This document shows positions 1 to 57,471 of a stretch of DNA of 57,471 nucleotides, in pieces. The notes beneath the pieces are model-generated. The model had not been told where the DNA came from. It saw only the letters and a program-made list of their open reading frames with translations, and ran no database searches. The stretch spans positions 1 through 57,471 of the forward strand of contig DAOMZV010000001.1 in assembly GCA_035400705.1 (NCBI GenBank), given 5' to 3'. Within the stretch, counting starts at the first letter, position 1, and each line of letters opens with the position of its first letter. Both the position numbers and the translations under genes were made by a program. The stretch is from Candidatus Magasanikiibacteriota bacterium. Its GTDB lineage: Bacteria > Patescibacteriota > Patescibacteriia > Magasanikbacterales > UBA10003.

Positions 1-397
1 CATCTTGATCAGTAATCACTACATTATTTTTAGATGCTTCTTTTCTAACTACAGAATTTTTTACTAACATATCCCAGACATTCTGACGCATTTCCTTTTC
101 AGAAGGAGTTTGATCAGCTGTTGCTCCTTTATATGATTCTTTAACTGCTTGTAAATCCTCAATAAATTCCACATAACCAATGCGATTACCATTAACAAAA
201 CCAGCTGGCAAACCAATCATCTTAGCAACACCCAAACTAAATTTGTCGTCAGCAAATTTCTTTTCGGAGCGATACGCAACCATACCGACAATACCAATAA
301 TAACTATTAATAAGGCAGCTAACAAACCAATCCCGGCATAAAAATAAACTGGTTTATTTTTTTTGATTTCCACCTTTTCTGTTGTTTGATTATCCAT
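1..397 (-). CDS. membrane-anchored protein, N-terminal part only (C-terminus lies beyond position 1); possibly SurA-N/PpiC-type chaperone family
   Basis: ATG at 395-397 (minus) opens a frame running to the window edge: MDNQTTEKVEIKKNKPVYFYAGIGLLAALLIVIIGIVGMVAY... with one N-terminal TM helix. Absent from the ORF track because no stop lies in the window. Confidence 0.5.
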   Translation of the reverse strand, partial: MDNQTTEKVEIKKNKPVYFYAGIGLLAALLIVIIGIVGMVAYRSEKKFADDKFSLGVAKMIGLPAGFVNGNRIGYVEFIEDLQAVKESYKGATADQTPSEKEMRQNVWDMLVKNSVVRKEASKNNVVITDQD

Positions 398-402
398 AAA
401 TT

Positions 403-798
403 TTAATTAGTTTTAGGTGCGAAAAAATATTCCCACCACAAAGTTAGATTTGATTTATTATTTTGTTCGACATTTTTATTTTTAGTTTCATTAATTTTTT
501 TCGTGCCTTCCGTTATAATAACCACCTGCTCCCCCGGTTTAATTAATCCAAAATTTACCCGCGCTTCTTTTTCTGCCAAATTATCCCCTTCCATTTCCTC
601 TATCAATTCCAAAGTCTTAATTTTTTTATCTTCTAAATTTTGTCTAGTTATTTCCATCTGTTTGATTTCTTGTCTAATTTGATAATCACGCCAGAATGAA
701 CGGAAAAAACCAACCACCAATAAAAATAAAATGGCTGTTAAACCAACTATAAAAAAACGACTTTGAAAAATTCTTCCTGCTAAAGACCTTTTTTTCAT
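403..798 (-). CDS. septum formation initiator family protein (FtsB/DivIC-like)
   Basis: 131 aa with an N-terminal TM helix, then a coiled coil and the family-typical ...AEKEARVNFGLIKPGEQVVII motif. Confidence 0.6.
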   Translation of the reverse strand: MKKRSLAGRIFQSRFFIVGLTAILFLLVVGFFRSFWRDYQIRQEIKQMEITRQNLEDKKIKTLELIEEMEGDNLAEKEARVNFGLIKPGEQVVIITEGTKKINETKNKNVEQNNKSNLTLWWEYFFAPKTN

Positions 799-806
799 AG
801 TTTCAA

Positions 807-1403
807 TTATACCAATTCTTTAAGCTGTTTGTCCACCAAGTCTTTAAGTTTCAACAGATTTTCTTTGGTTTCATTTTTAACTGATTGTAAAATAGCCTCA
901 AAACCCACCGGCCGCGCGCCATTTTGCATCTGTTTTTGTTGAATTTGAGCTAAAATATTAACTATTTGGGCCGGTTTTTTAAGTCTATTAACTTCAAAAA
1001 TTGTCTTGCCTTCGTTGGTTTCTATCACTATTTTTCCATAACGAAAAATGGTTGGAAAAACACCTTTAACTTTGTAAGTTATACTGCGAATGTTAAAAAA
1101 ATTCAAATCGGTTACCACTTTGTTCAATACTCCTTTTCTTTGGACTTTAATAGCCCGCTCATTAGTAACTAAAAAAAAGTTAGTTCGCCAAAAAAATAAA
1201 GTTCTAATTAAAATTATTACAGCCATAACCAAAGAAGCCACAAACAAACCAACCCCCCAATTACCCCAAGAAAATAAAATAAACATAAAGAAAAACGGAG
1301 CGGCCACAAAAATAAAAACTAACAGCCAGTACCAAAAATAAGTTAAACCGTAGCGATGATAAATTCTAACTACTTTTTCTTGAGGATGCAATAAAATTGA
1401 CAT
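807..1403 (-). CDS. membrane protein with bacterial PH (YdbS/YdbT-like) domain
   Basis: 198 aa with two TM helices followed by FFLVTNERAIKVQRKG...YGKIVIETNEG...RLKKPAQIV, a bPH_2-like pattern. Confidence 0.5.
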   Translation of the reverse strand: MSILLHPQEKVVRIYHRYGLTYFWYWLLVFIFVAAPFFFMFILFSWGNWGVGLFVASLVMAVIILIRTLFFWRTNFFLVTNERAIKVQRKGVLNKVVTDLNFFNIRSITYKVKGVFPTIFRYGKIVIETNEGKTIFEVNRLKKPAQIVNILAQIQQKQMQNGARPVGFEAILQSVKNETKENLLKLKDLVDKQLKELV

Positions 1404-1406
1404 AAT

Positions 1407-2717
1407 TTATTTCAGTGCTTTTAAAATTTCTTCTTTAGCCACTTGCCGATCATCCCAAGGAATTTTTTGCCCATTTTTAACACAAATAGCTTGTTCCGAA
1501 CCTTTGCCTGTAACTAAAATTAAATCTTCGGGCTGGGATAAAGCAATGGCTTTAGCAATCGCCTCTCGCCGGTCTAAAATTTTCCACAAATCTTGGCCTT
1601 CTTGCTTTCCCTTTCTAATCGCCCCGTCCGCTACTTGATTTATAATCATTAAAGGGTCATCATCATAAGGGTCTTCATTAGTAACAATAACCACAGAGGC
1701 TTGCTGCCCCGCAATTTCTCCCAAAATCGGTCGCCGCGCCACATCTCGCCCACCACCAGTTCCACCTAACACATGGATTATTCTTTGATGAGGAATTTGT
1801 TTGATTGTTTCATAAAGAGCTGTCATCGCTTTAGGTTCAAAAGCATAATCCACCATTACTTTAAAATTTTGTCCTGCTTCAATAAATTCTTGTCGGCCGG
1901 GGATATTTTTCATCGCTCCCGCCGCTAGCTTAATTTTCTGCCAACCCAAACCCAAAACCTTAGTAATAGTAACGGCGCAAAGAGAGTTATAAATATTTAA
2001 CTCGCCCATTAAAGATAAAGAAAAATCTTGATCCTCAATTTTAAAGGAAATATTTTGTCCCGCGCTTAAATAATTAAAGGCTTTAATTTGCTCGTCAACA
2101 ACAAAAGAGTTGGGTTTTAAACCAAAGACCACTTTTTTATCAGCTGGAAAAGATAAAAAATACTCAGCTTGTTCATCATCACCATTAACAATAATAGTTT
2201 TGGGTGGAGCAAAAGATTTTTTATAAGTTGTAGCTAAAGCGGCAAATAATTTTCCCTTGGCTTTTTGATAATTGGCAAAACCGCCGTGCGCTTCTAAGTG
2301 TTCGGGATATAAATTAGTTAAAACCACCACGTCGTAATCAATATCTATATGACGAAATTGTTCTATACCTTGGGAAGTAGTTTCAATAAGGGCGATTTCA
2401 CAACCGGCCTTAACCATCCGACTCAGCATTTTTTGGGTTTGAAAACGGCCGAGCATGGTCATTTTTTTATCATTTAATTTTTCCCACTCTCCAACTTTAA
2501 AAAAAACTGTGGAAGTAACGCCAACTTTTTTTCCGGCTGCTTCTAATAATTTAGCCAACAAGTAAACTGTGCTGGATTTACCACCAGTTCCCGTCACCCC
2601 CACTACTACTAAACGACGAGAAGGATAACCAAACCACCACGCCGCCAGTTTGGCTAAAAATAAATGATACCAACTAATAGCCGACCGAGGAATAAATTTT
2701 TTGATTAAACTTTTCAC
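1407..2717 (-). CDS. murE: Mur ligase, MurE-like (UDP-MurNAc-L-Ala-D-Glu:diamino acid ligase) with a short N-terminal domain
   Basis: P-loop GVTGTGGKSST, NLYPEHLEAHGGFANY, PGRQEF...VDYAFEP...GGTGGGRDVARRP...TNEDPYDDDP. GTG start. The P-loop sits at about residue 41, so the usual domain 1 is largely missing. Confidence 0.7.
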   Translation of the reverse strand: MKSLIKKFIPRSAISWYHLFLAKLAAWWFGYPSRRLVVVGVTGTGGKSSTVYLLAKLLEAAGKKVGVTSTVFFKVGEWEKLNDKKMTMLGRFQTQKMLSRMVKAGCEIALIETTSQGIEQFRHIDIDYDVVVLTNLYPEHLEAHGGFANYQKAKGKLFAALATTYKKSFAPPKTIIVNGDDEQAEYFLSFPADKKVVFGLKPNSFVVDEQIKAFNYLSAGQNISFKIEDQDFSLSLMGELNIYNSLCAVTITKVLGLGWQKIKLAAGAMKNIPGRQEFIEAGQNFKVMVDYAFEPKAMTALYETIKQIPHQRIIHVLGGTGGGRDVARRPILGEIAGQQASVVIVTNEDPYDDDPLMIINQVADGAIRKGKQEGQDLWKILDRREAIAKAIALSQPEDLILVTGKGSEQAICVKNGQKIPWDDRQVAKEEILKALK

Positions 2718-2721
2718 AAAA

Positions 2722-3381
2722 TTATTTTTTAAAAAATCTTATAATTCGCAATAATCTCACCCAAACAAAAATCCGCACCAATTGCCAATCCATTTTAATA
2801 TACCCACCCAAACCTACAAAAAAATTAGTTTTTAACATTTTTGGCAAATGATTTAAGCCTAGCAAGAGAACTGTTTTGACTCGCAAATTATTAGTAAGAC
2901 AATAATCATTTAAAGCTTCTTCTACTTGATAGCCGGTTAATAAATCTGGGGCAATAGACTCAAAAATTTCTCTTTTTAAAGCGCGTTGACCACTGATTTT
3001 AGGAATTTTTTCATTCAAAGCGTAAAAATCTTTATACTTGGGCTGAATCCCAATCACCATTTCTGCCTCCCCTTTTTCCACCGGAGAAATTAAATCTTGC
3101 AAATGTTTTTTTCTGACATTTAATAAATCGGCATCAAAAAATAACAAAATCTTATCAGTTGTTTCTCTAACTCCTACCGCCAGAGCCTCACCTTTACCTA
3201 AATTTTTAGGCAAGTTAATTACAGTCGCTCCAGCTTGCTTAGCTAAAAAAGCCGTGCGATCTTTAGAACCATCATTCACAACAATTACTTGATCAAACAA
3301 GTCCGAACGTTTTAACGCCCGTACTAAATTATAAATGGTTTTTTGTTCATTGTGAGCCGGAACGATTACCGAAACGGACAT
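2722..3381 (-). CDS. family 2 glycosyltransferase
   Basis: MSVSVIVPAHNE...VNDGSKDRT...GKGEA...FDADL. ATG at 3381 is preferred over the track's TTG at 3396. Confidence 0.75.
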   Translation of the reverse strand: MSVSVIVPAHNEQKTIYNLVRALKRSDLFDQVIVVNDGSKDRTAFLAKQAGATVINLPKNLGKGEALAVGVRETTDKILLFFDADLLNVRKKHLQDLISPVEKGEAEMVIGIQPKYKDFYALNEKIPKISGQRALKREIFESIAPDLLTGYQVEEALNDYCLTNNLRVKTVLLLGLNHLPKMLKTNFFVGLGGYIKMDWQLVRIFVWVRLLRIIRFFKK

Positions 3382-3405
3382 ATTTTTAAGAACCAAAAAA
3401 TAAAG

Positions 3406-3981
3406 TTATTTTCGCAAACTAACTTCGTAGGCAATTTCTTCTATTTTGCGACGAGCGTTTTTAGCTTGATCAAATTTGGTGCGCAAATAGCCGGTAAAAT
3501 TAAACTGCACCAAAGCTGCCATTAAATCTTCGGTTACGGTTGCTGCGCGTTTTAATTCCACCCAATTTCTTTCGGTGGCTTGTTTTAAAGCATAACGCTG
3601 AATCTCTCCTATCGCATCACTCAAACCGCCCATATAAGTTTCTGGAGAAACTTCCAAACCCTTAATTGGACCAATGGTTTCTTGATATAAAAATTGACGA
3701 TACAAATCCGCTTCGGAGTATTCTTCCATCGCTGCTTTTAAAATACCTTCGTCGTCAGCGGCAATACTTTTAGCTTGCATTTTTTGCGCCTGACTAATAC
3801 CCACCAAGGCCTGTTTTAACAACTCTTCACCGGCTTTCCAATCATTGCGATGAAAAGAAAAAATTGCTTGCTTAGATTTTTGCAAAGCATTGGCGGAAAG
3901 ATCTTGAACCTCACGACGGGACTTTTCCCACACACTAAAAACTGACTGTAATTTTTGAATGTATTTTTTGTTGACGTTCAT
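3406..3981 (-). CDS. translin-family (COG2178-like) predicted RNA-binding protein
   Basis: 191 aa, all-helical, with the motif ETYMGGLSDAIGEIQRYALKQ resembling the Y..GL.D..GEL.R signature of the archaeal translin family. Confidence 0.45.
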   Translation of the reverse strand: MNVNKKYIQKLQSVFSVWEKSRREVQDLSANALQKSKQAIFSFHRNDWKAGEELLKQALVGISQAQKMQAKSIAADDEGILKAAMEEYSEADLYRQFLYQETIGPIKGLEVSPETYMGGLSDAIGEIQRYALKQATERNWVELKRAATVTEDLMAALVQFNFTGYLRTKFDQAKNARRKIEEIAYEVSLRK

Positions 3982-4032
3982 GTAATTTTAATTAAAATTA
4001 TGAGCTTAATTATACTTAATTTTAACATAAAT

Positions 4033-4103
4033 AAAAAAAACCGGCAATCTTACGATCAGCGTTGGCTGACTTTCAGATTGCCGGTTGATCTCGTTGCGAG
4101 ATC
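4033..4103 (-). terminator. double-hairpin intrinsic terminator of the high-GC gene
   Basis: Minus strand: a 7-bp hairpin gatctcg-caa-cgagatc (4087-4103), then a 12-bp stem aaccggcaatct/agattgccggtt (4039-4050 with 4075-4086) containing an inner tcagc/gctga hairpin, followed by T8 (4033-4040). Confidence 0.75.
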
Positions 4104-4152
4104 ATGGTGGGGTTATTAGAGATTAGCACTGGGGATCGTGGAGCAGAACGGA

Positions 4153-5556
4153 TTACGCCGCGTTCTTTCCCTTCTTGGGCTGGGGCTGGCCGCGACGAGT
4201 GTCGCCGCCACCGCCCTTGCCCTTGTGGGCCTCGCGGAAGGCGCGATCCGCCTCCCGCTTGGCCGCCTTCGCCTGTTCGACAGCGGCCGGATCCATCTTG
4301 GCCCGCGTCCGTTCGGTCTTGCCCGTGTGGCGGATGACCGGACGGGCGGCGGAGTCGAAGGTCTTCTGCTGCTGGATCTGGCGCGGCGGATGGGCCGCCA
4401 GCCAGTCCTTGTGTGTCAGCGCGCAGCGGAGCTGGGCGATTACCGCCCTGCGAACCAATTCAGATTCGCCAGCGGCCTTGGCTTCCGCAACAGCGGCCTG
4501 GGCTTCGGCGATGAAATTGTCCAGGTCGGCGGAACCGACGGCGGAGAACTGCTCACGCAGCCTCCCAACATAGGCGAACCTGGCCTTTTCGGTGTACTCC
4601 TCGTACACCTGGGCCGTGATCCGTTCCTGCCAGCCTTCCACGGTCTGGCCAGCTTCGGCCTTGGCGTTCAGGAACCTGTCCATGGCGCGAGCCAGGGACA
4701 CATGATCCCAGACCTGCGATCCGTCGGCGTACGCCGCAGATTCGGACAGGATCGTGGTCACTTCAGCGATCAGCGCGTCCTGCGCCGCCTGCCGCTGAGC
4801 GGCCTCGGCTTCGCGTTCGGCGAGCCACCTCTGGGTTTCATCCCAGTGATGGAACCTTTCGGCCTTGCCGAGCAGCTTCCTGAGGCGGTTGGCCACCACC
4901 TCCTCACAGACGAAACAGAGGCGGAGGACTTTTGCCTCCGTCGCCGGGATCATCTTCCCGGTGAACATCGACTTCACGAAAACAGCACCGTCGATGTCCT
5001 TTTCCAGCGCCTTGACATCGGAAACGCGCTGAAAGTACCCGTTCGGCTGCGTCTGGATAAAGGACAGGGCGACAGCATCGTCGACCGGAATCCCGGCGCC
5101 GACGAGAACTTCCGGGTGCGCCAGTTCGTAGGCGCGGATCCGGGCCGCTTCGGCCTTGGCTTCGGCGTCGGCCTTGGCTTCGGCGTCGGCCTTGGCTTCG
5201 GCCGCGTCACTGTCGATCTTGGCCTGGATCAGTTCGAGAATCCTCGGGCCACGCGTTCCCATTTCTTCCAGCCCGACCACGAGGTCGGACTGGTCATCTT
5301 CCGTGAGAGAAAAGAACTTCTGAACGATTTCCGAGTCGGACAGGAGTCCGACCGTTTCGATCTTCAGAGCTACCGAGTCCGCATCAAGACCCAGCGCCAT
5401 TTTCAGGCGCCGGAATTCGTTTCCGGCCTTCTTGACCGCCGCGCGGAAACGCGCCTTGGCCAAGATCCCCTCGACCTCGACGGCGGCCACGGCCGCGTCG
5501 ATTTCGCTGTCGAGCATTTCCGCGAGATTCGAGAAAAACTTGTTAATCATGTCCAT
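4153..5556 (-). CDS. hypothetical protein of unknown family: Ala/Glu/Lys-rich, (AEAKAD)n repeat, basic Gly/Lys/Arg C-terminal tail
   Basis: Open frame of 467 codons, very unlikely by chance at this GC, with GC-rich third codon positions. GGAGG lies 8 nt upstream of the ATG at 5554-5556; the track's TTG at 5571 would overlap that SD. Has its own promoter and terminator. I recognise no catalytic or family motif. Confidence 0.75.
   Translation of the reverse strand: MDMINKFFSNLAEMLDSEIDAAVAAVEVEGILAKARFRAAVKKAGNEFRRLKMALGLDADSVALKIETVGLLSDSEIVQKFFSLTEDDQSDLVVGLEEMGTRGPRILELIQAKIDSDAAEAKADAEAKADAEAKAEAARIRAYELAHPEVLVGAGIPVDDAVALSFIQTQPNGYFQRVSDVKALEKDIDGAVFVKSMFTGKMIPATEAKVLRLCFVCEEVVANRLRKLLGKAERFHHWDETQRWLAEREAEAAQRQAAQDALIAEVTTILSESAAYADGSQVWDHVSLARAMDRFLNAKAEAGQTVEGWQERITAQVYEEYTEKARFAYVGRLREQFSAVGSADLDNFIAEAQAAVAEAKAAGESELVRRAVIAQLRCALTHKDWLAAHPPRQIQQQKTFDSAARPVIRHTGKTERTRAKMDPAAVEQAKAAKREADRAFREAHKGKGGGGDTRRGQPQPKKGKNAA
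5152..5205 (-). repeat. 18-bp in-frame tandem repeat (about 3 copies) encoding AEAKAD/AEAKAE
   Basis: ggccttggcttcggcgtc occurs at 5152-5169 and 5170-5187, with a diverged third copy from 5188. Confidence 0.85.
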
Positions 5557-5732
5557 TTCCAGTACCTCCAAAATGGCCCCAAGGGGGCCTTCCCTAATAG
5601 CTTTGAGCAGGAACCCTCCCGCCCAACCGGTAAAAACGGCTTAGCTAAGTCATCTTTACCGGCAGGACGAAACTTCCCGCCTTATTTAAGGAACAACCTT
5701 GTTTAAAGGGTTTGATCTATTTCGGACCAGAA
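5557..5732 (-). promoter_or_regulatory. structured 5' leader of about 175 nt with a terminator-like hairpin just before the RBS
   Basis: Minus strand: hairpins ggcggga-agtttcg-tcctgcc and ccggtaaa-N20-tttaccgg (with an internal palindrome cttagctaag), then ggcccc-ctt-ggggcc followed by AUUUUGGAGG. Confidence 0.5.
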
Positions 5733-5738
5733 CAAATT

Positions 5739-5767
5739 AGTATAGCACATTTGACAGGTTTTGTCAA
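5739..5767 (-). promoter_or_regulatory. sigma70-type promoter of the high-GC gene
   Basis: Minus strand TTGACA (5762-5767), 17-nt spacer, TATACT (5739-5744). Confidence 0.7.
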
Positions 5768-5779
5768 GAGGTGTATGCT
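5751..5779 (+). promoter_or_regulatory. sigma70-type promoter, probably for tRNA-Lys
   Basis: Plus strand TTGACA (5751-5756), 17-nt spacer, TATGCT (5774-5779). It interdigitates with the opposing promoter. Confidence 0.55.
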
Positions 5780-5877
5780 ATTGATTGAAACTTTTATAAT
5801 TTTATCCACGGCCCACGAATGATTATTGGTCATATACATTACAATATTGAAAGAATACTTAGAATAAAATCCATTAT

Positions 5878-5953
5878 GGCCCGGTAGCTCAGCTGGTAGA
5901 GCAACAGCCTTTTAAGCTGATGGTCCTGGGTTCGATCCCCAGCCGGGTCACCA
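5878..5953 (+). tRNA. tRNA-Lys (anticodon UUU), CCA encoded
   Basis: A 76-nt cloverleaf folded by hand: acceptor GGCCCGG/CCGGGTC, D arm GCTC-AGCTGGTA-GAGC, anticodon loop CTTTTAA, T arm CTGGG-TTCGATC-CCCAG, 3' ACCA. Confidence 0.9.
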
Positions 5954-5960
5954 AAAATTA

Positions 5961-5985
5961 CTCCATTAAAAATGGGGTTGTTTTT
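5961..5985 (+). terminator. hairpin plus T-tract downstream of tRNA-Lys
   Basis: ctccat-taaaa-atgggg followed by ttgttttt. Confidence 0.5.
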
Positions 5986-6032
5986 GTATACAAGTTACAA
6001 TGGTACGCTTGGTTAGCCTCCAGCCCTTTCAC

Positions 6033-6066
6033 CAAAAAACACTTCATAAAAATGAAGTGTTTTTTG
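6033..6066. terminator. bidirectional intrinsic terminator (ends murG on the minus strand)
   Basis: A-tract, 9-bp stem acacttcat/atgaagtgt, T6. Confidence 0.8.
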
Positions 6067-6078
6067 GTTTAATCTTTT

Positions 6079-7206
6079 TTATTTTATCTGCTTCATTATT
6101 TCATTAATCAAAAAAGCCATTTTCTCTCTAGCGTCTATCGGCATAATCTTTTTTAAATAATGAGAAAGATATAGCCGATCTTCTGGACTACCAACTAAAT
6201 TGACAATCTGTTTAATCAATTTACTAACTGGTTCTTGACCACTAAAAAAAACCGGAGTCTGGGCTTTAGACCAAAAGATCCTAGCATTCAATTCTTGATG
6301 ACCTGGCAAAGGTACAGCCACAAATGGCTTGCCTAACACGGCTAATTCCGACAAGGTGGAAAAACCAGCTCGAGTTACCACTACCTCACTGGCTGCATAA
6401 GCATCGGCTAAAGTTTTTTCGTCTAAAAATTTTACCGGGTGATATCTTTCTTTAATCAAGATATCCACTCGTCCACCTTTTAAGACTGGCACGGCCAAAT
6501 CCTTGCCAGCTCCCAGCATATGAATTATTTGACACTTTTTAACCAACTCTTCCAAATTACCAATAATTATTTTATTCAACGCCAACGCCCCAGTCCCCCC
6601 ACCCAAAATTAAGACCGTCGGGATTTCTGGATCTAATAAAAAATTCTTAATCGCCTCTTCCCGTCGACCCAAAAAAATTCCCTCGCGTACCGGGTTGCCT
6701 AACCACAAAGTTTTAGCCGAAGGAAAATCTGCTAAATTACGTTCTAAAGAAACTGTAATATGGTCGGCAAAACGGGACATTATTTTATTTGCCAAACCTA
6801 CTTCCGCATCCTCTTGGTGAACAAGCGTAATTTTTTTTTGCCAATGCGCTATTAAATGTAAAGGAACACTGACAAAACCGCCGGCGGAAATCAAAATATC
6901 AGGCTGCCATTTTTTAATCACTTGCCAACTTTGAAACAAGGCCTGAACAAAATGAAATGAATCTAAAAAATTTCTCCAACTAAAATAGCGACGCAATTTA
7001 GCTTCGGACAAACCAATAAACGATAGCCCATATTTTTCCACTACGGTTTTTTCCGGACCACCTTTTACTCCTACCCACAAAAATTCATACTGATTAGGAA
7101 ACTGTTTTTTTAATTCTTGATAAACAGCAATCAGTGGCATTACTGGGCCCAAAGTACCGCCGCCGGAAAATAACACTCGTTTTTTTTTCAAAACTTCCTC
7201 TACCAT
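6079..7206 (-). CDS. murG: undecaprenyldiphospho-muramoylpentapeptide beta-N-acetylglucosaminyltransferase
   Basis: LFSGGGTLGPVMPLIAV N-terminal glycine loop and GGGTGALALN in the C-terminal domain. ATG at 7206 sits 1 nt after the ftsW stop; the track start at 7233 would overlap ftsW. Confidence 0.85.
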   Translation of the reverse strand: MVEEVLKKKRVLFSGGGTLGPVMPLIAVYQELKKQFPNQYEFLWVGVKGGPEKTVVEKYGLSFIGLSEAKLRRYFSWRNFLDSFHFVQALFQSWQVIKKWQPDILISAGGFVSVPLHLIAHWQKKITLVHQEDAEVGLANKIMSRFADHITVSLERNLADFPSAKTLWLGNPVREGIFLGRREEAIKNFLLDPEIPTVLILGGGTGALALNKIIIGNLEELVKKCQIIHMLGAGKDLAVPVLKGGRVDILIKERYHPVKFLDEKTLADAYAASEVVVTRAGFSTLSELAVLGKPFVAVPLPGHQELNARIFWSKAQTPVFFSGQEPVSKLIKQIVNLVGSPEDRLYLSHYLKKIMPIDAREKMAFLINEIMKQIK

Positions 7207-7207
7207 A

Positions 7208-8308
7208 TTAATTCTTAGTTTGTTTAGAAACACTTACCACAATTCCAAAAGCAGCCAGCATAATTACCATGGCCGTGCCACCGTGAGAAACTAAAGGCAA
7301 GGGTACTCCGGTAAGCGGTAAAAGACCAACCATCGCACCAATATTTAAAAAAGATTGTCCGATAAACCAAGTCACAATACCAGCCGTTAATAATTGACCA
7401 AATTTATTAGGGGCTTTTTGGGCGATTTTTAAACCGCGCCAAAAAATAAAAACCAACAGCGCTAGAAAAAACACGCAGATTAAAAAACCCAATTCTTCTC
7501 CGATAATTGCAAAAATAGAATCCGCACTCACTTCTGGCAAATATTGAAATTTTTGACGCGAATGCCCCCACCCCAAACCCAAAAAACCACCCGAACCAAT
7601 CGCGAGCAAGGCCTGATTAATATGATAAGAAATTCCTAAAGCATCCTGATCGGGATTTAAAAAAGCTAAAATGCGTTTGGCGCGATAACTACTCATGCAA
7701 ATCAATCCTATAAACCCTCCAGCACTGGCTAATAAAATTCCCGCTAAATGCAATATTTTCCCACCAGCCAAAAAATAAATCACAATACAGATAAGATACA
7801 GAACTGAAAAGGTTCCCAAGTCGGGCTGTTTAACCAACAAAAAACCCACTGCTCCTAAAACTAATAAAAAAGGCAAAAGAGTTTTTTGCCAATCATTAAA
7901 TTCTTCTTTATCAATTTTTGCTAACCAGGCTGCTAAAAAAATTACTAAAGCCAATTTAGTCAACTCCGAAGGTTGAAAAGAGTGACCAAAAATAGAAAAC
8001 CAGGAACGAGCCGTGCCAAAATCTCCCCCCACTCCGGGAATTAAAACTAAAATCAACAAAAGTAAACTAAAAGCAAAAAATGGTTTGGCGATTTTTTGCC
8101 ACCAATTAAAATCTATCTTGCTAAAAACAAAAAACAAAATTAAGCCGGGAATAACCCCCTGCAAAATTTGTTGTTTAATAAAGTAATAAGGGTTATTAAA
8201 AATGTTATAAGATTCCGGAGACGAGGCGGAAAAAAGCATCAACAAACCAAAAATTAACAGAACAAACACTCCGCCAATAAAGTAAAAATCGCTTTTATGC
8301 GCAGTCAT
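7208..8308 (-). CDS. ftsW: SEDS-family peptidoglycan polymerase FtsW/RodA
   Basis: About 10 TM helices, ...RSWFSIFGHSFQPSELTKLALV...LPLVSHGGTA, in a mraY-ftsW-murG context. ATG at 8308 is preferred over the TTG at 8329. Confidence 0.85.
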   Translation of the reverse strand: MTAHKSDFYFIGGVFVLLIFGLLMLFSASSPESYNIFNNPYYFIKQQILQGVIPGLILFFVFSKIDFNWWQKIAKPFFAFSLLLLILVLIPGVGGDFGTARSWFSIFGHSFQPSELTKLALVIFLAAWLAKIDKEEFNDWQKTLLPFLLVLGAVGFLLVKQPDLGTFSVLYLICIVIYFLAGGKILHLAGILLASAGGFIGLICMSSYRAKRILAFLNPDQDALGISYHINQALLAIGSGGFLGLGWGHSRQKFQYLPEVSADSIFAIIGEELGFLICVFFLALLVFIFWRGLKIAQKAPNKFGQLLTAGIVTWFIGQSFLNIGAMVGLLPLTGVPLPLVSHGGTAMVIMLAAFGIVVSVSKQTKN

Positions 8309-8315
8309 AACTAAA

Positions 8316-9374
8316 CTAGACTTTATCAATTAAAAATAAAATCAAACCAATAAGAGAAGATGCACCGGCGATTAACCAAAAACGCATCGTAACTTGATAA
8401 GCCGGCCAGCCCTTGGCTTCAAAGTGGTGATGAATCGGCGCGACCAAAAAAATTTTCTTATGACGATATTTTTTGGACCACATCTGTAAAACTACGGAAA
8501 AAATTTCTGCAAATAAAATAAGAGCGAAAAAAGGCAATAATAAAACGGTATTAGTTAAGAAAGATACCACAGCTAAGGTAGTAGTTAAACCTAAAATACC
8601 CGTCTCCCCCATGTAAAATTTGGCTGGTGGAATATTAAACCACAAAAAGGCCAACAGGGTTCCACTAAGGATACCACAGAAGGCTGATAAATCGTATTGA
8701 CCACGAGCAAAAGCAATAATACAATAAATTGTAAAAATAATGGCAAAAACTCCACCAGCTAGACCATCAATCCCATCAATCACACTACCACTAAATAACC
8801 CGATCATTGTTATGATAAACAAAATGACATAAAAAAATCCTAAATTCCAATCGCCATAAAAAGGCACATGAATTGTGTCCCAACCTAATTTAAAATAAAA
8901 CCAATAAGCTCCCACCAAACTAATTAAAAACACTACTAATAAACGATGGCGAAATTTTAATCCTCCACCTTTATTGATACGTCCTGAACCTCTAACCACC
9001 AAGCAATCATCGACAAAACCTAAAACCGAGGCAGCAATCAAAGTAAATAAAGGAATCCAAGTTTGCGAACGACTGACAAAATCAAATTTGGCAAAAAAAT
9101 CAGGTTGCCAGTGAGCTAAAATAACAAATAACAGGGCTAAAAAACCAGTGGTGACCCAAAACAAAACCCCGGCCATGCGTGGAGTGGCAGTTTCCTTATT
9201 TTTGTGAAGAGAGGCAAAAATAGGAGTACCTGATCCATCGGGTGCCTCGGTTCTGACTTGTTTTTTGTAACACTTATAACGAGTTAAAAGTTTAATCAAA
9301 AAAGGAGACCAAATAAAAGCAATAATCCAACCTAAAAAAGCCAAAATTAAAACAACAATAACCTCTTGTAACAT
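8316..9374 (-). CDS. mraY: phospho-N-acetylmuramoyl-pentapeptide transferase
   Basis: Polytopic protein with DDCLVVRG, IDGIDGLAGG and APIHHHFE motifs. Confidence 0.9.
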   Translation of the reverse strand: MLQEVIVVLILAFLGWIIAFIWSPFLIKLLTRYKCYKKQVRTEAPDGSGTPIFASLHKNKETATPRMAGVLFWVTTGFLALLFVILAHWQPDFFAKFDFVSRSQTWIPLFTLIAASVLGFVDDCLVVRGSGRINKGGGLKFRHRLLVVFLISLVGAYWFYFKLGWDTIHVPFYGDWNLGFFYVILFIITMIGLFSGSVIDGIDGLAGGVFAIIFTIYCIIAFARGQYDLSAFCGILSGTLLAFLWFNIPPAKFYMGETGILGLTTTLAVVSFLTNTVLLLPFFALILFAEIFSVVLQMWSKKYRHKKIFLVAPIHHHFEAKGWPAYQVTMRFWLIAGASSLIGLILFLIDKV

Positions 9375-9377
9375 ATT

Positions 9378-9737
9378 TTAAACATTTATAAAAACCAAAA
9401 AGATACCGGAAATCCAAAGCAAAAATTGAATAATTAGGGTAACAAACATCATTAAACGCGATAAATCTTTTTGATTAAGATATAATAAATAAGATAAAAA
9501 AGAATTAAATAAAACAACTAAAAAACCACCTAAAGGCAAAGAATAGATTTGGGCTTTGGTGCCAATTAAGTCAACCCCTAAATGAACCGTGTAATGCAAA
9601 AAAACCGTGGGAGAGCTAAAGTTTTTAAAAGAGAAAAAAAGATAAAAAAATAAACTTAAAACAGCCAATAAATTAAGGGAGATCAAAATTAAGATTATTT
9701 TATCCTTAATAAATAATTTTAGGGAAATTCGATCCAT
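9378..9737 (-). CDS. small integral membrane protein, unknown function
   Basis: 119 aa with about 4 TM helices, placed 3 nt upstream of mraY. Confidence 0.55.
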   Translation of the reverse strand: MDRISLKLFIKDKIILILISLNLLAVLSLFFYLFFSFKNFSSPTVFLHYTVHLGVDLIGTKAQIYSLPLGGFLVVLFNSFLSYLLYLNQKDLSRLMMFVTLIIQFLLWISGIFLVFINV

Positions 9738-9761
9738 AATGAAGTCATTTTACCACAGCAC

Positions 9762-9790
9762 TTGACATAAGGCAAGAATTGATTTATACT
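9762..9790 (+). promoter_or_regulatory. sigma70-type promoter of rpmA
   Basis: TTGACA (9762-9767), 17-nt spacer, TATACT (9785-9790). Confidence 0.65.
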
Positions 9791-9846
9791 ATATTTACCT
9801 TAATTTTAACATCATTTTTGGGCCTTTACGCCCGCAAATCTTAACT

Positions 9847-10122
9847 ATGGCACATAAAAAAGCTGGTTCCTCAACTTCGTTAGGCCGCGATTCACAATCA
9901 AAAAGACTGGGCATAAAAGCCTTTGGAGGAGAAACTGTTAAAGCCGGTGAAATTTTGGTTCGCCAAAGAGGCACTAAGTTTTTCCCTGGTCAAAACGTCA
10001 AAAAAGGTGGAGACGACACTCTTTATGCTGGAATTGCTGGTAAGGTCAAATTTAATCGCCGTAAGGTTAAAAAGTTTGATGGCAGTTTAAAAGAAAGAAA
10101 GTTCATCAATGTTTTAGCTTAA
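9847..10122 (+). CDS. rpmA: 50S ribosomal protein L27
   Basis: [29 protein letters not shown]...[10 protein letters not shown]. Confidence 0.95.
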
Positions 10123-10127
10123 AAAAT

Positions 10128-10161
10128 AAAAAACAGGCTCTTGCAAAAAGCCTGTTTTTTA
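10128..10161. terminator. bidirectional terminator between rpmA (+) and pyrG (-)
   Basis: A-tract, stem acaggct/agcctgt, T6. Confidence 0.8.
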
Positions 10162-10163
10162 TT

Positions 10164-11789
10164 TTACTTTTTAAGAGAAGCTTTAATAAATTCTTTAAAT
10201 AAAGGATGAGGTCGCAAAGGACGAGACTGAAATTCGGGATGAAATTGTACCCCCACAAACCAAGGATGCTTGGATTTAGATAATTCAATAATTTCAACTA
10301 AATCTTTTTGAGGGTTAATGCCAGATAAAACTAAACCCTTATTCTGTAACAACTCTCTATAATCATTATTAAATTCGTAACGATGGCGGTGGCGTTCCGA
10401 AATTAAATTTTGTTTATAAGCCACTCGAGCCAAACTGCCTTTTTTTAACCAGCAATCATAAGCTCCTAAACGCATACTACCACCATAATGTTTTTTAGCT
10501 AACTCTTTTAACTGCTCGGGCATAATATGAATAACTGGGTGCTTAGTTTTAGGATTTGATTCGGTTGTGTGGGCATCTTTTAAACCACAAACAGTTCTAG
10601 CAAATTCTATTGTAGCCAACTGCATGCCATAACATAAACCTAAAAAAGGTAAATGATGGGTTCTGGCATAACCAATGGCTTTGATTATGCCTTCTACTCC
10701 CCGACTTCCAAAACCACCTGGAACCACCAAACCATCAAATTTAGACAAGTCTTTTAATTTAGCAGGGTTTTTTTCATAATCTTCAGAGTTTATCCAAGTT
10801 AACATCGGTTTTACTTTATTGGCCCAAGAAGCGTGTTTAATAGCTTCAATGACTGAAATATAAGAATCAGCCAAAACATATTCACCGGTAGAAAAATATT
10901 TTCCCACTACGGCAATATGAACTTCTTTTTTAACAGTTTTTATTAAATGAACTAAGGCTCGCCAATTTTTTAAATCTTTATTAACTGGACGCAAATGAAA
11001 CTTTTTTAAAATCTTATTACCCAAATCATCATTTTCAAAATTAATTGGCACTTCATAAACATAATCGGCATCTGGCGCAGAAATAACATCTCCTTCTTGA
11101 ACATTACAAAACATTGCTAATTTTCTCTTTCGTGGCTCATCTAAGGGTCTTTCAGCGCGACAAAGAATAAAATCCGGCTGGATACCAGAAGAATTGAGGG
11201 TACGCACCGCATATTGAGTGGGCTTGGTCTTCATTTCGCCAATTTTAGAAGGGATTGGCAAAAAACTAACTAAAAAGAACAGGACATTTTTAGGCGATTC
11301 AATCTTCATCATACGAGCCGCTTCTAAAAACAAAACGTTTTGATACTCTCCAACTGTGCCACCAATTTCTATTAAAACAAAATCGGCGTGAGCTTCTTGC
11401 CCCGCAGTTTTAATTCTTCTAATTACTTCTTCTGGAACATGGGGCACAACCTCAACACAGCGGCCGCCGTACTCTAGATTTCTTTCTCGCTCAATTACAG
11501 TTTTATAGACGCGTCCAGTAGTCATGTAATTAACAGAGGTGATATTGGTGTCTAAAAATCTTTCATAATTACCAATGTCTTGGTCGGTTTCATCACCATC
11601 AACAGTCACAAAAACTTCGCCGTGTTCTGTTGGATTCATGGTGCCAGCATCTAAATTGATATAAGGATCAATTTTAATAGCGGTAACAGTATAACCTTTG
11701 CTTTGCAAAATTTTACCAATTGAAGCACTAGCTGTTCCTTTACCCACCCCAGACATTACCCCACCAATAACAAAAATGTAACGCGTCAT
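10164..11789 (-). CDS. pyrG: CTP synthase
   Basis: MTRYIFVIGGVMSGVGKG N-terminus and a C-terminal glutamine amidotransferase domain (GLCYGMQ, HRHRYE). Confidence 0.95.
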   Translation of the reverse strand: MTRYIFVIGGVMSGVGKGTASASIGKILQSKGYTVTAIKIDPYINLDAGTMNPTEHGEVFVTVDGDETDQDIGNYERFLDTNITSVNYMTTGRVYKTVIERERNLEYGGRCVEVVPHVPEEVIRRIKTAGQEAHADFVLIEIGGTVGEYQNVLFLEAARMMKIESPKNVLFFLVSFLPIPSKIGEMKTKPTQYAVRTLNSSGIQPDFILCRAERPLDEPRKRKLAMFCNVQEGDVISAPDADYVYEVPINFENDDLGNKILKKFHLRPVNKDLKNWRALVHLIKTVKKEVHIAVVGKYFSTGEYVLADSYISVIEAIKHASWANKVKPMLTWINSEDYEKNPAKLKDLSKFDGLVVPGGFGSRGVEGIIKAIGYARTHHLPFLGLCYGMQLATIEFARTVCGLKDAHTTESNPKTKHPVIHIMPEQLKELAKKHYGGSMRLGAYDCWLKKGSLARVAYKQNLISERHRHRYEFNNDYRELLQNKGLVLSGINPQKDLVEIIELSKSKHPWFVGVQFHPEFQSRPLRPHPLFKEFIKASLKK

Positions 11790-11808
11790 AAGTAAATTAA
11801 AAATTTAT

Positions 11809-12258
11809 TTATTTTTTATTGATAATAATTTTAATCTCGGCCTCTGCACCCTGAGCCAACTTTATTTTAACTAAATACTTACCAATTTGTTTATAAGCTC
11901 TTTCTAAAATTATTTGATTTTTTTCTACCTTCAAACCTTTTTGAGCCAAAGCAGATACAATATGCGCAGAAGATATTCCACCAAACAGCTGTCCTTTATT
12001 ATCAACTTTTTCATTGAATTCTAAATTAACTCCTTGTAAACGATGGGCCAATTTAATCAATTCCTCTTGATGTTTTTGCTCTGATTTTATTTTTTTATTT
12101 TTTTCTGCTTGCCAAGATTTTAAATTTTCCGAACTAGCAAAAACTGCTTTTTTTTGAGGAAACAAAAAATTCCGAGCAAAACCCTCGGCCACCTCTTTAA
12201 CTTCCCCCTTATGACCAATACCAGATAATTCTGTTAATAAAAGTACCTGCATATTCAT
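11809..12258 (-). CDS. rplI: 50S ribosomal protein L9
   Basis: MQVLLLTELSGIGHKGEVKEVAEGFARNFLFPQKKA. Confidence 0.9.
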   Translation of the reverse strand: MNMQVLLLTELSGIGHKGEVKEVAEGFARNFLFPQKKAVFASSENLKSWQAEKNKKIKSEQKHQEELIKLAHRLQGVNLEFNEKVDNKGQLFGGISSAHIVSALAQKGLKVEKNQIILERAYKQIGKYLVKIKLAQGAEAEIKIIINKK

Positions 12259-12346
12259 TATAAAATAATTGCCATCCAGATAAAGAATGACAATTTTAAA
12301 AAACTACTACTATATTATAACACTTTTTAAAACTCAAGCAAAATAT

Positions 12347-12376
12347 TAAAAACAGCCTTTGAATAAGGCTGTTTTT
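12347..12376 (-). terminator. intrinsic terminator after rpsI
   Basis: Stem acagcctt/aaggctgt flanked by A- and T-tracts. Confidence 0.75.
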
Positions 12377-12381
12377 GAGAA

Positions 12382-12903
12382 TTAACGCTTGCTCCATTGT
12401 GGGGCGCGACGAGCTTTCTTTAAACCGAATTTCTTTCTTTCTTTAACGCGTGGATCACGAGTCATAAAACCGCTTTTTTTCAAAACTGGTTTGAACTCTT
12501 CATTCCATTTAACCAAAGCTCTAGCAATGCCCAAACGTATAGCATCGGCTTGACCAATAGAACCACCACCAATAACATTTATTTTAACATCATGAATACC
12601 TTCTTCCTGCACGGCTTTTAAAGCAGCTAAAACCTTTTCTTGCAAAATAAAATGATTAAAAAAATCTTTTAATTTTTTACCATTAATAGTAACCTCGCCC
12701 TTGCCGGTTTCCATAAGTCTAACCTGGGCTTTAGCGGATTTTCTTCGTCCAATGGCATAAATATACCTACCTTCACGGCCGACTTTTTTTTCTACTTTAG
12801 GAACAGCCACTTCTTTAACTGGCTTTTCCACTTTTTCAACCTTCTTAACCACTTTAGTCTTAGCGGCGACTTTTTTAGTTGTTGTCTTTTCTTTAGTTAC
12901 CAT
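12382..12903 (-). CDS. rpsI: 30S ribosomal protein S9 with a Lys/Val/Glu-rich N-terminal extension
   Basis: C-terminal ...GGGSIGQADAIRLGIARAL...RDPRVKERKKFGLKKARRAPQWSKR, preceded by an extension of about 45 aa (KVEK repeats). Confidence 0.9.
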   Translation of the reverse strand: MVTKEKTTTKKVAAKTKVVKKVEKVEKPVKEVAVPKVEKKVGREGRYIYAIGRRKSAKAQVRLMETGKGEVTINGKKLKDFFNHFILQEKVLAALKAVQEEGIHDVKINVIGGGSIGQADAIRLGIARALVKWNEEFKPVLKKSGFMTRDPRVKERKKFGLKKARRAPQWSKR

Positions 12904-12907
12904 AAAA

Positions 12908-13270
12908 TTACTTCTCTATTTTTAAACGCTTTAAACGCTTATCTTTTAATTTGTTTTTGGGCAACATTCTGCTGACAGCTAAACGAATAATTTCACTAGC
13001 GTCTTTAGCTAAAACATCTTTAAAAGCTCTTTCTTTTAAACCACCTGGATAATTGCTGTGGTGTTTATAAATTTTATCGGAATACTTATTGCCAGTTACC
13101 CTTATCTTAGAAGCATTCTTAATAATTACAATATCCCCAGAATCAACATTAGGAATGTAATCGGGTTTATTTTTCCCCTGCAATAAAGTAGCCACTAAAG
13201 TAGCCAAACGTCCCAAAATTTGGTCGGTGGCATCAATAGTGTGGGTTGCTCTTTTATATATTTCTTTCAT
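12908..13270 (-). CDS. rplM: 50S ribosomal protein L13 (short form)
   Basis: IDATDQILGRLATLVATLLQGKNKPDY...YKHHSNYPGGLK...MLPKN. Confidence 0.9.
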   Translation of the reverse strand: MKEIYKRATHTIDATDQILGRLATLVATLLQGKNKPDYIPNVDSGDIVIIKNASKIRVTGNKYSDKIYKHHSNYPGGLKERAFKDVLAKDASEIIRLAVSRMLPKNKLKDKRLKRLKIEK

Positions 13271-13281
13271 AATCTCTAAAA

Positions 13282-13632
13282 TTAAACTAATTCAATCGAA
13301 ACCATTTCGGCGGCATCTCCGGCGCGATTTCCTAATTTAATGATTCTAGTATAACCACCCTTGCGTCCAGCATATCTTTTGCCCAAATCTTCCATGATTT
13401 TCTTAACTGGATTTTCTGTGTGGAAAAAAGATAATAATTCTCGACGAGCTGCTAAAGTGTCTTGTTTGCCGACAGTGATCATTTTTTCAACTAAAGGTTG
13501 CACAGCCTTAGCTTTAGCTTTGGTAGTTTTAACTTTTTCGTACAAAACAACACTCGCTGCTAAATTTTTAAGTAAAGCAACACGAGGTGCCTTCTTTCTG
13601 TCTAAAATGACTTTTTTCTTTTGATGACGCAT
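13282..13632 (-). CDS. rplQ: 50S ribosomal protein L17
   Basis: MRHQKKKVILDRKKAPRVALLKNLA...GGYTRIIKLGNRAGD. Confidence 0.9.
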   Translation of the reverse strand: MRHQKKKVILDRKKAPRVALLKNLAASVVLYEKVKTTKAKAKAVQPLVEKMITVGKQDTLAARRELLSFFHTENPVKKIMEDLGKRYAGRKGGYTRIIKLGNRAGDAAEMVSIELV

Positions 13633-13637
13633 AAAAA

Positions 13638-14471
13638 TTACTTCTTTTTCTTGGTAGTGGTTTTCTTTGCTTTCTTTTTTGGCTTAGCTTCTTCTTCGGT
13701 CTCTTCTTCTGCTTCTTCGTTTTCTACTTCTTCAGCTTTTTCTTCAATTTCTGGCATAGTAATTACTTCTTTTTCTGCTCCGCCGAAACCCTCCAAAATT
13801 AAATTAATGTGATCTTGTAAAATTTGGGTACCTTGCATAAAAGCACTGATCGGGGTCATCGTGCCGTCTGTTTCAATATCCAAAGTTAATCTTTCAAAAT
13901 TAGTAATCTCACCAACGCGAACAAAATCTACTTTATATCCAACGTGCAACACTGGATTAAAAATAGAATCAATCGCAATGGTTCCTAACTCTAATTTATT
14001 TTTTTCTTTTTCTTCAACTGGAACATATCCACGACCTTCGGAAACAAAAATTTCCATTTCTAATTTAGCATCTTTATGAGTTAAAGTAGCTAAATGTAAA
14101 TCAGAATTAACAATTTCAACATCAGAAGTAGTCTCAATTTGGGCAGCGGTAACTTCTCCTTCGCCCTTAGCACTCAAAGTAAGTTTAACTTCTTCTGGAG
14201 AAAAAACTCTTAATCTTAATTGTTTTAAGTTTAAAATTAATTCAACAATATCTTCCTGAACATGTTCTAAGGTAGTAAACTCATGAGAAGCACCCTTAAT
14301 TTTAACAGCGGTAACAGCAGCGCCAGGTAAAGAAGATAGTAAAACACGACGCAAGGCATTGCCTAAAGTTGTCCCATAACCATGAAAACAGGGTTCGATA
14401 ATAACTCTAGCCGCATTAGGTTTATCCAGCTCTTCCACTTTAAATGTTGATGGTAGAAGAAATTTTTCCAT
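13638..14471 (-). CDS. rpoA: DNA-directed RNA polymerase alpha subunit, N-terminal domain only, with a charged low-complexity tail
   Basis: GYGTTLGNALRRVLLSSLPGAAVTAVKI in an rpsD-rpoA-rplQ context. 277 aa ending in EEKAEEVENEEAEEETEEEAKPKKKAKKTTTKKKK instead of a folded alpha-CTD. Confidence 0.9.
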   Translation of the reverse strand: MEKFLLPSTFKVEELDKPNAARVIIEPCFHGYGTTLGNALRRVLLSSLPGAAVTAVKIKGASHEFTTLEHVQEDIVELILNLKQLRLRVFSPEEVKLTLSAKGEGEVTAAQIETTSDVEIVNSDLHLATLTHKDAKLEMEIFVSEGRGYVPVEEKEKNKLELGTIAIDSIFNPVLHVGYKVDFVRVGEITNFERLTLDIETDGTMTPISAFMQGTQILQDHINLILEGFGGAEKEVITMPEIEEKAEEVENEEAEEETEEEAKPKKKAKKTTTKKKK

Positions 14472-14533
14472 AATTTATAGGGATGAGATGACAAAGCCGG
14501 AAAACCCAGCTTTGTTGATAAATTAAAATTAAA

Positions 14534-15196
14534 TTAGCGTGAATAAAATTCAATAATTTTTTTAGGATCAAATTCCAAGGTCATATCAGCCAATTTAGGC
14601 AAACCTAAAACTTTACCGCCGAGTTTTTTAGTAGCAGCATCAATATCTAAAGATAACCAAGTTGGAATTTCCTTTTTAGATAAATTAGTAAAAATATTTT
14701 CCATCAATTTGCTCTTTTCTACAAACTTGGGTTCTATAGAAATAACTTGATTTAATTTAACTTGAAATGAAGCGATGTTAACTTTTTTGCCATTAACCAA
14801 AACATGCTTATGAGAAACTAATTGCCTAGCCGCAGCACGAGACTTGGCAAAACCTAAACGAAAAACCACATTGTCTAATCTAGTTTCCAAAAATTTTAAC
14901 AAAACATCAGCAGTTACCACACCCTTCTTTCTAGTAGCCTCTTCAACATAATTGCTGAATTGTCTTTCGCGTAAACCGTAAATTTGTTTTGCTTTTTGTT
15001 TTTCTCTTAACTGTGAGCCGTAAGAAGTAGAACGACGAGGCGCCTTGGCGTTGCCATGCTGTCCAGGAGCATAATTACGTTTAACAATTAAACAATTAGG
15101 AGAAAAACATTTTTCTCCTTTAAGAAAAAGCTTTTCGCCAGCTCGACGACATTGACTGCAAATGGAATTATCGATTTTCTTTTGAGTAGTAGCCAT
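14534..15196 (-). CDS. rpsD: 30S ribosomal protein S4
   Basis: Cys cluster CSQCRRAGEKLFLKGEKCFSPNC, YGLRERQF, and an S4 RNA-binding domain RLDNVVFRLGFAKSRAAARQLVSHKHVLVNG. Confidence 0.95.
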   Translation of the reverse strand: MATTQKKIDNSICSQCRRAGEKLFLKGEKCFSPNCLIVKRNYAPGQHGNAKAPRRSTSYGSQLREKQKAKQIYGLRERQFSNYVEEATRKKGVVTADVLLKFLETRLDNVVFRLGFAKSRAAARQLVSHKHVLVNGKKVNIASFQVKLNQVISIEPKFVEKSKLMENIFTNLSKKEIPTWLSLDIDAATKKLGGKVLGLPKLADMTLEFDPKKIIEFYSR

Positions 15197-15207
15197 AATT
15201 TAATAAA

Positions 15208-15669
15208 TTAAACTCTTCTAACTTTAGGTGGACGGCAACCATTATGAGGTATTGGGGTGATATCCTTGATGCTAGTAACATTAAGATTGTTGGTGTATAA
15301 AGCTCTGATAGCACCATCGCGACCAGCGCCAATGCCTTTAACAAAAACACTCACCTCTTTTACATTATAAGGTTCAATTTTTTCAACTAATTCCTTTACA
15401 ACCATCGAAGCGGCGTAAGGGGTAGCTTTTTTAGGACCTTTAAAACCCATATGTCCAGCTGAAGACCAACCCAAAGCGTTACCATGATTATCGGTAATAG
15501 TAACAATAGTATTATTATAAGTAGCGTGAATATAAGCACGACCTAAAGTCACTTCTTTAGTCGCCTTTTTTTTGCGGCTCTTAGGCTTAGTAACGGCTTT
15601 TTTAGTGCCCTTCTTTTTTTCAGCACCAGCTGTTTCAGTAGTCTGGGTTGTTTTTAGCTCATCGGACAT
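15208..15669 (-). CDS. rpsK: 30S ribosomal protein S11 with a basic N-terminal extension
   Basis: GRAYIHATYNNTIVTITD..GN...WSSAG..GFKG.KK.TPYAA. ATG at 15669 is preferred over the TTG at 15684. Confidence 0.9.
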   Translation of the reverse strand: MSDELKTTQTTETAGAEKKKGTKKAVTKPKSRKKKATKEVTLGRAYIHATYNNTIVTITDNHGNALGWSSAGHMGFKGPKKATPYAASMVVKELVEKIEPYNVKEVSVFVKGIGAGRDGAIRALYTNNLNVTSIKDITPIPHNGCRPPKVRRV

Positions 15670-15716
15670 AGTTATAATTAACAATTCAAGTGTTTAAAAA
15701 ATTAAATAAATATTAA

Positions 15717-16106
15717 TTAGGTTTTATCAGCGGATTTTCGTTTTCCAGAACCCATAGTACGTCTGGTGTTACCTCTGACAGTGCGGGAATTAGTTTTAGT
15801 TCTTTGTCCTCTGGCTGGTAAACCCTTGTGATGACGGGAACCTCGGTAAGAACCAATTTCTTTCAAACGTTTAATATTGGATAAAATCTCGCGACGCAAA
15901 TCGCCTTCGACGCGATAATTCTTTTCTACTTTTTCGCGAATTTTATTAGCTTCTTCTTCTTTTAAATCTTTAGTTCTAGTATCTGGATCAATTTTCAAAT
16001 CAGCTAAAATTTTCTTAGCTAAGGTCTGTCCGATTCCATAAAGGTAGGACAGAGAAATATAAATTTTTTTGTTGGGTGGCAATGTAACGCCGGAAATTCT
16101 AATCAT
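15717..16106 (-). CDS. rpsM: 30S ribosomal protein S13
   Basis: [34 protein letters not shown]...[20 protein letters not shown]. Confidence 0.95.
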
Positions 16107-16111
16107 AATAG

Positions 16112-16225
16112 TTATCCTTGTTTTTGTTTATGTTTAGGGTTTTTACAAATTACAACAACTCGTCTCTTGCGTCTTAAGACCTGACAATCTTTGCAAATTG
16201 GTTTTACTGATGCACGGACTTTCAT
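16112..16225 (-). CDS. rpmJ: 50S ribosomal protein L36
   Basis: Hand translation gives [37 protein letters not shown]. It is too short for the ORF track and sits at the expected infA-rpmJ-rpsM position. Confidence 0.9.
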
Positions 16226-16289
16226 AATAAAGATAAAAAAATTATACAACGGTTTTCTTCCGCTGTTTTTTACGAATAAAACGAATTTT

Positions 16290-16532
16290 TTAAAATCTGT
16301 AAACTATTCTGCCTTTTGTTAAATCGTATGGAGTCATTTCAACTTTAACGAAATCACCTGGTAAAAGATGAATTTTATTCATTCTCATTTTACCAGCGAG
16401 ATAACCAATAATGACATGACCATCATCCAATTTTATTTTAAATTTAGCAGAAGGCAAAAGTTCTTCAATTCTGCCCCGCAATTCCAAGACATCTTTGGAT
16501 GAGGCAATTTCATTGGGTTGATTTTCTACCAT
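16290..16532 (-). CDS. infA: translation initiation factor IF-1
   Basis: ...[58 protein letters not shown] at 16532 is preferred to the track start at 16580. Confidence 0.9.
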
Positions 16533-16636
16533 AATTTCTAGGTATGAATCTAGAAGCAAATTTATTTTAGCGAAGACCAAAAACTCAATTTTCGCTTATA
16601 TAAGGCTAATTATGCTCTTTTAAAAAACTTAAATGT

Positions 16637-16665
16637 AGTATACACGAAGCTTAAAAGATTGTCAA
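16637..16665 (-). promoter_or_regulatory. sigma70-type promoter of the infA-rpmJ-rps operon
   Basis: Minus strand TTGACA (16660-16665), 17-nt spacer, TATACT (16637-16642). Confidence 0.65.
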
Positions 16666-16704
16666 CAGTTTAGCTTAAATTTTATTCACAGGCTTATTTT
16701 TAAG

Positions 16705-18363
16705 CTATTTTTTACCTTCTTTTAGGTTTAAAACCTTAAACGAATCGCCTAAAGGCGCCAAATAAATAATTGTATTAGTTTCCATTTGTTTTAAAAACGT
16801 TGGTGTAAAAATAATTTCTAAAGAATCTCCACTGGAAATGGTTTTATCGTATCCACCGATTTGCATAATATAATCCAAGGATTCTAATTGAGATGCACCA
16901 TAAAATATTTTTTCTGTTCCTTTGGCAACAAAACTGTCATTTTTTGCCAGCCAGACTGCTCGTCCGGTGTCAGTAACCAGTAAACGAGGACGAGCAACTA
17001 ACAAGTTAGGAATATAAGTTGGATAATATAATTTAAGAGCGGCAAACCAACCGTTTCTTAAAACTTGTGCACCATAAACATTGTCAGGCAAAGTCAGAAT
17101 AACAATCCCTTGTTTTTTTTGCAAATCAACTTTTTGTCCAAAATCAAAAATCAAATTATGACTTAGTGATCCTGCTTCTTGCCAGCGCCAATTTTTTTGA
17201 ATTAAGGAACTAGATAAAAATAACATTAAAATCAAGGGCGGAAAAAATTGAAGATATTTAGTTTTGGGCCAAGTAATAATTTTATAAGACAACCAACCTA
17301 AAATTATAGCCAAACCCATGGAAGGAAGATAAGCGAATCTTTCCCCTTCGCTGGTATTTAAAATAAAAGACAAGGGCAAAACTGGCAAGGCGCCAATTAA
17401 TAAAATAATCAGGCCCAAAAGAGCAATTTTTTCTTGTCGGTATTTCTTTAAAATCAAACCAACAATTAAAAACCCCGAACCAACTAAACATAAAAAAACT
17501 GGCCAACGCATTAAGAAATTAGCCAACAGAGAACGATTATAACCGTCAATAAAATTACTATCAATTATAAGAAAAAGGGTTCGAATCAAATGAGCTGGAC
17601 TGGGTTTTAAATCAGCACTAGCGTAAAAACCAGCTAAAATATGAGTAGAATTCCAACGTAAAAACAAATAGAGAGCCAAAATAGCAACAAAAGGTACTAA
17701 ATAAAGAATTCTTTTTAAAACTCCACGCCAACCATTTTTTTTCGAATCACCAATAAATAAGATTTCATAAACTAATAAGACACCAGGTAAACTCATACCC
17801 ATTTCTTTTGATAAGGTGGACAGAAAAAAACTAAACACAGCCATCGCTAGCCACAACCATTTATTTTTTTGTCTAAATTTAACATAACCAACTAAAGACA
17901 AAATGTAAAAAAAGGCCGCTAATACATCACCGCGCCCGGAAATCCAGGTTACAGCTTCGGGGTGATTAGGTAATACTAAAAAAAATAGGCCCGACCAAAA
18001 AGCTAACCAATGTTTTTGACTAATTAAAAAAATTAACCAATAAATTATTAAAGCTGTTCCAATAAAAAACAAAATATTGGTTAAATGAAAAAACCACGGA
18101 CTAAGCCCAGCAATAGAAAAATCGACTAAATAAGATAATTGGGTCAAAGGACGAAAAACTCCTCCAACAGTACCACCATTACAATTCTTTAAAAAATAAT
18201 CGCTGAACGTATGAGGGGTAAATTTAGCTCGTGACAACCAATCAAAGTCATCAGAAACAAAAAAAGAATTTAGGACTGACGAATAAAGAGCTAGGCCCAA
18301 AATTAAATAAACTAAAACTGTAATCAAAACTGATTTATGTTTTTTGAAAAATTTTTTATTCAT
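16705..18363 (-). CDS. polytopic membrane protein, GT-C fold glycosyltransferase-like (PMT/ArnT-like)
   Basis: 552 aa with about 11 N-terminal TM helices, including a DD(F)DW loop after TM1, plus a soluble C-terminal domain. Confidence 0.5.
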   Translation of the reverse strand: MNKKFFKKHKSVLITVLVYLILGLALYSSVLNSFFVSDDFDWLSRAKFTPHTFSDYFLKNCNGGTVGGVFRPLTQLSYLVDFSIAGLSPWFFHLTNILFFIGTALIIYWLIFLISQKHWLAFWSGLFFLVLPNHPEAVTWISGRGDVLAAFFYILSLVGYVKFRQKNKWLWLAMAVFSFFLSTLSKEMGMSLPGVLLVYEILFIGDSKKNGWRGVLKRILYLVPFVAILALYLFLRWNSTHILAGFYASADLKPSPAHLIRTLFLIIDSNFIDGYNRSLLANFLMRWPVFLCLVGSGFLIVGLILKKYRQEKIALLGLIILLIGALPVLPLSFILNTSEGERFAYLPSMGLAIILGWLSYKIITWPKTKYLQFFPPLILMLFLSSSLIQKNWRWQEAGSLSHNLIFDFGQKVDLQKKQGIVILTLPDNVYGAQVLRNGWFAALKLYYPTYIPNLLVARPRLLVTDTGRAVWLAKNDSFVAKGTEKIFYGASQLESLDYIMQIGGYDKTISSGDSLEIIFTPTFLKQMETNTIIYLAPLGDSFKVLNLKEGKK

Positions 18364-18368
18364 TTAGT

Positions 18369-20192
18369 TTATTCCAAAATTGCCTTAATCCTTCTAACTC
18401 CTGACGAAGAGGCTTCTTCTTTGATAATTTTAAATTTACCCAACAAGCCAGTGTGCTCCACATGAGGACCGCCACAAATCTCTTTACTAAAAGTTGGCGA
18501 ATTAGGATCCGCATGTGGATGTAAGGTCGAATCGCCCACAGAATAAACCTTTACTTTATTACCGTATTTTTCTTCAAATAAACCAATAGCCCCGCTAGAC
18601 TTAGCTTCCGGAACAGTCATTTCTTCAAAGGTAACTTTATAATCTTTAACAATAGCCATATTAACCAAATCTTCAACTCTCTTTTTTTCTTCGTCTGTCA
18701 TTTTAGATGGATGACAAAAATCAAATCGTAAACGTTCAGCAGTGATATTACTGCCCTTTTGTGCCACATGATCACCCAAAACCTCCCGCAAGGCGGCATG
18801 CAAAAGATGAGTAGCGGTGTGATATTTAGTAGACATTTCTCCAGTGTCAGCTAAACCTCCTTTAAATTTTTGTTCGGCACCGGCTCGGGAAAGTTCTTGA
18901 TGCTTTTTCATTTCTTCGTTAAATCCAATCACATCAACCTCTAACCCTTTTTCTTTTAATAATTCTTCAGTTAACTCAATTGGAAAACCATAAGATTGAT
19001 ACAAATCAAAAGCTTCAGCGACGGAAAAAATCTTTAAATCAGAATTTTTTAATTTAGTTTCTAAAATTTTAAACCCTTTTTCTAAGGTATGTCGAAACTT
19101 TTCTTCTTCTTTAGTAATTTCAGTCAAAATAAATTGTTTATTTTTTTCCACCTCAAAATAAACATCTTTAAAAATTCTAATTGTTTCCTCGGCAACAGCT
19201 GAACAAAAGTTATCTTTAATTTCTAAAATTCTAGCGTACCGAACGGCCCGACGGATCAAACGTCTAACAATATAACCCTGATCAACATTACTAGGAGCAA
19301 TCCCCTTATTATCACCCATAATCATAGTGGCGGTACGCAAATGATCAGCCATAATTCGCATGGCTTTGGTAATATCCCCACCCTCAATATAAGAATGACC
19401 AGATAATTCTTCTATTTTTAAAATCAACGGCCAAAAAATATCGGCTTGAAAAACATCATTTAAACCATTAAGAACAACTAGAGTGCGTTCCATGCCCATA
19501 CCAGTATCAACATTTTTTTGTTTAAGTGGCTCAAAAGTATTAGCCGCGGTTTTAAAATACTGCATGAAAACATTATTCCAAATTTCTAACCAATTATCTT
19601 CATCGGTTCCAGGATTGCTACCTGGGGACGGTAAAACCGTTTCACCTTTCCAATAAAAAATTTCTGTATCTGGACCACAAGGACCAGTGATTCCCGCCGG
19701 ACCCCACCAATTATTTTTTTTAGGTAACTTAGCAATTCTCTCTTCTGGTATACCAACTGATTGCCAAATTTTAAAAGCCTCTTCATCAAAAGGAGCATTT
19801 TCATCTCCAGCAAAAACTGAAACAGCAATTTTATTTTTATCTAAATTCAACCAGTCTGCTCCAGTTAAAAACTCCCAACTCCATTTAATCGAATCTTCTT
19901 TAAAATAATCACCCAACGACCAATTGCCCATCATTTCAAAAAAAGTTTGATGACGATTATCTCCAACCTCTTCAATATCTTGAGTGCGGACGCATTTCTG
20001 TATATTCACTAAACGAGTTCCTTCTGGATGAGCTTCGCCTAATAAATAAGGAACCAAAGGATGCATCCCCGCCGTAGTAAAAAGAACAGTCGGATCGTTA
20101 TCAGGAATTAAAGAAGCCGAGGGAATTATTTTGTGTCTCTTAGAAACAAAAAATTTAATATATTTTTGACGTAAATCAATCGAAGAAATCAT
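18369..20192 (-). CDS. alaS: alanine--tRNA ligase lacking the C-terminal C-Ala domain
   Basis: LRQKYIKFF..K.H...PSASLIP.NDPTVLFTTAGM, editing-site HTATHLLHAAL and CGGPHV. It ends just after ...GVRRIKAILE. ATG at 20192 is consistent with the promoter at 20232-20260. Confidence 0.9.
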   Translation of the reverse strand: MISSIDLRQKYIKFFVSKRHKIIPSASLIPDNDPTVLFTTAGMHPLVPYLLGEAHPEGTRLVNIQKCVRTQDIEEVGDNRHQTFFEMMGNWSLGDYFKEDSIKWSWEFLTGADWLNLDKNKIAVSVFAGDENAPFDEEAFKIWQSVGIPEERIAKLPKKNNWWGPAGITGPCGPDTEIFYWKGETVLPSPGSNPGTDEDNWLEIWNNVFMQYFKTAANTFEPLKQKNVDTGMGMERTLVVLNGLNDVFQADIFWPLILKIEELSGHSYIEGGDITKAMRIMADHLRTATMIMGDNKGIAPSNVDQGYIVRRLIRRAVRYARILEIKDNFCSAVAEETIRIFKDVYFEVEKNKQFILTEITKEEEKFRHTLEKGFKILETKLKNSDLKIFSVAEAFDLYQSYGFPIELTEELLKEKGLEVDVIGFNEEMKKHQELSRAGAEQKFKGGLADTGEMSTKYHTATHLLHAALREVLGDHVAQKGSNITAERLRFDFCHPSKMTDEEKKRVEDLVNMAIVKDYKVTFEEMTVPEAKSSGAIGLFEEKYGNKVKVYSVGDSTLHPHADPNSPTFSKEICGGPHVEHTGLLGKFKIIKEEASSSGVRRIKAILE

Positions 20193-20231
20193 AAAAAATA
20201 AACCACTTTTATTTATATACAATCAACTTAA

Positions 20232-20260
20232 AATATAACTTAAAAAGATAAGATAGTCAA
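20232..20260 (-). promoter_or_regulatory. sigma70-type promoter of alaS
   Basis: Minus strand TTGACT (20255-20260), 17-nt spacer, TATATT (20232-20237). Confidence 0.6.
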
Positions 20261-20356
20261 ATGGTTTTTTAATAAAATTGGCTAATTTAAGCCAAAAGAA
20301 TATTTTACTACCATCAAACTCTTGACAAAATTTTTAAAATATGTCAAAATGCTTTT

Positions 20357-20627
20357 GCTAGTTTGGATCGGTTATTTCCAAACACGCCGAAAGGTGAATT
20401 GCTCTAAGCAGAGAATATGGTGGAACAATTCTACTGCAAAAGCTTTCGTCTGTAGGTGGATGGCGTAAACCAAGTGCTCGGTTGACGACGAGCAGAGGAG
20501 AAAAAGCTGTCAGACAATTTACTGGCTAGCAACCAGCGATTATTAATCACGAAGAGTGAGATAAAAAATCGGGGTCTGACCAACAAACAACTTGTAAAAC
20601 GGCGCTCGCTATGGGCGCCTTTTTTTA
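20357..20627 (+). ncRNA. candidate structured non-coding RNA of unknown class (about 270 nt)
   Basis: GC-enriched island (about 45% by eye) in an AT-rich spacer between two minus-strand genes. Plus-strand TTGACA (20322-20327), 17-nt spacer, CAAAAT; several hairpins (tttgga/tccaaa, cgcc-GAAA-ggtg, tgctcg/cgagca, ctgg/ccag); ends in the terminator ggcgct-N7-ggcgcc-T8. No ORF. Confidence 0.45.
20601..20627 (+). terminator. intrinsic terminator (plus strand; the stem could also serve mnmA on the minus strand)
   Basis: GC stem 20601-20606/20614-20619 followed by T8. Confidence 0.7.
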
Positions 20628-20628
20628 T

Positions 20629-22287
20629 TTAAATAATTTCACCTCCACCTAAACAATGACCTTTTTTATAAAAAACAACAAACTGTCCCGGAGTTACCGC
20701 TCTTTGGGCTTCTTTGAAATTAATTTTATATTTTCCTCTACTAAAATAAATTTTACATTCTTGTAAGGGCTGGCGATGACGCAACCGACAATCACAGATT
20801 AAAGGTAGTTTAGGCTCTTTTTCTATCCAATGAACCTTAGGTAAAACAATTTCCTTTTTAAACAATAATTTATCATTGGCTGCGCCCACAATTAACTGAT
20901 TCTTTTTAAAATCTTTTCCTACCACATACAATGGCTTAGTTTCACCCTTAACAGAAGGCAGCTGTAAATTCTTTTCTCCCAAATGACGCTGACCAACAGT
21001 ATAAAAAGCCAGACCATCATGCTCCCCTATTATTTTTCCTGAGCTAGTGGCTATCTTTCCTTTTTTATTTTTAATTTGACGAGAAAGAAAGTCTTTCATT
21101 GGCACCTCACCCACAAAACAAATACCCATACTTTCTTCTTTTGCTGCCACTGGCAAACCCCAACTCGTAGCAAAAACCCTAACTTCATTTTTATTAGTTG
21201 TTCCTAGTGGAAATAATAATTTCTTTAATTCTTTCTGACCTAATTGATGTAAGAAATAAGTTTGATCTTTGTTTGCATCAACTGACTGATATAAACAAAC
21301 TTCGCCGTGTGAACCATCTTTAATACGAGCATAATGACCAGTAGCCACCCAATCAAAACCCAACTTTTTAGCTTCTTTTAACAGGAGTGGTATTTTAACG
21401 TATTTATTACACATCACGTCGGGGTTAGGTGTGCGACCGGCACGATACTGTTTAAATAAATAACCGACTACATCTTTTTTATATTGTAATTCAAAATCAA
21501 AAGTTAAAAGTTTAATGCCAAGTTTAGCGGCTACTCGCAAAGCATCGCGCCGTTCGTCAATCCAACAAGATTTAGATCCTACATTGTCGCTAAAACATTT
21601 AATAAAAGCACCAGTAACCTCAAAACCGGCTTTAATCAGATAACCAGCTGCTACTGCCGAATCAACCCCTCCAGACATAGCTACTAAAACTTTTTTCTTT
21701 TTAGGTAAAACTTGGGGTAGATAAGCCGCATAAACAGATAATAACTTTTTATCTTTTAGCATCTTTTTAGCTGTCGGACTGACCAAGCGTTCGGCTCGAT
21801 TTAAATTGGCTACCACACCAAATAATAAGCTTTGCCAATCATGAGCATGAAACTGCTTACCCCTTTCAATTCCATGTTCACCAAATAAATCTAATTTATC
21901 CGCATCGCGTAATAAAGCTGCCGTAGCATAGTCGTTAGCTAGTTCAGTCCAATGATTTCGGACATTATATAAAATCTCCTGTTTTTCCTTATCAGTTAAA
22001 ACAGCAAATTTTTTATCTTTTTTAAACCATTGATCGGCCAACAAATAAGAAAGTTCATGATGACGCAAACCGGTTGGATTTTTTTTCCATTCAGTCACTC
22101 TACCAATATCGTGCAATAAAGCAGACATTTCTAAAATGCCTCTTGATTCTTTTTCTCCTTGCGCAATTTCTTTAGCATACCCCCAAACTTTTTCAACATG
22201 AGCCCAACCATGAGCAGGAGCCGTTCCTTGCAAAAAAAATTTTTCCACTTTTTGGGCGGTATAATTAATTAGCTTACTATCAATCAT
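20629..22287 (-). CDS. mnmA: HD-domain phosphohydrolase fused to tRNA-specific 2-thiouridylase MnmA
   Basis: Residues 1 to about 190 are an HD domain (HGWAHVEKV...SALLHDIGR...RDADKLD). From about residue 197: VLVAMSGGVDSAVAA PP-loop, MCNKYVKIP, ATGHYAR, KDQTYFL. Confidence 0.85.
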   Translation of the reverse strand: MIDSKLINYTAQKVEKFFLQGTAPAHGWAHVEKVWGYAKEIAQGEKESRGILEMSALLHDIGRVTEWKKNPTGLRHHELSYLLADQWFKKDKKFAVLTDKEKQEILYNVRNHWTELANDYATAALLRDADKLDLFGEHGIERGKQFHAHDWQSLLFGVVANLNRAERLVSPTAKKMLKDKKLLSVYAAYLPQVLPKKKKVLVAMSGGVDSAVAAGYLIKAGFEVTGAFIKCFSDNVGSKSCWIDERRDALRVAAKLGIKLLTFDFELQYKKDVVGYLFKQYRAGRTPNPDVMCNKYVKIPLLLKEAKKLGFDWVATGHYARIKDGSHGEVCLYQSVDANKDQTYFLHQLGQKELKKLLFPLGTTNKNEVRVFATSWGLPVAAKEESMGICFVGEVPMKDFLSRQIKNKKGKIATSSGKIIGEHDGLAFYTVGQRHLGEKNLQLPSVKGETKPLYVVGKDFKKNQLIVGAANDKLLFKKEIVLPKVHWIEKEPKLPLICDCRLRHRQPLQECKIYFSRGKYKINFKEAQRAVTPGQFVVFYKKGHCLGGGEII

Positions 22288-22320
22288 AATGAACTAATCA
22301 TAAAGCAAAATAAATCTAAA

Positions 22321-22353
22321 ATCAAGAAAAGAGACCGGCTCAGCCAGTCTCTT
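22321..22353 (-). terminator. hairpin terminator after the 778-aa membrane/TPR gene
   Basis: Stem aagagac/gtctctt with an inner ggc/gcc pair; on the minus strand it is followed by a T-rich tract. Confidence 0.55.
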
Positions 22354-22359
22354 TATAAA

Positions 22360-24696
22360 CTATTTCCTTTTGTTAGGTGCTATTGGCAAAGTAGATGTGG
22401 GAGTCTCGGTAACTACCGGTACAGCATTTAAGCTTTCAATTTTTTTTATTAAATCACCATTACCTGGATTTAAATTTAAAATTCGCTGGTACAAATCAAC
22501 TGCTTGTTTTTTTAAGCCAGTTTTTTCATATAAATAACCCAAAGCGTATAAAGCATTAGAATAATTAGGATTTAAAATTATAGCCTTTTTAAAAGCTGCC
22601 TCGGCTAAAGCATAATCTTTGGTTGTTCCAGAATTTAAATAATATTGACCTAAATATAACAGATATTCAGCGTTATTTACTCCATAAGTCAAACCCCTCT
22701 CCATAATTGAAATAGCTCCTGGTAAATTTTTCTGAACTTCATTTAAAGTGGCTAATTGTAAATAGCCAATCAATAAATTTGGTTTTAAACTTAAAGCTTT
22801 TTCAAAATTAGTCTTAGCTTCGCTATAACGTTTTTCAACTAATTGAGCATTGCCCAAACTAACATATAACAAAGGATTATTTCCCTCTAATTGAATTGCT
22901 TTTTCTAAAGAAGAAATCGCCCAAGAATTAGCTTCTGGAGTTAAAGATCTGGCATTAGCATACATCGTAGAAAGATACTCCCAAGTAGCGACATTTTTAG
23001 GAGAAATTTCAGTGGCTTTTCTAGCTGCATTAACAGCTGAAACCAAAAATTGTGACGCAGCTTCTGAATTTCCGCCATTTTGAACTAATTCCCCCGCTCG
23101 GTTAATAAAAGCATCGGCTAAACCTAAATAAAATTGGGAACGAGAATAATTATAGTTTAAAGATTTAGAAAAATACTGTAAGCGTTCTTCATAATTTTTA
23201 GATAGACCCTGATTATAAGTTATTTCCGCAGTATAAAATCTTCCTAAATAAACACCCAAAAGCGCTAAAAAGGTGTACAAAACAATAAAAACAAAAGATG
23301 TTACCAAGGCGTATTGCGGAGTAGTTTTCAAAGAAAAATTTAAATAAGCAAAATCATTTTTAACCACAAAAGCGCTAGAACAAATAACTAATCCTAGTAA
23401 AAACCAAAAAATCATCCACTGAGCGGCTCCGAAATTGACTAAAAATAAAGAAACTAAACTCAACAACCAACCGCAAGAAATTAACCAAAAAAACAACAGC
23501 GAGGTAGAAGTTTCTCCCCAATCAGTTTCTGTTTCATTTTCAAAAAATTTTTTGCGATTTTTATTATAAGCGATATATTTTAACCAAACACCTGATAAAA
23601 AACCCAAAACAATTAAGATGGTTCCTAAAAAAACCAGGGTTATTAAAACTCCATTAGTAGTTAGCCAACTAAAAAAGGCGCTATAAGATTGATTGAAACG
23701 AAGATTCCAAGCAAAATTTAAATTCATTTCATCAGGACGAAAAAGGGAGAAATCGTAAGTATAGGTGCTCGGTCCAGTTCCAAAAATAAAATTTCTAGTT
23801 CCAGCCATCAAAGTTTTTTGAGTAATAGACCAAGATAAGCTGGAACTAAGAGAAACTTCTAAAGGCAAATCTTTAGTTAAAAATTTTGGTTCACCAAAAA
23901 AAATAAAAAAGAGAGAGCCCAACAAAAAAAATAAAATCAAAGAAGTAAAAAGCGGTTTAGTTTTTTCTAGATGACTAATAAAAAACACCGCTAAAAGAAA
24001 CAAGCCAATGGCAGTAATTAACCAAATCAACTTAAAACCAAATAAAATTAGACACGCTAAAGAAGAGATAAAAACTAAGAAGCTAAAAACATCTAGCCAG
24101 CGTTCTTTTTTCTTTAAGGTAATATAACCCAAAGAGAGAATAAAAATTAAAGACTGGAAAAAACCAAAAACAATATTGGATGAACTGAACAAATTAAATT
24201 GTGGTAAATCTAATTTAGTCCAACTAACTAAAGAAGTGGCGGCAAGTAAAAAATAAAGTGCGGAAAAAAAACCAGAAAGTAAAAAAGTAAAAAATAACCG
24301 AGTGATTTGTTTAGTAGTGTTAATTTGCTGAATAATTAAAAAGAAAAAAACTAAAAGAAAGCTGATCCCAACAAAGGATAAGTTTAAGGCGCTAAAATCA
24401 CCCCAAAAACTTAAAGAACGGTCCTGTGAAAAAAGACAAATAACAAAATAACCCAGCCAAAAAATCAACAATGGTATATCTAAAACAGTTCTTTTTATTT
24501 TTACTTCTCTAGCTATTACTATCTTGGTTAAAAAACCTAAAAAAGCCAGGAGAGTTAAAAAATAAAATAAAAAATATTTATTAAATTCTATCTTTTCTAA
24601 AGTAAGAGATGAAAAGAAAATTGGCACTAAAAAAATTATTAAAAACAAGCATGCATTAATAAACCAATTAAGTGAAAAAATATTTTTTTTATCCAT
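22360..24696 (-). CDS. O-antigen-ligase-like polytopic membrane protein with a C-terminal TPR domain
   Basis: About 470 aa of TM helices followed by about 6 TPR-like repeats (...YLGLADAF..., ...ALSLKPNLLIGYLQLA..., ...AIILNPNYSNALYALGYLYEKTG...). Confidence 0.6.
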   Translation of the reverse strand: MDKKNIFSLNWFINACLFLIIFLVPIFFSSLTLEKIEFNKYFLFYFLTLLAFLGFLTKIVIAREVKIKRTVLDIPLLIFWLGYFVICLFSQDRSLSFWGDFSALNLSFVGISFLLVFFFLIIQQINTTKQITRLFFTFLLSGFFSALYFLLAATSLVSWTKLDLPQFNLFSSSNIVFGFFQSLIFILSLGYITLKKKERWLDVFSFLVFISSLACLILFGFKLIWLITAIGLFLLAVFFISHLEKTKPLFTSLILFFLLGSLFFIFFGEPKFLTKDLPLEVSLSSSLSWSITQKTLMAGTRNFIFGTGPSTYTYDFSLFRPDEMNLNFAWNLRFNQSYSAFFSWLTTNGVLITLVFLGTILIVLGFLSGVWLKYIAYNKNRKKFFENETETDWGETSTSLLFFWLISCGWLLSLVSLFLVNFGAAQWMIFWFLLGLVICSSAFVVKNDFAYLNFSLKTTPQYALVTSFVFIVLYTFLALLGVYLGRFYTAEITYNQGLSKNYEERLQYFSKSLNYNYSRSQFYLGLADAFINRAGELVQNGGNSEAASQFLVSAVNAARKATEISPKNVATWEYLSTMYANARSLTPEANSWAISSLEKAIQLEGNNPLLYVSLGNAQLVEKRYSEAKTNFEKALSLKPNLLIGYLQLATLNEVQKNLPGAISIMERGLTYGVNNAEYLLYLGQYYLNSGTTKDYALAEAAFKKAIILNPNYSNALYALGYLYEKTGLKKQAVDLYQRILNLNPGNGDLIKKIESLNAVPVVTETPTSTLPIAPNKRK

Positions 24697-24703
24697 AATT
24701 ATT

Positions 24704-26491
24704 TTAAAAAGAAATAACCTGTCCAGGTCTAATTTTTTGATTTTTATTTTGATGATTTTTATCTTTATTTAAATCTGTTTGGAGTGTGTTTTTCTTAGTA
24801 GTAGAGCTAATAGATTGGGGTTTCATTTTTAAAGCCTCATTTAAAGAAATCCCTGGTAAATCTGCTTTTTTAACCTCTTCGGTTTTAACTTCTTTAGGTT
24901 TGGGAACTACTTTTTCTTCTTTAGTTTGATTAAATTTTTTATTATATCCGCTGATTCCCTCTGGAGAACTCATGACTATTTTATAGCAATCAACACACAA
25001 AACTGGCCGTTTACCATCTGGCTTAAAAGGAACAGTGGTAGTTTTGTTACAGCGACTGCAAACTGCCTCAAATCTATTTTCTGAAATTTTTATTTTTTCT
25101 TTCTTAGGTTCCTCAGTTACTAATTCTCTAGTTGGTAGAGCTATCCCGTCTTCAACTTCAGGATCTCCCGAACCTTCAGCCCCTTCTAGCAAGCCGCTCC
25201 AACGCATTATTTTTTCTTCTATTTTTTCTCTATCCTCAGTAAATCTTTCTCTAGAAACTTTAATAACTTTTTCGGCATTGCCGGTTTTTTGAAATTCGCC
25301 GACAAAAGTTGAAGCACTAAAGGGCGAAGAAGTCACGCCATCAATCATTAATTTTAAATAAACATTATATTTTCCCAAATTAACCAAATCTTCGGCTAAA
25401 AATTCTGGTTCAAATTCTTTAGCTAAAAATTCCGCATCTTCCCCCCCTACTCTAAAACAAACTAGGGTGCCAACGTTACCAAAAACAGCGGCGGCCACTT
25501 CTTCTTCTAATTGTTCGATGTATTGATGAGCCAAAATCAAACTTAAACGATATTTTCTGGCTTCGGATAAAATATTAGCAAAAGATTCTGTTGCAAAATT
25601 CTGAAATTCATCAACAAACAGAAAAAAATCTTTACGTTCGATTTCTGGTATATCAACTCTTTCCATAGCTGCCAATTGGATTTTGGTGATAAGCATACCA
25701 CCAAGCAAACGCATATTTTCTTCACCAACCCTACCCTTGGATAGATTAACTAGAAAAATCTTCTGATCATCCATTAATTGACGAATATTAATAGTTGACT
25801 TAACTTGAGCGAGAATATTACGAATAATTGCCGAAGATAAAAATTGCCCAACTTTATTTTGAATAGGTGCAATAGCTTCGGTAGCAAATTTTTCTGTGTA
25901 ATGAGCAAACTCGTCGGTCCAAAAAGTTTTTACCACTGGATTTTTAATCTGAGCTACTACCCTTTTTCTAAATTCTTTATCTACTAATAAACGATTGATA
26001 CCCAACATCGTAGAACCTGGATAATCCAAAAGAGCCAAAATACAATTATTTAAAATATATTCCATTCGAGGACTCCAGACATCTGGCCAAATTTTCTTAA
26101 ATACACCCATTAAACCAGACGAAACCAAATGTTTGTGACGAGGATCAATCGCTTCCATCACATTAAAACCAATGGGGTGGTCTTGGTCAGCTGGATTAAA
26201 ATAAACTACATCATTAATACGATGATTAGGAATATAATCTAATATTTTTTCTACAAAATCACCATGTGGATCGACTAAACCGACACCGTTACCATTATAA
26301 ATATCAGAAAGAATCATTTGTTCCATCATGGTGCTTTTACCCATGCCCGTCTTACCTAATAAATACATGTGACGGCGACGATCATCTGTTTTAATACCAA
26401 AACGCCTCTTCTGACCTCGAAAATTGGTTTCGGCAAAATAAGTTATATCACTTTTATTCAAAAATGGATTTTCAATTAATTCATTGTCCAT
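24704..26491 (-). CDS. type IV coupling protein-like (TraD/TraG/VirD4-type) P-loop ATPase with a C-terminal zinc ribbon and Lys-rich tail
   Basis: Walker A LLGKTGMGKST, Walker B FFLFVDEFQNF, SEARKYRLSLILAHQYIEQL, then CSRCNKTTTVPFKPDGKRPVLCVDC. Confidence 0.7.
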   Translation of the reverse strand: MDNELIENPFLNKSDITYFAETNFRGQKRRFGIKTDDRRRHMYLLGKTGMGKSTMMEQMILSDIYNGNGVGLVDPHGDFVEKILDYIPNHRINDVVYFNPADQDHPIGFNVMEAIDPRHKHLVSSGLMGVFKKIWPDVWSPRMEYILNNCILALLDYPGSTMLGINRLLVDKEFRKRVVAQIKNPVVKTFWTDEFAHYTEKFATEAIAPIQNKVGQFLSSAIIRNILAQVKSTINIRQLMDDQKIFLVNLSKGRVGEENMRLLGGMLITKIQLAAMERVDIPEIERKDFFLFVDEFQNFATESFANILSEARKYRLSLILAHQYIEQLEEEVAAAVFGNVGTLVCFRVGGEDAEFLAKEFEPEFLAEDLVNLGKYNVYLKLMIDGVTSSPFSASTFVGEFQKTGNAEKVIKVSRERFTEDREKIEEKIMRWSGLLEGAEGSGDPEVEDGIALPTRELVTEEPKKEKIKISENRFEAVCSRCNKTTTVPFKPDGKRPVLCVDCYKIVMSSPEGISGYNKKFNQTKEEKVVPKPKEVKTEEVKKADLPGISLNEALKMKPQSISSTTKKNTLQTDLNKDKNHQNKNQKIRPGQVISF

Positions 26492-26494
26492 AAA

Positions 26495-27925
26495 CTACAT
26501 GGGTAAATTGGGTGGCGGAATGCTTTTTCTTTCAATTGCCCTGATTAAACCACCGGCGCGTTCGGTAGGCAAAGAAGCTGGGGGCTGACCTTTTTTAGCC
26601 TCAGCAGTAGCCACCATTGGAGCCTTAACAGTAAGTAAAGGAAAGTGCCAAATTGAAGCTAGTTCTTCTATATTCATTAAAAACTCGGAAGCGCCTTTCC
26701 AACGACTGCGCGCTTTGTAGGCATTAACCAATCTAGTTTGACGCCAAGCCAAACGTTCATCTTTAAATAGATAGTGAACATGAGTTCCAATTTTATGCAT
26801 TTCTGGTTTTAGACCATTAAGATTTTCTGTATTAAATTGTTTAATTGAACCGGTAAAACCATAAGCAATCCTATTTTTACTAAAAGATTCTTTTTTTGCT
26901 AGATAAATAAAACGAATTTTAGTAGCGTAACAAATTTTAGAAATTTTTTGTTCCACTTTTTCTATATCTGCTTTATATCCAGGAGGTAAATGTAACATTA
27001 ATGACGGGGCTTCGTCCTTCTTTTTTTCTTCTTGACCAAATCCTTGATAATCAGTAAAAACACTTTGTGCTGCCGTATCCATTGCTTTAGCTGGCAAGGA
27101 GCCAATCTCTGCAATCAAACCAGCTTTAGCTTTTTTAGGAGGAGCACCAGTCATTTTTTTAACTACCTCTTTGCCGTGCGCTTTCCAACCACCCTCCCAA
27201 TTAGAACCTAGGGGGGACCATTCATTATCAATTGGTTTAATTAAAATCTGCATCCCAGCAAACTCACCCTTACCCAAACGACTCAAAGTTTCCAACATCG
27301 CCGCTAAAGGATCTTTATAAACATTTTCCGCACTACTGTGTTCAAACTCGGTATAAGTTCTAATCGGATAAACTTGCTCTTTTCCAGTCATAACATATTC
27401 CGCCCCCCACAAATCATATTCTTTACTGGGAAAATGAGAGGGAAAATCTTTAGCATAATCCTCTATCTCAGTGATTTCCGCATCAGGATATTGAGCATAA
27501 ATAGCCGCTTCTATTAAATCACGATATTTTTTATTCGTGCCAATAACAAATTGGGTATAACCTTCAATACTAATAATTTCGAAACTAAACCAGGGCTGAG
27601 AATATCCGGCTAAATAAGCATCCTCAATATCAGGGTTTTTATGAGCACCTGCTAGATGAGCAAAAATTTGTTCAACGGCTTTAGGAGTTTGTTCATTTCC
27701 CTTGGGGACATCAATAGCTAAAAAAATCCATTTAAATTTGCTTAAGTAACTGCCAATTCTATTTAAAATATAAAAATCTAAAAAAAGATCATGAAAAATC
27801 AACATTAAAACAAACCAGCCACCGTGGACAAATAAGAAAAAATATACTCTGAAAGGAGGGGCATAAAGCAAAAAATTTCCCAATGCCTCCAAATAATCCC
27901 AATTAATATTAATAGCAAAAGGCAT
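26495..27925 (-). CDS. hypothetical membrane-anchored protein, operon partner of the coupling-protein-like ATPase
   Basis: 476 aa with two N-terminal TM helices and a large soluble domain. Its stop lies 3 nt before the ATPase start. No motif recognised. Confidence 0.6.
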   Translation of the reverse strand: MPFAININWDYLEALGNFLLYAPPFRVYFFLFVHGGWFVLMLIFHDLFLDFYILNRIGSYLSKFKWIFLAIDVPKGNEQTPKAVEQIFAHLAGAHKNPDIEDAYLAGYSQPWFSFEIISIEGYTQFVIGTNKKYRDLIEAAIYAQYPDAEITEIEDYAKDFPSHFPSKEYDLWGAEYVMTGKEQVYPIRTYTEFEHSSAENVYKDPLAAMLETLSRLGKGEFAGMQILIKPIDNEWSPLGSNWEGGWKAHGKEVVKKMTGAPPKKAKAGLIAEIGSLPAKAMDTAAQSVFTDYQGFGQEEKKKDEAPSLMLHLPPGYKADIEKVEQKISKICYATKIRFIYLAKKESFSKNRIAYGFTGSIKQFNTENLNGLKPEMHKIGTHVHYLFKDERLAWRQTRLVNAYKARSRWKGASEFLMNIEELASIWHFPLLTVKAPMVATAEAKKGQPPASLPTERAGGLIRAIERKSIPPPNLPM

Positions 27926-27931
27926 ATTATT

Positions 27932-28321
27932 TTAATGCCCAGAATAGGGTTTTTGAACAAACTTAACAATTAACCAATAAACTAGGGCTAAAACTGGTGC
28001 ACAAATCCACCACCAATTTTTAGGACCGGCAAAATAGCCCAACCAAAACACAAACACAAAAATTAACGTGATAACAAAAGAAACAATATCTCTAATAATT
28101 TCGTCAAATAACTTTAACTTAACAGCCTGTCCTAGATATTTACGATGTTTCCAAAAACTCCAGATAATTATAACTATAAAGACCCATTTTTTACCTAAAA
28201 TACCTGAGTAAAATCCTCCTATAAAATCCAAAAACAGCACGAATGTTAAAAGAAAAGCTGCTCCGTGCTTCATCGAAGGATTGTCGTTATAATTATACGA
28301 CATCAAAGAACCAAAATTCAT
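27932..28321 (-). CDS. small integral membrane protein
   Basis: About 4 TM helices, placed 6 nt upstream of the 476-aa gene. Start is uncertain (ATG 28321 or 28303, TTG 28348). Confidence 0.5.
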   Translation of the reverse strand: MNFGSLMSYNYNDNPSMKHGAAFLLTFVLFLDFIGGFYSGILGKKWVFIVIIIWSFWKHRKYLGQAVKLKLFDEIIRDIVSFVITLIFVFVFWLGYFAGPKNWWWICAPVLALVYWLIVKFVQKPYSGH

Positions 28322-28460
28322 AATTTCTAGGGATAAATTCAAAAACAAATTATTCGCTTTTGATAAAGCCCAACGAAATTCCTGGTTCGCTTAAAAGTTT
28401 TGTTTTGCAAAACTTAAGCCTGTCTAAGAATAAGTTTCGTTGTTAATAAACTTATTTATA

Positions 28461-29378
28461 TTATACACCTTTTTTGTGAGAAAGGCGATTCCAAGTCACC
28501 AATAAAGGGCTGGCAATAAAAATTGAGGAATAGGTACCAAAAGTAACACCGATAATTAAGGTGAGAACAAAATATTTAACTGATTCCCCACCGAAGAAAA
28601 AGGTGGCCAATAAAACTAATAACACAGTTAGAGAAGTATTTATGGAACGAGTTAAAGTTTGATTAATACTGCGATTGACAACTTCTTCAAAATTTTCCCG
28701 AGAAAATTTATACAAATTTTCTCTAATTCTATCAAATACTACAATGGTATCATGAACAGAAAAACCTAAAACAGTTAATAAAGCAGTAATAAATAATGTG
28801 TCAACTTCTATTCCCATAAAATGACCCAGAGCAGCAAAGACACCGATTGGAATGATAATATCATGAAACAGAGCTAAGACAGCGCAAACACCGTATTTCC
28901 AAGATTGAATTGATCGGGAAACTTTACGAAAAGCAAAAGCAATATAAATAATGATAGCTAATAAAACAAAGAAAACCGCCCAAAAAGATTTAGAACGCAA
29001 ATCGCTACTAACGGTTGGACCAATCATTTCAAATCTTTTTTCAATAATGGAATTGATTTCAGTACTCCCAGTTAATTCTCTTAAAGAAGATAAAACTTGT
29101 TGATGTTGAGCCTCATCAATTAATTTCATTTTGATAATTGCCCCCTGTTCTCCCACTGGAATAACACTGGGTTTACCCACTAAAGAAGCTAGTTTGTCTT
29201 CAATTTCTTGATTAGCTGGTCTTTGATCTTTAAAATTAACTTCCACTAAAGAACCGCCGGTAAAATCTAAACCTGGTTTTAATCCCCACATAATTACAAA
29301 CACCAAGCTAACTACAATCAAAATTCCAGAAAAAATCAAGAAATAATTCTTATTTTTTACAAAATTAAAATTAGTCAT
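28461..29378 (-). CDS. secF: protein translocase subunit SecF
   Basis: GLDFTGGSLVE, 6 TM helices, HDIIIPIG, and adjacency to secD. Confidence 0.9.
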   Translation of the reverse strand: MTNFNFVKNKNYFLIFSGILIVVSLVFVIMWGLKPGLDFTGGSLVEVNFKDQRPANQEIEDKLASLVGKPSVIPVGEQGAIIKMKLIDEAQHQQVLSSLRELTGSTEINSIIEKRFEMIGPTVSSDLRSKSFWAVFFVLLAIIIYIAFAFRKVSRSIQSWKYGVCAVLALFHDIIIPIGVFAALGHFMGIEVDTLFITALLTVLGFSVHDTIVVFDRIRENLYKFSRENFEEVVNRSINQTLTRSINTSLTVLLVLLATFFFGGESVKYFVLTLIIGVTFGTYSSIFIASPLLVTWNRLSHKKGV

Positions 29379-29389
29379 AGATATAAAAA

Positions 29390-31120
29390 TTATTTATTAT
29401 TTCCACCCAAAAACCAACGCTGGTGCTTAACCCAAGGACCAATAAAATGCAATAAAATTCTAGTCACGGTAATAGCGGAGAACATACTAACTAAAATACC
29501 AATAGCCAAAGTTACTGCAAAACCTTTAACCGTACTAGTACCAAACCACATTAAGATGGCGCAAGTGATTAAACTAGAAACATTAGAATCACGAATAGAT
29601 AACCAAGCTCTAGAAAAACCTTCATTTAAAGCTTGGGTGATAGACAAACCACGACGCAATTCTTCTTTAGTGCGTTCAAAAATCAAAACATTAGCATCCA
29701 CAGCCATACCAATAGAAAGAATAAAACCAGCAATACCAGCTAAGGTTAAAGTTACAGGAATCGTCTTAAAAATTGTTAAAGTGATAAAGGTATATAGAAC
29801 CAAAGCAAAAACGGCCAATAAACCGGGCAAACGATAAAATAAAATCATAAACAAAGCTACAGCCACTAAACCAATTAAACCGGCCATTAAACTTTTATCC
29901 AAAGAATCGGAACCCAAACTTGCTCCCACGGTTTGTTGACTAATCAGAGTTACTGGTACAGGCAAAGCCCCGGCGTTTAATCTTTGGGCGAGAGTCTTAG
30001 CTTCAGTTACAGAAAAGTCCCCAGAAATAACCGCTTCGCCATCAGTAATAGCTTCGTTAACAACTGGAGCACTAATCACTTGCCCATCAAGAAAAATAGC
30101 CACTTGTTTTTCAATATTACGTTGAGTGATTTCACCAAACAACTTTTTACCTTCATCATTAAAAACCAAAGACACGGTAGGCATGCCAGTGTTTGGATCA
30201 AACTGAACGGCGGCTTTTTTTAGCTCTTGCCCATCTAATCCGGTAGCTTGCCAAGCATCGGTATTGATATAATCAGCCGTACTCTTGGTGGAAATTAAAA
30301 TATGGCTAGCCTGATATTCAGTAACTTTCTTACCGTCCTTTTCCGTTTCTCTTTCTCCAGTTTTTTTAATAATATGATAACCGTATTCAGTTTTAACTAA
30401 TTTTTTAGTAATTTCGTTGACTTTCAAAATTTTAACCGCCTCATAAAATTCTGCCACCATTGATCCTTGAGAAAACCAGCCTAAATCACCGCCGTTAGCC
30501 GCGCTGGCTGTATCTTCAGAATTTTTAGAAGCTAAAGAAGCAAAGTCGGCATTGTAAGCTAAGGCCTGTCGCAATAAATTATTAGCCTTCTTTTCTGCTT
30601 CTTTATTATATTTGTCCATTTCAGTTTGTTGTTCAGCAGTTAAAGAAGTTACAGTATTTTGTTCTTTAAATTCCAAAATTGGAGTTTCACCAATCATTCT
30701 AATAGCTTCATTAACATCCTTAACACCAGCTAATTCCACTACTACTCTCCAAGAATCACCGGATTTATCAGTTTGGATGATTGGTTCAGAAACACCTAAA
30801 GAGTTAACACGGCGTTCAATAACATCTCTGACACCTTCTACCGCGTCTGCCTGACTACCATTAGCAACTTTACTAACATCAGCTTCATAAACCAAATGAG
30901 TTCCACCTTGTAAGTCTAAACCTAATCTAAAAGGACTTTTAAAAGGCAAATGACCTAAATTTATTTTAGTTTTTTCCTTAAACCAATCCGAAGAATTGTT
31001 ATAAATTTGAGGAAAAGAAAAAAGAACAGTAAAAACCAACAAAACTATCACGCCAACCGTCCCCCATTTAATGCGATTGCGTGGAATTGCGTTAGTAACG
31101 CGAAGATCACGAATGCCCAT
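29390..31120 (-). CDS. secD: protein translocase subunit SecD carrying a parvulin-like (PpiC-type) insertion in the first periplasmic domain
   Basis: SecD core LGLDLQGGTHLVY, VAIFLDGQVISAPVV, LNAGALPVPV and 6 TM helices. Inserted segment ...ADFASLASKNSEDTASAANGGDLGWFSQGSMVAEFYEAV...TEYGYHIIKK...ASHILIS. Confidence 0.85.
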   Translation of the reverse strand: MGIRDLRVTNAIPRNRIKWGTVGVIVLLVFTVLFSFPQIYNNSSDWFKEKTKINLGHLPFKSPFRLGLDLQGGTHLVYEADVSKVANGSQADAVEGVRDVIERRVNSLGVSEPIIQTDKSGDSWRVVVELAGVKDVNEAIRMIGETPILEFKEQNTVTSLTAEQQTEMDKYNKEAEKKANNLLRQALAYNADFASLASKNSEDTASAANGGDLGWFSQGSMVAEFYEAVKILKVNEITKKLVKTEYGYHIIKKTGERETEKDGKKVTEYQASHILISTKSTADYINTDAWQATGLDGQELKKAAVQFDPNTGMPTVSLVFNDEGKKLFGEITQRNIEKQVAIFLDGQVISAPVVNEAITDGEAVISGDFSVTEAKTLAQRLNAGALPVPVTLISQQTVGASLGSDSLDKSLMAGLIGLVAVALFMILFYRLPGLLAVFALVLYTFITLTIFKTIPVTLTLAGIAGFILSIGMAVDANVLIFERTKEELRRGLSITQALNEGFSRAWLSIRDSNVSSLITCAILMWFGTSTVKGFAVTLAIGILVSMFSAITVTRILLHFIGPWVKHQRWFLGGNNK

Positions 31121-31152
31121 AAATAAATTTAAATTAAATTAAAGGTGAAATA

Positions 31153-31181
31153 ATTATAAGCTATTTTTAAATTCTTGACAA
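31153..31181 (-). promoter_or_regulatory. sigma70-type promoter of secDF
   Basis: Minus strand TTGTCA (31176-31181), 17-nt spacer, TATAAT (31153-31158). Confidence 0.6.
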
Positions 31182-31302
31182 GTTGATAATTTTTAGAGAA
31201 AAATAAGATCATTTTTAAATAAAAAACTTCACATTTCTTTGGCTGTTAAACCTCTAAAAGGTGAAGTATGTGTTCTTCTCTAATTAATGCCTGATATCAT
31301 CT

Positions 31303-31331
31303 AAAAAGAGCTTTTTTAAAAGCTCTTTTTT
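31303..31331 (-). terminator. intrinsic terminator after secA (symmetric, possibly bidirectional)
   Basis: aaaaagagct-N8-agctcttttt. Confidence 0.75.
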
Positions 31332-31341
31332 ATTTTATTTT

Positions 31342-34122
31342 TTATACCCCATGGCACTTTTTAAACTTCTTTCCGCTTCCACAAGGACATAAATCATTAC
31401 GCCCGACTTTGTGGCCTAAGGCGTCTTCAGAAAATTCCTTTTTAGACGCCAAGGAATGTCCTCCAGTACCACTTTCTTTTTGCGCTCCGGACATTTGTAA
31501 ACCCTGTCTTTGCATTAAAGATGGCGCAATTTTCAAACCAGCACTAATTTTATAAACACTATAAACAACTTCTTTTTGGATCAAACTTAATAATTCGTTA
31601 AATAATCGATAGGCTTCTTTTTTATATTCTACTAAAGGATCTCTTTGGCCATATCCTCTTAAACCAATACCAGCTCGCAAATAATCTATTGCCACCAAAT
31701 GATCTACCCACAAAGTATCAATGGAACGTAATAAAATTCCTTTAGCAATTTCTAATAACAAGAGTTTTCCCCCTTCACCAGCCGAAGTTAAAATTTCTTT
31801 TTCTAATTCCTCAAAACGCTTATGAGACAAATCCACTAAAAATTCTATAATCTTAGTTCTTTCTTCTGCTTCTTGTAAACGGCCGTCGGCATTACCTCCC
31901 ATTTTTAGCAATTGCTGTTTTTCTTCTTCCTGTAAAGGAAAAATAGTGCTGGTGGTTTCAATAATTTCTGAGATATTCCAGTCTCCTCCAGAAGTGGCCC
32001 CGGTATGATAATAAACAAACTGCTCAATTTCTTTCTCTACTAATTCTAAAATTTTATTTTTTAAAGTTTGAGTCTGATCTTCAGCTGGGACAGTAACCGG
32101 ATTAGCTAATTGTTCTTTTTCTTTAGCATATTCGTCTAAAATCTCTCGTCTCTTTTTATAGATTACAGTACGATGTTTATTAATCACATCATCGTAATCG
32201 AGTAAATGTTTGCGAATATCAAAGTTATGCCCTTCAACTTTTCTTTGGGCTGATTCTAAAGATTTAGAAACCATTTTGTTTTCAATTGGCATGTCATCAG
32301 GAATTTTTAAAAATTCCATCATTTTTCTAATCTTTTCCGAACCAAAAATACGCATCAAATCATCATCCATGGAAACATAAAATTGAGAAGAACCAGGATC
32401 ACCCTGACGACCCGCGCGACCGCGCAACTGATTATCAATACGACGCGATTCGTGTCTTTCTGTACCCAACACATGTAAACCACCTAATTCGCGAACTTTT
32501 TTAGCTGTTTCTGGGTCAACTGGGGTGCCACCTAAAATAATATCCACGCCGCGACCGGCCATATTAGTAGCCAAAGTCACTGCCCCGAGTTTACCCGCTT
32601 GAGCAATAATTTCTGCTTCACTTTCATGATTTTTAGCATTTAATATTTTATGAGGTACTCCTTCTTTAGCTAATAATTCGCTCAAAATTTCATTTTTTTC
32701 AATAGAAATAGTACCAACCAAAACCGGCTGACCTTTTTCATGACGTTCTTTAATCTCTTTAACTACGGCTAAAAATTTACCTGATTCATTTTTATAAATT
32801 CTATCTGATAAATCACGACGAATCATGTCTCTATTAGTAGGAATTTCTACAACTTCTAGATTATAAATCTTAGCAAACTCTTCTGCTTCGGTAGCTGCTG
32901 TACCAGTCATGCCGGATAACTTTTCATACATTCTAAAGTAATTTTGAAAAGTAACCGTGGCCAAAGTTTGACTTTCACGTTGGATAGTTACTCCTTCTTT
33001 AGCTTCGATGGCCTGATGCAAACCTTCGGAATAACGCCGACCAAACATTAAACGACCAGTAAATTCATCAACGATGATAATTTCTCCATCCTTCACAACA
33101 TAATCTCGATCAATTTTAAATAAAGTATTAGCTTTCAGAGCTTGTTCAATGTGATGAACTGTACTTACCCCATTTTCGGCATAAATATTGTCCACCCCCA
33201 ACCAATTTTCCATTTTATTGATACCCGCCTCAGTTAAAGTAGCGGAATGCATTTTTTCATCAATATTATAATCTTCATTTTCTTTTAAACGTCTAACCAA
33301 CTCAGCAAATTTATAATATTTTTCCGTAGCTTCTTCCGCCGCTGCAGAAATAATTAATGGAGTTCTGGCTTCATCAATTAAAATAGAGTCAACTTCATCA
33401 ACAATGGCGAAATGTAAACCGCGCTGTACCATTTCTTCTAAACTAGAGGCCATGTTGTCACGAAGATAATCAAAACCAAACTCATTATTAGTACCATAGA
33501 GAATGTCGCAAGCATAGGCTTCCTTTCTATTACAAGGACGCAAATTAGAAGGTTCAACCTTAATCAACGGCGTCTGCTCCTGACCTTCTGACATTTCAAC
33601 AACGGTATTTTTTTCTTGATAACCAGGCTCGTAAATATAAGAAACATGCTGTTGCTGGATACAACCAATAGTCATACCTAGGGCATTATAAACCTGACCC
33701 ATCCACACAGCATCACGTTTAGCTAAGTAATCATTAACAGTTACTACATGGACACCCTTACCAGTCAAAGCATTAAGATACACAGCCGCTGTAGCGGTTA
33801 AAGTTTTTCCTTCACCAGTTCTCATTTCCGCAATATTTCCGTGATGTAAAAAAAATGAACCGATGAGCTGCACATCGTAGTGACGCTGTCCAATAATACG
33901 CTTGGAGATTTCACGCACAGTAGCGAAAGCTTCGGGTAAAAGATCGCCTAAAGTTTCGCCCTTGACTAAACGATCTTTAAACTCTTTAGTTTTATTTTTC
34001 AATTCTTCTAAAGATAATTTTTCCCAAGTTGGCTCTAATTCATTAATTTGATTAATGACGGGCCTGATCTTGGCCACCTCTCGTGCATTAGGATTACCAA
34101 AAATCTTACCTAAAATAGACAT
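31342..34122 (-). CDS. secA: preprotein translocase ATPase SecA
   Basis: [37 protein letters not shown], and a C-terminal zinc motif [17 protein letters not shown] at 34122 (MSILGKIFG) is preferred over the track start. Confidence 0.95.
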
Positions 34123-34272
34123 AAAATATAATTTTAAAAGTAGAGCCATTATAGCTCAACTCTGATAAAAAAGCAACCTCCTTATAAAAGACGGCTTTGA
34201 ACCTATTAAAAAATTATTTTTGCCAAAATAAACCAAAATAGACTATAATTAAATAAACTAACAAAACTAAAT

Positions 34273-34647
34273 ATGAACAAAACAAATAAATTTATTTACT
34301 GGACTCCGAGAGCTTTATCTATATTTTTTATCCTTTTTTTAATGTTATTTTCTTTAGACATTTTTGATTTAAACTTAAATTTTTGGCAAACTATTTTGGG
34401 TTTACTGGTCCATAACATTCCAGCCTTTATTTTAATAATCATTCTTGTAATTTCTTGGAAAAAAGAGGCGGTGGGCGGAATTATTTTTACTTTATTTGGA
34501 GCGTTTTTTCTTGGTCGAATGTTAATGACAATTCTAAGCCATCCGCCTTACGAATGGCGAATACTCTTGGGAATATCACCGATTATTCTTCCGGCTATTT
34601 TGATTGGAGTTTTATTTTTAATCGGTTGGCAGAAAAAAATAAAATAA
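34273..34647 (+). CDS. integral membrane protein, unknown function
   Basis: 124 aa with 4 predicted TM helices, followed by a hairpin/T-tract at about 34663-34692. Confidence 0.5.
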   Translation: MNKTNKFIYWTPRALSIFFILFLMLFSLDIFDLNLNFWQTILGLLVHNIPAFILIIILVISWKKEAVGGIIFTLFGAFFLGRMLMTILSHPPYEWRILLGISPIILPAILIGVLFLIGWQKKIK

Positions 34648-34701
34648 TTAAACAACAAAAATCACCTTTTGACTAAAAGGTGATTTTTTATTTTTTCAAC
34701 T

Positions 34702-34956
34702 TTATTTATCTTTTTTAGATAAACGCAATAAAAAATATGACACCAAAACAATAATACCGGTAATTAAAACGGCATAAACCAACTTGGCCCATAAAGTATT
34801 TTCGTTCAGAGGGTAAAAAAACTCAATCACTGACTTAATAGCATCATTCCAAGCTAAACCAGCAACTAAACCCAAAGCGGCCACAATATAACCAATGGTT
34901 TTTTCCCTTAATTCTCGACGTAAATCATTATGTAATTCATTTTTATTAATTTCCAT
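34702..34956 (-). CDS. small membrane protein, unknown function
   Basis: 84 aa with two TM helices and a GLVAGLAWNDAIKSVI motif. Confidence 0.5.
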   Translation of the reverse strand: MEINKNELHNDLRRELREKTIGYIVAALGLVAGLAWNDAIKSVIEFFYPLNENTLWAKLVYAVLITGIIVLVSYFLLRLSKKDK

Positions 34957-34965
34957 AAAATTTTA

Positions 34966-35304
34966 TTATTTTCTAGATTGGCGCACGACCTGATCTATTT
35001 TTTTATCTTTAAATGAAACGACCTGTCTTTTAATTTCATCATAAACTAAATCTATTGCACTATATAAATCGCTATTAGATTCTTCGGCTCTAAGTAAATT
35101 TCCTGGAACTTTTAAATTAACTTCGGCTTTAAAAATATTACCTTTATTATGATGGTTAGTTGAACGACCAACTTCTACTCTAGCTTCTACCGCCCCATTG
35201 TCCACTCTCTGGAGATATTTTTCTAAACCACTAATTTTGCTATTAACATAATCGTTAATAGCTTGGGTCATTTCAATACCTGTTGCTTTAATAATAATTT
35301 GCAT
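34966..35304 (-). CDS. hpf: ribosome hibernation promoting factor / RaiA family
   Basis: MQIIIKATGIEMTQAINDYV..K...LEKY...VEVG....HH.KGNIFKAEVNL.VPG..LRAEE...DLYSAIDLV. Confidence 0.8.
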   Translation of the reverse strand: MQIIIKATGIEMTQAINDYVNSKISGLEKYLQRVDNGAVEARVEVGRSTNHHNKGNIFKAEVNLKVPGNLLRAEESNSDLYSAIDLVYDEIKRQVVSFKDKKIDQVVRQSRK

Positions 35305-35314
35305 AAAGATTAAA

Positions 35315-35944
35315 TTATTTATTAATTTCTAATGTTTTAATTAATTCGACCTCATCAAAAGGAATGGGATCACCGATTCTTAAACGAAAACTATCTACCA
35401 CCACCTCTGCCTCACCTGTGCTGCCTGGAGAACCAAAACGAACTTGAGCTAATTCTGTATTAGTAAAACACAAAGGTTTAGCCACTTCACCAGTTTTAGG
35501 AACTTTTATAATTGATTCCTTATCCAAATTTAAACAAATTTTTCCCTTAAGAGTCTCACCGTAAACAAAATTTCCCGAAACAACAATACTGCCAGTAAAT
35601 TCTATGAATTTTTTATTTTCTTGTTGAAAAATATTACCAACGGTCATGCCGTTAGGCAAGGTATCACCAATTTTAATTAAACCAATATCAATCTGATTAT
35701 TTTTAATTTTTTCTACTTGACCTTGAATGTTTTTTTGTAACAATGCAGTCTCTTCGGTGTTTTTCTTTTGCTGGGTCAAAGTTTGAACAATAATATTTTC
35801 TTCATTCTTTTTACTTTCATCAACGGCTGAATTTTGCCATAAATAAACCCCTAACCCCACAATAATATAAGATAAAAAAACACCGACCCAAATTACCCAA
35901 TTAGTATTGGGCTTTTTAAAAATTTTATCTAAATAATGCATCAT
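35315..35944 (-). CDS. hypothetical membrane-anchored protein
   Basis: 209 aa with one N-terminal TM helix and no recognisable motif. Confidence 0.5.
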   Translation of the reverse strand: MMHYLDKIFKKPNTNWVIWVGVFLSYIIVGLGVYLWQNSAVDESKKNEENIIVQTLTQQKKNTEETALLQKNIQGQVEKIKNNQIDIGLIKIGDTLPNGMTVGNIFQQENKKFIEFTGSIVVSGNFVYGETLKGKICLNLDKESIIKVPKTGEVAKPLCFTNTELAQVRFGSPGSTGEAEVVVDSFRLRIGDPIPFDEVELIKTLEINK

Positions 35945-35963
35945 AAAAAAGAACCTTCTTAAA

Positions 35964-36932
35964 TTAATAATTTTTAACGATTTGAACTTCTTCTTCTAAT
36001 TTAACTAAAAATTTATTCCACACGGTTTCCTTAATTTTTCTAATTAATTGTAAAACATCTTCGGCCTTGGCTTGGCCCCGATTCACAATAAAATTAGCAT
36101 GCTGCTGAGAAACTTCGGCTTCACCTACTCGAGTTCCTTTTAAACCCGAAAGTTCAATCAACCAAGCCGCCGGCACTTTTTTGTATTGCCAAAAATTTTC
36201 CAACATTTTTGATTTTAATCTATCGTCTATCTGCTGAGGATTGGTAAAAGTAAAATTTTTAAAAATACATCCAGCACTAGGATAAGGAGGTTGGGATTCG
36301 TGACGATGCTTTAAAAAACCCTCCAAATCTTTTTTACTCTCCTCGGCAATACCAGCTAATAATTCTAATTCAGCTTCTAGAATTATTGCCTCGGCCAAAA
36401 CCGATTTAAACAAACTGGTGCGATAACCAAAAACACATTCCGCTGGAGTAATTTTTTTAGTTTTATTTTGAAAATAAATTGTTACACTTTTAATATTTTG
36501 CGCCATATCAAAACGAAAAGCTCCAGCGTTACCTCTCACAGCACCTCCTATTGTTCCCGGCAAACCACCTGCCCACTCCAAACCTCGAAGACCTTTCTTA
36601 GACAACTCAAAAGCTAAGGGTATTACTGACACTCCAGCCCCCACCTTGACTACATATTTGTTGCCGTTTAAATATGGCTCTAAGGGATAATTAATTTCCT
36701 TAAAGGAAATCTTAATCACTAAACCGGGCCAACCGGCATCGGGAAAAAGTAAATTGCTCCCACCACCTAAAATAAAAACCGACAGTTTATTTTTTTTACT
36801 AAAATCTAGAGCTCTTGTTAATTCATCTAAATTATTAGCTTCAACAAAAAACCTGGCTGAACCACCAATTTTAAAAGTTGTAAATTGTGCCAAACTAACG
36901 TCCTTTTTAATCTCCATAATTTTCTTTATCAT
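35964..36932 (-). CDS. murB: UDP-N-acetylenolpyruvoylglucosamine reductase
   Basis: FTTFKIGGSARFF, ILGGGSNLLF, GLEWAGGLPGTIGGAVRGNAGA, GCIFKN. Confidence 0.9.
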   Translation of the reverse strand: MIKKIMEIKKDVSLAQFTTFKIGGSARFFVEANNLDELTRALDFSKKNKLSVFILGGGSNLLFPDAGWPGLVIKISFKEINYPLEPYLNGNKYVVKVGAGVSVIPLAFELSKKGLRGLEWAGGLPGTIGGAVRGNAGAFRFDMAQNIKSVTIYFQNKTKKITPAECVFGYRTSLFKSVLAEAIILEAELELLAGIAEESKKDLEGFLKHRHESQPPYPSAGCIFKNFTFTNPQQIDDRLKSKMLENFWQYKKVPAAWLIELSGLKGTRVGEAEVSQQHANFIVNRGQAKAEDVLQLIRKIKETVWNKFLVKLEEEVQIVKNY

Positions 36933-36969
36933 TCTTATTGTAACATTTTAAAAACCTACTCACAAGAAA

Positions 36970-38346
36970 TTATTCTACCTTAACTAATTTTTCCGCTAAT
37001 TTATAAATATAGCCTGCTCCCATCATTAATACTATATCTCTTGGTTGTAATATTTCATCCAAAATTTTTTCGGTTTCTTGTAAATCTCGACCAAAATAAC
37101 TTGCTTTCTTCCCCTCTTTTTTTAATTCTGCTACCAAATCTGCCGAGGAAATATTGTCTTCTTGGGGTTCTCGACCGGGAGCCGACCAGATTTCATTTAA
37201 GACAACCATATCCGATTGTTTAAAAGATTGAACAAAATCATTAAACAAAATTCGTGTTCTCCATTTATGATGTGGGTGAAAAACAGTTATAATTCTTTGT
37301 CCGGGATATTTTTGTCGAGCAGCCTCAATGGTCCCTCTTACTCCAGCTGGATGATGACCATAATCACTAATTATTGTTGCCTGACGATATTGACCTAAAA
37401 CTTGAAACCGCCGCCAAGATCCCTGAAAATCTTCCAAAACTGGTTTAATAGCAGCTGGCTCAGCCCCCAAACTTAAAGCCATGGCCGTAGCAGCCAAGGA
37501 ATTATAAACATTAAACAAGCCAGGAATCTGAATATTGTATTGATTATTTAAAAGAAAAAAACTTTGCTTCTGGCTATCGGCCTTAACATCGGTTGCTAAA
37601 AATTCTTCTTCAACCTGTAAACCAAACTTCTTAATTGAAATTCTTTCTTCAGATAATTTATTAAGTAATTGAATAACACCAGCATCATCTCCATTAACCA
37701 ACAAAAAACCGCCGGGTTTAATTTGTTTAGTTAATTTTTTAAAGGCCTCTAGGATGTCATTGAGATCTTTATAAAAATCTAAATGATCTTCTTCAATGTT
37801 GGTAATCAATAAATAGTCTGGTGTTAAACTCAAAAAATTACCAAAGGCTTCACAAGCTTCCACCACAAAAACTCCCTGGCCAAAACGAAAACCACCGCCG
37901 TGCTGACCTTCTACATTTCCTCCGGCAATGATCAAAGGATCAAAACCGTTAGCTTCTAAAATTTTACCCAACATTAAAGTGGTGGTAGTTTTACCATTAG
38001 TGCCGGAAACGGCGATGGTTTTTCTTTCTTGTGAAATCAAACCTAAGGCACCAAAATAACTGTAAATCGGTAAACCAATTTTTTCAGCTTGTTGTAATTC
38101 TATATTATCAAATTCTCTAGCCGCTGCTGTATGAACTACCATTTCTATATCCGGAGTTATGTGTTCAACTGAATGCCCAATCCAAATCTTTGCCCCTGCT
38201 TTTTCTAGCTCATCAACAATTGCAGTTCTTTCTAAATCAGAACCAGTGACCTCCATTTTTAAAGCTAAAGCCAAACGAGCTAAGGCGGAAACTCCATGCC
38301 CACCAATACCTACAAAATGAATTTTTTTAACCGCAAAAAAAGACAT
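36970..38346 (-). CDS. murC: UDP-N-acetylmuramate--L-alanine ligase
   Basis: IHFVGIGGHGVSALA, AVSGTNGKTTTT, NIEEDHLDFY, DYGHHP. Confidence 0.9.
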   Translation of the reverse strand: MSFFAVKKIHFVGIGGHGVSALARLALALKMEVTGSDLERTAIVDELEKAGAKIWIGHSVEHITPDIEMVVHTAAAREFDNIELQQAEKIGLPIYSYFGALGLISQERKTIAVSGTNGKTTTTLMLGKILEANGFDPLIIAGGNVEGQHGGGFRFGQGVFVVEACEAFGNFLSLTPDYLLITNIEEDHLDFYKDLNDILEAFKKLTKQIKPGGFLLVNGDDAGVIQLLNKLSEERISIKKFGLQVEEEFLATDVKADSQKQSFFLLNNQYNIQIPGLFNVYNSLAATAMALSLGAEPAAIKPVLEDFQGSWRRFQVLGQYRQATIISDYGHHPAGVRGTIEAARQKYPGQRIITVFHPHHKWRTRILFNDFVQSFKQSDMVVLNEIWSAPGREPQEDNISSADLVAELKKEGKKASYFGRDLQETEKILDEILQPRDIVLMMGAGYIYKLAEKLVKVE

Positions 38347-38357
38347 AAACTTTAAAA

Positions 38358-39092
38358 TTATTTTTGAACCAAAGCAATAATATTATAACTTTTTTTTAAA
38401 TCGGTAACAAAATTACCATTGGCATCACCATAACCGATTTTTATTTTTTTAAATCCGACTGATTGTAATAATTTTTTTAATTCTTCTTTATCAAAACTAT
38501 ATAAATATCTTTGCACGGTTATCTTAGGTGTCGCCTTCCACGGAGTTAACAAATCTTTTTCACTCCAACTTGAAGGATTTTTTTTCAATTGTTCTTTAAT
38601 CTTGAATTTATTTTCTGCGTATGAAGTATATAAATTCCAAACAGAAATAACTCCGTGTCCCTTGGGTTTGAGGACCCGATAAATTTCTTTAACTGACTGT
38701 TCTTGCAGTTCTTTAGATGGTATATGATGTAAAACAGCCAAAGCCAAAACCCAGTCAAACAGTTGATCTTCAAAAGGTAAATTAATTATATTACCTTTAA
38801 CCAATTTGACTTTTTGATTTCGCCCCAACTTAGGAATTCTTTTTTTGGCTAATTTTAAAAGATTACCGCTTAAATCCAAACCGGTATAATCAATTGACTT
38901 GGAAGCCAAACAATCGTATAATACAGCATTGCCACAACCTACATCCAAAACCCTATCTCCTTTTTTAATACCACCAGTAGTTTTAATTTGATAAGGACGC
39001 GGGGTACTGCGGGTCAAATTCCATTCTTTGGCAATAAGATTATAATCTTTCTCCACTTTTTTTAAAACTTTTTTAGCTGCAACTAAATCCAT
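38358..39092 (-). CDS. class I SAM-dependent methyltransferase, Trm9/ALKBH8-MT-like (inferred)
   Basis: YNLIAKEWNLTRSTPRP, VLDVGCGNA, LPFEDQLFDWVLALAVLHHIPSKELQEQSVKEIYRVLKPKGHGVISVWNL. This resembles the ..IA..F..TR..PW / ..HH.st.e.R..a..E..RVL.PGG...i.vWa pattern of Trm9-type enzymes. Confidence 0.55.
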   Translation of the reverse strand: MDLVAAKKVLKKVEKDYNLIAKEWNLTRSTPRPYQIKTTGGIKKGDRVLDVGCGNAVLYDCLASKSIDYTGLDLSGNLLKLAKKRIPKLGRNQKVKLVKGNIINLPFEDQLFDWVLALAVLHHIPSKELQEQSVKEIYRVLKPKGHGVISVWNLYTSYAENKFKIKEQLKKNPSSWSEKDLLTPWKATPKITVQRYLYSFDKEELKKLLQSVGFKKIKIGYGDANGNFVTDLKKSYNIIALVQK

Positions 39093-39097
39093 AAAAC

Positions 39098-40681
39098 ATG
39101 TTATCTGAATTAATTAAAAAACTTTTACAAGAAAAAGAATTAACGCGGGAAAAAATTGATTCTTTAAAACGTCTCTACGCTAATGAACACAAAGCGGTTT
39201 TCCCGACCACAGCCGAACTTTTAAAAGAATATCGACGTCTTTTGAAATTAAAAAAAATTCAATCTTCGTCTACTTTAGAAAAAATTCTCCAAAAACGATC
39301 TGTCCGCACTCTTTCTGGGGTAGCCATTGTCACTGTTTTAACCAAACCTTGGCCTTGTCCGGGAAAATGTATTTACTGTCCGCTAGAAAAAGAAATGCCC
39401 AAAAGCTATCTTAAGAACGAACCAGCAGCTCAACGAGCTTATTTTAACAATTTTAACCCTTATAATCAAGTTTTTTCTCGCCTTAAAATGCTTTATAATA
39501 ATGGTCACCCTACAGACAAAGTTGAATTAATTGTTAAAGGAGGAAGCTGGAATAGTTATTCTTGGAGTTATCAAAGATGGTTTATCAAAGAATGTTTTAG
39601 AGCCTGCAATAATTTCCCTCAGCAAACTAAACCCAAATTAAATTTAGGTTCAGACCAAGATCTTTTAAAACAACAAAAAACTAATGAAAAAGCTGGTTCT
39701 AGAATTGTTGGACTAACCCTAGAAACACGTCCAGATTTAATCACGCTTAAAACAATCACCCAAATGCGTCTTTTAGGTTGCACAAGAATTGAACTTGGCG
39801 TCCAGCACACTGATGATAAAATTTTAAATTTGACTAAACGAGGACATACCTTAGAGCAAGCCAAACAAGCTGCGAGACTTTTGCGTCGCTATGGCTTTAA
39901 ATTAGATTTTCATTTAATGCCCCAACTTCCCGGCACCACTCCGACTAAAGATTATCAGATGATTAAACAAATTTTTTCTGACCCCGATTTAAAACCGGAT
40001 ATGATTAAAATTTATCCCTGTTCGGTGGTTAAACATTCAGAATTATATACTTGGTTTAAAAAGGGTCTGTTTAAACCGTACGCTGACAAAAAGTTGATTG
40101 AAATGTTAATTAAAGTAAAAAGCCAACTTATTCCGCGTTATTGTCGAATCTCACGTTTAATCAGAGATATTCCTGCCACTGAAATTATAGCCGGCAACAA
40201 AGTTACTAATCTTCGAGAGACTATTCAAAAAACCATGAAGAGAAAAGGATTACTTTGTTCTTGCTTGCGTTGCCGAGAAATTGGACATCACCCAGAATTA
40301 AAAAATAAAACCCTGCCTCTTAAAATTTTTATTGACCAATACTCTGCTTCCAAAGGTCAAGAATATTTTTTAAGTTTTGAAGATGCCAAACGTCAAACTG
40401 TCTATGGTTTTTGCCGCTTGAGAATTGATCCGGAGGGTTTTTTTCCAGCCTTTATCCGTGAACTCCATGTCTATGGGCAATTGGTTGAAATAGGCAGACA
40501 ACAAAAAGACGCTAGCCAACATTTAGGTTTAGGAAAAAAGCTAATAGCGGCTGCGGAAAAAATCTGCCGAGAAAATGATGTTAAACAGTTGGCAATTATT
40601 TCTGGTGTAGGAGTACGTGGTTATTATAAAAAATTGGGTTATCACTTACAAAAAACCTATTTGGTCAAAAAAATAGACTAA
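39098..40681 (+). CDS. elp3: Elongator Elp3-type radical SAM / GNAT acetyltransferase (tRNA U34 carboxymethylation family)
   Basis: Radical-SAM cluster CPGKCIYCP, ELIVKGGSW, GLTLETRPD, RIELGVQ, and a C-terminal GNAT domain ...HLGLGKKLIAAAEKI...GVGVRGYYKKLGY. Confidence 0.85.
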   Translation: MLSELIKKLLQEKELTREKIDSLKRLYANEHKAVFPTTAELLKEYRRLLKLKKIQSSSTLEKILQKRSVRTLSGVAIVTVLTKPWPCPGKCIYCPLEKEMPKSYLKNEPAAQRAYFNNFNPYNQVFSRLKMLYNNGHPTDKVELIVKGGSWNSYSWSYQRWFIKECFRACNNFPQQTKPKLNLGSDQDLLKQQKTNEKAGSRIVGLTLETRPDLITLKTITQMRLLGCTRIELGVQHTDDKILNLTKRGHTLEQAKQAARLLRRYGFKLDFHLMPQLPGTTPTKDYQMIKQIFSDPDLKPDMIKIYPCSVVKHSELYTWFKKGLFKPYADKKLIEMLIKVKSQLIPRYCRISRLIRDIPATEIIAGNKVTNLRETIQKTMKRKGLLCSCLRCREIGHHPELKNKTLPLKIFIDQYSASKGQEYFLSFEDAKRQTVYGFCRLRIDPEGFFPAFIRELHVYGQLVEIGRQQKDASQHLGLGKKLIAAAEKICRENDVKQLAIISGVGVRGYYKKLGYHLQKTYLVKKID

Positions 40682-40710
40682 AAAAGACCTTGGTTTTAGC
40701 AAGGTCTTTT

Positions 40711-41229
40711 TTAGTCTTCATCATGAGGATGAGCAAAAGCTGCCATTAAAAAAATCGGGGTGACAAACCAGACAAATCTACCCCAAGAACTTAAAAAAAT
40801 TTTTTGAACTGCCAGGGAAAAAATATTAACAATTGATGCGGGCAAAAAAGACAAAATCACACTAACCAAAAGACCGAGCTGAAAAAAAGCTAAAACAAAA
40901 GCCGACCAACGACCAGAAACAAAACCTCCTTGAACAAAAGTTTTCCCTAAAATACCGCGCACCAAAAGAAAAAATAAAACAAAAAAACTAATAGTAAAAA
41001 AGATCACCTGATTTACAGATTTAGAAGTTTCCGAAATTAGACCAATAAAAGGAGTATAAGCTAAAACACCCAGGGTTACATAAATGGAGGTCAAAAATAA
41101 TAAAACCCGCTTCCGACCTAAAATTGAAGTATACAAAAAACTAGCTGCTAATAAACAAAAAAACAGCCAAACATCTGCTCCCAAACCTAGGGCAGATATT
41201 TTAGTAAAAAAATTAGATAAGAACTCCAT
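40711..41229 (-). CDS. integral membrane protein, unknown function
   Basis: 172 aa with about 5 TM helices. Confidence 0.5.
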   Translation of the reverse strand: MEFLSNFFTKISALGLGADVWLFFCLLAASFLYTSILGRKRVLLFLTSIYVTLGVLAYTPFIGLISETSKSVNQVIFFTISFFVLFFLLVRGILGKTFVQGGFVSGRWSAFVLAFFQLGLLVSVILSFLPASIVNIFSLAVQKIFLSSWGRFVWFVTPIFLMAAFAHPHDED

Positions 41230-41291
41230 AACAATTATATTATAACAAAAAACCGCGCAGCATTACACTTAGCGGTTTAGTTAAAAGGAAT

Positions 41292-41552
41292 CTAGTTATT
41301 TCTTTTCCACAACAAATGTGGTGTTATGCCAACAGTCCAAACTTCAGTAATTCGATAATTTTGATCAAGTACCAAATCCAAGCTCCCACCGTTCCTATAT
41401 TCAAAAGAACGATTAGGTAAATCTTCCATTAAAGAAGTAGGGGCATTTTCAAGATAATCTTTTCCTAATTTTTGATTAAATTGATTACTTTCAAAATGCC
41501 GACTCAGAACACCAAACGGACTGATTACTTTGTAGACGATCCCTTTAAACAT
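41292..41552 (-). CDS. hypothetical protein
   Basis: 86-aa ORF with its own promoter (minus TTGACA 41620-41625, 17-nt spacer, TAAAAT 41597-41602) and SD aaaggtgg. Confidence 0.45.
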   Translation of the reverse strand: MFKGIVYKVISPFGVLSRHFESNQFNQKLGKDYLENAPTSLMEDLPNRSFEYRNGGSLDLVLDQNYRITEVWTVGITPHLLWKRNN

Positions 41553-41623
41553 TAATCCACCTTTGACAAAGAACGAACAAATTTAACTGCTAAAATATTT
41601 TAAATTATTCCAAATATTTTGTC

Positions 41624-41653
41624 AAAAAAATAACCCATTTAGGGTCATTTTTT
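41624..41653 (-). terminator. intrinsic terminator after dnaJ
   Basis: Stem tgaccc/gggtta with a T7 tract on the minus strand. Confidence 0.7.
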
Positions 41654-41661
41654 AAATATTT

Positions 41662-42735
41662 TTATTTTTCCAATTCACGTAACAAATCTTTTTGATGTCG
41701 GCTCAACTTAGTAGGTGTCAGCACAACAACTTCTACAAATAAATCACCGCGTCCGCTGTCACGCAAATGAGTTATACCCTTACTTTTTAAACGAATCATT
41801 TGTCCTGATTGTACTCCTTCAGGAATAACTACTTTTAGCAAACCATCCAAACTTTCTACTTCTACTGTCGCACCCAAAGCCGCTTCGGTAAAAGAAATAT
41901 TTTTCTTCGTATATAAATCAAAATTATCTCGGCGGAACCTTGTGTCTTTTTTTACTCTAATTCGTAAATACAAATCACCAGCACGACTACCCTTGGCACC
42001 AGCCTCCCCTTTACTGGTTAATCTAATTGATTCCCCATCATCAATACCCGCTGGAACTCTTACCTTAATTTCTTCTTGTTTTTTGATAATTCCCCTACCA
42101 CCACATTGACGACACTTCTTCTCCGGAATTTCTCCATTACCTTCACAGACCGGACAATCAGCTACACTTTGAAAGGCCCCAAAAACTGTACGTTGCACAT
42201 GCGGTATCTGCCCCTTACCTCCGCAATCTTTACACTTATTCATTTTACTACCTGGTTCCACACCATTACCGCCGCAAACATCACAGGCGGAATTTTTATA
42301 TAATTTGAAAGTTTTTTCTGTGCCAAAAGCTGCCTCTTTTAAATCAATTTGAACATCAACTTGAATATCTTGACCCCGTGCAGCCTTTCTATTAGAAGCA
42401 CGACCTCCCCCAAAAATATCACCAAAACCGCCAAAAATGTCACCCAAGTCACTAAAATCAAAACCTTGAGCATTAAAACCATTGAAGCCACCAAAACCGC
42501 CGGCCCCGCCACCCATCCCAGCTTGATCAAAAGTAGAGCCAAATTGATCATACTGACTGCGTTTTTGCGGATCATTTAGAACCTGAAAGGCTTCGTTAAT
42601 CTCTTTAAATTTTTCCGCATTGCCGCCTTGTTTGTCTGGGTGGTACTGATGAGCCTGCTTTCTAAATGCCGCTCGAATTTCGTCTTGACCAGCACTCTTT
42701 TCAACACCTAAAATTTTATAATAATCTTTAGACAT
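41662..42735 (-). CDS. dnaJ: molecular chaperone DnaJ
   Basis: J domain DYYKILGV...HPDK, a G/F-rich region, and four CxxCxGxG zinc-finger repeats. Confidence 0.95.
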   Translation of the reverse strand: MSKDYYKILGVEKSAGQDEIRAAFRKQAHQYHPDKQGGNAEKFKEINEAFQVLNDPQKRSQYDQFGSTFDQAGMGGGAGGFGGFNGFNAQGFDFSDLGDIFGGFGDIFGGGRASNRKAARGQDIQVDVQIDLKEAAFGTEKTFKLYKNSACDVCGGNGVEPGSKMNKCKDCGGKGQIPHVQRTVFGAFQSVADCPVCEGNGEIPEKKCRQCGGRGIIKKQEEIKVRVPAGIDDGESIRLTSKGEAGAKGSRAGDLYLRIRVKKDTRFRRDNFDLYTKKNISFTEAALGATVEVESLDGLLKVVIPEGVQSGQMIRLKSKGITHLRDSGRGDLFVEVVVLTPTKLSRHQKDLLRELEK

Positions 42736-42773
42736 AAGTTAGGGGGCAGACAACTGGTCTGCCCCATTTTATC

Positions 42774-44669
42774 TTATTTCTTGTCATCAACCACTTCACC
42801 TTCAATTGGACCTTCATCTTTTTTTTCACTTTCTGGGCCTGGGGCGGCTCCAGCAGCACCCGGTTGTTGTCCAGCTTGATACATCTCAGCACCAACCCTT
42901 TGCGCAATTTGAGATAACTCTTCAACCGATTTTTTAATCGCCTCTAAATCATTACCTTCTTTGACTTTCTTTATCGCCTCAATTTTTTCTTCCAAAGATT
43001 TTTTATCTTCAGCTTTCATTTTATCTCCTGAGTCTCTAATTAATTTTTCTGTAGTATAAACCATGGTGTCAGCTAAATTTTTAGTTTCAATTGCCTCTTG
43101 TTTTTTCTTATCTTCTTCTGCATGCATTTCTGCTTCTTTCTTCATTTTTTCTACTTCATCTTTAGATAAACCAGTAGAAGCAGTGATAGTGATTTGTTGT
43201 TCTTTATTAGTGGCTTTGTCAGTGGCCTTAACATTTAAAATACCATTAGCATCAATATCAAATTTAACTTCAACCTGAGGCACACCGCGTGGCGCTGGAG
43301 GAATTCCTGATAAAATAAATCGGCCTAAAGATTTATTATCAGCAGCCATTGGACGTTCACCTTGTAACACATGAATTTCTACCGAGGTCTGAGAATCAGT
43401 GGCAGTCGAAAAAACTTGAGCCTTAGAAGTTGGAATAGTAGTATTGCGTTGAATTAAAGGAGTCATTACCCCACCTAGAGTTTCCAAACCCAAGGATAAG
43501 GGGGTAACATCCAAAAGCAAAACATCTTTTACTTCACCTTTTAAAATAGCTCCTTGCACAGCCGCACCAACCGCTACCACTTCGTCAGGATTAACTGAAA
43601 TATTGGGTTTTTTACCAAAGAATTTTTCTACCACTTGGTAAACCAAAGGCATACGAGTCATGCCTCCAACCATAACTACTTCTTCAATATCAGATACCTC
43701 TAATTTAGCATCTCGTAAAGCGTTCTTGACTGGAGCAATGGTTTTTTCAACTAATTCGCCGACCAATTCTTCCAATTTAGCACGAGTTAATTTCATTACC
43801 AAGTGTTTAGGACCAGAAGCATCCGAAGTAATGAAAGGCTGATTGATTTCAGTTTCTTGAGCGGTAGATAATTCAATTTTGGCTTTTTCAGCCGCTTCTT
43901 TAAGACGCTGCAAAGCTAAAGAATCCTTACTTAAATCAATTCCCTGATCTTTTTTAAACTCAGTTAAAATCCAATTCATGATAATTTGATCAAAATCATC
44001 ACCACCTAAATGGGTATCGCCATTAGTAGATAACACCTGCACAGTATCTTCAGCAATTTCCAAAATAGAAATATCAAAAGTTCCACCGCCTAAATCATAA
44101 ACAGCAATTTGTTGATTTTTCTTTTTATCAAAACCATAAGCCAAAGCTGCGGCAGTTGGTTCATTGATGATACGCAAAACGTTTAAACCAGCAATGGCCC
44201 CAGCGTCCTTAGTGGCCTGACGTTGGGAATCGTCAAAATAAGCAGGAACAGTAATAACAGCGTCAATAATCTTTTCGCCCAGTCTTTCTTCAGCATCAGC
44301 TTTCAATTTCTGTAAAACCATGGCAGAAATTTCTTGAGGAGCATATTCTTTACCACCCATCAAAACTTTAACACCATCGCCGGATTTAACCATTTTAAAT
44401 GGCATATTTTTTAAATCTCTCTGAACTTCGGCATCATCAAAGCGACGTCCGATCAAACGCTTGATAGAATACAAGGTGTTTTCCGGATTAGTTACAGCTT
44501 GACGTTTAGCAAGCAAACCCACATGGCGTTCGCCAGTTTTAGTAATAGCTACAATAGAAGGAGTGGTGCGAGCCCCTTCTTTGTTTTCCAACACCTTAGG
44601 CTGTCCGCCTTCCACCACAGCCATACAAGAAAAAGTTGTTCCCAAATCAATACCTAATACTTTAGACAT
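42774..44669 (-). CDS. dnaK: molecular chaperone DnaK
   Basis: [29 protein letters not shown]. Confidence 0.97.
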
Positions 44670-44689
44670 AAAATTTAATAAATTAACTT

Positions 44690-45238
44690 TTATTTAATTA
44701 ATGATTTTAAAAATTTTAACTCCTGTTCATTATATTCCCTAGATAAATAAGATAAAATTTCTTCTTCAGATAAACCTTTTTTTCTTAAATAGCCAAACTG
44801 TTGAGAAAAAGCCCTTCTTTCAACTTCATTATCTGGATAATTACTCCTAATTACTTTTTTGTAGCCTTCATGTTTTAATTGTCTAAAAGACTGAACATGT
44901 CCTAACTCATGAATCAACCAGGCTAAAGAATCTAGACCATCAAAATAACTCTCTTTAAATAAAATCAAATTTCTTTCAGCAATTGATTCACTTGGCTGTA
45001 TGCCTTTTATCCATAATTCATCCGGCACCACAACTATCATAACATCTTGTAAACTTTCATCTGCCAAAAATTTAATCTGTTCTTGAAATTCTCCTCTTAA
45101 GCTAGAAATTTGCAAAATTTTGATTTCATTTATTTCTGCTTGATTCTTTAAATCTAAATAACCCTGTAAAAAAGAATCAATGGCTTCTTTTTGAAATTGA
45201 AAACCTTGTTCTCTAGAACCCGCTTCATTATTAATCAT
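44690..45238 (-). CDS. hypothetical protein with an HExxH zinc-metallopeptidase-like motif
   Basis: [14 protein letters not shown]. It is embedded between hsp20 and dnaK. ATG at 45238 is preferred over the TTG at 45277. Confidence 0.5.
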
Positions 45239-45315
45239 AAAAATAAATTTAAATTTCTCCTCAGATTTTGCCCTCAATTTTTGAGGACAAAAAACTGAAT
45301 AGATATTTTAGAATT

Positions 45316-45750
45316 TTATTTCTTTTTTACAGCCACTTTTATAGTTTTCGCCTTAACTTCTGGCGCCTTAGGCATTACTACTTTCAACATACCATTTTCA
45401 AATTCGGCATTAGTTTTATCTTCTTGAACCTTAGCTGGTAAAGCCACTTGACGATAAAAAGAACCCGAACGGACTTCTTTGCGATAATAATTTTTTTCGT
45501 CAACCTCGGTTTCTTTTTTTATTTCACCCTTAACAGTAACCACGCCATTTTGGACAGTCACTTCCACATCTTTAGGATCAACCCCGGCCAACGGAGTTTC
45601 CACGACCACACTATCTTTGGTTTCATAAACATCAATCGCGGGAGTAAAACCCTTAGCTCCTTCGGTTAAAGAATTTGTTCCCTCAAACATTTTATCCATC
45701 TCATCAGCCCAAGAAGGCATCAGAAACGGAGACCATTTTATAATAGACAT
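45316..45750 (-). CDS. Hsp20/alpha-crystallin family small heat-shock protein
   Basis: ...FTPAIDVYETKDSVVVETPLAGVDPKDVEVTVQNGVVTVKGE...F.R...LP..V......A.F.NG.L.V..PK. Confidence 0.85.
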   Translation of the reverse strand: MSIIKWSPFLMPSWADEMDKMFEGTNSLTEGAKGFTPAIDVYETKDSVVVETPLAGVDPKDVEVTVQNGVVTVKGEIKKETEVDEKNYYRKEVRSGSFYRQVALPAKVQEDKTNAEFENGMLKVVMPKAPEVKAKTIKVAVKKK

Positions 45751-45788
45751 ATTTTTAATTTTTTCCCTCAAAGGGTTAAATTATCTTT

Positions 45789-46691
45789 TTATTTACTAAC
45801 AATTACCTTAGCGGCCTTAATGACTTTTTCACCCATTTTATAACCACTATCTATTTCTTTAATAATTATTCCTGCTTCTACTCCTTCCACCAATTCTTCT
45901 CCTATTGCTTCATGCCAAGCGGGGTTAAATTTTTCGCCCACAGTTTTTATTTCTTCCAGACCTAGTTGTTTTAAAGTTTCACCAAATTGTTTTTGAATAA
46001 ACTCTATTCCTTTAGCCCATTGCTCCACTTTCTTCCTATAATTCTCTAGATTGTCCCCGGCTTCTGGCAGGTGAGCAGCAGCTTTTTTAAAATTGTCAAA
46101 AATATTTGTAAAATCAAAAGCCACTAAACTTTTGGCAAATTGAGCCATTTCGATTTTTTCACGGGCTGCTTCTTTTTTTAGATTATCATAATCAGCTAAG
46201 GCTCTTTTCCATTTCTGTTCATATTCGGAATTATCTTTTTTATTCAGATGTTCTAGATAAAAACCAATGGTTCTAGTTGTAAAAGGATCAATATTTAATT
46301 CTGCCAAAGCTTTATTAGGCTCCATCCACAACCACTCAGTCATCTCATCACTGGCTTTAATCTCGCCACCAGCCAGATGAGCACAAAAATCTAAAAATAA
46401 AAAATGTCTTTTGGTGTGAAAAAATTCCGGATAAACCGCGTCTTGCCAACCAATAAATTCTATTCTATCGATTTCTAAATTGGTTTCTTCTAAGATTTCT
46501 CTTTTTAAAGCATCAATACTGGTTTCTCCCAATTCTATGTGTCCACCAGGGATATGCCACATCTTTCCCCACTTAGGGCTTCTAATTAAAAGAATTTCCT
46601 TCTGATCATTATAAATAATTGGACCGACTGTTGGTTCTGGAAAAATTTGTTCTCTAGAACTTGATTTCATTCCATTAGGTATATCAGACAT
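45789..46691 (-). CDS. grpE: Nudix hydrolase domain fused to nucleotide exchange factor GrpE
   Basis: N-terminal Nudix box GGHIELGETSIDALKREILEETNL. C-terminal GrpE: ...RALADYDNLKKE...GIEFIQKQFGETLKQLGLEEI...GEKFNPAWHEAI...GYKMGEKVIKAAKVIVSK. Confidence 0.8.
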   Translation of the reverse strand: MSDIPNGMKSSSREQIFPEPTVGPIIYNDQKEILLIRSPKWGKMWHIPGGHIELGETSIDALKREILEETNLEIDRIEFIGWQDAVYPEFFHTKRHFLFLDFCAHLAGGEIKASDEMTEWLWMEPNKALAELNIDPFTTRTIGFYLEHLNKKDNSEYEQKWKRALADYDNLKKEAAREKIEMAQFAKSLVAFDFTNIFDNFKKAAAHLPEAGDNLENYRKKVEQWAKGIEFIQKQFGETLKQLGLEEIKTVGEKFNPAWHEAIGEELVEGVEAGIIIKEIDSGYKMGEKVIKAAKVIVSK

Positions 46692-46695
46692 AATT

Positions 46696-47370
46696 TTAAC
46701 TTAAAATTTTATTAAGACTATTTATCAAACTTAAATTTTTTTGATAATCCATTCGCAATGGACCCAAAATACCCAAAATTCCTTTCTCATAACCTGGCAG
46801 AGTTGTGCCCACAAAACTACAGTTACGTCCGAAAGGATTATTAGAGCCCAACAAGATTTTTTGATTTTGATTAATTTTACCTATTACCTCAGGCATAACC
46901 TCTTCACAATGATCCAAAATCTGCGATAAGTCGGTTACCATTGATTGCAAACTAAATTCCGGCTTACTAAATAAACAACTAAGACCGGTATAATAAAGTT
47001 GATTTTCATTAAAAGCTACTACTACCGCCTCGTTAGCCAGTTCTACTATCGCCTTAGCTAAAATTTTAATTTTTTCGTCAGCAGAAAAACTATTAGCCGT
47101 CTGAGTTAGTTTCTTTTCCAAAGAAAGATCACTTTTGTCTAAAATAAATTTTTGAATATAAAAAATGTAACCTTTTTCTGTAGGAATTCTACCGGCAGAA
47201 ATGTGAGGCTGAAAAATTAAATGAGCTTCTTCTAATTCCATCATTTCATTTCTCACAGTAGCTGAAGAAATTTTTAAACTGGTAGATAATTTTAAAGAAC
47301 CGACCGGTTCGGCGGTTTTTAAATATTCTTCAACAATGAGTTTAAATAATTTTTCTTGACGTTGTAGCAT
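46696..47370 (-). CDS. hrcA: heat-inducible transcription repressor HrcA (short form)
   Basis: LFKLIVEEYLKTAEPVGSLKLS...SSATVRNEMMELEE..L...PHISAGRIPTEKGY. ATG at 47370 is chosen because the track's longer start would place the CIRCE operator inside the CDS. Confidence 0.85.
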   Translation of the reverse strand: MLQRQEKLFKLIVEEYLKTAEPVGSLKLSTSLKISSATVRNEMMELEEAHLIFQPHISAGRIPTEKGYIFYIQKFILDKSDLSLEKKLTQTANSFSADEKIKILAKAIVELANEAVVVAFNENQLYYTGLSCLFSKPEFSLQSMVTDLSQILDHCEEVMPEVIGKINQNQKILLGSNNPFGRNCSFVGTTLPGYEKGILGILGPLRMDYQKNLSLINSLNKILS

Positions 47371-47378
47371 AGTCTTAT

Positions 47379-47405
47379 TTAGCACTCTAGCCAATTGAGT
47401 GCTAA
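47379..47405 (-). promoter_or_regulatory. CIRCE operator (HrcA binding site), perfect consensus
   Basis: TTAGCACTC-N9-GAGTGCTAA, read directly at 47379-47405, 8 nt upstream of the hrcA ATG. Confidence 0.95.
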
Positions 47406-47409
47406 ACAT

Positions 47410-47438
47410 ATTATATCCACAACTAATTAAGCTGTCAA
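47410..47438 (-). promoter_or_regulatory. consensus sigma70 promoter of the hrcA-grpE-hsp20-dnaKJ operon
   Basis: Minus strand TTGACA (47433-47438), 17-nt spacer, TATAAT (47410-47415), immediately upstream of CIRCE. Confidence 0.8.
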
Positions 47439-47477
47439 GAGCCTTAAAACCGCCTTATTTAAGGACGTTTTTCAAAT

Positions 47478-48014
47478 TTATTTTTTAGGCAAAGAATAAA
47501 CACAGCCACAATAATTTTGCCGATAAATTCCCCTGTCCTCAATCATCTGCCTTGCTTTTTCTTGTCGCCCATTTTTCTTCCAATCTTCGGCATAAAATTT
47601 TACATTAAATTTTTTTGCCGCATTTTCTGCAATTGGGAAAATTACTACTGCACTTTTGTTTCTCCCGCTAGTCAAAGTAGTAGAAAAATTTTTAAACCCG
47701 TACTGCCTAGCATATTCAGCTGCCACGTTGATGCGTAGCGCAAAACATTTTTGACATCGCGCCCCACCTTCTGACTCACCATCCAATCCTGCAACTTCCT
47801 TGTTCCATTTCTCTTGCTCATAGTCCCAATCAATCATCGCCACACCCCATTCCTGACAAACTTTTATCACTTCGCTTTTTCTTTTTAAATATTCCTCTTT
47901 AGGAAAAATGTTGGGGTTATAAAAAAAGACAGAAACTTCAAACTTGGGTCGTAATTCATCAATCACAGCAATACTGCAAGGAGCGCAACAGGTATGTAAT
48001 AAAATTTTTTTCAT
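47478..48014 (-). CDS. queH: epoxyqueuosine reductase QueH (DUF208 family)
   Basis: MKKILLHTCCAPCS..., ...YNPNI.P..EY..R, and a C-terminal Y.Q.YCGC motif. Confidence 0.75.
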   Translation of the reverse strand: MKKILLHTCCAPCSIAVIDELRPKFEVSVFFYNPNIFPKEEYLKRKSEVIKVCQEWGVAMIDWDYEQEKWNKEVAGLDGESEGGARCQKCFALRINVAAEYARQYGFKNFSTTLTSGRNKSAVVIFPIAENAAKKFNVKFYAEDWKKNGRQEKARQMIEDRGIYRQNYCGCVYSLPKK

Positions 48015-48018
48015 CTTA

Positions 48019-49287
48019 TTAATTTAAATATTTTTTATCTTTTAATTCCTTTGGCAAATAATCTTGTTTAGCTTCGCCGCCCTCAAAATCTGGTGTATAT
48101 TTATAACCCTTACCATAACCGATATTTTTCATAAACTTTGTTGGGGCATTGCGCAAATGCAAAGGCACACCTAAATGAGAAGTGCTGCGGGCGTCTTCCG
48201 CTGCTTTACCATAAGCCACATACAAAGCATTGGATTTTTTAGCTAGTGAACAATAAACCACAGCCTCAGCTAAATGAACATTGCATTCGGGTAAACCAAT
48301 CTTATGACAAGCATCGTAAGCAGCATTAGCCACCAACAGTGCACGTGAGTCTGCTATACCAATATCTTCGGCAGCAAAACGCAAAACTCGCCGCGCCACA
48401 TACAAAGGATCGGCTCCAGCCTCAAGCATTCTCGCCAACCAGTACAACGCGGCGTTGGAATCACTTCCCCGCATAGATTTATGCAAAGCAGAAATTAGAT
48501 TATAAAATTCCTCCCCTCTCTTGTCAAAAATCAAATGGGTCTTTTGTAAAACTTCTTTAATATCTTTTTCCTCTATTTTGATTTTTTTAATTCCCTCTTT
48601 TGTCTTACTTTTTACAGCCATATCTAAAATATTCAAAGCCATTCGAGCATCACCAGCTGAGGCTTCAGACAAAAGAGTTAAAAGTCTATCACTAATTTGC
48701 AAAGATAAGCTACCTAAACCCCTGGTTTTGTTTTTAAGGGCTCTTTGCAAAATATTTTTAATTGATTCAGTATTTAATTTTTTCAAAACAAAAACTCGAG
48801 AGCGCGATAATAGAGCCCCAACTACCTCAAAAGAAGGATTTTCCGTAGTAGCACCAATTAACGTAACAATGCCTCTCTCCACAAAAGGCAATAAAGCGTC
48901 CTGCTGTGCCTTGTTCCAACGATGAATTTCGTCAATAAATAAAATAGTTCTTTGATTGTGCATTTTTCTTCTCTCTTCCGCTTCTTTAACTATTTCTCGC
49001 AAATCAGCTAAACCGCTAGAGACAGCGGACAGAGCAACAAAAGTAGAATGAGTTTTTTCAGCAATTAAATGTGCTAAAGTGGTTTTTCCTACTCCGGGCG
49101 GACCCCAAAAAATCATAGAAGGTAAAGCGTCTTGTTCTATCAATTTTCGCAAAATTTTCCCTTCTCCCACCACTTCCTCCTGACCAAAAAAATCCTCAAA
49201 ATCTTTGGGGCGCATTCTATCAGCTAAAGGTGCTTCTACAATTAGATTATCTACCATCTTTTTTTCAAAAAGATCTTGTTTAATCAT
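48019..49287 (-). CDS. rarA: replication-associated recombination protein A (RarA/MgsA AAA+ ATPase)
   Basis: LADRMRPK.FEDF.GQE, FWGPPGVGKTTLA, LFIDEIHRWNKAQQDALLP..E.G...LIGATTENP, MARMLEAG.DPLY..RR. Confidence 0.9.
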   Translation of the reverse strand: MIKQDLFEKKMVDNLIVEAPLADRMRPKDFEDFFGQEEVVGEGKILRKLIEQDALPSMIFWGPPGVGKTTLAHLIAEKTHSTFVALSAVSSGLADLREIVKEAEERRKMHNQRTILFIDEIHRWNKAQQDALLPFVERGIVTLIGATTENPSFEVVGALLSRSRVFVLKKLNTESIKNILQRALKNKTRGLGSLSLQISDRLLTLLSEASAGDARMALNILDMAVKSKTKEGIKKIKIEEKDIKEVLQKTHLIFDKRGEEFYNLISALHKSMRGSDSNAALYWLARMLEAGADPLYVARRVLRFAAEDIGIADSRALLVANAAYDACHKIGLPECNVHLAEAVVYCSLAKKSNALYVAYGKAAEDARSTSHLGVPLHLRNAPTKFMKNIGYGKGYKYTPDFEGGEAKQDYLPKELKDKKYLN

Positions 49288-49338
49288 AGTTGAATATAAA
49301 AATCATAGCAATTTTAGATAAAATAATCAACCGGAAAC

Positions 49339-49367
49339 TTGACTAAATTTTTTTATTGTGTTAGATT
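49339..49367 (+). promoter_or_regulatory. sigma70-type promoter of the 104-aa orphan gene
   Basis: TTGACT (49339-49344), 17-nt spacer, TAGATT (49362-49367). Confidence 0.55.
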
Positions 49368-49404
49368 AATTTGTTGATCTTTTCACTCCAACTTGGGATA
49401 AAAA

Positions 49405-49719
49405 ATGTCCGAGGAAAAATTTTGGATCGTATTTGAGTATACCGCCGCAGCTGGCGGTTATTGTGGAGTTAGAACATCCACTTGTTTTTCAAATAAAGCC
49501 CATTTTGAACAGTGGCTTAAAGAGAGTTCACAAATATTGGAAAGAGAGAAAATAATTGCTCAAGGAGTAACCCTTGAGCAGGCAGTTTCTTTGACTAAAG
49601 AAACCCCTCTGAAATGCCGTATAACAGCGGCATTGCAAGAGGCTACTACTAAAGATGGAATCGATGAGAACGTATTAGTTCTCGAGATTCAGAATATAAT
49701 CGCAATAATTTGTTCCTGA
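49405..49719 (+). CDS. hypothetical protein (orphan, own promoter and terminator)
   Basis: 104-aa ORF with no recognisable motif. Confidence 0.5.
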   Translation: MSEEKFWIVFEYTAAAGGYCGVRTSTCFSNKAHFEQWLKESSQILEREKIIAQGVTLEQAVSLTKETPLKCRITAALQEATTKDGIDENVLVLEIQNIIAIICS

Positions 49720-49726
49720 TACAACC

Positions 49727-49761
49727 ACCGCCTTAGGTTAAAAGCCAAAAGGCGGTTTTTT
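49727..49761 (+). terminator. intrinsic terminator
   Basis: 8-bp stem accgcctt/aaggcggt followed by T5. Confidence 0.8.
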
Positions 49762-49818
49762 ATTTAAAAAATTTTCTTTAAAAAATATATTTTATCCAAA
49801 CTCTGTCTTGAAACAAAA

Positions 49819-49847
49819 TTGACAATTCTAATTAGTTTTGATAAAAC
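49819..49847 (+). promoter_or_regulatory. sigma70-type promoter of the 126-aa orphan gene
   Basis: TTGACA (49819-49824), 17-nt spacer, TAAAAC (49842-49847). Confidence 0.55.
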
Positions 49848-49884
49848 ACAATAGTAGTTCTTTTCTGTTTTTTTGGAGAAAAAA

Positions 49885-50265
49885 ATGAATCCAACATCGT
49901 TTGTCGAACACAAAAACTTGTGCCTGACTTTTAAAATTGAAGGTCACCAATTTGAAGCAGTCGGTTTTCTCTCCATAGTTGGCGAGGAACTAACTGATGA
50001 ACAAATACTTCAACGCGTTGCTGAAAAAAATGGTGGCGCGATTGGTGTTGACGACACCAATTTTATCAATGAACATCTTAATGATCTCCCGAGAGAATTA
50101 AGAAAATATTATCTGGTAACCGGCTGTCCTGACCCGGAAAAACCCAAATATTTAATTCATTTTTATTTTGCTGTCAATAAATGGCGGCGCTACAGAAGCT
50201 GGGCTAGTCTAAAACGCGGCTCCAACCATCTGGTCTTGCGCCGAGTCACAAACAACCAGAACTAA
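49885..50265 (+). CDS. hypothetical protein (orphan, own promoter and terminator)
   Basis: 126 aa. ATG at 49885 is preceded by GGAG 6 nt upstream, and the track's TTG at 49873 overlaps that SD. No recognisable motif. Confidence 0.5.
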   Translation: MNPTSFVEHKNLCLTFKIEGHQFEAVGFLSIVGEELTDEQILQRVAEKNGGAIGVDDTNFINEHLNDLPRELRKYYLVTGCPDPEKPKYLIHFYFAVNKWRRYRSWASLKRGSNHLVLRRVTNNQN

Positions 50266-50272
50266 AACATCC

Positions 50273-50304
50273 CCGCCCGCGATAACTTCAAGGGCGGATT
50301 TTTT
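50273..50304 (+). terminator. intrinsic terminator
   Basis: ccgccc-N13-gggcgg followed by atttttt. Confidence 0.75.
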
Positions 50305-50423
50305 ATTTTAACTTTAGTCTTTTAACAAGAGTATTTAAAATATAAATAAACCAACCTAAAATAAAAAAGTTGGTGCGGAAAATACCAACTTTTTATCTAT
50401 TTAAAAAAATCAATTATAAAATT

Positions 50424-50501
50424 TGGTAGCCCCAACCGGATTCGAACCGGTGTTTCTTCCGTGAGAGGGAAGCGTCCTAGACCGGACTAGACGATGAGGC
50501 C
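50424..50501 (-). tRNA. tRNA-Glu (anticodon CUC), CCA encoded
   Basis: Minus strand GGCCTCATCGTCTAGTCCGGTCTAGGACGCTTCCCTCTCACGGAAGAAACACCGGTTCGAATCCGGTTGGGGCTACCA. Anticodon stem CTTCC/GGAAG, loop CTCTCAC, T arm ACCGG-TTCGAAT-CCGGT. The acceptor stem has two G-U pairs. It starts 4 nt after the murF stop. Confidence 0.8.
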
Positions 50502-50505
50502 TTAA

Positions 50506-51798
50506 CTATTTATTCTGCCAAGTTTTGTCTTGACGACAAACTAACTTCTCCGCCTGTAACGGCTCTGCCATTAATTCCACCACGATCTTGTCCATCCTAA
50601 CACCTTGTGAGCCCTTAATCAAGACTGTATCTCCAATAATTAATTTTTCTTGTAAAAATAAACCTGCGTCTTCGCTTTTAGAAAATTTAACTATTTGATT
50701 ATTTTCATAACCACACTCCTCTGCTCTCTCGGCAATAATTTTTGCTCGCTCACCAACTGTCACTAAAAAATCTATACCAGCTTCTTTTAAAAGTTCGCCA
50801 ATTTTTTTATGAGCTTCTTCAGTATAACTGCCCAACTCCAACATATCGCCCAAAACCGCAATCTTTCGACTTCCTGGTTCAACTTGTACATCTTTAAAAA
50901 CCTCCAAAGCCAATTCCATTGCCCGTGGAGAAGCATTATAACTATCATCAATCAAGGTTGTGTATTTAATTCCTGATAAAATACTCATGCGACTAAGTGG
51001 ATAGACAATTCTTTTAAGAGCTTCTAAAATATCCACTAAATTCATTCCCAAGACTAAACCCACAGCCGCCCCCGCCAAAGCCGCGTAAACAGCTGGTTGG
51101 CCGATAATTCCATTTAAAACCACCGGCACCACCGAACCATGATAAGTTAACTTAAAAGATTCTCCTTTAAGAGCTAACAAGCCATTTTCTAATTCTTGAA
51201 TGATTTTTAAATCACTAGCCTGTAAATCCGCTCCATCGTTAAAACCAAAAGAAATAATTTGCCCTTTAGTTTTTTCCTGGACTTCTTTTACTAATTCATC
51301 ATCATAATTAATAACAGCAAAACCAGAAGCAGATAGGTGTTTAATAATTATTTGTTTTTCTTCAGCTACTTTTTTGAGTGTTTTAAATTTTTCCAAATGA
51401 GTTGGGCCAATGGCGGTTAATACACCCACTTGGCAAGGAGCTAGTTGAGTTAAATATCTAATATCACCAGGTTTATCCGCTCCCATTTCTAAAACTAAAA
51501 TTTCTGGATAAGTGGAATCTTTTTTTAATACTAAACCTAAAGCAGTTAAAAAAACCTTAGTCCACAGAAAAATATTTTTCCCCGCCGACTCTTTACCAAT
51601 GATAGTTAAAGGAACACCCAACTCATTATTATAATTTTTTATTGAACCACGCACCCTAAATTTATTTTGTAACACAGCCAAAATCGCGGCCTTAGTGGAT
51701 GTTTTACCAACTGAACCAGTAATCCCAATGATTTTAGGTTGATATTTTTTTAAAATTAAACGAGAAAAAAAATTTAAAAGATATTGCAAGATCAGCAT
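50506..51798 (-). CDS. murF: UDP-MurNAc-tripeptide--D-alanyl-D-alanine ligase with a truncated N-terminal domain
   Basis: IGITGSVGKTSTK at residue about 24, VLEMGADKPGDIRYL, GPTHLEKF, DDSYNASP. Confidence 0.8.
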   Translation of the reverse strand: MLILQYLLNFFSRLILKKYQPKIIGITGSVGKTSTKAAILAVLQNKFRVRGSIKNYNNELGVPLTIIGKESAGKNIFLWTKVFLTALGLVLKKDSTYPEILVLEMGADKPGDIRYLTQLAPCQVGVLTAIGPTHLEKFKTLKKVAEEKQIIIKHLSASGFAVINYDDELVKEVQEKTKGQIISFGFNDGADLQASDLKIIQELENGLLALKGESFKLTYHGSVVPVVLNGIIGQPAVYAALAGAAVGLVLGMNLVDILEALKRIVYPLSRMSILSGIKYTTLIDDSYNASPRAMELALEVFKDVQVEPGSRKIAVLGDMLELGSYTEEAHKKIGELLKEAGIDFLVTVGERAKIIAERAEECGYENNQIVKFSKSEDAGLFLQEKLIIGDTVLIKGSQGVRMDKIVVELMAEPLQAEKLVCRQDKTWQNK

Positions 51799-51808
51799 AA
51801 AAATAATT

Positions 51809-53587
51809 TTAGTTAAACGGCGGAATTTCTAAATATTGTACCAAGAATTTGGCTATTTCACCAAATGTGGGAACGGCCGAAGATTCAGCATAATCTACTT
51901 TTGGCTCAACATATTTAACTAGCATAACAAACTGTGGATCATCAACTGGACCAAAACCAATAAATGTTTGATTGGTCGCATCAGTGGCATATTTTCCATC
52001 TGGAGAAGGAATTTGTGCTGTACCGGTTTTACCAGCAATATGGTAACCTTTGACACCCGCTGCCTTACCATGTCCTTCTTCTATTACCACCACCATCATA
52101 GCGCTTAAAATTCTCGCGGTCCGTTCAGAAATAACCTGCTTAACCAATCTAGGTTTAGTTTTTTCCTCATGACCATCAGAATATTTAATTTTTGAAATAA
52201 CATAAGGTTTGAAGAGTAAACCTTTATTGGCAACAGCCGCATAAGAACTTATTAATTGAATGGGTGTAGCAGTCAAACCTTGACCAAAAGAAGCGGTGGC
52301 TAAGTAAATAGGTTTTTTATTATTTAAAGAATTGATATTACCCGGCACTTCTTCATCTAGCTCTAGTCCGGTTAAAACACCGAAACCAAAATCTTGAACA
52401 TATCCTTTAAATTTTTCTAAACCCAATTTTTCGGCCGCAAAAACCGCTCCAGTATTAATAGAATCTCTTAAAACTCCGGTCATATTTTGCAATCCGTATG
52501 ATTTATTACCAGCATTTCTAATAACATCCGGTCCAATTCTTAACATACCTGTATCCACAAAAGTCGTGTCTGGTGTCACCTTACCAGCATCCAAGGCTCC
52601 AGCCATAGTAATTACCTTGAAAACTGATCCTGGTTCGTATGGAGTAAAAATTGCATCATTATTAAATAAACTTAAATCAGTTACCGTACCATAATTATTA
52701 GGATCAAAATTTGGTTCATTACACAGAGCTAGAACCGCACCATCTTTAGGATTCATAATAATAATAGTACCTCCCTTAGCCTGTAATTTAACCACGCCCT
52801 TTTTAAGGGCTTCACAAGCAACGTATTCCAAAGTACGATCAATAGTTAAAACCACATCCGCTCCGTCAATAGCTGATTTTTTGTTTCGGGGCAGTAGAGT
52901 AATCCAACCACCGCCCGCACTTTTTTCTGTTGATAAATAACCAGAGGTCCCAGACAATAACTCATTAAAATATCCTTCTAAACCATAATAACCTTGGGGT
53001 AAATCTTTTTTATTATAACCAAGATAACCTAAAGTTTGAGAAGCTAAATTTTTCTCTGGATAAAAACGGGATGGTTCGTTGTCAAAATAAACACCACCTA
53101 GATTTTCTAATTTTAACTCGTCAACAATATCGCCAGAAACTCTTTTTTTAATAACTTCATAACGACTACGTTCTTTAGTTATTTTAGTTAAAACATCCTG
53201 TTCATTAAGTTCTAACTTTTGCGCTAAAATTTGGGCTAAATTTTTAGTATCTTGCTTTGAATCTTTGACTATCTTGGGATCAACAAAAACAATATAAATA
53301 TCTTTATTTAAGGCCGCGGGAGTAGTTTCTTCTGGACTTTTTAAATTTTGAAAATAAATTTGACCGCGTTTAGGCAACAAATCTAAAAAAACATTATGAC
53401 GATTTTCTGCCGCCTTGGCGTACATTTCGTGATCAATTACCTGCAAAAAAAATAATTTTACCACAATCAATAACAAAAACAAGAAAGCCGTATTACGCAA
53501 AAAACTTAACCGGAAATTCTTATTTTCAGTTTCTTGTTTTTTTTGAGAATTTAATTTAACCATGTTAAACAAACTTGTTTTTACCAC
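51809..53587 (-). CDS. ftsI: penicillin-binding protein 2/FtsI-type transpeptidase
   Basis: N-terminal TM helix and transpeptidase motifs SVFK (GSVFKV), SIN (RDSINTG) and KTGTA. The alternative ATG at 53563 lies 1 nt after the pilT stop. Confidence 0.85.
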   Translation of the reverse strand: MVKTSLFNMVKLNSQKKQETENKNFRLSFLRNTAFLFLLLIVVKLFFLQVIDHEMYAKAAENRHNVFLDLLPKRGQIYFQNLKSPEETTPAALNKDIYIVFVDPKIVKDSKQDTKNLAQILAQKLELNEQDVLTKITKERSRYEVIKKRVSGDIVDELKLENLGGVYFDNEPSRFYPEKNLASQTLGYLGYNKKDLPQGYYGLEGYFNELLSGTSGYLSTEKSAGGGWITLLPRNKKSAIDGADVVLTIDRTLEYVACEALKKGVVKLQAKGGTIIIMNPKDGAVLALCNEPNFDPNNYGTVTDLSLFNNDAIFTPYEPGSVFKVITMAGALDAGKVTPDTTFVDTGMLRIGPDVIRNAGNKSYGLQNMTGVLRDSINTGAVFAAEKLGLEKFKGYVQDFGFGVLTGLELDEEVPGNINSLNNKKPIYLATASFGQGLTATPIQLISSYAAVANKGLLFKPYVISKIKYSDGHEEKTKPRLVKQVISERTARILSAMMVVVIEEGHGKAAGVKGYHIAGKTGTAQIPSPDGKYATDATNQTFIGFGPVDDPQFVMLVKYVEPKVDYAESSAVPTFGEIAKFLVQYLEIPPFN

Positions 53588-54611
53588 TATTTTCCCCTAT
53601 TCTTTTTTCTGCGACTTCTTCATCTATTATTCCTTTCTTAACTAATTCTAATAAATTATTGCGTAAAGTAACCATACCTTCTTTCGCGCTGATTTGCATA
53701 GTGGAAGGAATTTGAGCAATTTTATTTTCTCTAATTAAATTGGCCACAGCCGAACTATTAATCAAAATTTCTCTGGCTGCTACTAATTTTCCTTTTTTAC
53801 TCGGTATTAATTGTTGAGACACCACTGCTCTTAAAACTGAAGAAAGTTGAACTAAAACTTGTTTTTGTTTAAACCCCTCAAAAACATCGATGATGCGTTC
53901 GATGGATTCGGCCGCACTAGGTGTATGTAAGGTAGAAAAGACCAAATGACCAGTTTCAGCAGCAGTTAAAGTTGCCGCGATAGTTTCCGGGTCGCGCATT
54001 TCTCCAACGAAAATAACATTAGGGTCTTGGCGTAAAACTCTTTTTAAAGCTTCTTGAAAAGATTTAGTGTCTATCCCCACTTCACGCTGTTCGACCAAAC
54101 TTTTTTTATCCTCAAAAATAAATTCTATAGGATCTTCAATCGTAACAATATGAGCCTTGCGTTCTTTATTGATCATTTCCAACATCGCCGCTACAGTAGT
54201 AGATTTTCCGCTACCAGTGGGACCGGTTACCAAAACTAATCCATCATAGAGTTTGGATAATTGGTACATAATTGGAGAAAAATCTAACTCTTCCGGTGTG
54301 GGAATAGATTGTGGGATTAATCTGGCGGCTAAGCCAATTTTTCCTTCTTGTTGATGGATATTAATTCTAAAACGATAGCCGGCTATTTCTTCACTAAAAT
54401 CTAGTTCCATTTCTTCTGCAAATTTATCCTTTTGATCTTTGGAAAGTATTTCTAGAATTGCCGTTTTTAATTCTGCTAAAGGTAATTTTTTGTCTTCGAT
54501 CTCCTCCAAATTTCCATGAACCCTAATTAACGGCAACTCTTCTCCCACCAGATGTAAATCCGAAGCTTTTTTCTCAATAGCATACTCAAAATACGATTTT
54601 AACTGTTTCAT
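53565..54611 (-). CDS. pilT: type IV pilus retraction ATPase PilT
   Basis: ASDLHL, Walker A GPTGSGKSTT, IVTIEDPIEF, ALRQDPNVIFVGEMRD-like motif, GHLVFSTLHT. Confidence 0.85.
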   Translation of the reverse strand: MKQLKSYFEYAIEKKASDLHLVGEELPLIRVHGNLEEIEDKKLPLAELKTAILEILSKDQKDKFAEEMELDFSEEIAGYRFRINIHQQEGKIGLAARLIPQSIPTPEELDFSPIMYQLSKLYDGLVLVTGPTGSGKSTTVAAMLEMINKERKAHIVTIEDPIEFIFEDKKSLVEQREVGIDTKSFQEALKRVLRQDPNVIFVGEMRDPETIAATLTAAETGHLVFSTLHTPSAAESIERIIDVFEGFKQKQVLVQLSSVLRAVVSQQLIPSKKGKLVAAREILINSSAVANLIRENKIAQIPSTMQISAKEGMVTLRNNLLELVKKGIIDEEVAEKRIGENSGKNKFV

Positions 54612-54701
54612 ATCTTCTAAAATTGAATTTAAAAAAAATATTTCCTCTTAATTTTATCACATCTTGATTTTTGGAGCAATTTACTCTATACTTGCTTTAT
54701 T

Positions 54702-54778
54702 CGGGCTATAGCGCAGCTGGCTAGCGCGCATCGTTCGGGACGATGAGGTCGTGGGTTCGAATCCCACTAGCCCGACCA
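54702..54778 (+). tRNA. tRNA-Pro (anticodon CGG), CCA encoded
   Basis: CGGGCTATAGCGCAGCTGGCTAGCGCGCATCGTTCGGGACGATGAGGTCGTGGGTTCGAATCCCACTAGCCCGACCA. Acceptor CGGGCTA/TAGCCCG, anticodon stem CATCG/CGATG, loop TTCGGGA. Confidence 0.9.
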
Positions 54779-54799
54779 AAATAAAATTAAGAAACAAAA

Positions 54800-54830
54800 A
54801 ACCAGCCATTTAAAATAAGGCCGGTTTTTA
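54800..54830. terminator. hairpin terminator between tRNA-Pro (+) and the 176-aa gene (-)
   Basis: aaccagcc-N11-ggccggtt (one mismatch) flanked by A- and T-tracts. Confidence 0.6.
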
Positions 54831-54842
54831 ATTTATTTTTAA

Positions 54843-55373
54843 TTATTCAATACAACAGTCAACAGCTCTTTTTACCAAATTACCAAGTTTTGTCATAAAA
54901 CCACCTTTCTTTTTATCTTCTTTATCCAACTGATCATCATCAATTTTTTTTATTTCACCCAAATCTACCATTTTCATATTCAAACCCCAAAACAAAGAAT
55001 AAAGTTGAAAAGATTTCTCAAACAAATCTTTGGCTTCGGCCTTATCGCCTCGTCCCTGAGCTTTAGTCCCAACCTCCATCAAACGCATACTAGCTGCTAA
55101 TAAATGTTTGGAAATACACCACACTTCACCCTCGTATTGTTTAATCAGTTTTTTTAATAAAGTCTTGCGCATCTCTCGAACCTCCGCTAAAAAATCAAAG
55201 TACTCATTTTTACCAGTCTTCGCTCCAGTAAAAAAGAAATGTTCCTCAATACTAATTAAATTCATGATAGCAATACTCAAATCCTGATCAGACGACAAAT
55301 CCATCTTATCTTGTTTTTTTAAATTATCAACTTTTTCTACTAACTCCTGATAGTCTTTTAATTGATTGGGCAT
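54843..55373 (-). CDS. hypothetical protein
   Basis: 176 aa, helical and charged, ending in CCIE. No recognisable motif. Confidence 0.5.
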   Translation of the reverse strand: MPNQLKDYQELVEKVDNLKKQDKMDLSSDQDLSIAIMNLISIEEHFFFTGAKTGKNEYFDFLAEVREMRKTLLKKLIKQYEGEVWCISKHLLAASMRLMEVGTKAQGRGDKAEAKDLFEKSFQLYSLFWGLNMKMVDLGEIKKIDDDQLDKEDKKKGGFMTKLGNLVKRAVDCCIE

Positions 55374-55375
55374 AG

Positions 55376-55876
55376 CTACTTAGTTAAAAAATAAAAAATT
55401 AGACTTAAAATTACTAAAGTTCCGATTGGAAAAACAACTCGCTGAAAAGAAAAAAATGATTTATTCTCATGATTTTTTTTAAGTTGCGAATGTATTAATC
55501 CAGCTAAAAGAAAAAATAAACTACCAAAAATAATTCCTAACAATAATTTATCAATCCCCCATAATTTATTAAAAGGATGACCCATGATCCCCATCCAATA
55601 AAAAGGTACTACCATCAAACCATAAAATAAAAAAGTAACTAAAATTTTTCTGCCTCTAAATTTTATTTTTTTGCTATTTAACCAATTAATGGTCCAGCCA
55701 ATTAACGATGCAGTCAATCCTCCTACCCATAATCCTGATATAGTATCATCTATTCCCAACCAACGCGATAAACCCAAACCCGCCCCCACGGCCACCGTGC
55801 ACACCGGACAAAAAGCTTTCGCTACCACAGGAAAAGCCAGAAAAAAACTGGGAATTAAAAAGAGAGATTTTTTCAT
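55376..55876 (-). CDS. integral membrane protein with an N-terminal CPVC motif
   Basis: Signal-like N-terminus, then AFCPVCTVAVGAG and about 4 TM helices. Confidence 0.5.
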   Translation of the reverse strand: MKKSLFLIPSFFLAFPVVAKAFCPVCTVAVGAGLGLSRWLGIDDTISGLWVGGLTASLIGWTINWLNSKKIKFRGRKILVTFLFYGLMVVPFYWMGIMGHPFNKLWGIDKLLLGIIFGSLFFLLAGLIHSQLKKNHENKSFFSFQRVVFPIGTLVILSLIFYFLTK

Positions 55877-55887
55877 AACTTAAAAAT

Positions 55888-56250
55888 CTATTTTATTTTA
55901 TCTTGAAAAAACTGAATAATATCGATATCGCCAACCAAACACTGAGAACCATCCCATAAAAAAGGTACACCTAAACTAGAAACCGGCAAACCACACGCCC
56001 CAGCCTTTTCGGCCATTAAAGCAGCATTATTTTTATCTTTATAAACTTCTAAAATAATAAAATTAAATTTTTCTTGCACTTTATTCGTTGTGGCAAATTC
56101 TTCCACCTTGTCGCAATGAGGACAATTATAACCCACAAATAAAATAGGGCCTTGAGTTTCTGCTACTAGACCGCTGGTTTTTTTGGAACAACCAGCGCCA
56201 GCCAAAAATAAGGGTAAAAATAAACCTAAAATAAAAAATTTACTGCGCAT
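55888..56250 (-). CDS. thioredoxin-fold lipoprotein with a DsbA-type CPHC active site
   Basis: Lipobox LFLAGAGC, FVGYNCPHCDKVEEF, and a downstream GVPFL (cis-Pro-like) motif. Confidence 0.6.
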   Translation of the reverse strand: MRSKFFILGLFLPLFLAGAGCSKKTSGLVAETQGPILFVGYNCPHCDKVEEFATTNKVQEKFNFIILEVYKDKNNAALMAEKAGACGLPVSSLGVPFLWDGSQCLVGDIDIIQFFQDKIK

Positions 56251-56304
56251 AAAATATTAAACAATTTTATTTATAATACAACAAAAATCGTAAAAATAAA
56301 AATT

Positions 56305-57003
56305 TTATCTTATTTCACACTTCTCAACCCACTGTTCACAGGCCTTGGCTAGGCTAGTTAATTCTTCATCAGAAATACTTTTACGTCCTACAAATTCTGA
56401 ATTAACTAAATTATCTCTAGAAATAAACTTCTGTAAAACATATTTTTTGGCCCCCTCAACCATTTGAGCCATAGCTAAAATGTCTGCTGGTTCGTGTAAG
56501 CCTTCCACAATAGTAGTTCTAAATTCATAATCTTCTGGTCCAGTTTTAACCAAATCAATACTCTTTTCAATTTCAGATAAATCAAAAGTTTTATCAACTG
56601 TTAAAAAATATTTTGGAAAGGAATTTTTAATATCCATCGCCCAAAAATCCACCAACCCCTTCTGCCGTAAGTCACTAATCATTTGACTATTAGTTCCATT
56701 AGTATCTAATTTGATTAAAAAACCCAAATCTTTAACTTGCTGCAAAAATTTTGCCAAATCTTGATGCAAAGTTGGTTCGCCACCAGTTACCACTAATCCC
56801 TCTAACAAACCTTGGCGTTCCTTTAAAAAATTTAACACGGCTTCTTCTGTCCATTGGTTATTTAAATCTCTTTTTTCCGAGTGAACCAACTCTGGATTAT
56901 GGCAAAAACCGCAACGGAAATTACACCCAAAAGTAAAAATAGTCGCTGCGACTTTACCCGGATAATCCAAGAGGGTAATTTTTTGTATTCCACTAATAAT
57001 CAT
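56305..57003 (-). CDS. nrdG: anaerobic ribonucleoside-triphosphate reductase activating protein (radical SAM)
   Basis: DYPGKVAATIFTFGCNFRCGFCHNPEL, VVTGGEPTL, in an nrdD context. Confidence 0.85.
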   Translation of the reverse strand: MIISGIQKITLLDYPGKVAATIFTFGCNFRCGFCHNPELVHSEKRDLNNQWTEEAVLNFLKERQGLLEGLVVTGGEPTLHQDLAKFLQQVKDLGFLIKLDTNGTNSQMISDLRQKGLVDFWAMDIKNSFPKYFLTVDKTFDLSEIEKSIDLVKTGPEDYEFRTTIVEGLHEPADILAMAQMVEGAKKYVLQKFISRDNLVNSEFVGRKSISDEELTSLAKACEQWVEKCEIR

Positions 57004-57052
57004 AAAAAATTAGATAAAGAAGGCCCCAATTAAGGGGCCCCCATTAAAACTT

Positions 57053-57214
57053 TTAGCAACCGCAATCAGTTACTTGCTTGTCGTATTCTTGACGATCGTA
57101 ATACTCAGCTTGCTTGCCCTTATTCCATTGAGAAACGGGGCGTAAATAACCGACCACACGAGAGTAGACTTCGCATGGCTGTCTCCTCTGGGATAAATCG
57201 TTATTGTTCTCCAT
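57053..57214 (-). CDS. stand-alone glycyl-radical tail of class III ribonucleotide reductase (53 aa)
   Basis: Hand translation gives MENNNDLSQRRQPCEVYSRVVGYLRPVSQWNKGKQAEYYDRQEYDKQVTDCGC. It contains the NrdD C-terminal signature V.SR..GY.RP...WN.GK..E...R. It sits in a different frame from the upstream nrdD body, 5 nt after that body's stop. Confidence 0.6.
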   Translation of the reverse strand: MENNNDLSQRRQPCEVYSRVVGYLRPVSQWNKGKQAEYYDRQEYDKQVTDCGC

Positions 57215-57219
57215 ATATT

Positions 57220-57471
57220 TTAATTAATTAAAGTTTTTTGTTTTTTAGATACCGCTTCGGTATAACCGATTTCATCATCGCACTTAGGACAGAACTGGTG
57301 TTCACCAGCTAAATAACCATGTTTAGGACAAACACTAAAGGTCGGAGTTAAAGTGTAATATGGTAAATGAAAATTTTCCGCAATTTTCTTAACTAATTGT
57401 TTTGTGGCGTCAGCATTGGGTAACATTTCTCCAATAAAACCATGCAATACAGTTCCACCGGTATATCTAGT
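57220..57471 (-). CDS. nrdD: anaerobic ribonucleoside-triphosphate reductase NrdD, C-terminal part of the main body (N-terminus beyond the window)
   Basis: The frame is open to the window edge: TRYTGGTVLHGFIGE...LPYYTLTPTFSVCPKHGYLAGEHQFCPKC (zinc-ribbon region), ending ...KQKTLIN* before the glycyl-radical motif. Confidence 0.75.
   Translation of the reverse strand, partial: TRYTGGTVLHGFIGEMLPNADATKQLVKKIAENFHLPYYTLTPTFSVCPKHGYLAGEHQFCPKCDDEIGYTEAVSKKQKTLIN

Follow-up and report, generated by a model that had tools for sequence, protein, structure and literature searches.

A native, G+C-rich gene of Candidatus Magasanikbacteria whose composition may be held by selection for a folded mRNA

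Features of the locus

The window, a stretch of 57,471 nucleotides (contig DAOMZV010000001.1, assembly GCA_035400705.1), contains a single G+C-rich gene on the minus strand, located between a translin-family gene and a divergently transcribed tRNA-Lys gene (Table 1). G+C content was 61.6% in 4041-5700 versus 34.9% for the remaining window, changing from 0.335 (3901-4100) to 0.645-0.72 (4101-4400), staying at 0.57-0.69 until about position 5600 and returning to 0.345 (5701-5900); all other 1-kb segments across the 57 kb ranged from 0.27 to 0.42. Set against the other 55 ORFs with a length of 90 amino acids or more, in which GC3 was 0.270 +/- 0.037 (maximum 0.389), the gene deviated by +14 SD in GC3 and +4.4 SD in GC1. 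Its codon table was inverted relative to that of the genome, with leucine encoded by CTG/CTC versus TTA/TTG, and lysine by AAG (30:2) versus 80% AAA; in the clade of the window, glutamate was encoded preferentially by GAA (32:11), while lysine and glutamine codons were nearly all G-ending. The product is rich in alanine and arginine, coding-strand GC skew was 0.05, and the G+C excess tracked codon phase and ended at the transcript boundaries. An earlier note, made by reading the sequence, had reported an abrupt jump in G+C between about 4041 and about 5700, a codon style foreign to the other genes and a 467-codon minus-strand ORF with GC-rich third positions, all of which were confirmed; the 75% G+C that it gave for 4201-4260 was exactly reproduced, and its 38% for the translin-like gene was measured as 39.6%.

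Table 1. Coordinates of the features at the locus, numbered as in the window
Feature	Position	Strand	Description
Translin-family gene	3406..3981	-	Pfam PF01997, E 3.9e-14; own promoter
3' UTR and intrinsic terminator	4032..4152	-	hairpins 4086-4104 and 4040-4085, T8 run 4032-4039
Antisense ORF	4138..5706	+	522 codons; judged a by-product, not a gene
CDS of the G+C-rich gene	4153..5556	-	467 codons and TAA; 63% G+C, GC1/GC2/GC3 0.68/0.43/0.79; helical protein
Basic Gly/Lys/Arg tail	4156..4224	-	disordered, pLDDT below 50; conserved KREADRAxREAHKGKGG before the tail
Small alpha/beta domain	4822..5109	-	residues 150-245; most family-invariant residues
18-bp tandem repeat, (AEAKAD)n	5150..5202	-	2.9 copies; in a long predicted helix
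N-terminal helical domain	5272..5556	-	codons 1-95; RRLK and MTDxE motifs; identical in the window and L002
Structured 5' leader	5557..5733	-	about 177 nt, 49% G+C; predicted fold -70.9 kcal/mol, z -3.45
Short G+C hairpin and Shine-Dalgarno	5565..5589	-	hairpin 5575-5589, then GGAGG 5565-5569, 8 nt before the ATG at 5556
Conserved 21-bp leader helix	5617..5672	-	arms 5652-5672 and 5617-5637; UUGGGCG in the 3' arm
Promoter of the G+C-rich gene	5739..5767	-	TTGACA-17-TATACT, TG before the -10 hexamer; 11/12 consensus positions
Overlapping divergent promoter-like site	5751..5779	+	TTGACA-17-TATGCT, toward tRNA-Lys
tRNA-Lys(UUU)	5878..5953	+	divergently transcribed neighbour, marks the slot

Both promoter hexamers, with most of the spacer between them, were found upstream of 10 out of 11 family members (the gene and its homologues from other assemblies, see below), with a variant in L008. 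The same promoter type was frequent in unrelated metagenome contigs, and it is therefore regarded as a generic strong promoter rather than a family signature. Its -35 hexamer and that of the overlapping divergent site together form a palindrome (TTGACA..TGTCAA). The leader was nearly invariant from 5557 to about 5700 in the window, L002 and L003; across the family, leaders were 142-250 nt long with a similar architecture, and were structured in the members except L011. A search of the leader against Rfam 15 (E <= 1) produced no match to any RNA family. In nine members the 21-bp helix could be brought into register without any gap, with 18-21 of the 21 pairs canonical, many two-sided compensatory changes and an apical insert varying from 12 to 115 nt. 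Being a near-perfect duplex of 20 bp or more, about two turns, it has the length expected of an RNase III substrate. At the position of the short hairpin preceding the Shine-Dalgarno sequence, other members had a hairpin of different sequence. The terminator region (predicted fold -39.2 kcal/mol, z -6.8) was nearly invariant in the window, L002 and L003, and comparable long hairpins followed by T runs were present in other members. Promoter, leader and terminator were common to the family, each member having a near-consensus promoter and a strong terminator of two hairpins, and in it the A+T-rich promoter and the G+C-rich leader co-varied as a single unit. The complete transcription unit described in the earlier note, with a TTGACA-17-TATACT promoter, a structured leader of about 175 nt, GGAGG 8 nt before the ATG and a double-hairpin/T8 terminator, was thus recovered in all its parts, all of them on the minus strand.

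The gene encodes a cytoplasmic, mostly helical protein belonging to a family of about 350-500 residues, made up of a helical domain at the N terminus, a charged helix with the repeat, a small alpha/beta domain, a bundle of helices and a disordered basic tail; no signal peptide was detected in the sequence of the product. An AlphaFold2 model had a pLDDT of 81.6, and the alpha/beta domain, which carries the family-invariant residues D160, I167, A208, C214, R224 and L225 and is absent from the L133 member, reached a pLDDT of 90.9 and a pTM of 0.81. No match to the protein was obtained in Pfam, NCBIfam, PHROG, PADLOC, PDB or Foldseek searches, and for the alpha/beta domain Foldseek returned nothing below E = 1 from the PDB, in line with the earlier remark that the product has no recognisable motif, which now extends to predicted structure. 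The (AEAKAD)n repeat, also recognised earlier, is variable in copy number, the near-identical allele P0001/L001 being one unit shorter.

Substitutions were distributed over the three codon positions as 84/66/146, with a peak at the third, and dN/dS was 0.24-0.33. Similarity at the protein level was detectable where DNA similarity had disappeared, with homologues down to 21% identity. Periodicity, purifying selection, protein-level homology and a confident predicted fold identify a real protein gene, and the earlier suggestion of a functional gene of unknown role stands. The dN of the gene was 10-17 times that of its neighbours; the protein evolves roughly ten times faster than theirs, and the product represents an uncharacterised, fast-evolving and probably highly expressed protein family.

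The antisense ORF was open across the element in the window, L002, L003, L005, L006 and L133 and broken by one to eight stops in five members (L008-L012), and its product had no match in protein family searches. The codon-aligned antisense frame stays open where TTA, CTA and TCA are avoided, which makes the ORF a by-product of codon choice, and an overlapping antisense gene was rejected on account of the broken frames in L008-L012. That this ORF, or a large non-coding RNA, would be the true product instead of the 467-residue protein is considered highly improbable. The transcript is predicted to be highly structured and the frame is open in the members listed, but codon-position periodicity is strong (up to 0.72/0.40/0.99, in the L005 homologue from a 39% G+C genome), and the third-position substitution excess, the protein similarity outlasting DNA similarity, the confidently predicted fold, the interrupted antisense frames and the orientation of promoter, Shine-Dalgarno sequence and terminator all argue for the minus-strand protein. 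The transcript might have a second RNA function beside coding. In the deposited annotation of the contig, the gene seems to be absent in its present form.

Homologues and age of the gene

A conserved order of murG, divergent tRNA-Lys, G+C-rich gene and translin-like gene was observed, and a homologue occupied the same slot in eight independent Candidatus Magasanikbacteria assemblies (L001-L007 and L133, from ENA, Logan and NCBI). The slot was filled in 8/8 syntenic loci, with translin identities of 66-100%, so that the empty site that the earlier note had proposed to look for in relatives was not found among them. The homologues were 21-99% identical and all G+C-rich; in lineages with the translin neighbour at 66-88% identity, identity of the G+C-rich gene went down to 21-36%. 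The tRNA-Lys gene likewise marked the slot in L001, L002, L005, L006 and L133, and did so in partial form in L003, L004 and L012, and the long contigs L001, L005, L006 and L133 cover both flanks of the gene. The translin-family gene itself matched HPV70284.1, a sequence from a Candidatus Magasanikbacteria MAG, without a difference. Membership of the G+C-rich family in the translin/TRAX family was rejected, since no profile similarity to the translin neighbour was found (hhalign probability 0.1%) and there was no translin among the Foldseek matches. In a distant Patescibacteria outgroup, in which translin was 41% identical, the slot held other genes, none of them G+C-rich. A profile search of 1.84 billion representative proteins retrieved only eight family members (E 1e-67 to 1e-5), none of which, where the context is known, came from another lineage, and no homologues were found in IMG/VR, in phage and plasmid collections or in the high-GC organisms searched.

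The gene is, by these sequence comparisons, an old resident specific to Candidatus Magasanikbacteria (Patescibacteria/CPR), vertically inherited and not foreign DNA. The same slot in diverged relatives, together with the absence of outside homologues from the collections searched, points to neither a chimera nor a recent transfer. A chimeric assembly, in which high-GC reads would have been joined into a CPR contig and for which the composition jump alone speaks, had been allowed for in the earlier note and is in practice excluded: the same junctions were obtained from different samples and assemblers in independent ENA, Logan and NCBI assemblies, four contigs span both sides, and promoter and leader co-vary as a unit throughout the family. 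The very recent horizontal acquisition that was also proposed there found no support, occupation of one slot across diverged lineages, shared signals and the missing outside homologue all being against it.

Transfer from a high-GC donor at any time, recent or ancient with incomplete amelioration, is very unlikely. Like genomic islands, the gene shows an abrupt anomaly in composition and codon usage beside a tRNA gene, and its composition and amino-acid usage are like those of a high-GC organism. Unlike such islands, it has no mobility genes, flanking repeats or donor that could be found; inverted or direct repeats flanking the island were not detected, the neighbours are housekeeping genes (dcw-cluster, ribosomal) without an integrase or transposase, as the earlier note had also seen, and no att site was present. 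Integrases usually target the 3' end of tRNA genes, but the G+C-rich gene is found on the 5' side, and it is transcribed from a local promoter overlapping that of the tRNA. Furthermore, its site is the same in every relative sampled, including those with only 21-36% protein identity, with no amelioration despite saturated synonymous change: synonymous divergence between alleles was 0.5-0.9 and GC3 was still 0.79-0.99 (0.99 in L005 and 0.95 in L006). GC3 was 0.79-0.99 in the six members with known flanks of 35-40% G+C, and 0.54-0.87 in the other members. When synonymous changes were polarised on the window and L002 branches, S>W, W>S and S>S changes amounted to 24/212, 7/50 and 24/212, respectively, in the G+C-rich gene, and to 15/95, 24/250 and 1/95 in neighbouring genes. 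A composition that is far from that of the genome and yet persists through vertical descent requires an active cause. According to the earlier note, the novelty would be lost if many relatives carried the gene here and it had a well-known function; the outcome was the opposite, as the relatives carry it but no function is known for it. Bacterial compositional outliers are routinely taken as foreign DNA, and this extreme one is native and old, with a composition that has been actively maintained.

Folding of the coding RNA and divergence of alleles

Predicted folding energies of the coding RNA were compared with those of synonymous shuffles, either plain or preserving dinucleotides exactly. Against plain shuffles, z-scores of -2.6 to -5.9 were obtained for six members, with 0/50 shuffles as stable, versus -0.28 +/- 0.97 for 15 genes of the window and -0.11 +/- 0.85 for a control set of 16 genuine high-GC genes. 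Since the high-GC controls were near zero, the folding excess is no general trait of G+C-rich genes. With dinucleotides preserved, all 11 members were negative (z -7.6, -8.2, -5.5, -8.8, -3.2, -2.7, -2.1, -4.0, -3.8, -1.7 and -1.7), while controls ranged from +0.4 to -1.3; the coding sequence in the window scored -5.9 to -7.6 against synonymous shuffles of the two kinds. The signal was strong in seven members, with an excess of 10-16% in the window clade, L005 and L011, and weak in four (z only -1.7 to -2.7), the excess of 4-6% in these being close to that of the two top controls (4.3-4.5%). In L005, where third positions are almost only a choice between C and G, z was still -8.8. The sense strand was favoured over the antisense strand in 6/6 members tested. 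Pairs predicted in the window allele were not specifically retained in L002 and L003, which indicates generic structure and no single conserved fold, such that covariation cannot confirm the fold of the coding region. Synonymous codon order in each family member is, according to these predictions, such that the sense RNA folds beyond chance, and the odd composition of the gene seems to be held by selection for a tightly folded mRNA.

The inverted codon table could also reflect design at the level of translation, in which the rarest codons would be used on purpose with a near-private tRNA set, resulting in slow, insulated or starvation-robust translation. The choice is codon-specific (GAA kept, AAG and CAG near 100%) and stable in three alleles, and tRNAs reading only G-ending codons are present in these genomes, with the C-starting anticodons Glu-CUC and Pro-CGG encoded in the window. 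We nevertheless regard this explanation as rather improbable, as it does not predict a folding excess over shuffles that leave codon usage unchanged, and leaves the raised GC1, the amino-acid shift and the G+C-rich structured UTRs unexplained; the tRNA complement on which it draws is that visible from 57 kb only.

Comparison of alleles revealed recombination within the gene. Between the window and L002, the leader and codons 1-95 were identical (dS 0.015 for these codons), with an abrupt break near 5262 in a sliding-window comparison, and codons 96-467 had a dS of 0.76 and 68% amino acid identity. The flanks were 85-100% identical, and flanking segments were also mosaic yet A+T-rich. In the G+C-rich gene the window, L002 and L003 alleles were about equidistant, although at the genome level the window and L002 are far nearer to one another than to L003, as seen at GT2 (dS 0.23, versus 1.3 to L003). 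The mosaic implies recombination inside the gene, so that biased gene conversion may still contribute. In its full form, this explanation would make the gene a recombination hotspot in which allelic exchange and G/C-favouring heteroduplex repair raise G+C at weakly constrained sites, inflate amino-acid change and shift the protein towards Ala/Arg/Gly. The sharp mosaic, the equidistance of the three alleles, the raised GC1 with an Ala/Arg-rich protein and the high dN relative to the neighbours are as expected, and there is a precedent in the vls cassettes of Borrelia (49% G+C versus 28.6% for the genome), a recombining, fast-diversifying, high-G+C system for whose composition strong selection was inferred by the authors (PMC11499132). 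Like vls, the gene is fast-diversifying and recombining, with a G+C content far above that of its A+T-rich genome, but vls differs from it in encoding a surface lipoprotein, in having silent cassettes and in a GC skew that is about 0.5 and accompanied by G runs. Plasmodium var genes represent a case similar to vls. Antigenic variation of the vls type was rejected for the gene, as no cassettes or further copies were found within the window, the skew is near zero and there is no signal peptide, even though recombination was seen. Biased gene conversion as the whole cause is plausible but on balance unlikely: it predicts neither a pairing-favouring codon order (z to -8.8) nor sense-strand asymmetry, the G+C excess is tied to codon phase and does not extend past the transcript ends, the GAA preference of the window clade opposes a blanket G/C bias, and the mosaic flanks remain A+T-rich.

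Proposed role of the message and comparison with known systems

The explanation to which we give about half of our confidence is that selection for a pervasively paired and probably long-lived message keeps the composition of this resident gene as it is. G+C richness and inverted codon usage would then be properties of the transcript, kept by selection favouring base pairing along the whole message, which in an A+T-rich genome would be easiest to reach through G/C at synonymous sites and through amino acids with G+C-rich codons. A compact message would resist nucleases and hydrolysis and would therefore be long-lived; capped by 5' and 3' hairpins, few such transcripts could supply abundant protein in a tiny, slow cell. 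The long leader helix would probably serve a double-strand-specific factor, be it RNase III, which would process it, or a protein that binds it; the basic-tailed product of the gene itself might be this factor. Most likely, that product would be a binder of polyanions (for example, nucleic acid) or a structural scaffold, a guess from shape and charge that is the weakest point of the proposal. Selection for folding leaves the 32:11 GAA bias of the window clade unexplained, and gives no reason why one gene needs such an mRNA. If the proposal is true, codon usage and part of the amino-acid composition of a cellular gene are set almost wholly at the RNA level, with parallels in structured RNA viruses and designed therapeutic mRNAs, and the eleven alleles with their graded G+C content would constitute a natural test bed for RNA-structure selection versus tRNA selection versus biased gene conversion. 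In addition, the leader is a new conserved RNA in a candidate phylum without cultured members.

In HCV and SARS-CoV-2, folding energy exceeds that of sequence-order shuffles by 7-15%, and individual pairings in RNAs of this type are poorly conserved between relatives (PMC7642675). The gene resembles such GORS-like viral RNAs in its pervasive, though only predicted, folding excess, and the poor conservation of pairings in both suggests that folding itself is selected, not particular structures. It differs from them in being a chromosomal bacterial mRNA, in having a G+C content about 28 points above that of its genome and inverted codon usage, and in that no replicase or viral homologue was found; the benefit proposed for viruses, evasion of vertebrate innate sensing, is inapplicable to a bacterial gene. 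In designed, highly structured ('superfolder') mRNAs, more pairing in the coding region combined with an accessible start results in a longer functional half-life and more protein (PMC6883848). The gene, too, has 5' and 3' hairpins, together with a strong promoter, but its folding is predicted, whereas superfolder mRNAs have been engineered and tested in eukaryotic cells. To our knowledge, no natural bacterial gene resembles superfolder mRNAs, and none was found in literature searches.

A more far-reaching possibility, which we consider a long shot, is that the transcript is something beyond a message, a bacterial counterpart of virus-like, pervasively folded RNA that has its own function and forms with its protein one RNA-protein system without a described relative. 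In one version, the double-stranded character of the transcript would allow the basic-tailed protein that it encodes to bind, shield or package it, or the translin-like nuclease encoded beside it to act on it, so that it could be stored during dormancy or delivered outside the cell; codon inversion, the 21-bp leader helix and rapid RNA-protein co-evolution would all be parts of that system.

Two further systems can be compared with the gene. Leader helices that are processed by RNase III or stabilise the 5' end are known from E. coli pnp and rnc, from lambda N and, in Bacillus, from the phage SP82 stabiliser. Like these, the gene carries in its 5' UTR, ahead of the ribosome-binding site, a near-perfect helix that is 21 bp long or more and conserved by covariation; unlike these, its putative site has a conserved UUGGGCG arm with no known counterpart and no match in Rfam. 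In Streptomyces, control by TTA/bldA operates via a single rare codon and one tRNA. The G+C-rich gene is likewise set apart by codons that are rare in its genome, as a mirror image with G/C-ending codons in an A+T-rich genome, but here nearly all codons are affected, and codon order matters too.

Composition of the gene and its place among relatives

In 200-nt windows, G+C content rose from 0.335 (3901-4100) to 0.645-0.72 (4101-4400), stayed at 0.57-0.69 up to about position 5600 and was 0.345 at 5701-5900, and the remaining 1-kb windows of the 57 kb never exceeded 0.42. The jump in composition is genuine and its edges are sharp. The hand counts of the earlier note proved exact, at 75% G+C in 4201-4260 and 39.6% in the translin-like gene. 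G+C at codon positions 1, 2 and 3 of the 467-codon ORF was 0.68, 0.43 and 0.79, respectively. Its GC3 thus deviates by 14 SD, and its GC1 by 4.4 SD, from the remaining 55 window ORFs (their GC3 is 0.270 +/- 0.037, maximum 0.389). The codon style had been described as unlike that of the other window genes, and the codon table was indeed the inverse of the genome's, with CTG and CTC in place of TTA and TTG for Leu, and AAG used 30:2 for Lys (AAA constitutes 80% in the genome).

Features of the G+C-rich gene and its surroundings (window positions)
Feature	Position	Strand	Description
Translin-like gene	3406..3981		HPV70284.1
3' UTR with terminator	4032..4152	minus	two hairpins + T8
G+C-rich gene	4153-5556	minus	467 codons
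Alternative reading	4153-5571	minus	472 aa, TTG start
AEAKAD repeat	5150-5202		18-bp unit
Leader	5557..5733	minus	about 177 nt
Shine-Dalgarno	8 nt before ATG	minus	GGAGG
Leader helix arms	5652-5672 and 5617-5637	minus	21 bp
Promoter	5767..5739	minus	TTGACA-17-TATACT, TG upstream of -10
Facing promoter-like sites	5739-5779		-35 hexamers form palindrome TTGACAaaaccTGTCAA
A+T-rich insertion	5810-5877		68 bp, GGGCC direct repeat at its bounds
Weaker promoter-like site	5838-5865		ATTACA-16-TAGAAT, inside the insertion

A word-indexed search of 5.8 billion proteins returned three homologues (99, 74 and 68% identity), and a profile search of 1.84 billion representatives returned eight in all, with identity down to 21%. 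Where the contig suffices, gene order was conserved (mraY, ftsW, murG, divergent tRNA-Lys(UUU), G+C-rich gene, translin-family gene, GT2 glycosyltransferase, Mur ligase). The slot was filled in an ENA contig with a near-identical allele (L001), in Logan contigs from five different runs (L002-L005 and L007), and in two NCBI assemblies, GCA_001783145.1 (L006; OGH85200.1, Candidatus Magasanikbacteria) and GCA_016214465.1 (L133). The window, too, is Magasanikbacteria DNA, with HPV70284.1 as its translin protein. All homologues were G+C-rich within A+T-rich surroundings: GC3 was 0.79 in the window and L002, 0.83 in L003, 0.99 in L005, 0.95 in L006, 0.87 in L009, 0.78-0.79 in L010 and L012, 0.73 in L133, 0.63 in L011 and 0.54 in L008, with flanks at 0.35-0.46.

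Chimeric assembly, one explanation offered by the earlier note, was rejected because the same slot was present in ENA, Logan and NCBI assemblies. Very recent horizontal transfer was likewise rejected, the slot being shared by the sampled Magasanikbacteria relatives and no relatives being found in IMG/VR, 50,697 phage records or 72,556 plasmids. Comparison of syntenic loci for an empty site found the slot filled wherever the contig suffices, and only a distant Patescibacteria outgroup (translin 41% identical) was without the gene; there a GGDEF gene, a GT4 glycosyltransferase and an M50 peptidase lie between murG and translin, with neither a homologue nor a G+C-rich gene in the interval. As had been reported, there are no flanking repeats at the island and no mobility genes nearby. 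Integration at the tRNA was also dismissed, the gene lying on the wrong side of it, without repeats. Pattern scans of GTDB species representatives and JGI metagenomes gave no relatives, absence being unproven by short exact peptide patterns of this kind. Taken together, the shared slot, the G+C-rich homologues, the outgroup that lacks the gene and the lack of phage or plasmid relatives show the gene to be a lineage-specific resident, older than the divergence of the sampled Magasanikbacteria.

Contigs of the family showed further variation. Two extra genes (362 and 338 aa; L003 2466-4572), known from Logan assemblies only and without a Pfam hit, lie between the translin and GT2 genes of L003; neither the window nor L002 has them. 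In L133, a gene for a large serine recombinase (12439-13899) is located about 5 kb downstream of the family member, not adjacent to it. Many assemblies (L002-L004, L007-L012) break off a few hundred bases or less upstream of the gene, in or close to tRNA-Lys, and contigs of just 1.6-2.5 kb carry several of the members; these breaks could reflect strain variation at the 68-bp indel, repetition of the tRNA gene, or uneven coverage at the composition boundary.

Coding status, recombination and upkeep of composition

Substitutions between alleles peaked at third codon positions (84/66/146 at positions 1/2/3), dN/dS was 0.24-0.33, and G+C by codon position in L005 (0.72/0.40/0.99) is a coding signature; a purely non-coding RNA was rejected. 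The antisense strand carries a 522-codon ORF in the codon-aligned frame, which avoidance of TTA, CTA and TCA is enough to keep open. Antisense coding was rejected and this ORF considered a by-product because five members have 1-8 stops within it. A collection of 15 billion proteins, in which the contig's translin protein is present, contains neither translation of the gene (467 or 472 aa); the deposited annotation may have left the gene uncalled, begun it at a different codon or placed it on the opposite strand.

Comparing the window with L005 and L006, the translin proteins were 88% and 71% identical and the proteins of the G+C-rich gene 36% and 33%; the latter thus evolves fast. The window and L002 share an identical leader and identical codons 1-95 (dS 0.015), while codons 96-467 had diverged (dS 0.76, dN 0.23, 68% identity) between flanks that were 85-100% identical. 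In this variable part the window, L002 and L003 alleles were about equidistant, although in background L003 stands much further from the window and from L002 than these two do from one another (GT2 dS 1.3 versus 0.23). The sharp mosaic, and equidistance despite unequal backgrounds, show that the gene recombines and that its alleles are old. Along window positions 1-5960, stretches with 99-100% identity to L002 (for example, 78-1178 and 5262-5761) are interspersed with others at 79-87% (1378-2678), which indicates frequent homologous recombination in the population.

Synonymous divergence between alleles was 0.5-0.9 and the genomic equilibrium GC3 is near 0.27, so that unconstrained sequence would have decayed. 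When synonymous changes were polarised on the window and L002 branches, G/C to A/T, A/T to G/C and G<->C changes affected 24/212, 7/50 and 24/212 sites in the gene, and 15/95, 24/250 and 1/95 in neighbouring genes. Loss of G/C endings was therefore rarer than in these neighbours, their recovery was commoner, and exchanges between G and C were about ten times more frequent. The composition is thus maintained rather than inherited; the window clade (window, L002 and L003) may be drifting slowly down in G/C endings, and L005 and L006 are held at GC3 0.95-0.99.

Folding of the coding RNA and its untranslated ends

Summed local (120-nt) folding energies were compared with those of synonymous codon shuffles. 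In six members no shuffle was as stable as the native sequence (z -2.6 to -5.9); fifteen ordinary window genes gave z -0.28 +/- 0.97, and sixteen genes of genuinely high-GC organisms (GC3 0.73-0.88) gave -0.11 +/- 0.85, so the folding excess is not general to G+C-rich genes. Under a stricter shuffle that preserved the protein, codon usage and every dinucleotide count exactly, the eleven members scored -7.6 (window), -8.2, -5.5, -8.8 (L005), -3.2, -2.7, -2.1, -4.0, -3.8, -1.7 and -1.7, and six controls +0.4 to -1.3; the signal is weak in four members. Third positions in L005 leave almost only a choice between C and G, and its z arises from that choice alone. Members of the window clade, together with L005 and L011, had an excess of 10-16%; it was 4-9% in other members and -1.4% to +4.5% in controls. 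The excess extended over the length of the coding region and peaked at codons 21-100, 181-240, 281-340 and 421-460. All six members tested favoured the sense strand over the antisense. A check for persistence in L002 and L003 of the base pairs predicted for the window allele gave a mixed result, with no specific retention. These predictions, made for eleven alleles and an incomplete genome, suggest that the transcript is selected to fold, and that the degree of folding rather than a particular fold is conserved. RNA viruses with genome-scale ordered RNA structure show a similar combination: their excess is 7-15% and the pairings are not homologous (PMC7642675).

The main rival explanation sees the gene as a hotspot of recombination subject to biased gene conversion. 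Mosaic alleles, raised GC1 and rapid change of the protein are all consistent with this rival, and the Borrelia vls locus (49% against 28.6% G+C; PMC11499132) is a partial precedent. Neither the effect of codon order nor the asymmetry between strands is expected from gene conversion. It may have contributed. Glu is encoded by GAA at about 3:1 in the window, L002 and L003 alleles, though Lys and Gln are almost purely G-ending, and by GAG 61:0 in L005. This GAA exception is explained by neither the RNA-folding nor the gene-conversion model, and an account of codon choice at the tRNA level fits the odd, stable preference of the window clade; that account fails the shuffle tests.

The best-supported account is that of a native gene, whose G+C richness and inverted codon usage would reflect selection on the sense transcript for dense base pairing. 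Combined with a promoter close to consensus, protection of the 5' end and a strong terminator, this would likely serve an unusually stable, abundant message, and the leader helix would be recognised by some factor; we infer this stability, abundance and factor, as well as the protein's role. We class pervasively structured coding RNA and compositional islands as already known, and the protein family and leader RNA as new. Our literature searches found no description of the gene or its family, of a cellular gene kept so far from its genome's composition by vertical descent, or of virus-like pervasive folding in a bacterial mRNA, and we know of no example of the latter two. In designed mRNAs, functional half-life has been lengthened by coding-region structure (PMC6883848).

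All transcription signals claimed in the earlier note were found (see table). The promoter is of a generic strong type widespread in metagenomes, since a scan for its pattern gave more than 120 unrelated loci, none of them a family member. A divergent promoter-like site directed at tRNA-Lys overlaps it; the spacer sequence is nearly constant across most members, and the overlapping palindromic region could also be an operator. The 68-bp insertion between the tRNA-Lys 5' end and this shared region is present in the window and L001 and absent in L002-L004, and raises the distance from tRNA-Lys to the divergent site by about 68 nt.

The leader folded more stably than 200/200 shuffles (z -3.45), the terminator had z -6.8, and both were conserved more highly than the coding region. 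The leader helix aligned gap-free and in register over nine members, with 18-21 pairs canonical, several columns altered on both sides (for example, CG/UA/UG, GC/UA/AU and AU/UA/CG), UUGGGCG in the 3' arm of all nine, and an apical insert of 12 to 115 nt. Most members also have a short G+C hairpin 5' of the ribosome-binding site; the L011 leader measures only 34 nt. An Rfam scan gave no match in the leader or coding region, and neither leader motif occurred a second time in the window. In L009, L010, L012 and L133 the 3' arm can instead pair locally (GGGCGAA..TTCGCC), followed by T4-6 (T4 in L133), a T run not found in the window clade; such alternative pairings make a transcription attenuator possible in these leaders.

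The encoded protein

Modelled by AlphaFold2 with a ten-sequence alignment (pLDDT 81.6), the protein is predicted to comprise an N-terminal bundle of short helices, with an invariant RRL and the DxE of an MTDxE motif, a 45-residue helix with the AEAKAD repeats, and a small alpha/beta domain (residues ~155-237; modelled alone, it has pLDDT 90.9 and pTM 0.81). The remaining predicted parts are five long helices, a disordered segment, the conserved helix KREADRAxREAH and a Gly/Lys/Arg tail. The absence of a recognisable motif, remarked on earlier, extended to databases: Pfam, PHROGs, NCBIfam and PADLOC gave no match for the protein or any family member, a PDB sequence-profile search hit designed helical repeats only (E 0.004), and Foldseek found nothing below E 0.1 for the full model (PDB and BFVD) or the central domain (PDB). 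The sequence contains no signal peptide or membrane segment. By shape and charge, we read it as a possible cytoplasmic scaffold or nucleic-acid-binding protein. Three candidate assignments were rejected: a zinc-binding Cys/His motif (of its candidate residues only C214 is invariant), a helix-turn-helix of the sigma-70 region 4 or LuxR type at residues 204-229 (where AlphaFold2 places strands with high confidence), and homology to translin/TRAX (the protein is unrelated to its translin neighbour). The L133 member (5526-6587) has just 353 aa and lacks the central alpha/beta domain. In the AEAKAD repeat, the otherwise near-identical strains of the window and L001 (10001-11386) differ by one unit, giving 467 and 461 aa.

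Follow-up and report, generated by a model that had tools for sequence, protein, structure and literature searches.

Two adjacent minus-strand genes of a Candidatus Magasanikiibacteriota bacterium, 26495-27925 and 24704-26491, very likely encode the two halves of one type IV coupling protein (T4CP) of a monoderm subclass, which was split by a single ancient gene fission and would act as a nucleic-acid-handling motor. They represent a conserved variant of an already known machine component and not a new four-gene secretion device, as had been proposed in the initial annotation of the window, i.e. of the whole stretch of 57,471 nucleotides that was analysed. A homologue of the fourth gene, which codes for a TPR membrane protein, occurred in only 2 of 80 related loci; it was linked in one of the 80, and in the one clear case (L009) the genes were not adjacent.

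Organization of the locus

Four tightly packed minus-strand ORFs occupy positions 22360-28348. Their coordinates give intergenic gaps of 6, 3 and 7 nt, in agreement with the spacing of 3-7 nt first reported, and the cluster was rightly placed directly downstream of secDF. The features to which we refer are:

29390-31120, minus strand: secD
28461-29378, minus strand: secF, 112 nt from its end to the small gene
27932..28348, minus strand: small membrane protein, 138 aa from TTG, 129 aa from ATG at codon 10
26495..27925, minus strand: DUF8128 (PF26449) protein, 476 aa
24704..26491, minus strand: TM-less TrwB/VirD4-type P-loop ATPase, 595 aa
26330..26356, minus strand: Walker A GKTGMGKST of the ATPase, aa 46-54
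25523..25615, minus strand: Walker B VDEFQNF, aa 293-299, and SEARKYRLSLILAHQ block, aa 309-323
24986..25060, minus strand: zinc ribbon CxxC-x17-CxxC, treble-clef (zf_Tbcl_2 / TIGR04272), aa 478-502
24707..24736, minus strand: extreme C-terminal peptide KIRPGQVISF, putative docking motif that closes the disordered Lys-rich tail
22360..24696, minus strand: TPR membrane protein, 778 aa
22328..22354, minus strand: strong intrinsic-terminator-like hairpin, a 12-bp stem followed by a T-rich run, directly 3' of the TPR gene

Transcription of the unit likely ends at the hairpin. A promoter-like site was seen ahead of secD (31181-31153) and no terminator-like site was found in the interval from secF to the small gene; secDF and the four genes possibly share one transcription unit.

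The 778-aa protein combines about 12 TM segments with TPR repeats at the C terminus, the latter as expected from its first description; TPR families, the only ones to match the whole protein, cover aa ~550-750. The O-antigen-ligase likeness also ascribed to it was lost, since neither Wzy_C (PF04932) nor another O-antigen-ligase family matched and the N-terminal 497 aa alone returned nothing relevant at E <= 1. This gene is a local insert, co-transcribed by position, and not a member of the conserved module.

The small protein, with 3-4 TM segments by hydropathy, is a tandem duplicate of a conserved two-TM microprotein of ~53 aa with the motif R-H...Y-x-G-Y-x-S/A-G...WWW. In about 17 of 78 related loci a single-unit homologue of 52-62 aa immediately precedes DUF8128 (gap <= 23 nt), and duplicated forms were also seen in loci L009 and L042. 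The small protein had no match in Pfam, NCBIfam, PHROG or PADLOC, and the Pfam search linked the microprotein to neither PrgI nor VirB3. The duplicated hairpin may be a lineage-restricted membrane accessory of DUF8128, which in position and topology resembles VirB3 beside VirB4, by analogy only.

The DUF8128 protein and its fused relatives

The 476-aa protein had been described as an independent partner with two N-terminal TM helices and a large unknown soluble domain. Hydropathy revealed a single clear hydrophobic TM segment (aa 27-45), and the AlphaFold (AF2) model (pLDDT 84.9), which shows a short helix 10-21 and one long helix 24-62, likewise leaves room for one. The soluble domain is Pfam DUF8128, PF26449 being precomputed for the cluster of this protein and for nearly all listed homologues. 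Remote homology searches and structure prediction, as the initial annotation had advised, added to this a VirB4-N-like fold and a match to the N-domain of a plasmid T4CP. From the model, DUF8128 is predicted to be a cytoplasmic alpha/beta domain with a fold similar to that of the VirB4 N-domain: Foldseek retrieved TrwK/VirB4 (E 5e-4, prob 0.99; TM-score ~0.3), phage G gp156 over the N-domain (E 1e-16) and the VirB4-like phage G gp155. Profile comparison by hhalign connected DUF8128 to the N-domain of the Peribacillus plasmid T4CP (prob 97.2%, E 3e-11) and weakly to the Embleya homologue (21%), and gave no link to Patescibacteria VirB4 or TrsD profiles (prob 2% and 0.4%, respectively). The evidence for a likeness to VirB4 is therefore confined to predicted folds, whose TM-scores are low (~0.3).

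Several lines of evidence identify the 476-aa protein as the detached, membrane-anchoring N-terminal half of a T4CP, as judged from sequence. The family phrog_5156 spans both proteins colinearly, with positions 75-311 matched by the 476-aa protein and positions 408-806 by the ATPase (1e-55). In Bacillus phage G, gp156 is the fused form of DUF8128 and ATPase, with 28% identity to the ATPase by tblastn, and the genome studied here itself holds a fused 889-aa paralogue (C31:2418-5087). Most other Patescibacteria encode both parts as a single protein; in their families the best DUF8128 match fell in ORFs of 830-1190 aa that continue into the ATPase. This fusion in relatives upholds the functional tie first suspected between the ATPase and the membrane protein upstream of it. 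The split forms make up one clade (SH-aLRT 100) in a tree that follows the lineages, which points to a fission that occurred once and is ancient. The Patescibacteria homologues fall into two ancient paralogue lineages, A-type and B-type, one of them cleanly split.

Relatives outside the phylum indicate that the DUF8128-like N-domain belongs to genuine T4CPs. On plasmid NZ_CP068052.1 of Peribacillus psychrosaccharolyticus, the T4CP (WP_051387410.1, 870 aa) adjoins replication-relaxation, TcpE and conjugal-transfer genes, and on Embleya plasmid NZ_CP108778.1 the homologue (WP_331738717.1, 812 aa) lies in a PrgI/ATPase/Replic_Relax/NlpC-P60 cluster. Like the window pair, the Peribacillus and probably the Embleya proteins combine a DUF8128-like N-domain with a T4CP ATPase, the latter part matching phrog_5156. 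They are single polypeptides, plasmid-borne and beside replication-relaxation, TcpE/PrgI, VirB4-like and cell-wall-hydrolase genes, whereas in the window the protein is divided over two chromosomal genes that lack all of those neighbours. The phage G protein, too, differs in being phage-encoded, a single polypeptide without zinc ribbon and adjacent to VirB4/VirB6 homologues (VirB4-like gp155 and TrbL-like gp153). Every inspected non-Patescibacteria homologue of the same architecture was found in a T4SS or conjugation cluster.

The ATPase

The coupling-protein-type motor recognized at the outset was confirmed, with all quoted motifs (Walker A, Walker B, SEARKYRLSLILAHQ and CxxC-x17-CxxC) in place and 17 Lys within the 90-aa tail. 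The Walker B and SEARKYRLSLILAHQ blocks were invariant in the fused paralogue alignment A2. T4CP profiles scored above their cut-offs: PF10412 (TrwB_AAD_bind) over aa 36-350 with 5e-14 and 52.4 bits (cut-off 20.5), PF12696 with 32 bits (22) and PF02534 with 23 bits (20.1). TraG-D_C, DUF87, zf_Tbcl_2 (7e-13) and NCBIfam TIGR04272 matched as well, the NCBIfam matches to TIGR03743 and CedD were weak, and phmmer against the PDB found TrwB and DotL. T4CPs are recognized by an N-terminal TM anchor on the same polypeptide, an all-alpha insert in the NBD and genetic association with a T4SS and a relaxase. Hydropathy showed no TM or hydrophobic segment in the ATPase, the anchor being supplied by DUF8128 as a protein of its own. 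The insert is covered by the PF10412 alignment; in the AF2 model of the fused paralogue it comprises seven helices (aa 541-655) located between the Walker A and B motifs. As for the third feature, the window has no T4SS genes, the VirB6/PrgI/VirB4 cluster of the genome is on contig 26, and no relaxase of PF03432 or PF13814 was found. An FtsK/SpoIIIE identity was considered and rejected: the FtsK motor model PF01580 scored 14-16 bits, below its cut-off of 24, and a genuine FtsK lies on contig 17 (194 bits).

One alternative is that the genes form a second, divergent VirB3-VirB4 unit energizing the assembly of a pilus or channel. The order of two-TM protein, N-domain and RecA-like ATPase mirrors TrwM-TrwK of R388 (PDB 7O42/8RTD), DUF8128 resembles VirB4 and the VirB4-like gp155 at the level of the fold, and TrwK/VirB4 was also the top Foldseek match of the full-length fused paralogue (E 1e-14, ~950 columns; TM ~0.3). 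Profile similarity is nevertheless absent: TIGR00929 (VirB4) gave 19 bits for the ATPase against a cut-off of 643, PF03135 had no match in the genome and PF19044 matched the contig 26 gene only, a genuine VirB4, while the ATPase is claimed by T4CP models. The ATPase domain of the paralogue model, which stands in for that of the window, had TM-scores of 0.61-0.64 to TrwB versus ~0.3 to VirB4 chains. Together with the negative hhalign comparisons and a microprotein that matches neither PrgI nor VirB3, these data make a VirB4-class assembly ATPase improbable.

The tail of the ATPase appears to consist of an acidic linker, the zinc ribbon, a Lys-rich disordered stretch and a conserved terminal peptide. 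The zinc ribbon was present in 44 of 64 split-type orthologues versus 0 of 24 fused A-type ones. A terminal motif, [GNDE][QEDGKRT]x[IVLT]x[FLI], whose pattern was chosen by eye, occurred within the last 16 aa of 39/60 split, 9/22 fused A-type and 1/36 B-type proteins, and in 3-7% of control windows from the same tails. By analogy with the C-terminal tails of other T4CPs, this region would be a likely arm for recruiting substrates or partners. Nucleic-acid binding by the tail is a guess from its composition. The only other zf_Tbcl_2 protein of the genome (176 aa) is RGG-rich and Lys-rich, a hint at nucleic acid, and another hint may lie in the sigma-region-4 and HARE-HTH protein that precedes fused A-type genes in 9 of 19 loci.

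Conservation in Patescibacteria

Of 201 Patescibacteria genomes sampled, 199 had a DUF8128 match and 192 a VirB4 match; three genomes of 99-100% completeness (G117, G058 and G135) had DUF8128 and no VirB4 match. Conserved linkage, a test put forward in the initial annotation, was seen for DUF8128 and the ATPase, adjacent and in this order in 53 of 73 related loci, and not for the TPR gene. In all five genomes with unlinked pairs that were checked, the orthologous ATPase (55-68% identity) was encoded elsewhere. SecF lay upstream of DUF8128 within 600 nt in 29/73 related loci and within 3 kb in 46/73. The module is a core gene set of the whole phylum, inherited vertically, and not a local curiosity.

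This distribution speaks against an integrated conjugative element of which the genes would be a remnant, and against an ATPase of anti-phage defence. Such an origin might be suspected from the PADLOC match to mad8 (E 1e-18; HerA weaker) and from relatives on plasmids and phages. It would be expected to show as a patchy, strain-variable distribution with mobile-element flanks, and the opposite was observed: the genes are near-universal, vertically inherited along the lineages and highly conserved (52-55% identity with the copy of candidate division Kazan), their G+C is typical of the genome, in many species they are set between secDF and mnmA/alaS, and no integrase, relaxase, methyltransferase or other defence partner was found nearby. 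We consider this explanation hardly credible. A MADS/HerA-type defence system in particular was rejected, as the three neighbouring proteins had no PADLOC match and the locus is a conserved core neighbourhood.

Secretion genes and previous work

The ATPase had been called an orphan. This is true of the window, where whole-genome searches placed no relaxase, VirB4 or VirB6, as first reported, but not of the genome, since contig 26 carries a relaxase-less VirB6-like/PrgI/VirB4-like cluster. The same searches, recommended with the first description, also retrieved the second, fused paralogue and no relaxase of the families PF03432 and PF13814 in this 99%-complete genome. Classical conjugation, already doubted at the outset, is therefore unlikely.

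T4CP homologues in Patescibacteria have been published. Quinonero-Coronel et al. 2025 (PMC12102498) listed 5,713 of them in 2,918 genomes, only 148 near virB4, and considered that the dispersed ones may be exapted. In Southlakia epibionticum, Tn-seq showed T4SS genes to be essential and SEML1_0293 to be non-essential (Wang et al. 2023, PMC10633639); the chromosomal T4SS has no recognisable coupling protein according to the same work. The homologues of both studies, among them SEML1_0293 and SEML1_0142, are of the same gene family as the pair described here, with about two copies per genome, away from virB4. SEML1_0293 is a probable A-type orthologue, as inferred from its sigma-like upstream neighbour only, and its dispensability fits poorly with a motor on which the essential T4SS function must depend. 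Neither article describes the DUF8128 N-domain, the split form, the paralogue lineages or the secDF neighbourhood; the text of PMC12102498 has 0 occurrences of secD, secF and zinc, and the term DUF8128 was not found in the literature searched.

These data also bear on a T4SS-independent housekeeping translocase, a membrane machine composed of the split motor with the microprotein and perhaps SecDF, that would import or export DNA, or handle proteins, next to the Sec translocon. The secDF neighbourhood is long-lived, extending to fused A and B copies in several other families, the genes from secD to the TPR gene are co-directional and terminator-free, and the rarity near virB4, the complete genomes without VirB4 match and the dispensability of the likely orthologue would fit as well. 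Near the fused copies, however, secDF is convergent, 0.3-3 kb away and not operonic, secF is beyond 3 kb in 27 of 73 loci, and genomes as small as these conserve gene order generally. No channel component is encoded alongside, and the inspected homologues of the same architecture from outside Patescibacteria all sit in T4SS or conjugation clusters. We regard such a translocase as possible, albeit rather unlikely.

Comparison with known coupling proteins and proposed mechanism

With VirD4/TrwB/TraD proteins (TrwB of R388, PDB 1E9R/1E9S; Cag-beta; DotL) the window system shares the P-loop NBD with Walker A/B and Arg-rich blocks, the all-alpha insert, the families PF10412/PF02534/PF12696 and a C-terminal tail that probably recognizes partners. 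It differs in an ATPase without TM helices that ends in a zinc ribbon and Lys-rich tail, in about 350 extra residues (DUF8128) between anchor and motor, located on a separate protein, and in being chromosomal, phylum-wide and vertically inherited, with no relaxase and no adjacent T4SS genes. TMD-less T4CPs working with separate membrane proteins are a recognized class (TraJ/TraI of pIP501 and TraG-TraJ pairs of R27-type plasmids, PMC7434980), and the need of a soluble ATPase for an adjacent membrane protein to localise it to the membrane would be analogous. In contrast to those systems, the partner here became detached, as the N-terminal half, from one ancestral protein that also comprised the ATPase, and it is considerably larger (476 aa, including a folded cytoplasmic domain).

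In the split-T4CP reading, which we favor, DUF8128 would tether the soluble, presumably hexameric ATPase to the membrane through its one TM helix and VirB4-N-like cytoplasmic domain. The ATP-driven motor may then pass its substrate, a nucleic acid or nucleoprotein, on to a membrane channel, most plausibly that of the relaxase-less chromosomal Patescibacteria T4SS, here the VirB6/PrgI/VirB4 cluster of contig 26, and would probably be needed only conditionally. SecDF is a conserved neighbour and the TPR protein an unrelated local insert. Further observations count against coupling to the T4SS: the pair is encoded far from the contig 26 cluster, and G117, G058 and G135 have DUF8128 without a VirB4 match.

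A more speculative proposal, to which we give little credence, is that the A-type split motor is a living VirB4-VirD4 intermediate, made up of the two-TM microprotein, an anchor with a VirB4-like N-domain and a VirD4-like ATPase whose tail binds nucleic acid. In Patescibacteria it would translocate DNA or nucleoprotein on its own, independently of the T4SS, from a position at the Sec translocon (SecDF). If this were true, the machine could, for example, acquire nucleic acids or pass them on where epibiont and host meet.

Patescibacteria (CPR), ultra-small, host-attached and with tiny genomes, represent a large share of bacterial diversity, and their chromosomal T4SS was essential in the one species tested. 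The two paralogue lineages probably differ in essentiality. The DUF8128 N-domain bears on the divergence of VirB4 and VirD4. A machine kept in nearly all sampled genomes is probably central to Patescibacteria biology, and the N-domain, the paralogue lineages with their probable difference in essentiality and the split form together provide testable handles on what these bacteria move across their envelope.

Locus layout

The four minus-strand genes belong to a 99%-complete genome of 709 kb in 35 contigs, of which the window is contig 1 and whose nearest relatives are Candidatus Magasanikbacteria (Patescibacteria/CPR). The tight packing of the ORFs described in the initial annotation was confirmed, with gaps of 6, 3 and 7 nt between them. 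The upstream gene secF ends 112 nt before the first ORF, and mnmA begins 72 nt past the last one.

Features of the locus (window coordinates)
31181-31153, minus strand: best promoter-like site of the strand, upstream of secD
27932-28348, minus strand: ORF, small membrane protein, 138 aa
26495-27925, minus strand: ORF, DUF8128 protein, 476 aa
24704-26491, minus strand: ORF, TM-less coupling-type ATPase, 595 aa
24986-25060, minus strand: CxxC-x17-CxxC zinc ribbon of the ATPase
22360-24696, minus strand: ORF, TPR membrane protein, 778 aa
22354-22328, minus strand: strong terminator-like hairpin directly 3' of the TPR gene

This layout fits a single transcription unit running from secD through the TPR gene; the promoter-like and terminator-like sites stem from consensus scans, and such scans are no evidence of function. 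In the window secD occupies 29390-31120, and in SecD of relatives (e.g. locus L001, 4840-6879) Rotamase/parvulin Pfam matches were observed within the periplasmic head, in agreement with a separate entry of the initial annotation on the window.

The 778-aa protein combines about 12 TM segments with TPR repeats. It had been taken for a Wzy/O-antigen ligase, but an HMM search detected no similarity to Wzy_C. A homologue was present in only 2 of 80 related loci and was not adjacent in the single clear case (L009). The TPR protein is a local insert, and we reject the earlier idea that the four genes form one functional device, since the TPR gene does not share in the conservation of the others.

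Two genes encoding one coupling protein

The ATPase was matched by the type IV coupling protein (T4CP) models PF10412 (52 bits), PF12696 and PF02534 and, among sequences of solved structures, matched TrwB and DotL. It has no TM segment. All sequence motifs reported for it previously, the CxxC-x17-CxxC included, were found in place. The 476-aa protein, however, differed from its first description: instead of two N-terminal TM helices it has one clear TM segment (aa 27-45), and its soluble part, considered an unknown domain, corresponds to Pfam DUF8128 (PF26449).

Both proteins were matched colinearly by a single phage family of 824 positions, phrog_5156, positions 75-311 corresponding to the 476-aa protein and positions 408-806 to the ATPase. 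One-protein forms exist in Bacillus phage G (gp156) and in the genome itself, where a gene of 889 aa adjoins dnaX on contig 31 (2418-5087, plus strand; locus L008); in most other families of Patescibacteria, too, DUF8128 has its best match within ORFs of 830-1190 aa that run on into the ATPase. Because of this colinearity and these fused forms, we conclude that the two genes of the window encode the halves of a single T4CP-family protein. A replacement of FtsK was ruled out, a genuine FtsK being encoded on contig 17, as was a defence system (mad8/HerA), by gene context and conservation.

The AlphaFold model of DUF8128 (pLDDT 84.9) found its sole significant PDB matches in R388 TrwK/VirB4 (E 5e-4, prob 0.99); among viral models it matched phage G gp156 (E 1e-16) and the VirB4-like gp155 (E 6e-5). 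For the fused paralogue, the model (pLDDT 80.6) matched full-length TrwK with E 1e-14 across about 950 columns, and its ATPase half alone matched TrwB with a TM-score of 0.61-0.64, followed by Cag-beta and HerA. TM-scores of the VirB4 matches were about 0.3. Profile comparison by hhalign with the VirB4 and TrsD alignments of Patescibacteria was negative, and an hmmsearch of the DUF8128 profile (alignment A1) against PDB sequences gave no match. The likeness to VirB4 is one of fold only. We regard a VirB4-like role of the split motor in assembly as very improbable.

A relationship to coupling proteins emerged from plasmids. DUF8128 aligned over 248 columns with the N-terminal domain of an 870-aa Peribacillus plasmid T4CP (hhalign prob 97.2%, E 3e-11), to which it is clearly homologous. 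The Peribacillus gene is surrounded by replication-relaxation, TcpE and conjugal-transfer genes. An Embleya plasmid homologue lies within a PrgI/ATPase/Replic_Relax/NlpC-P60 cluster; its N-domain reached a probability of 21% against DUF8128 and is suggestive at most. In phage G, gp156 adjoins the TrbL-like gp153 and the VirB4-like gp155. From this homology and the conjugation-type neighbours it follows that a subclass of genuine monoderm T4CPs has DUF8128 as its N-domain, and the window's copy is a split member of that subclass; our data establish DUF8128 as the membrane-anchored N-domain of a T4CP-family protein. The genes of this jumbo phage (JN638751.1, 87772-93336; locus L108) make up a mini T4SS-like set of gp153 (TrbL_4), gp155 (P-loop_TraG) and gp156, the fused DUF8128-ATPase, which is annotated as 'MsbA-like'. 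Homologues of gp156 occur in the SPO1-like Bacillus phages CP-51 (gp91), JL and Shanette.

Conservation and paralogues

Of 201 evenly sampled Patescibacteria genomes, 199 contain DUF8128, usually at 2-4 places each. Linkage was counted over 80 related loci, 73 of them with enough sequence: the ATPase lay immediately 3' of DUF8128 in 53/73, secF lay upstream within 600 nt in 29/73 and within 3 kb in 46/73, and mnmA and alaS followed downstream in about 22. Where the pair was unlinked, all five genomes checked had the orthologous ATPase (55-68% identity), and a fused paralogue as well, at other places.

In a maximum-likelihood tree of 86 ATPase domains with plasmid and phage sequences as outgroups, all Patescibacteria copies fell on one side of these (SH-aLRT 94). 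The short fused proteins of about 800-890 aa, which we call B-type and which include the contig-31 gene, formed one clade with support of 100 and a long stem. The split forms, too, formed one clade (support 100) and hence go back to a single fission, and the long fused A-type forms (830-1190 aa) were paraphyletic. As A-type and B-type fused genes stand in tandem in several other families (e.g. loci L146-L158), with a convergent secDF 0.3-3 kb downstream, an ancestral neighbourhood B-A-secFD is suggested. The DUF8128-ATPase module is of ancient origin, has been inherited vertically and is strongly constrained.

The small protein consists of a two-TM microprotein of about 53 aa duplicated in tandem, with the motif RH...YxGYxSG...WWW. 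In about 17 of 78 loci a single unit stands immediately upstream of DUF8128. Since single units are present beside DUF8128 even where the ATPase has moved away, the microprotein is tied to DUF8128, in part of the split clade only.

Ahead of B-type genes lies one for a small acidic partner; on contig 31 an ORF at 1910-2428 encodes an acidic protein of 172 aa and overlaps the start of the B-type gene. Its C-terminal block, ...FK.KGEETA.KI...LPGVN.FF.EQEAKIK, recurs in other genomes, again upstream of the B-type gene. In other families, 9 of 19 loci (L142-L156) carry, immediately before the fused A-type gene, a gene for a conserved protein of 346-389 aa that has a sigma-70 region-4-like HTH at its N-terminus and HARE-HTH domains in tandem at its C-terminus. 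A tblastn search of the window's genome found no such partner, the region-4 part alone being matched on contig 30.

The tail of the ATPase

A zf_Tbcl_2 zinc ribbon was present in 44 of 64 split ATPases against 0 of 24 fused A-type tails; zinc binding has been demonstrated for small proteins of Methanosarcina that share this CxxC-x17-CxxC domain (PMC12704099). The sole other protein of the genome with this domain has 176 aa (contig 24, about 5311-5841; L140:1378-1908), with an RGG-rich N-terminus, the CxxC-x17-CxxC and a Lys-rich tail, and looks like a nucleic-acid-binding protein. Its gene directly follows one for an EngB-like GTPase. Many A-type tails terminate in G-x-x-[IVLT]-x-[FLI], in the window's ATPase RPGQVISF. 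This motif was picked by eye, and its enrichment (39/60 split, 9/22 fused A-type and 1/36 B-type proteins, compared with 3-7% of control windows taken from these tails) is indicative only.

A relaxase-less T4SS-like cluster in the same genome

The description of the ATPase as an orphan holds locally, within the window, but not for the genome as a whole, where a T4SS-like cluster is present.

Contig 26, 217-8842 (locus L007): relaxase-less T4SS-like cluster

Its first gene, TrbL/VirB6-like, is truncated by the contig end. There follow, in this order, a gene for a 583-aa unknown protein, PrgI, a 238-aa gene at the TrsD position, a VirB4-like gene (631 aa) that is the only one of the genome, a gene of 194 aa and a ComF-like gene encoding a phosphoribosyltransferase with a double zinc ribbon. 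VirB-type components do occur outside the window; a genome-wide profile search with the relaxase models PF03432 and PF13814 found no relaxase. VirB4 was present in 192 of the 201 sampled genomes, and co-occurrence with DUF8128 is uninformative as a test of dependence because both are near-universal. Three genomes, 99-100% complete, contained DUF8128 and no VirB4 match. That the split motor is an autonomous translocase seems rather unlikely to us, and other roles share what probability remains.

A T4SS-coupled role is our tentative preference. DUF8128 and the microprotein would hold a hexameric ATPase at the membrane, and the ATPase tail would recruit a substrate or partner, probably nucleic acid or nucleoprotein, for delivery most plausibly into a relaxase-less T4SS. 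TMD-less T4CPs that act together with separately encoded membrane proteins form an established class (PMC7434980). The T4SS of Southlakia is reported to be without recognisable coupling and relaxase proteins (Wang et al. 2023, PMC10633639). That study's Tn-seq table contains two members of the family. SEML1_0142 (1019 aa) is scored as essential, as is the 139-aa gene that precedes it; SEML1_0293 (921 aa) is scored as non-essential, while the 349-aa 'RpoS' gene ahead of it is essential. By these upstream neighbours, small partner versus sigma-like, SEML1_0142 would be B-type, and the window's pair would have its A-type orthologue in SEML1_0293. That Southlakia can apparently do without its A-type gene suggests a conditional role for it; the principal partner of the T4SS may instead be the essential B-type copy.

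Quinonero-Coronel et al. (2025, PMC12102498) counted 5,713 VirD4-type homologues across 2,918 genomes of Patescibacteria, found no more than 148 of these homologues near virB4, and raised a possible exaptation; their paper makes no mention of secD, secF or zinc, and a literature search for 'DUF8128' found no paper. The family and its presence in Patescibacteria are already published, and the N-domain is a DUF in Pfam; in the papers searched we found no account of the split form or the VirB4-like N-domain, nor of the two paralogue lineages or the secDF neighbourhood. All in all, the split DUF8128-ATPase pair is a conserved form of a known machine part.

What the first reader, a model, noticed from the sequence alone, without database searches (positions are those of the whole stretch)
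38358..40681. Head-to-head Elp3 and Trm9-like methyltransferase pair: a eukaryote/archaea-style wobble-uridine pathway in a bacterium
The plus-strand gene is a full-length Elp3 with the radical-SAM CPGKCIYCP motif plus a C-terminal GNAT domain. This family makes cm5U34 and is universal in eukaryotes and archaea but present in only a minority of bacteria. Its ATG (39098) is only 5 nt from the ATG (39092) of a divergent SAM methyltransferase. That methyltransferase's motifs (IAKEW.LTR..PRP; LAVLHHIPS.E..E.SVKEIYRVLKPKG...SVWNL) resemble Trm9/ALKBH8-type enzymes, which convert cm5U to mcm5U. With start codons 5 nt apart, each promoter and 5'UTR must lie inside the other gene, implying antisense overlap and coupled regulation. 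The same window also encodes MnmA (s2U34) and the substrate tRNA-Lys(UUU). The cell may therefore build an mcm5s2U-like wobble base using a hybrid Elp3/Trm9/MnmA route instead of the bacterial MnmE/MnmG route.
Basis: partly seen in the sequence, partly recalled or inferred. Interest (0 to 1): 0.7.

Follow-up and report, generated by a model that had tools for sequence, protein, structure and literature searches.

The report
Bacterial Elp3–Trm9 wobble-uridine gene pair
A candidate-phyla-radiation bacterium carries, start codon to start codon, the two enzymes that eukaryotes and some archaea use to decorate the wobble uridine of tRNA; the same gene pair recurs in most related loci examined, which suggests that a pathway described as nearly absent from bacteria is common in these lineages.

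Summary
A 244-aa methyltransferase (38358-39092, minus strand) and a 527-aa Elp3 (39098-40681, plus strand) are divergent, with ATGs 5 nt apart.

Elp3 is a full-length member of its family (TIGR01211, 543 bits against a cut-off of 350).

The methyltransferase looks generic in Pfam, but so do real fungal Trm9 proteins. Sharper tests place it with Trm9:
- Its family profile ranks the Trm9 crystal structure first in the PDB.
- A fungal-Trm9 HMM scores it 77 bits, against 14-48 bits for generic methyltransferases.
- Nine of ten functionally mapped Trm9 residues are conserved.

Linkage is strong in both directions. Elp3 is present in 51 of 58 evaluable methyltransferase loci and in 0 of 14 generic controls. 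The methyltransferase is present in 56 of 69 Elp3 loci. The tight junction is typical of the pair (median gap 5 nt, against 140 nt for other divergent pairs), and in 31 loci the start codons overlap as CATG.

A promoter-like element for Elp3 inside the methyltransferase gene is invariant in five Magasanikbacteria.

MnmA is in the window, fused to an HD domain. Absence of MnmE/MnmG could not be tested, and no biochemistry exists. I found no prior report of this pair.

Side lead: in other CPR lineages an asparagine-synthetase-like enzyme takes the methyltransferase's place next to Elp3.

The parts
39098..40681 (+). Elp3: radical-SAM plus GNAT/KAT enzyme, predicted to form cm5U34
   Evidence: TIGR01211, 543 bits (cut-off 350), profile positions 2-522 of 522. 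Best PDB relatives are M. infernus Elp3 (402 bits), D. mccartyi Elp3 (375 bits) and eukaryotic Elp3 (~280 bits). Motifs C87xxxC91xxC94, C387xC389xxC392 and Q474HxGxG are present; there are 15 K/R residues in the first 65 aa.
38358..39092 (-). Trm9-like class I SAM methyltransferase, predicted to convert cm5U34 to mcm5U34
   Evidence: The family profile ranks Trm9 (5cm2_Z) first in the PDB (E = 1.3e-26). A fungal Trm9 HMM scores it 77.4 bits and it is the only hit in the window. Y17, R28, D73, H122, H123, W152, W185, R195 and N237 match ScTrm9 Y18, R29, D72, H115, H116, W145, W168, R241 and N271. The AF2 model has pLDDT 94.5.
39093..39097 (.). 5-nt head-to-head junction between the two start codons
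   Evidence: Sequence 'AAAAC'. Gaps are 3-5 nt in Magasanikbacteria relatives. The start codons overlap as CATG in 31 other loci.
38894..38922 (+). Sigma-70-like promoter for Elp3 embedded in the methyltransferase coding sequence (-35 TTGACT at 38894-38899; -10 TATAAT at 38917-38922)
   Evidence: It matches 11 of 12 consensus positions. Both hexamers are invariant in five genomes whose methyltransferases are 61-86% identical, while the 17-nt spacer varies in sequence but not in length. The synonymous sites inside the hexamers are fixed on non-preferred codons, and the flanking synonymous sites vary.
38929..39097 (+). Predicted Elp3 5' leader (~169 nt), antisense to methyltransferase codons 1-55. 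This is inferred, not shown.
   Evidence: The start is inferred from the position of the -10 element. No transcript data are available.
20629..22287 (-). HD-domain-MnmA fusion (tRNA 2-thiouridine(34) synthase), the likely thiolation partner
   Evidence: The MnmA domain (residues 199-551) scores 393 bits against a cut-off of 284. The N-terminal 198 aa form an HD domain (E = 3.7e-10). MnmA is adjacent to Elp3 in L096 and L105.
5878..5953 (+). tRNA-Lys(UUU), a candidate substrate
   Evidence: ARAGORN. Its role as a substrate is inferred from the eukaryotic mcm5s2U tRNA set (PMC6367351).

Best explanation
The pair is a bacterial version of the Elongator-type wobble-uridine pathway.

Proposed steps:
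1. Stand-alone Elp3 uses a radical-SAM centre and acetyl-CoA to add a carboxymethyl group to C5 of U34, giving cm5U. This is inferred by homology; the activity has been shown in vitro only for an archaeal Elp3.
2. The divergently encoded methyltransferase is a Trm9 homolog that methyl-esterifies the product to mcm5U, using SAM. This is inferred from conserved catalytic residues and gene linkage.
3. In tRNAs such as Lys(UUU), the bacterial-type thiolase MnmA, here fused to an HD domain, would add the 2-thio group to give mcm5s2U. This is inferred.

The two genes form a conserved divergent module. Their start codons abut or overlap, so at least one promoter must lie inside the partner gene. In Magasanikbacteria, Elp3 appears to be transcribed from a conserved promoter about 176 nt inside the methyltransferase gene. 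That would give a leader antisense to the methyltransferase 5' end and could couple the expression of the two genes. This is inferred.
For: Elp3 membership: TIGR01211 at 543 bits against a cut-off of 350, all signature motifs present, and closest to archaeal and bacterial Elp3 structures.

Trm9 relationship:
- Trm9 is the only PDB hit aligned along nearly the full length of the single sequence.
- Trm9 is the top hit for the family profile (96 bits, chain residues 2-185 of 205).
- The reciprocal fungal-Trm9 HMM gives 74-112 bits for Elp3-linked CPR proteins and 14-48 bits for generic methyltransferases.
- Nine of ten mapped Trm9 residues are conserved.

Linkage:
- Elp3 is present in 51 of 58 evaluable family loci and in 0 of 14 generic controls (p = 4e-10).
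- The methyltransferase is present in 56 of 69 evaluable Elp3-selected metagenome loci.
- Lineages include many CPR groups and Chloroflexota, plus single loci labelled Fermentibacteria and Pirellulales.

tRNA context: Elp3 is flanked by MnmA, a MiaB-type enzyme and Dus in L096. In L105 MnmA starts 2 nt after the Elp3 stop codon.

Promoter.

Published background: tRNA triggers acetyl-CoA hydrolysis by bacterial Elp3 (PMC6367351).
Against: - There are no biochemical or nucleoside data for any bacterium with this pair. The literature notes the lack of direct evidence for xcm5U in bacteria (PMC7663514).
- Structure comparison does not single out Trm9. It ranks 6th among many class I methyltransferases, although it has the best target TM-score, 0.80.
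- The margin over the next PDB profile hit (PH0226, 88 bits) is only 8 bits.
- The ScTrm9 Y243 equivalent is Leu/Val/Ile in the bacterial family.
- Eukaryotic Trm9 needs Trm112, and no Trm112-like ORF was found in the window or beside the pair.
- The Elp3-linked Chloroflexota methyltransferases score only 26-66 bits with the fungal HMM, overlapping the generic range.
- The promoter conservation rests on five sequences and is confounded by coding constraint (Fisher p = 0.13).
Confidence: 0.72

Rival explanations
1. The methyltransferase is functionally tied to Elp3 but does not make mcm5U. It might act on another atom of the cm5 side chain, on another tRNA position, or on cm5s2U only, so the final nucleoside would differ from the eukaryotic one.
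For: The Y243 equivalent is not conserved and the N271 equivalent varies in some family members. No Trm112 was found. Identity to Trm9 is only about 24%.
Against: The residues modelled to hold the cm5U carboxylate (R29, Y18, R241, H116) and the uracil ring (H115, N271, W145) are conserved in the window protein.
Confidence: 0.13
2. The methyltransferase serves an unrelated process, for example as the first gene of the murC-murB transcription unit. It would sit beside Elp3 only because compact genomes preserve gene order.
For: In Magasanikbacteria the gene is followed 11 nt later by murC and then murB on the same strand. Its best NCBIfam matches are quinone and arsenite methyltransferases.
Against: The murC context is lineage-specific, whereas the Elp3 adjacency holds across distant phyla. 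All NCBIfam matches are far below their cut-offs, for example 65 bits against 235. Generic methyltransferases found in the same scan never have Elp3 beside them (0 of 14).
Confidence: 0.08
3. Bacterial Elp3 here acts mainly as a protein or other acetyltransferase rather than as a tRNA enzyme, and the methyltransferase modifies the same non-tRNA target.
For: Elp3 was historically annotated as a histone acetyltransferase, and bacterial DmcElp3 has weak activity in vitro (PMC7663514).
Against: [quoted passage not shown] Elp3 lies among tRNA-modification genes in L096 and L105. The partner keeps the Trm9 residues that bind the tRNA nucleoside.
Confidence: 0.04

Closest known systems
Yeast/Yarrowia Trm9-Trm112 and the methyltransferase domain of human ALKBH8 (cm5U to mcm5U)
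   Same: Class I SAM fold. The N-terminal helix carries Y..IA..(F/W)..TR. The HH, VW, PW, RY and C-terminal N motifs are shared. Nine of ten functionally mapped residues are conserved. The enzyme acts downstream of Elp3.
   Different: About 24% identity. The Y243 equivalent is hydrophobic. No Trm112 gene lies nearby, so the enzyme may work alone. It is encoded head-to-head with Elp3, whereas the eukaryotic genes are unlinked.
Archaeal Elp3 with putative Trm9 (genes clustered in Sulfolobus; HVO_1032 in Haloferax), as reviewed in PMC5372719
   Same: A stand-alone Elp3 plus a Trm9-type methyltransferase, with gene clustering. The window Elp3 is closest to archaeal M. infernus Elp3 and shares its extended basic N-terminus and CxCxxC zinc site.
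   Different: The host is a bacterium. Thiolation would be by bacterial MnmA rather than the Ncs6/Urm1-type system. The review states that no bacterial homologs of Trm112-dependent methyltransferases were detectable.
Dehalococcoides mccartyi Elp3 (PDB 5L7J), the characterised bacterial Elp3
   Same: A bacterial stand-alone Elp3 with the same domains (375 bits).
   Different: DmcElp3 lacks the N-terminal extension of about 65 residues that is present here (its alignment starts at window residue 66). It is described as a rare bacterial case confined to one clade (PMC6367351, PMC7663514). Whether it has a Trm9-like neighbour could not be checked.
Bacterial MnmE/MnmG/MnmC pathway ((c)mnm5U34) with MnmA
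   Same: The same tRNA position and the same biological role (xm5(s2)U34). MnmA is shared.
   Different: The chemistry and enzymes for the C5 side chain are entirely different. Presence or absence of mnmE/mnmG in this genome is unknown.
E. coli CmoM (cmo5U to mcmo5U), recalled from memory and not tested here
   Same: A bacterial SAM methyltransferase that methyl-esterifies a carboxyl group on a wobble-uridine side chain.
   Different: It acts on a different side chain (oxyacetic acid). No CmoM model is among the 25 best NCBIfam matches of the window protein.

Membership tests
Elp3 (TIGR01211) | Full-length match to the curated family model, above its cut-off | tested here: met
   543.4 bits against a cut-off of 350; residues 5-526 match profile positions 2-522 of 522.
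Elp3 (TIGR01211) | Radical-SAM cysteine triad for the [4Fe-4S] cluster | tested here: met
   C87, C91 and C94 are invariant in 30 Elp3 sequences. The spacing is CX3CX2C here, against CX4CX2C in M. infernus Elp3.
Elp3 (TIGR01211) | C-terminal GNAT/KAT domain with an acetyl-CoA binding motif | tested here: met
   Pfam Acetyltransf_1 over residues 418-515. Q474-H-x-G-x-G is invariant.
Elp3 (TIGR01211) | Prokaryote-type zinc-binding cysteines in the linker, and a basic N-terminal tRNA-binding extension | tested here: met
   C387xC389xxC392 is invariant. There are 15 K/R residues in the first 65 aa. The roles of these features are taken from PMC6367351.
Elp3 (TIGR01211) | Catalyses cm5U34 formation on tRNA | not testable with these tools
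   This needs enzymology or nucleoside mass spectrometry.
Trm9/ALKBH8-type tRNA (carboxymethyluridine34-5-O)-methyltransferase | Closer in sequence to Trm9 than to other class I methyltransferases, in both directions | tested here: met
   The family profile ranks 5cm2_Z first (E = 1.3e-26). The fungal Trm9 HMM scores the window protein 77.4 bits, against 14-48 bits for generic methyltransferases from the same scan.
Trm9/ALKBH8-type tRNA (carboxymethyluridine34-5-O)-methyltransferase | Residues required for Trm9 activity (ScTrm9 R29, D72, H116, W145, W168, R241, N271; also H115 and Y18) | tested here: met
   The window protein has R28, D73, H123, W152, W185, R195, N237, H122 and Y17. All except the N237 position are invariant in 14 bacterial homologs.
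Trm9/ALKBH8-type tRNA (carboxymethyluridine34-5-O)-methyltransferase | ScTrm9 Y243 (the Y243A mutant keeps about 10% activity) | tested here: not met
   The equivalent is L197 in the window protein and V/L/I in most bacterial homologs.
Trm9/ALKBH8-type tRNA (carboxymethyluridine34-5-O)-methyltransferase | Fold closest to Trm9 | tested here: inconclusive
   In the Foldseek search of the PDB, Trm9 ranks 6th. It has the best target TM-score (0.80), the lowest rmsd (3.7 A) and 24% identity, but many class I methyltransferases score similarly.
Trm9/ALKBH8-type tRNA (carboxymethyluridine34-5-O)-methyltransferase | Obligate Trm112 partner | tested here: inconclusive
   No zinc-knuckle Trm112-like ORF was found in the window or beside the pair in 80 loci. 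The rest of the genome was not seen.
Trm9/ALKBH8-type tRNA (carboxymethyluridine34-5-O)-methyltransferase | Functional association with Elp3, the supplier of the substrate | tested here: met
   Elp3 adjacency in 51 of 58 family loci, and the methyltransferase in 56 of 69 Elp3 loci.
Trm9/ALKBH8-type tRNA (carboxymethyluridine34-5-O)-methyltransferase | Converts cm5U to mcm5U | not testable with these tools
   This needs an in vitro assay or LC-MS.
UbiE/MenG quinone methyltransferases (best NCBIfam names) | Score above the curated cut-off | tested here: not met
   The best match scores 65 bits against a cut-off of 235, and the matches cover only the SAM-binding core.
MnmA | Score above the curated cut-off for tRNA 2-thiouridine(34) synthase | tested here: met
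   NF001138, 393.5 bits against a cut-off of 284, residues 199-551.
MnmE/MnmG-independent wobble pathway | Absence of mnmE, mnmG and mnmC from the genome | not testable with these tools
   Only 57 kb of the genome is available.

The most novel reading that the evidence does not exclude
CPR bacteria, and some Chloroflexota, may have replaced the MnmE/MnmG route with a modular Elp3-based system that has interchangeable finishing enzymes encoded beside Elp3. One option is the Trm9-like methyltransferase, giving mcm5(s2)U. The other, in different lineages, is a stand-alone asparagine-synthetase-type adenylating/amidating enzyme that would convert cm5U to ncm5U.

If so, the second enzyme would be a candidate for the ncm5U-forming activity, whose mechanism a 2019 paper called 'yet unknown' (PMC6367351). 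I found no later paper naming such an enzyme.

The overlapping CATG start codons would reflect antisense-coupled, or leaderless, co-expression of Elp3 and its partner.
Probability: 0.3. Interest if true: 0.85.

Novelty: new member of a known kind. Interest (0 to 1): 0.66.

Why it matters
Reviews describe Elp3 as rare in bacteria, confined to one Dehalococcoides clade, and state that bacteria have no detectable homologs of Trm9-type methyltransferases (PMC7663514, PMC5372719).

The methyltransferase family defined here has about 1,830 cluster representatives at E <= 1e-30, and in most loci examined it is coupled to Elp3. If the function holds, Elongator-type xcm5U chemistry is a mainstream solution for wobble decoding in a large part of the bacterial tree. 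It would be combined with the bacterial thiolase MnmA.

Annotation pipelines currently name these proteins 'class I SAM-dependent methyltransferase' or 'UbiE', so a specific name would correct many records.

The pair also offers a minimal Elp3/Trm9 system, possibly independent of Trm112, for biochemistry. It is a natural case of divergent genes with abutting or overlapping start codons.

Tried and rejected
- Pfam and NCBIfam scans cannot decide the Trm9 question. The window protein gets only generic hits, all below the NCBIfam cut-offs, and so do genuine fungal Trm9 proteins.
- Foldseek against the PDB does not discriminate among class I methyltransferases.
- A single-sequence Elp3 scan of metagenome contigs found nothing. 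The alignment-based repeat worked.
- A search for a Trm112-like zinc-knuckle ORF found nothing in the window and only unconvincing pattern matches elsewhere.
- I looked for a conserved promoter for the methyltransferase within the first 300 nt of Elp3 and found none. The conserved TTTTTTAATTA block there is the antisense of Elp3 codons for ELIKKLL, so it cannot be interpreted.
- A TAnnnT hexamer sits exactly at -12 to -7 before the Elp3 ATG in 15 of 29 CATG junctions. This fits a leaderless transcript, but it is confounded by the methyltransferase codons K3-E4-Y5 and is absent from the window, so I did not adopt it.
- The sigma-70-like match on the minus strand at 39066-39039 lies inside the methyltransferase gene and is not conserved.
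- Literature searches for CPR together with MnmE/MnmG or Elongator returned nothing useful.
- The DmcElp3 structure paper is not held in the library, so the neighbourhood of DmcElp3 remains unknown.
- Distant archaeal homologs of the asparagine-synthetase-like protein are not linked to Elp3.
Full report
OBSERVATION

The two ORFs are exactly as described. The methyltransferase is at 38358..39092 on the minus strand (244 aa). Elp3 is at 39098..40681 on the plus strand (527 aa). Both start with ATG, and the starts are separated by the 5 nt AAAAC.

The starts are well fixed. A TAA at 39092-39094 lies in frame directly upstream of the Elp3 ATG. Met1 of the methyltransferase is nearly invariant in 42 homologs.

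The closest relatives are named Candidatus Magasanikbacteria, a CPR/Patescibacteria lineage. A named Magasanikbacteria genome has the same synteny (L081).

Only 1 of 54 genes in the window has a Shine-Dalgarno-like motif. The lack of room for one at the junction is therefore not special in this organism.

ELP3

The protein matches TIGR01211 over its whole length, at 543 bits against a cut-off of 350. It has the radical-SAM triad C87/C91/C94, the CxCxxC zinc site and the QHxGxG acetyl-CoA motif, all invariant in 30 relatives.

Its best solved relatives are archaeal M. infernus Elp3 (402 bits), D. mccartyi Elp3 (375 bits) and eukaryotic Elp3 (about 280 bits). Unlike DmcElp3, it carries the basic N-terminal extension of about 65 residues. 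Published work links that extension to tRNA binding (PMC6367351).

THE METHYLTRANSFERASE

Pfam gives only generic methyltransferase domains, and every NCBIfam match is far below its cut-off. This says nothing either way, because genuine, named fungal Trm9 proteins carry the same generic Pfam hits.

Four sharper tests were run:

1. Against PDB sequences, Yarrowia Trm9 (5cm2_Z) is the only hit aligned over residues 31-225, well beyond the SAM-binding core. With a 42-sequence family profile it becomes the top hit (E = 1.3e-26, chain residues 2-185 of 205). The margin over the next hit is modest, 96 against 88 bits.

2. Reciprocal test. An HMM built from 55 fungal Trm9 proteins was run against all 1,981 ORFs of the window and 80 loci. 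It scores Elp3-linked CPR methyltransferases at 74-112 bits. The window protein scores 77.4 bits (E = 9e-23) and is the only hit in the window. Generic methyltransferases picked up by the same genome scan score 14-48 bits.

3. Catalytic residues. The Trm9 structure paper identifies residues whose mutation abolishes or cripples activity, or that are modelled at the cm5U site (PMC4678810). ScTrm9 Y18, R29, D72, H115, H116, W145, W168, R241 and N271 correspond to window Y17, R28, D73, H122, H123, W152, W185, R195 and N237. Only Y243 differs: it is L197 here, and hydrophobic across the bacterial family.

4. Structure. The AlphaFold model is confident (pLDDT 94.5). The fold search is not discriminating: Trm9 ranks sixth, although it has the best target TM-score (0.80) and the lowest rmsd.

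No Trm112-like ORF lies in the window or beside the pair in other loci.

LINKAGE

A scan of one genome per species with the methyltransferase profile returned 80 loci.
- 66 loci match along the full length, and 51 of them contain Elp3. In 49 it is immediately upstream and divergent.
- 8 of the 15 without Elp3 have too little upstream sequence to judge, which leaves 51 of 58 evaluable loci.
- The 14 loci that match only the SAM-binding core (Streptomyces, Pseudoalteromonas, Intestinibacter and others) never have Elp3 (p = 4e-10).
- The lineages include Saccharibacteria, Paceibacterota and several other named CPR groups, and Anaerolineae and other Chloroflexota, plus single loci labelled Fermentibacteria and Pirellulales.

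In the reverse direction, 80 metagenome loci were selected only by an Elp3 profile. Of the 69 evaluable loci, 56 carry the methyltransferase, and 53 of these were scored as divergent and upstream.

The family is large: about 1,830 representatives of 50%-identity clusters score E <= 1e-30.

Further tRNA context comes from two loci. In L096, Elp3 is flanked by MnmA, a MiaB-type enzyme and Dus. In L105, MnmA begins 2 nt after the Elp3 stop codon.

THE JUNCTION

The tight head-to-head arrangement is a property of the pair and not a quirk of this window. The commonest spacing is -2, meaning the two start codons overlap in the palindrome CATG. This occurs in 14 genome loci and 17 metagenome loci.

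With uniform crude ORF calling, pair-like junctions have a median gap of 5 nt, and 47 of 92 are at 5 nt or less. Other divergent neighbours in the same contigs have a median gap of 140 nt, and 10 of 103 are at 5 nt or less (p = 2e-10).

It follows that promoters must lie inside the partner genes, or that the mRNAs are leaderless.

In the window, a TTGACT-17-TATAAT match (11 of 12 consensus positions) lies on the Elp3 strand at 38894-38922, inside the methyltransferase gene and 176 nt upstream of the Elp3 ATG. In five Magasanikbacteria whose methyltransferases are 61-86% identical, both hexamers are invariant, while the spacer changes in sequence but keeps its length.

The synonymous positions inside the hexamers are fixed on codons that are not preferred in this genome: Val-GTA 22%, Lys-AAG 23%, Ser-TCA 11%. 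The synonymous positions just outside the hexamers vary. With five sequences this is suggestive only (Fisher p = 0.13).

I infer an Elp3 leader of about 169 nt that is antisense to the methyltransferase 5' end. No comparable element was found for the methyltransferase itself. That gene is followed 11 nt later by murC and then murB on the same strand.

MECHANISM

- Shown here: family membership of Elp3; the Trm9-type sequence signature and catalytic residues of the methyltransferase; conserved bidirectional linkage; the presence of MnmA and tRNA-Lys(UUU); and conservation of the embedded promoter-like element.
- Inferred: cm5U formation by Elp3, methyl esterification to mcm5U, 2-thiolation by MnmA to mcm5s2U, and antisense coupling of expression.
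- Not testable here: absence of MnmE/MnmG, and the identity of the nucleoside.

COMPARISON WITH WHAT IS KNOWN

The chemistry proposed is that of the eukaryotic Elongator/Trm9 pathway and of the putative archaeal Elp3/Trm9 pair.

A review of Trm112 states that no bacterial genes similar to Trm112-dependent methyltransferases could be detected, and it notes Elp3/Trm9 clustering only in Sulfolobus (PMC5372719). A review of Elongator places bacterial Elp3 in one Dehalococcoides clade and notes that there is no direct evidence for xcm5U in bacteria (PMC7663514).

I found no paper describing a bacterial Elp3-Trm9 pair, or Elongator-type modification in CPR. The library does not hold many subscription-journal papers, so prior mention elsewhere cannot be excluded.

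I therefore file this as a new member of a known kind. It has variant features: a bacterial host, possible independence from Trm112, MnmA as the thiolase, and abutting start codons.

SIDE LEAD

Thirteen evaluable Elp3 loci lack the methyltransferase. In two of them a protein of about 260 aa lies beside Elp3. It corresponds only to the synthetase half of asparagine synthetase, a PP-loop domain that adenylates and amidates a carboxylate.
- Five further CPR homologs, 45-60% identical, were examined, and all are adjacent to Elp3: two co-directional with overlapping stop and start codons, and three divergent.
- None of these loci has the Trm9-like gene. None of the 107 methyltransferase-containing Elp3 loci has this protein.
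- It lacks a glutaminase domain and falls below the asparagine-synthase cut-offs.
- More distant archaeal homologs are not linked to Elp3.

An ATP-dependent amidation of cm5U to ncm5U would fit this enzyme class. The literature describes the route to ncm5U as unknown (PMC6367351), and no paper in the library links asparagine synthase with ncm5U or Elp3. This is a hypothesis resting on seven loci.

VERDICT

The claim that this route replaces MnmE/MnmG is untested. Interest is moderately high.

Noticed in passing
L152:2973-3761(-), L093:6302-7228(-), and L163-L166 and L172 (gene at 4001 or 5001 onward): A stand-alone asparagine-synthetase C-terminal-domain (PP-loop) protein of about 260 aa lies next to Elp3 in 7 of 7 CPR contexts examined. 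It takes the place of the Trm9-like methyltransferase and never co-occurs with it. It is a possible cm5U-to-ncm5U amidating enzyme. Distant archaeal homologs (L170, L171) are not linked to Elp3.
   Followed up: partly
31 loci, e.g. L001:6000-6003, L003:5416-5419, L098:3937-3940: The divergent Elp3 and methyltransferase start codons overlap in a palindromic CATG. In 15 of 29 such junctions a TAnnnT hexamer sits at -12 to -7 before the Elp3 ATG, the position expected for a leaderless transcript. This is confounded by the methyltransferase codons K3-E4-Y5.
   Followed up: partly
window 20629-22287 (-): MnmA carries an N-terminal extension of about 198 aa that matches the HD (metal-dependent phosphohydrolase) domain (E = 3.7e-10). 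The role of this fusion is unknown.
   Followed up: partly
window, all 54 ORFs of at least 100 aa: Only 1 of 54 genes has a Shine-Dalgarno-like motif within 25 nt upstream. The upstream regions are A/T-rich, which suggests SD-independent translation initiation in this organism (window G+C 35.6%).
   Followed up: partly
window 47478-48014 (-): QueH (epoxyqueuosine reductase, PF02677, E = 2e-61), another tRNA wobble-modification enzyme, is encoded in the window.
   Followed up: no
L096:1770-7800; L105:1388-4043: L096 is a tRNA-modification neighbourhood: Dus, a MiaB-type radical-SAM enzyme, Elp3 and MnmA. In L105 the methyltransferase is divergent from Elp3, and MnmA starts 2 nt after the Elp3 stop codon.
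   Followed up: partly
L158:3004-4002(-) and 4001-5527(+): In this locus Elp3 lacks the methyltransferase, and its start codon overlaps (CATG) with that of a divergent S49-family peptidase. Overlapping divergent starts are therefore not exclusive to the Elp3/methyltransferase pair.
   Followed up: no
L171:4228-5900 (+): In a Woesearchaeota genome a distant homolog of the asparagine-synthetase-like protein directly follows a Trm5/Tyw2-type tRNA methyltransferase (shared boundary base). It lies near a class I aminoacyl-tRNA synthetase (Pfam tRNA-synt_1) and a pseudouridine synthase, with no Elp3 within 5 kb.
   Followed up: no
window 34273-34647 (+): A DUF7670 protein (E = 2.5e-29) is one of the very few plus-strand genes in a window that is otherwise almost entirely minus-strand. 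Elp3 is another.
   Followed up: no
window 16705-18363 (-) and 40711-41229 (-): A 552-aa ORF and the 172-aa hydrophobic ORF just downstream of Elp3 have no Pfam or NCBIfam match.
   Followed up: no

Follow-up and report, generated by a model that had tools for sequence, protein, structure and literature searches.

The window, that is, the whole stretch of 57,471 nucleotides that was analysed, comes from an uncultured, ultra-small bacterium and corresponds to ENA contig NODE_284 of ERZ795064, with a coverage of 6.8x. On its minus strand, at the high-coordinate edge, the 3' end of a gene, nrdD, for a class III ribonucleotide reductase (RNR), an oxygen-sensitive enzyme of DNA-precursor synthesis, is followed by a short open reading frame (ORF) with a glycyl-radical motif and by nrdG, the gene of the radical-SAM activase. 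The part of the reductase encoded up to the stop codon is called the body in the following and the product of the short ORF the tail. The features of the locus are listed below.

57220..57471, minus strand: 3' end of the nrdD body gene, 83 codons and a TAA stop; the gene continues beyond the window edge at 57471
57280..57330, minus strand: zinc ribbon C-P-K-H-x9-C-P-K-C, read from the sequence and retained on the body
57262..57279, minus strand: D-D-E-I-G-Y, the start of a clade-specific linker after the zinc ribbon
57222-57220, minus strand: body stop codon TAA, the translated end reading ...CPKHGYLAGEHQFCPKCDDEIGYTEAVSKKQKTLIN or, written with the stop, ...SVCPKHGYLAGEHQFCPKCDDEIGYTEAVSKKQKTLIN*
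57215..57231, minus strand: junction, composed of TTAATTAATTAA (57220-57231, including the body stop) and the spacer
57219-57215, minus strand: spacer AATAT, 5 nt
57053..57214, minus strand: gene of the small glycyl-radical subunit (tail), 53 aa, with ATG at 57214 and a TAA stop
57092..57184, minus strand: conserved core of the tail, R11-R41, RQPCEVYSRVVGYLRPVSQWNKGKQAEYYDR
57151-57149, minus strand: GGT codon of the predicted radical glycine, G22 of the tail
57056..57064, minus strand: Cys-Gly-Cys at the C-terminus of the tail
57019..57042, minus strand: GC-rich hairpin with a T-rich run behind it, in the gap that separates the tail gene from nrdG
56305..57003, minus strand: nrdG, radical-SAM activase, 232 aa, intact and 3' of the tail gene

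The product of the tail ORF is MENNNDLSQRRQPCEVYSRVVGYLRPVSQWNKGKQAEYYDRQEYDKQVTDCGC, and its frame is +2/-1 with respect to that of the body; DLSQR, QPCEVYSR and VVGYLRPVSQWNK are peptides of this protein. An earlier, sequence-only reading of this DNA had described a body stop, a 5-nt gap and a glycyl-radical ORF in another frame, and the coordinates and translations agree with that description. The same holds for its statement that the junction is closed in all three frames, as TTAATTAATTAA has a stop in each, and for that of an intact nrdG downstream, whose product matches TIGR02495 (NrdG2) with 193 bits against a cutoff of 131, along with Pfam Radical_SAM and Fer4_12. Since every frame is stopped, no single-base error or simple frameshift could join both ORFs. 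The string TTAATTAATTAA was also considered as a special all-frame stop element and rejected in this role, as its single match compares with 0.17 expected and at least one match arises in 15 of 100 shuffles of this AT-rich DNA. AT-rich strings resembling it are present at the junctions of loci L013 and L045.

The hairpin between the tail gene and nrdG has nine pairs, seven of them GC, and a minimum free energy of -21.7 kcal/mol (z = -2.25). It looks like a terminator or attenuator. The related locus L250 carries another sequence at the same place, potentially hairpin-forming as judged by eye. An Rfam scan of the window returned three tRNAs only.

Family assignment and position of the break

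The body fragment matches the Pfam family NRDD at 1.6e-19 over profile positions 466-532 of 562, and the tail matches it at 8.1e-11 over positions 530-562 of 562; the two ORFs are hence consecutive pieces of one family profile. The body fragment also matches PRK08270 with 110 bits. As the body gene is represented in the window by its last 83 codons alone, the missing part was taken from the same-species contig L001, which differs from the window by 4 mismatches in 2743 overlapping nucleotides. The full body, present on contigs L001 and L003-L005, has 695 aa with ATP-cone and NRDD domains, and in phmmer searches it matches the solved structures 8P23, 9D3X and 4COI at 1e-30 to 1e-35. The finger-loop cysteines and the beta-A cysteine of NrdD are in place: the L001 body has SMCCRLRLDNR and AYCCGWD, in residues lying outside the window, and the catalytic motifs CCGW, SMCCRLRLDNR and ANP are invariant among 58 homologues. 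Likewise, the zinc ribbon aligns to the CPxC ribbon of Thermotoga maritima (4COI) and Prevotella copri (8P23), its positions being invariant or almost so among the same homologues, and D683, E685, G687 and Y688 of the body linker are almost invariant. The radical glycine motif RVxGY is lacking in cis with the barrel and stands on the separate ORF.

The core of the tail aligns to the RITGY or RIVGY glycine loop of solved NrdDs, and among 46 tails the residues E15, S18, R19, V21, G22, Y23, P26, W30, N31, K34, E37 and R41 are invariant. Searches of the tail against Pfam and NCBIfam returned NrdD models only, with no match to Gly_radical; neither collection has a dedicated family for free-standing NrdD-type radical domains, and partial NRDD matches are all that is found for them. 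Cysteine pairs after the core are present in 9 of 17 split or spare tails versus at most 2 of 50 fused tails (Fisher p = 2.4e-5, from a hand tally). A joint MAFFT alignment of bodies and tails placed the EIGY of the body onto the VVGY of the tail; this was dismissed as an alignment artefact and not a relic glycine loop.

In ordinary NrdDs, the last CPxC of the zinc ribbon is separated by 5-12 residues from the strand that leads into the glycine. Many CPR bacteria, for example, have CPKC-TIKQPC-EVYSRVVGY, T. maritima has CPVCG-KAKVD-EYMRIVGY, and P. copri has CPKCGS-5 residues-LQRITGY. In the clade of the window the linker is longer and opens with a conserved DxE(I/M)GY, and CPKC is set apart from the loop by about 26-30 additional residues. 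The earlier guess of about 30 additional linker residues is therefore right in comparison with typical NrdDs, but about 20 of them form the clade-specific part and occur in fused relatives as well. The DxEIGY start is kept in the C-termini of 115 split bodies and in four long-linker fused relatives (71-72% identity), which carry the same linker uninterrupted, CPKCDEEMGYVKGLVPDESRRRCEVFSRIVGY; the uninterrupted linker of these relatives implies that both ORFs together make up one NrdD. AlphaFold2 models of a fused relative (P0144), made from two alignments, give a well-modelled body with DxEIGY as a short helix (pLDDT about 80) and a glycine loop with pLDDT below 50.

As read from these alignments, the break is in the variable middle of the clade-specific linker, with the zinc ribbon and DxEIGY on the body side and RQxC, the glycine loop and the next helix on the tail side. 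The split probably arose through a stop codon in the linker, because in the relatives L250 and L251 the tail lies in frame behind a single TAA. This suggests a nonsense mutation upstream of an internal methionine as its origin.

Recurrence, selection and probable separate translation

The arrangement is widespread among homologues. When the best 120 body clusters were compared (67-100% identity), 115 were found to end shortly after CPKCDxEIGY, without a glycine motif, and five are fused. A word-indexed search with the tail gave 591 matches, the best 120 of which are all proteins of 43-89 aa with an almost identical core, KRQPCEVYSRVVGYLRPVSQWNxGKQAEFxDR, and variable ends. Similarly, 5070 matches came from a profile search run exhaustively over 1.84 billion cluster representatives, and 149 of the best 150 have 42-115 aa. 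Some short proteins in these hit lists are orphans and not operon tails, for example P0104, the protein of L103.

A scan of one genome per GTDB species yielded 80 loci, of which about 54 encode ordinary fused NrdDs and 16 consist of a body that is intact in one frame, a tail ORF of its own and nrdG, in this order; the cognate activase is 3' of the tail in all 16. Five loci with frameshifts elsewhere in nrdD (L015, L028, L081, L085 and L089) are probable errors or pseudogenes and were left out of the split count. Among the 16 split loci the spacer varies between -8 nt, an overlap, and 179 nt, each of the three frame offsets is represented, and the body stop is TAA, TAG or TGA. The split is also retained among species whose bodies are only 58-70% identical, in which the tail motifs are invariant and the spacer is freely variable.

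A rough, distance-based neighbour-joining tree of 59 bodies, in which the taxon labels of metagenome-assembled genomes are those deposited, some of them doubtful, places the window in a monophyletic clade of short-tail split loci with L011-L014, L026, L045, L053 and L074. A second split clade (L040, L066 and L073) has tails of 86-102 aa with a zinc ribbon of their own and is sister to the fused L086 and to L058, which has a fused enzyme and a spare domain. The third consists of L025 and L049 from Anaerolineae, and the split loci L059 and L080 of Micrarchaeota are placed among archaeal fused sequences. From the pattern of this tree, which is clear in spite of its roughness, the split seems to have arisen independently three times or more, in CPR bacteria, Anaerolineae and Micrarchaeota.

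The interruption of a gene that is single in most organisms, by a stop and a change of frame, could be read as the decay of nrdD into a pseudogene with the short ORF as a remnant, or, given a metagenome contig of only 6.8x coverage, as a sequencing or assembly artefact. The chance of an artefact is negligible, since besides the stops in all frames, which exclude a single indel, the junction is identical base for base in 10 independent assemblies (Logan, ENA and JGI) made from different runs with different assemblers; these are all the contigs compared out of 13, from independent samples and assemblers, that encode the identical 53-aa protein. Decay is extremely improbable in view of the purifying selection on the tail. 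Between the window and L250, whose body shares 93% identity with the body of the window's species, 24 of the 53 tail codons differ with only four residue changes, giving a dN of 0.040, a dS of about 2.4 (saturated) and a dN/dS of 0.016, the same as for the body (0.018). The architecture shared by 115 of the best 120 homologue clusters and the invariance of the tail motifs at 58-70% body identity also argue against a pseudogene, and the damaged-looking loci L015, L028, L081 and L089 break at other, scattered positions. Further disabling changes in nrdD or nrdG, which the sequence-only reading had named as the mark of a pseudogene, are absent from the 695-aa body and from nrdG. That reading had left the choice between a two-piece NrdD and a decaying gene while leaning towards function, and had proposed to look for the same split in related genomes. 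The two-piece alternative is borne out by the assemblies, the homologues, the varying spacer and the selection, and the split recurs in the 115 body clusters and in the 16 GTDB species genomes.

It could also be that a fused NrdD is still made by recoding, i.e. by stop read-through, programmed frameshifting or ribosomal bypassing. In L250 (spacer of 6 nt) and L251 (12 nt) the tail follows one TAA in frame, in L252 (24 nt) it follows TAA TGA in frame, and A-rich runs (AAAAAACAAAAAAC) are present upstream of the junction in the window. However, the tail of the window is in the +2 frame, 5 nt past a stop, with TTAATTAATTAA closing all three frames, and across the 16 species every frame offset occurs without a conserved slippery site; neither a recoding site nor a fixed frame is thus found. 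Both ORFs are open in the window and in L250, L251 and L252 despite the shifts of spacer and frame, and the spacer steps are not multiples of three, a pattern predicted by separate initiation and incompatible with a fused product. Moreover, the tail starts with ATG in all 16 split loci, several of which have GGAG-type ribosome sites before it, and all but one of the best 120 tails listed begin with methionine. Recoding is hence very improbable as an explanation of the split; a minor read-through fusion product is possible in the three close relatives and not in the window. A split caused by an intein, intron or homing endonuclease was rejected, as no intervening element is present and the gap is 5 nt here and at most 179 nt elsewhere. 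Loci L069 and L160 have in-frame insertions, possibly inteins, at other positions of nrdD.

The lack of a Shine-Dalgarno motif before the tail was dropped as an argument against its translation, as 41 of the 42 long ORFs in the window are without one. In a genome that does not use this motif, a bare ATG 5 nt past a stop is normal and compatible with coupling between termination and reinitiation.

Probable two-gene enzyme and free-standing radical domains

With these alternatives weighed, and on comparative evidence, the locus probably encodes a genuine two-gene class III RNR, formed by a 695-aa large subunit and a separately translated 53-aa glycine carrier, with nrdG next to them. By analogy with known enzymes, such a system may work as follows. 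The large subunit would provide the zinc ribbon, the ATP-cone and an alpha/beta barrel whose finger loop has the SMCCR cysteines. Translation of the tail would be separate, and probably coupled to termination at the body stop, and NrdG would abstract the C-alpha hydrogen from Gly22 of the RVVGY loop. The tail would then assemble with the body non-covalently, its glycine loop filling the barrel beside the finger-loop cysteine like the covalent domain in ordinary NrdD, and the docked loop would generate the thiyl radical for NTP reduction in an active enzyme. In NrdD, the glycyl radical domain leaves the core to meet NrdG and then returns (PMC12662201).

Free-standing NrdD-type radical domains are also found outside split operons. 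At L058 and L036, a full-length NrdD with its own glycine loop is followed by a zinc-ribbon radical domain of 88-94 aa and then by nrdG. In L077 (Pacebacteria), a 102-aa copy lies between the gene of a Fur-family regulator and the genes of rubrerythrin and desulfoferrodoxin, and L035, L060 and L078 have orphans of 116-120 aa with no nrdD nearby. Of 75 ORFs with the motif on viral contigs of IMG/VR, 68 are short. In the 10 kb to each side, a NrdD body was detected at only 7 of 80 loci (with an HMM built from 59 bodies), and a clear NrdG was present at only 3 of 80, leaving about 70-73 of the 80 with an orphan and neither nrdD nor nrdG in that range. Two of the orphan-bearing viral contigs have terminase and portal genes. 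In GenBank phage genomes, tblastn gave only two weak matches, one annotated as anaerobic RNR and one in an unannotated record; the phage-side orphans are visible only in metagenomic viral contigs.

Oxygen cleaves the chain of a glycyl-radical enzyme at the glycine. The split may have been selected so that the radical piece is exchangeable after such cleavage, with the damaged peptide discarded, remade, activated by NrdG and docked again while the 695-aa body is kept. This selective rationale would be added to the two-gene reading and does not exclude it. The free-standing domains adjoining full-length nrdD and nrdG (L058 and L036), the copy of L077 in a Fur-rubrerythrin-desulfoferrodoxin cluster and the orphans at about 73 of 80 viral-contig loci favour exchangeability. 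So does the position of L040, L066 and L073 as sisters to L086 and L058, which fits a path from a spare copy to loss of the fused tail. The same is done for pyruvate formate-lyase (PFL) by YfiD/GrcA and T4 Y06I, which are activated by the PFL activase (PFL-AE) and restore cleaved PFL in trans (PMC8683613, PMC13450708). On the other hand, the body in the window has no glycine of its own, so its tail is obligate and does not serve as a spare; each operon has one tail gene only, the window's operon bears no sign of oxidative stress, and the split is possibly neutral once assembly in trans works. Exchangeability as the reason for the split is thus a tentative proposal that falls somewhat short of an even chance.

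On about the same footing, and likewise tentatively, we suggest that these proteins may form a large and so far undescribed family of autonomous glycyl-radical proteins of the NrdD type, with a role for RNR like that of GrcA/YfiD for pyruvate formate-lyase. Its members would act as an obligate small subunit, as an extra copy beside full-length nrdD, or as orphans in a stress cluster and in tailed phages, there re-arming the oxygen-cleaved NrdD of the host, and the split enzyme would be one built for replacement of the radical piece.

Relation to known systems and significance

Apart from the break, the system resembles canonical NrdD/NrdG (T4, 1H7A; T. maritima, 4COI/4U3E; P. copri, 8P23). The ATP-cone, NRDD barrel and zinc ribbon are alike, as are the finger-loop cysteines, of the MCCR type as in T. 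maritima, the RVxGY loop, the WNxGK...E..R helix and the adjacent NrdG2-type activase. In contrast, the glycine loop of canonical NrdD is its own C-terminus, reached by 5-12 linker residues, whereas here it is the product of a separate 53-aa gene and the window clade has about 26-30 residues more.

The sequence-only reading had compared the tail with GrcA/YfiD, which stands as an analogy of stand-alone loop proteins and fails as a matter of membership. GrcA/YfiD of E. coli and Y06I of T4 are likewise small free-standing glycyl-radical loop proteins; they act in trans on a large body after activation by a cognate radical-SAM enzyme, as is presumed for the tail. However, GrcA/YfiD are homologues of PFL, and the tail is of the NRDD and not the Gly_radical type. 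YfiD has 14.3 kDa (PMC8683613) versus an estimated 6 kDa or so, less than half, for the 53-aa tail. Furthermore, GrcA/YfiD is a spare beside a full-length enzyme with its own glycine, whereas the tail of the window is obligatory; a coexisting enzyme of this kind is lacking in the window and present only at L058 and L036.

Other RNRs are also divided between genes. The NrdA of phage Aeh1 is split by a homing endonuclease. The class II RNR of Pseudomonas aeruginosa is split into NrdJa and NrdJb (Crona et al. 2015, PMC4520616, as cited in the literature searched). In both, as at the present locus, two adjacent genes encode one RNR catalytic polypeptide, presumably assembled non-covalently, but the RNR class and the break point are different, and here the small piece is the radical carrier only, with no mobile element in the 5-nt gap. 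In class I RNR the radical resides on a separate subunit, the beta subunit being a ferritin-like metalloprotein from which the radical is transferred over a long distance. The separation of the radical subunit from the barrel is thus alike in class I, without homology; unlike beta, which transfers the radical far, the tail is a short peptide whose loop is expected inside the barrel.

Spare parts are known only for formate lyases, according to a 2026 review (PMC13450708). A full-text literature search, covering papers available without subscription, yielded neither a split NrdD nor a spare part for NrdD, and in the glycyl radical enzymes of the literature searched the radical glycine is always C-terminal on the catalytic polypeptide. 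Split RNRs are already known for class II. Current annotation names the split bodies as ordinary reductases, one of them as 'partial', and the tails are unnamed or called hypothetical protein, oxidoreductase or reductase.

If the two-gene reading is true, the class III radical loop acts as a subunit of about 6 kDa that can diffuse, which would liken class III to class I. The tail would also be a natural minimal substrate of NrdG, and the access of the activase to a buried glycine and the re-docking of the loop would become testable. The phage-borne orphans and the copy in an oxidative-stress cluster suggest a strategy of repair or takeover for the dNTP supply under transient oxygen, in organisms that are difficult to culture.

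Cysteine pair, hairpin and neighbouring genes of the split nrdD

The 53-aa radical-bearing tail of the split NrdD ends in a cysteine pair, and its gene is separated from that of the activase, nrdG, by a potential hairpin. These features, together with the genes that follow nrdG, are as follows.

57056-57064, minus strand: cysteine pair (CGC) of the tail
57019-57042, minus strand: terminator-like GC hairpin of 9 pairs followed by a T-rich run, between the tail gene and nrdG
54843-56250, minus strand: three small genes after nrdG, in an order conserved in the window, in the same-species contig L001 and in L004-L006

The cysteine pair, which takes the forms CGC, CxC, CC or CxxC, is also found at or near the tail C-termini of loci L011, L014, L025, L040, L053, L058, L066 and L073. 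It is present there in 9 of 17 split or spare tails versus at most 2 of 50 fused NrdD proteins (Fisher p = 2.4e-5). A role in metal binding or as a redox shuttle is conceivable. The hairpin might lower the expression of the activase relative to the reductase genes. At the same spot, the close relative L250 has a different sequence with a potential hairpin, as read by eye.

The genes after nrdG encode a thioredoxin-like protein (120 aa, CPHC motif) that has an apparent lipoprotein signal sequence, a hydrophobic, probably membrane-bound protein of 166 aa, and a protein of 176 aa that matches no known family. A DsbA-like gene lies upstream of nrdD. Across the whole window, the organism appears to initiate translation without Shine-Dalgarno sequences, because 41 of the 42 long ORFs have no such motif upstream. 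Elsewhere, a 1.5 kb island of 55-69% GC (about 4100-5700; genome about 35%) adjoins a tRNA-Lys (5878-5953) and carries an Ala/Glu-rich ORF of 472 aa (4153-5571, minus strand), fully overlapped by a 522-aa ORF on the opposite strand. Foreign DNA or a chimeric assembly could account for the island, as could an unusual gene.

Insertions in some NrdD bodies

L069, 945-3944: nrdD body with a large insertion
L160/L167, 531-3557: nrdD body with a large insertion

These in-frame insertions of about 290-320 aa lie near residue 280-300 of the body and may be inteins. The proteins P0130 (846 aa) and P0134 (1009 aa) are also far longer than the usual 695 aa. All of the insertions lie away from the split point.

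Free-standing radical domains in cells and viruses

L058, 44-3396, and L036, 1997-5193: full-length NrdD, extra radical domain and nrdG, in that order
L077 (Candidatus Pacebacteria, CALHEE010000018), 3447-5084: 102-aa zinc-ribbon and glycyl-radical protein
L099/L179, 3435-3638, and L109/L189 (IMG/VR contigs): examples of viral orphan peptides

In L058 and L036, the full-length NrdD keeps its own glycine loop and is followed by an additional stand-alone zinc-ribbon radical domain of 88-94 aa, a layout which is spare-part-like for class III RNR. The L077 protein, with no nrdD nearby, is flanked by a Fur-family regulator and by rubrerythrin and desulfoferrodoxin genes, which is an oxidative-stress context.

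At about 70 of 80 viral-contig loci (IMG/VR, L091-L249), the encoded NrdD-type glycyl-radical peptide (roughly 43-150 aa) is an orphan, with neither an NrdD body nor a clear NrdG in the 10 kb to each side. Terminase and portal genes are present on two of these contigs. By the proposed parallel with T4 Y06I, the free-standing radical cofactor of PFL, the viral peptide may be a phage-encoded radical cofactor serving the host NrdD.
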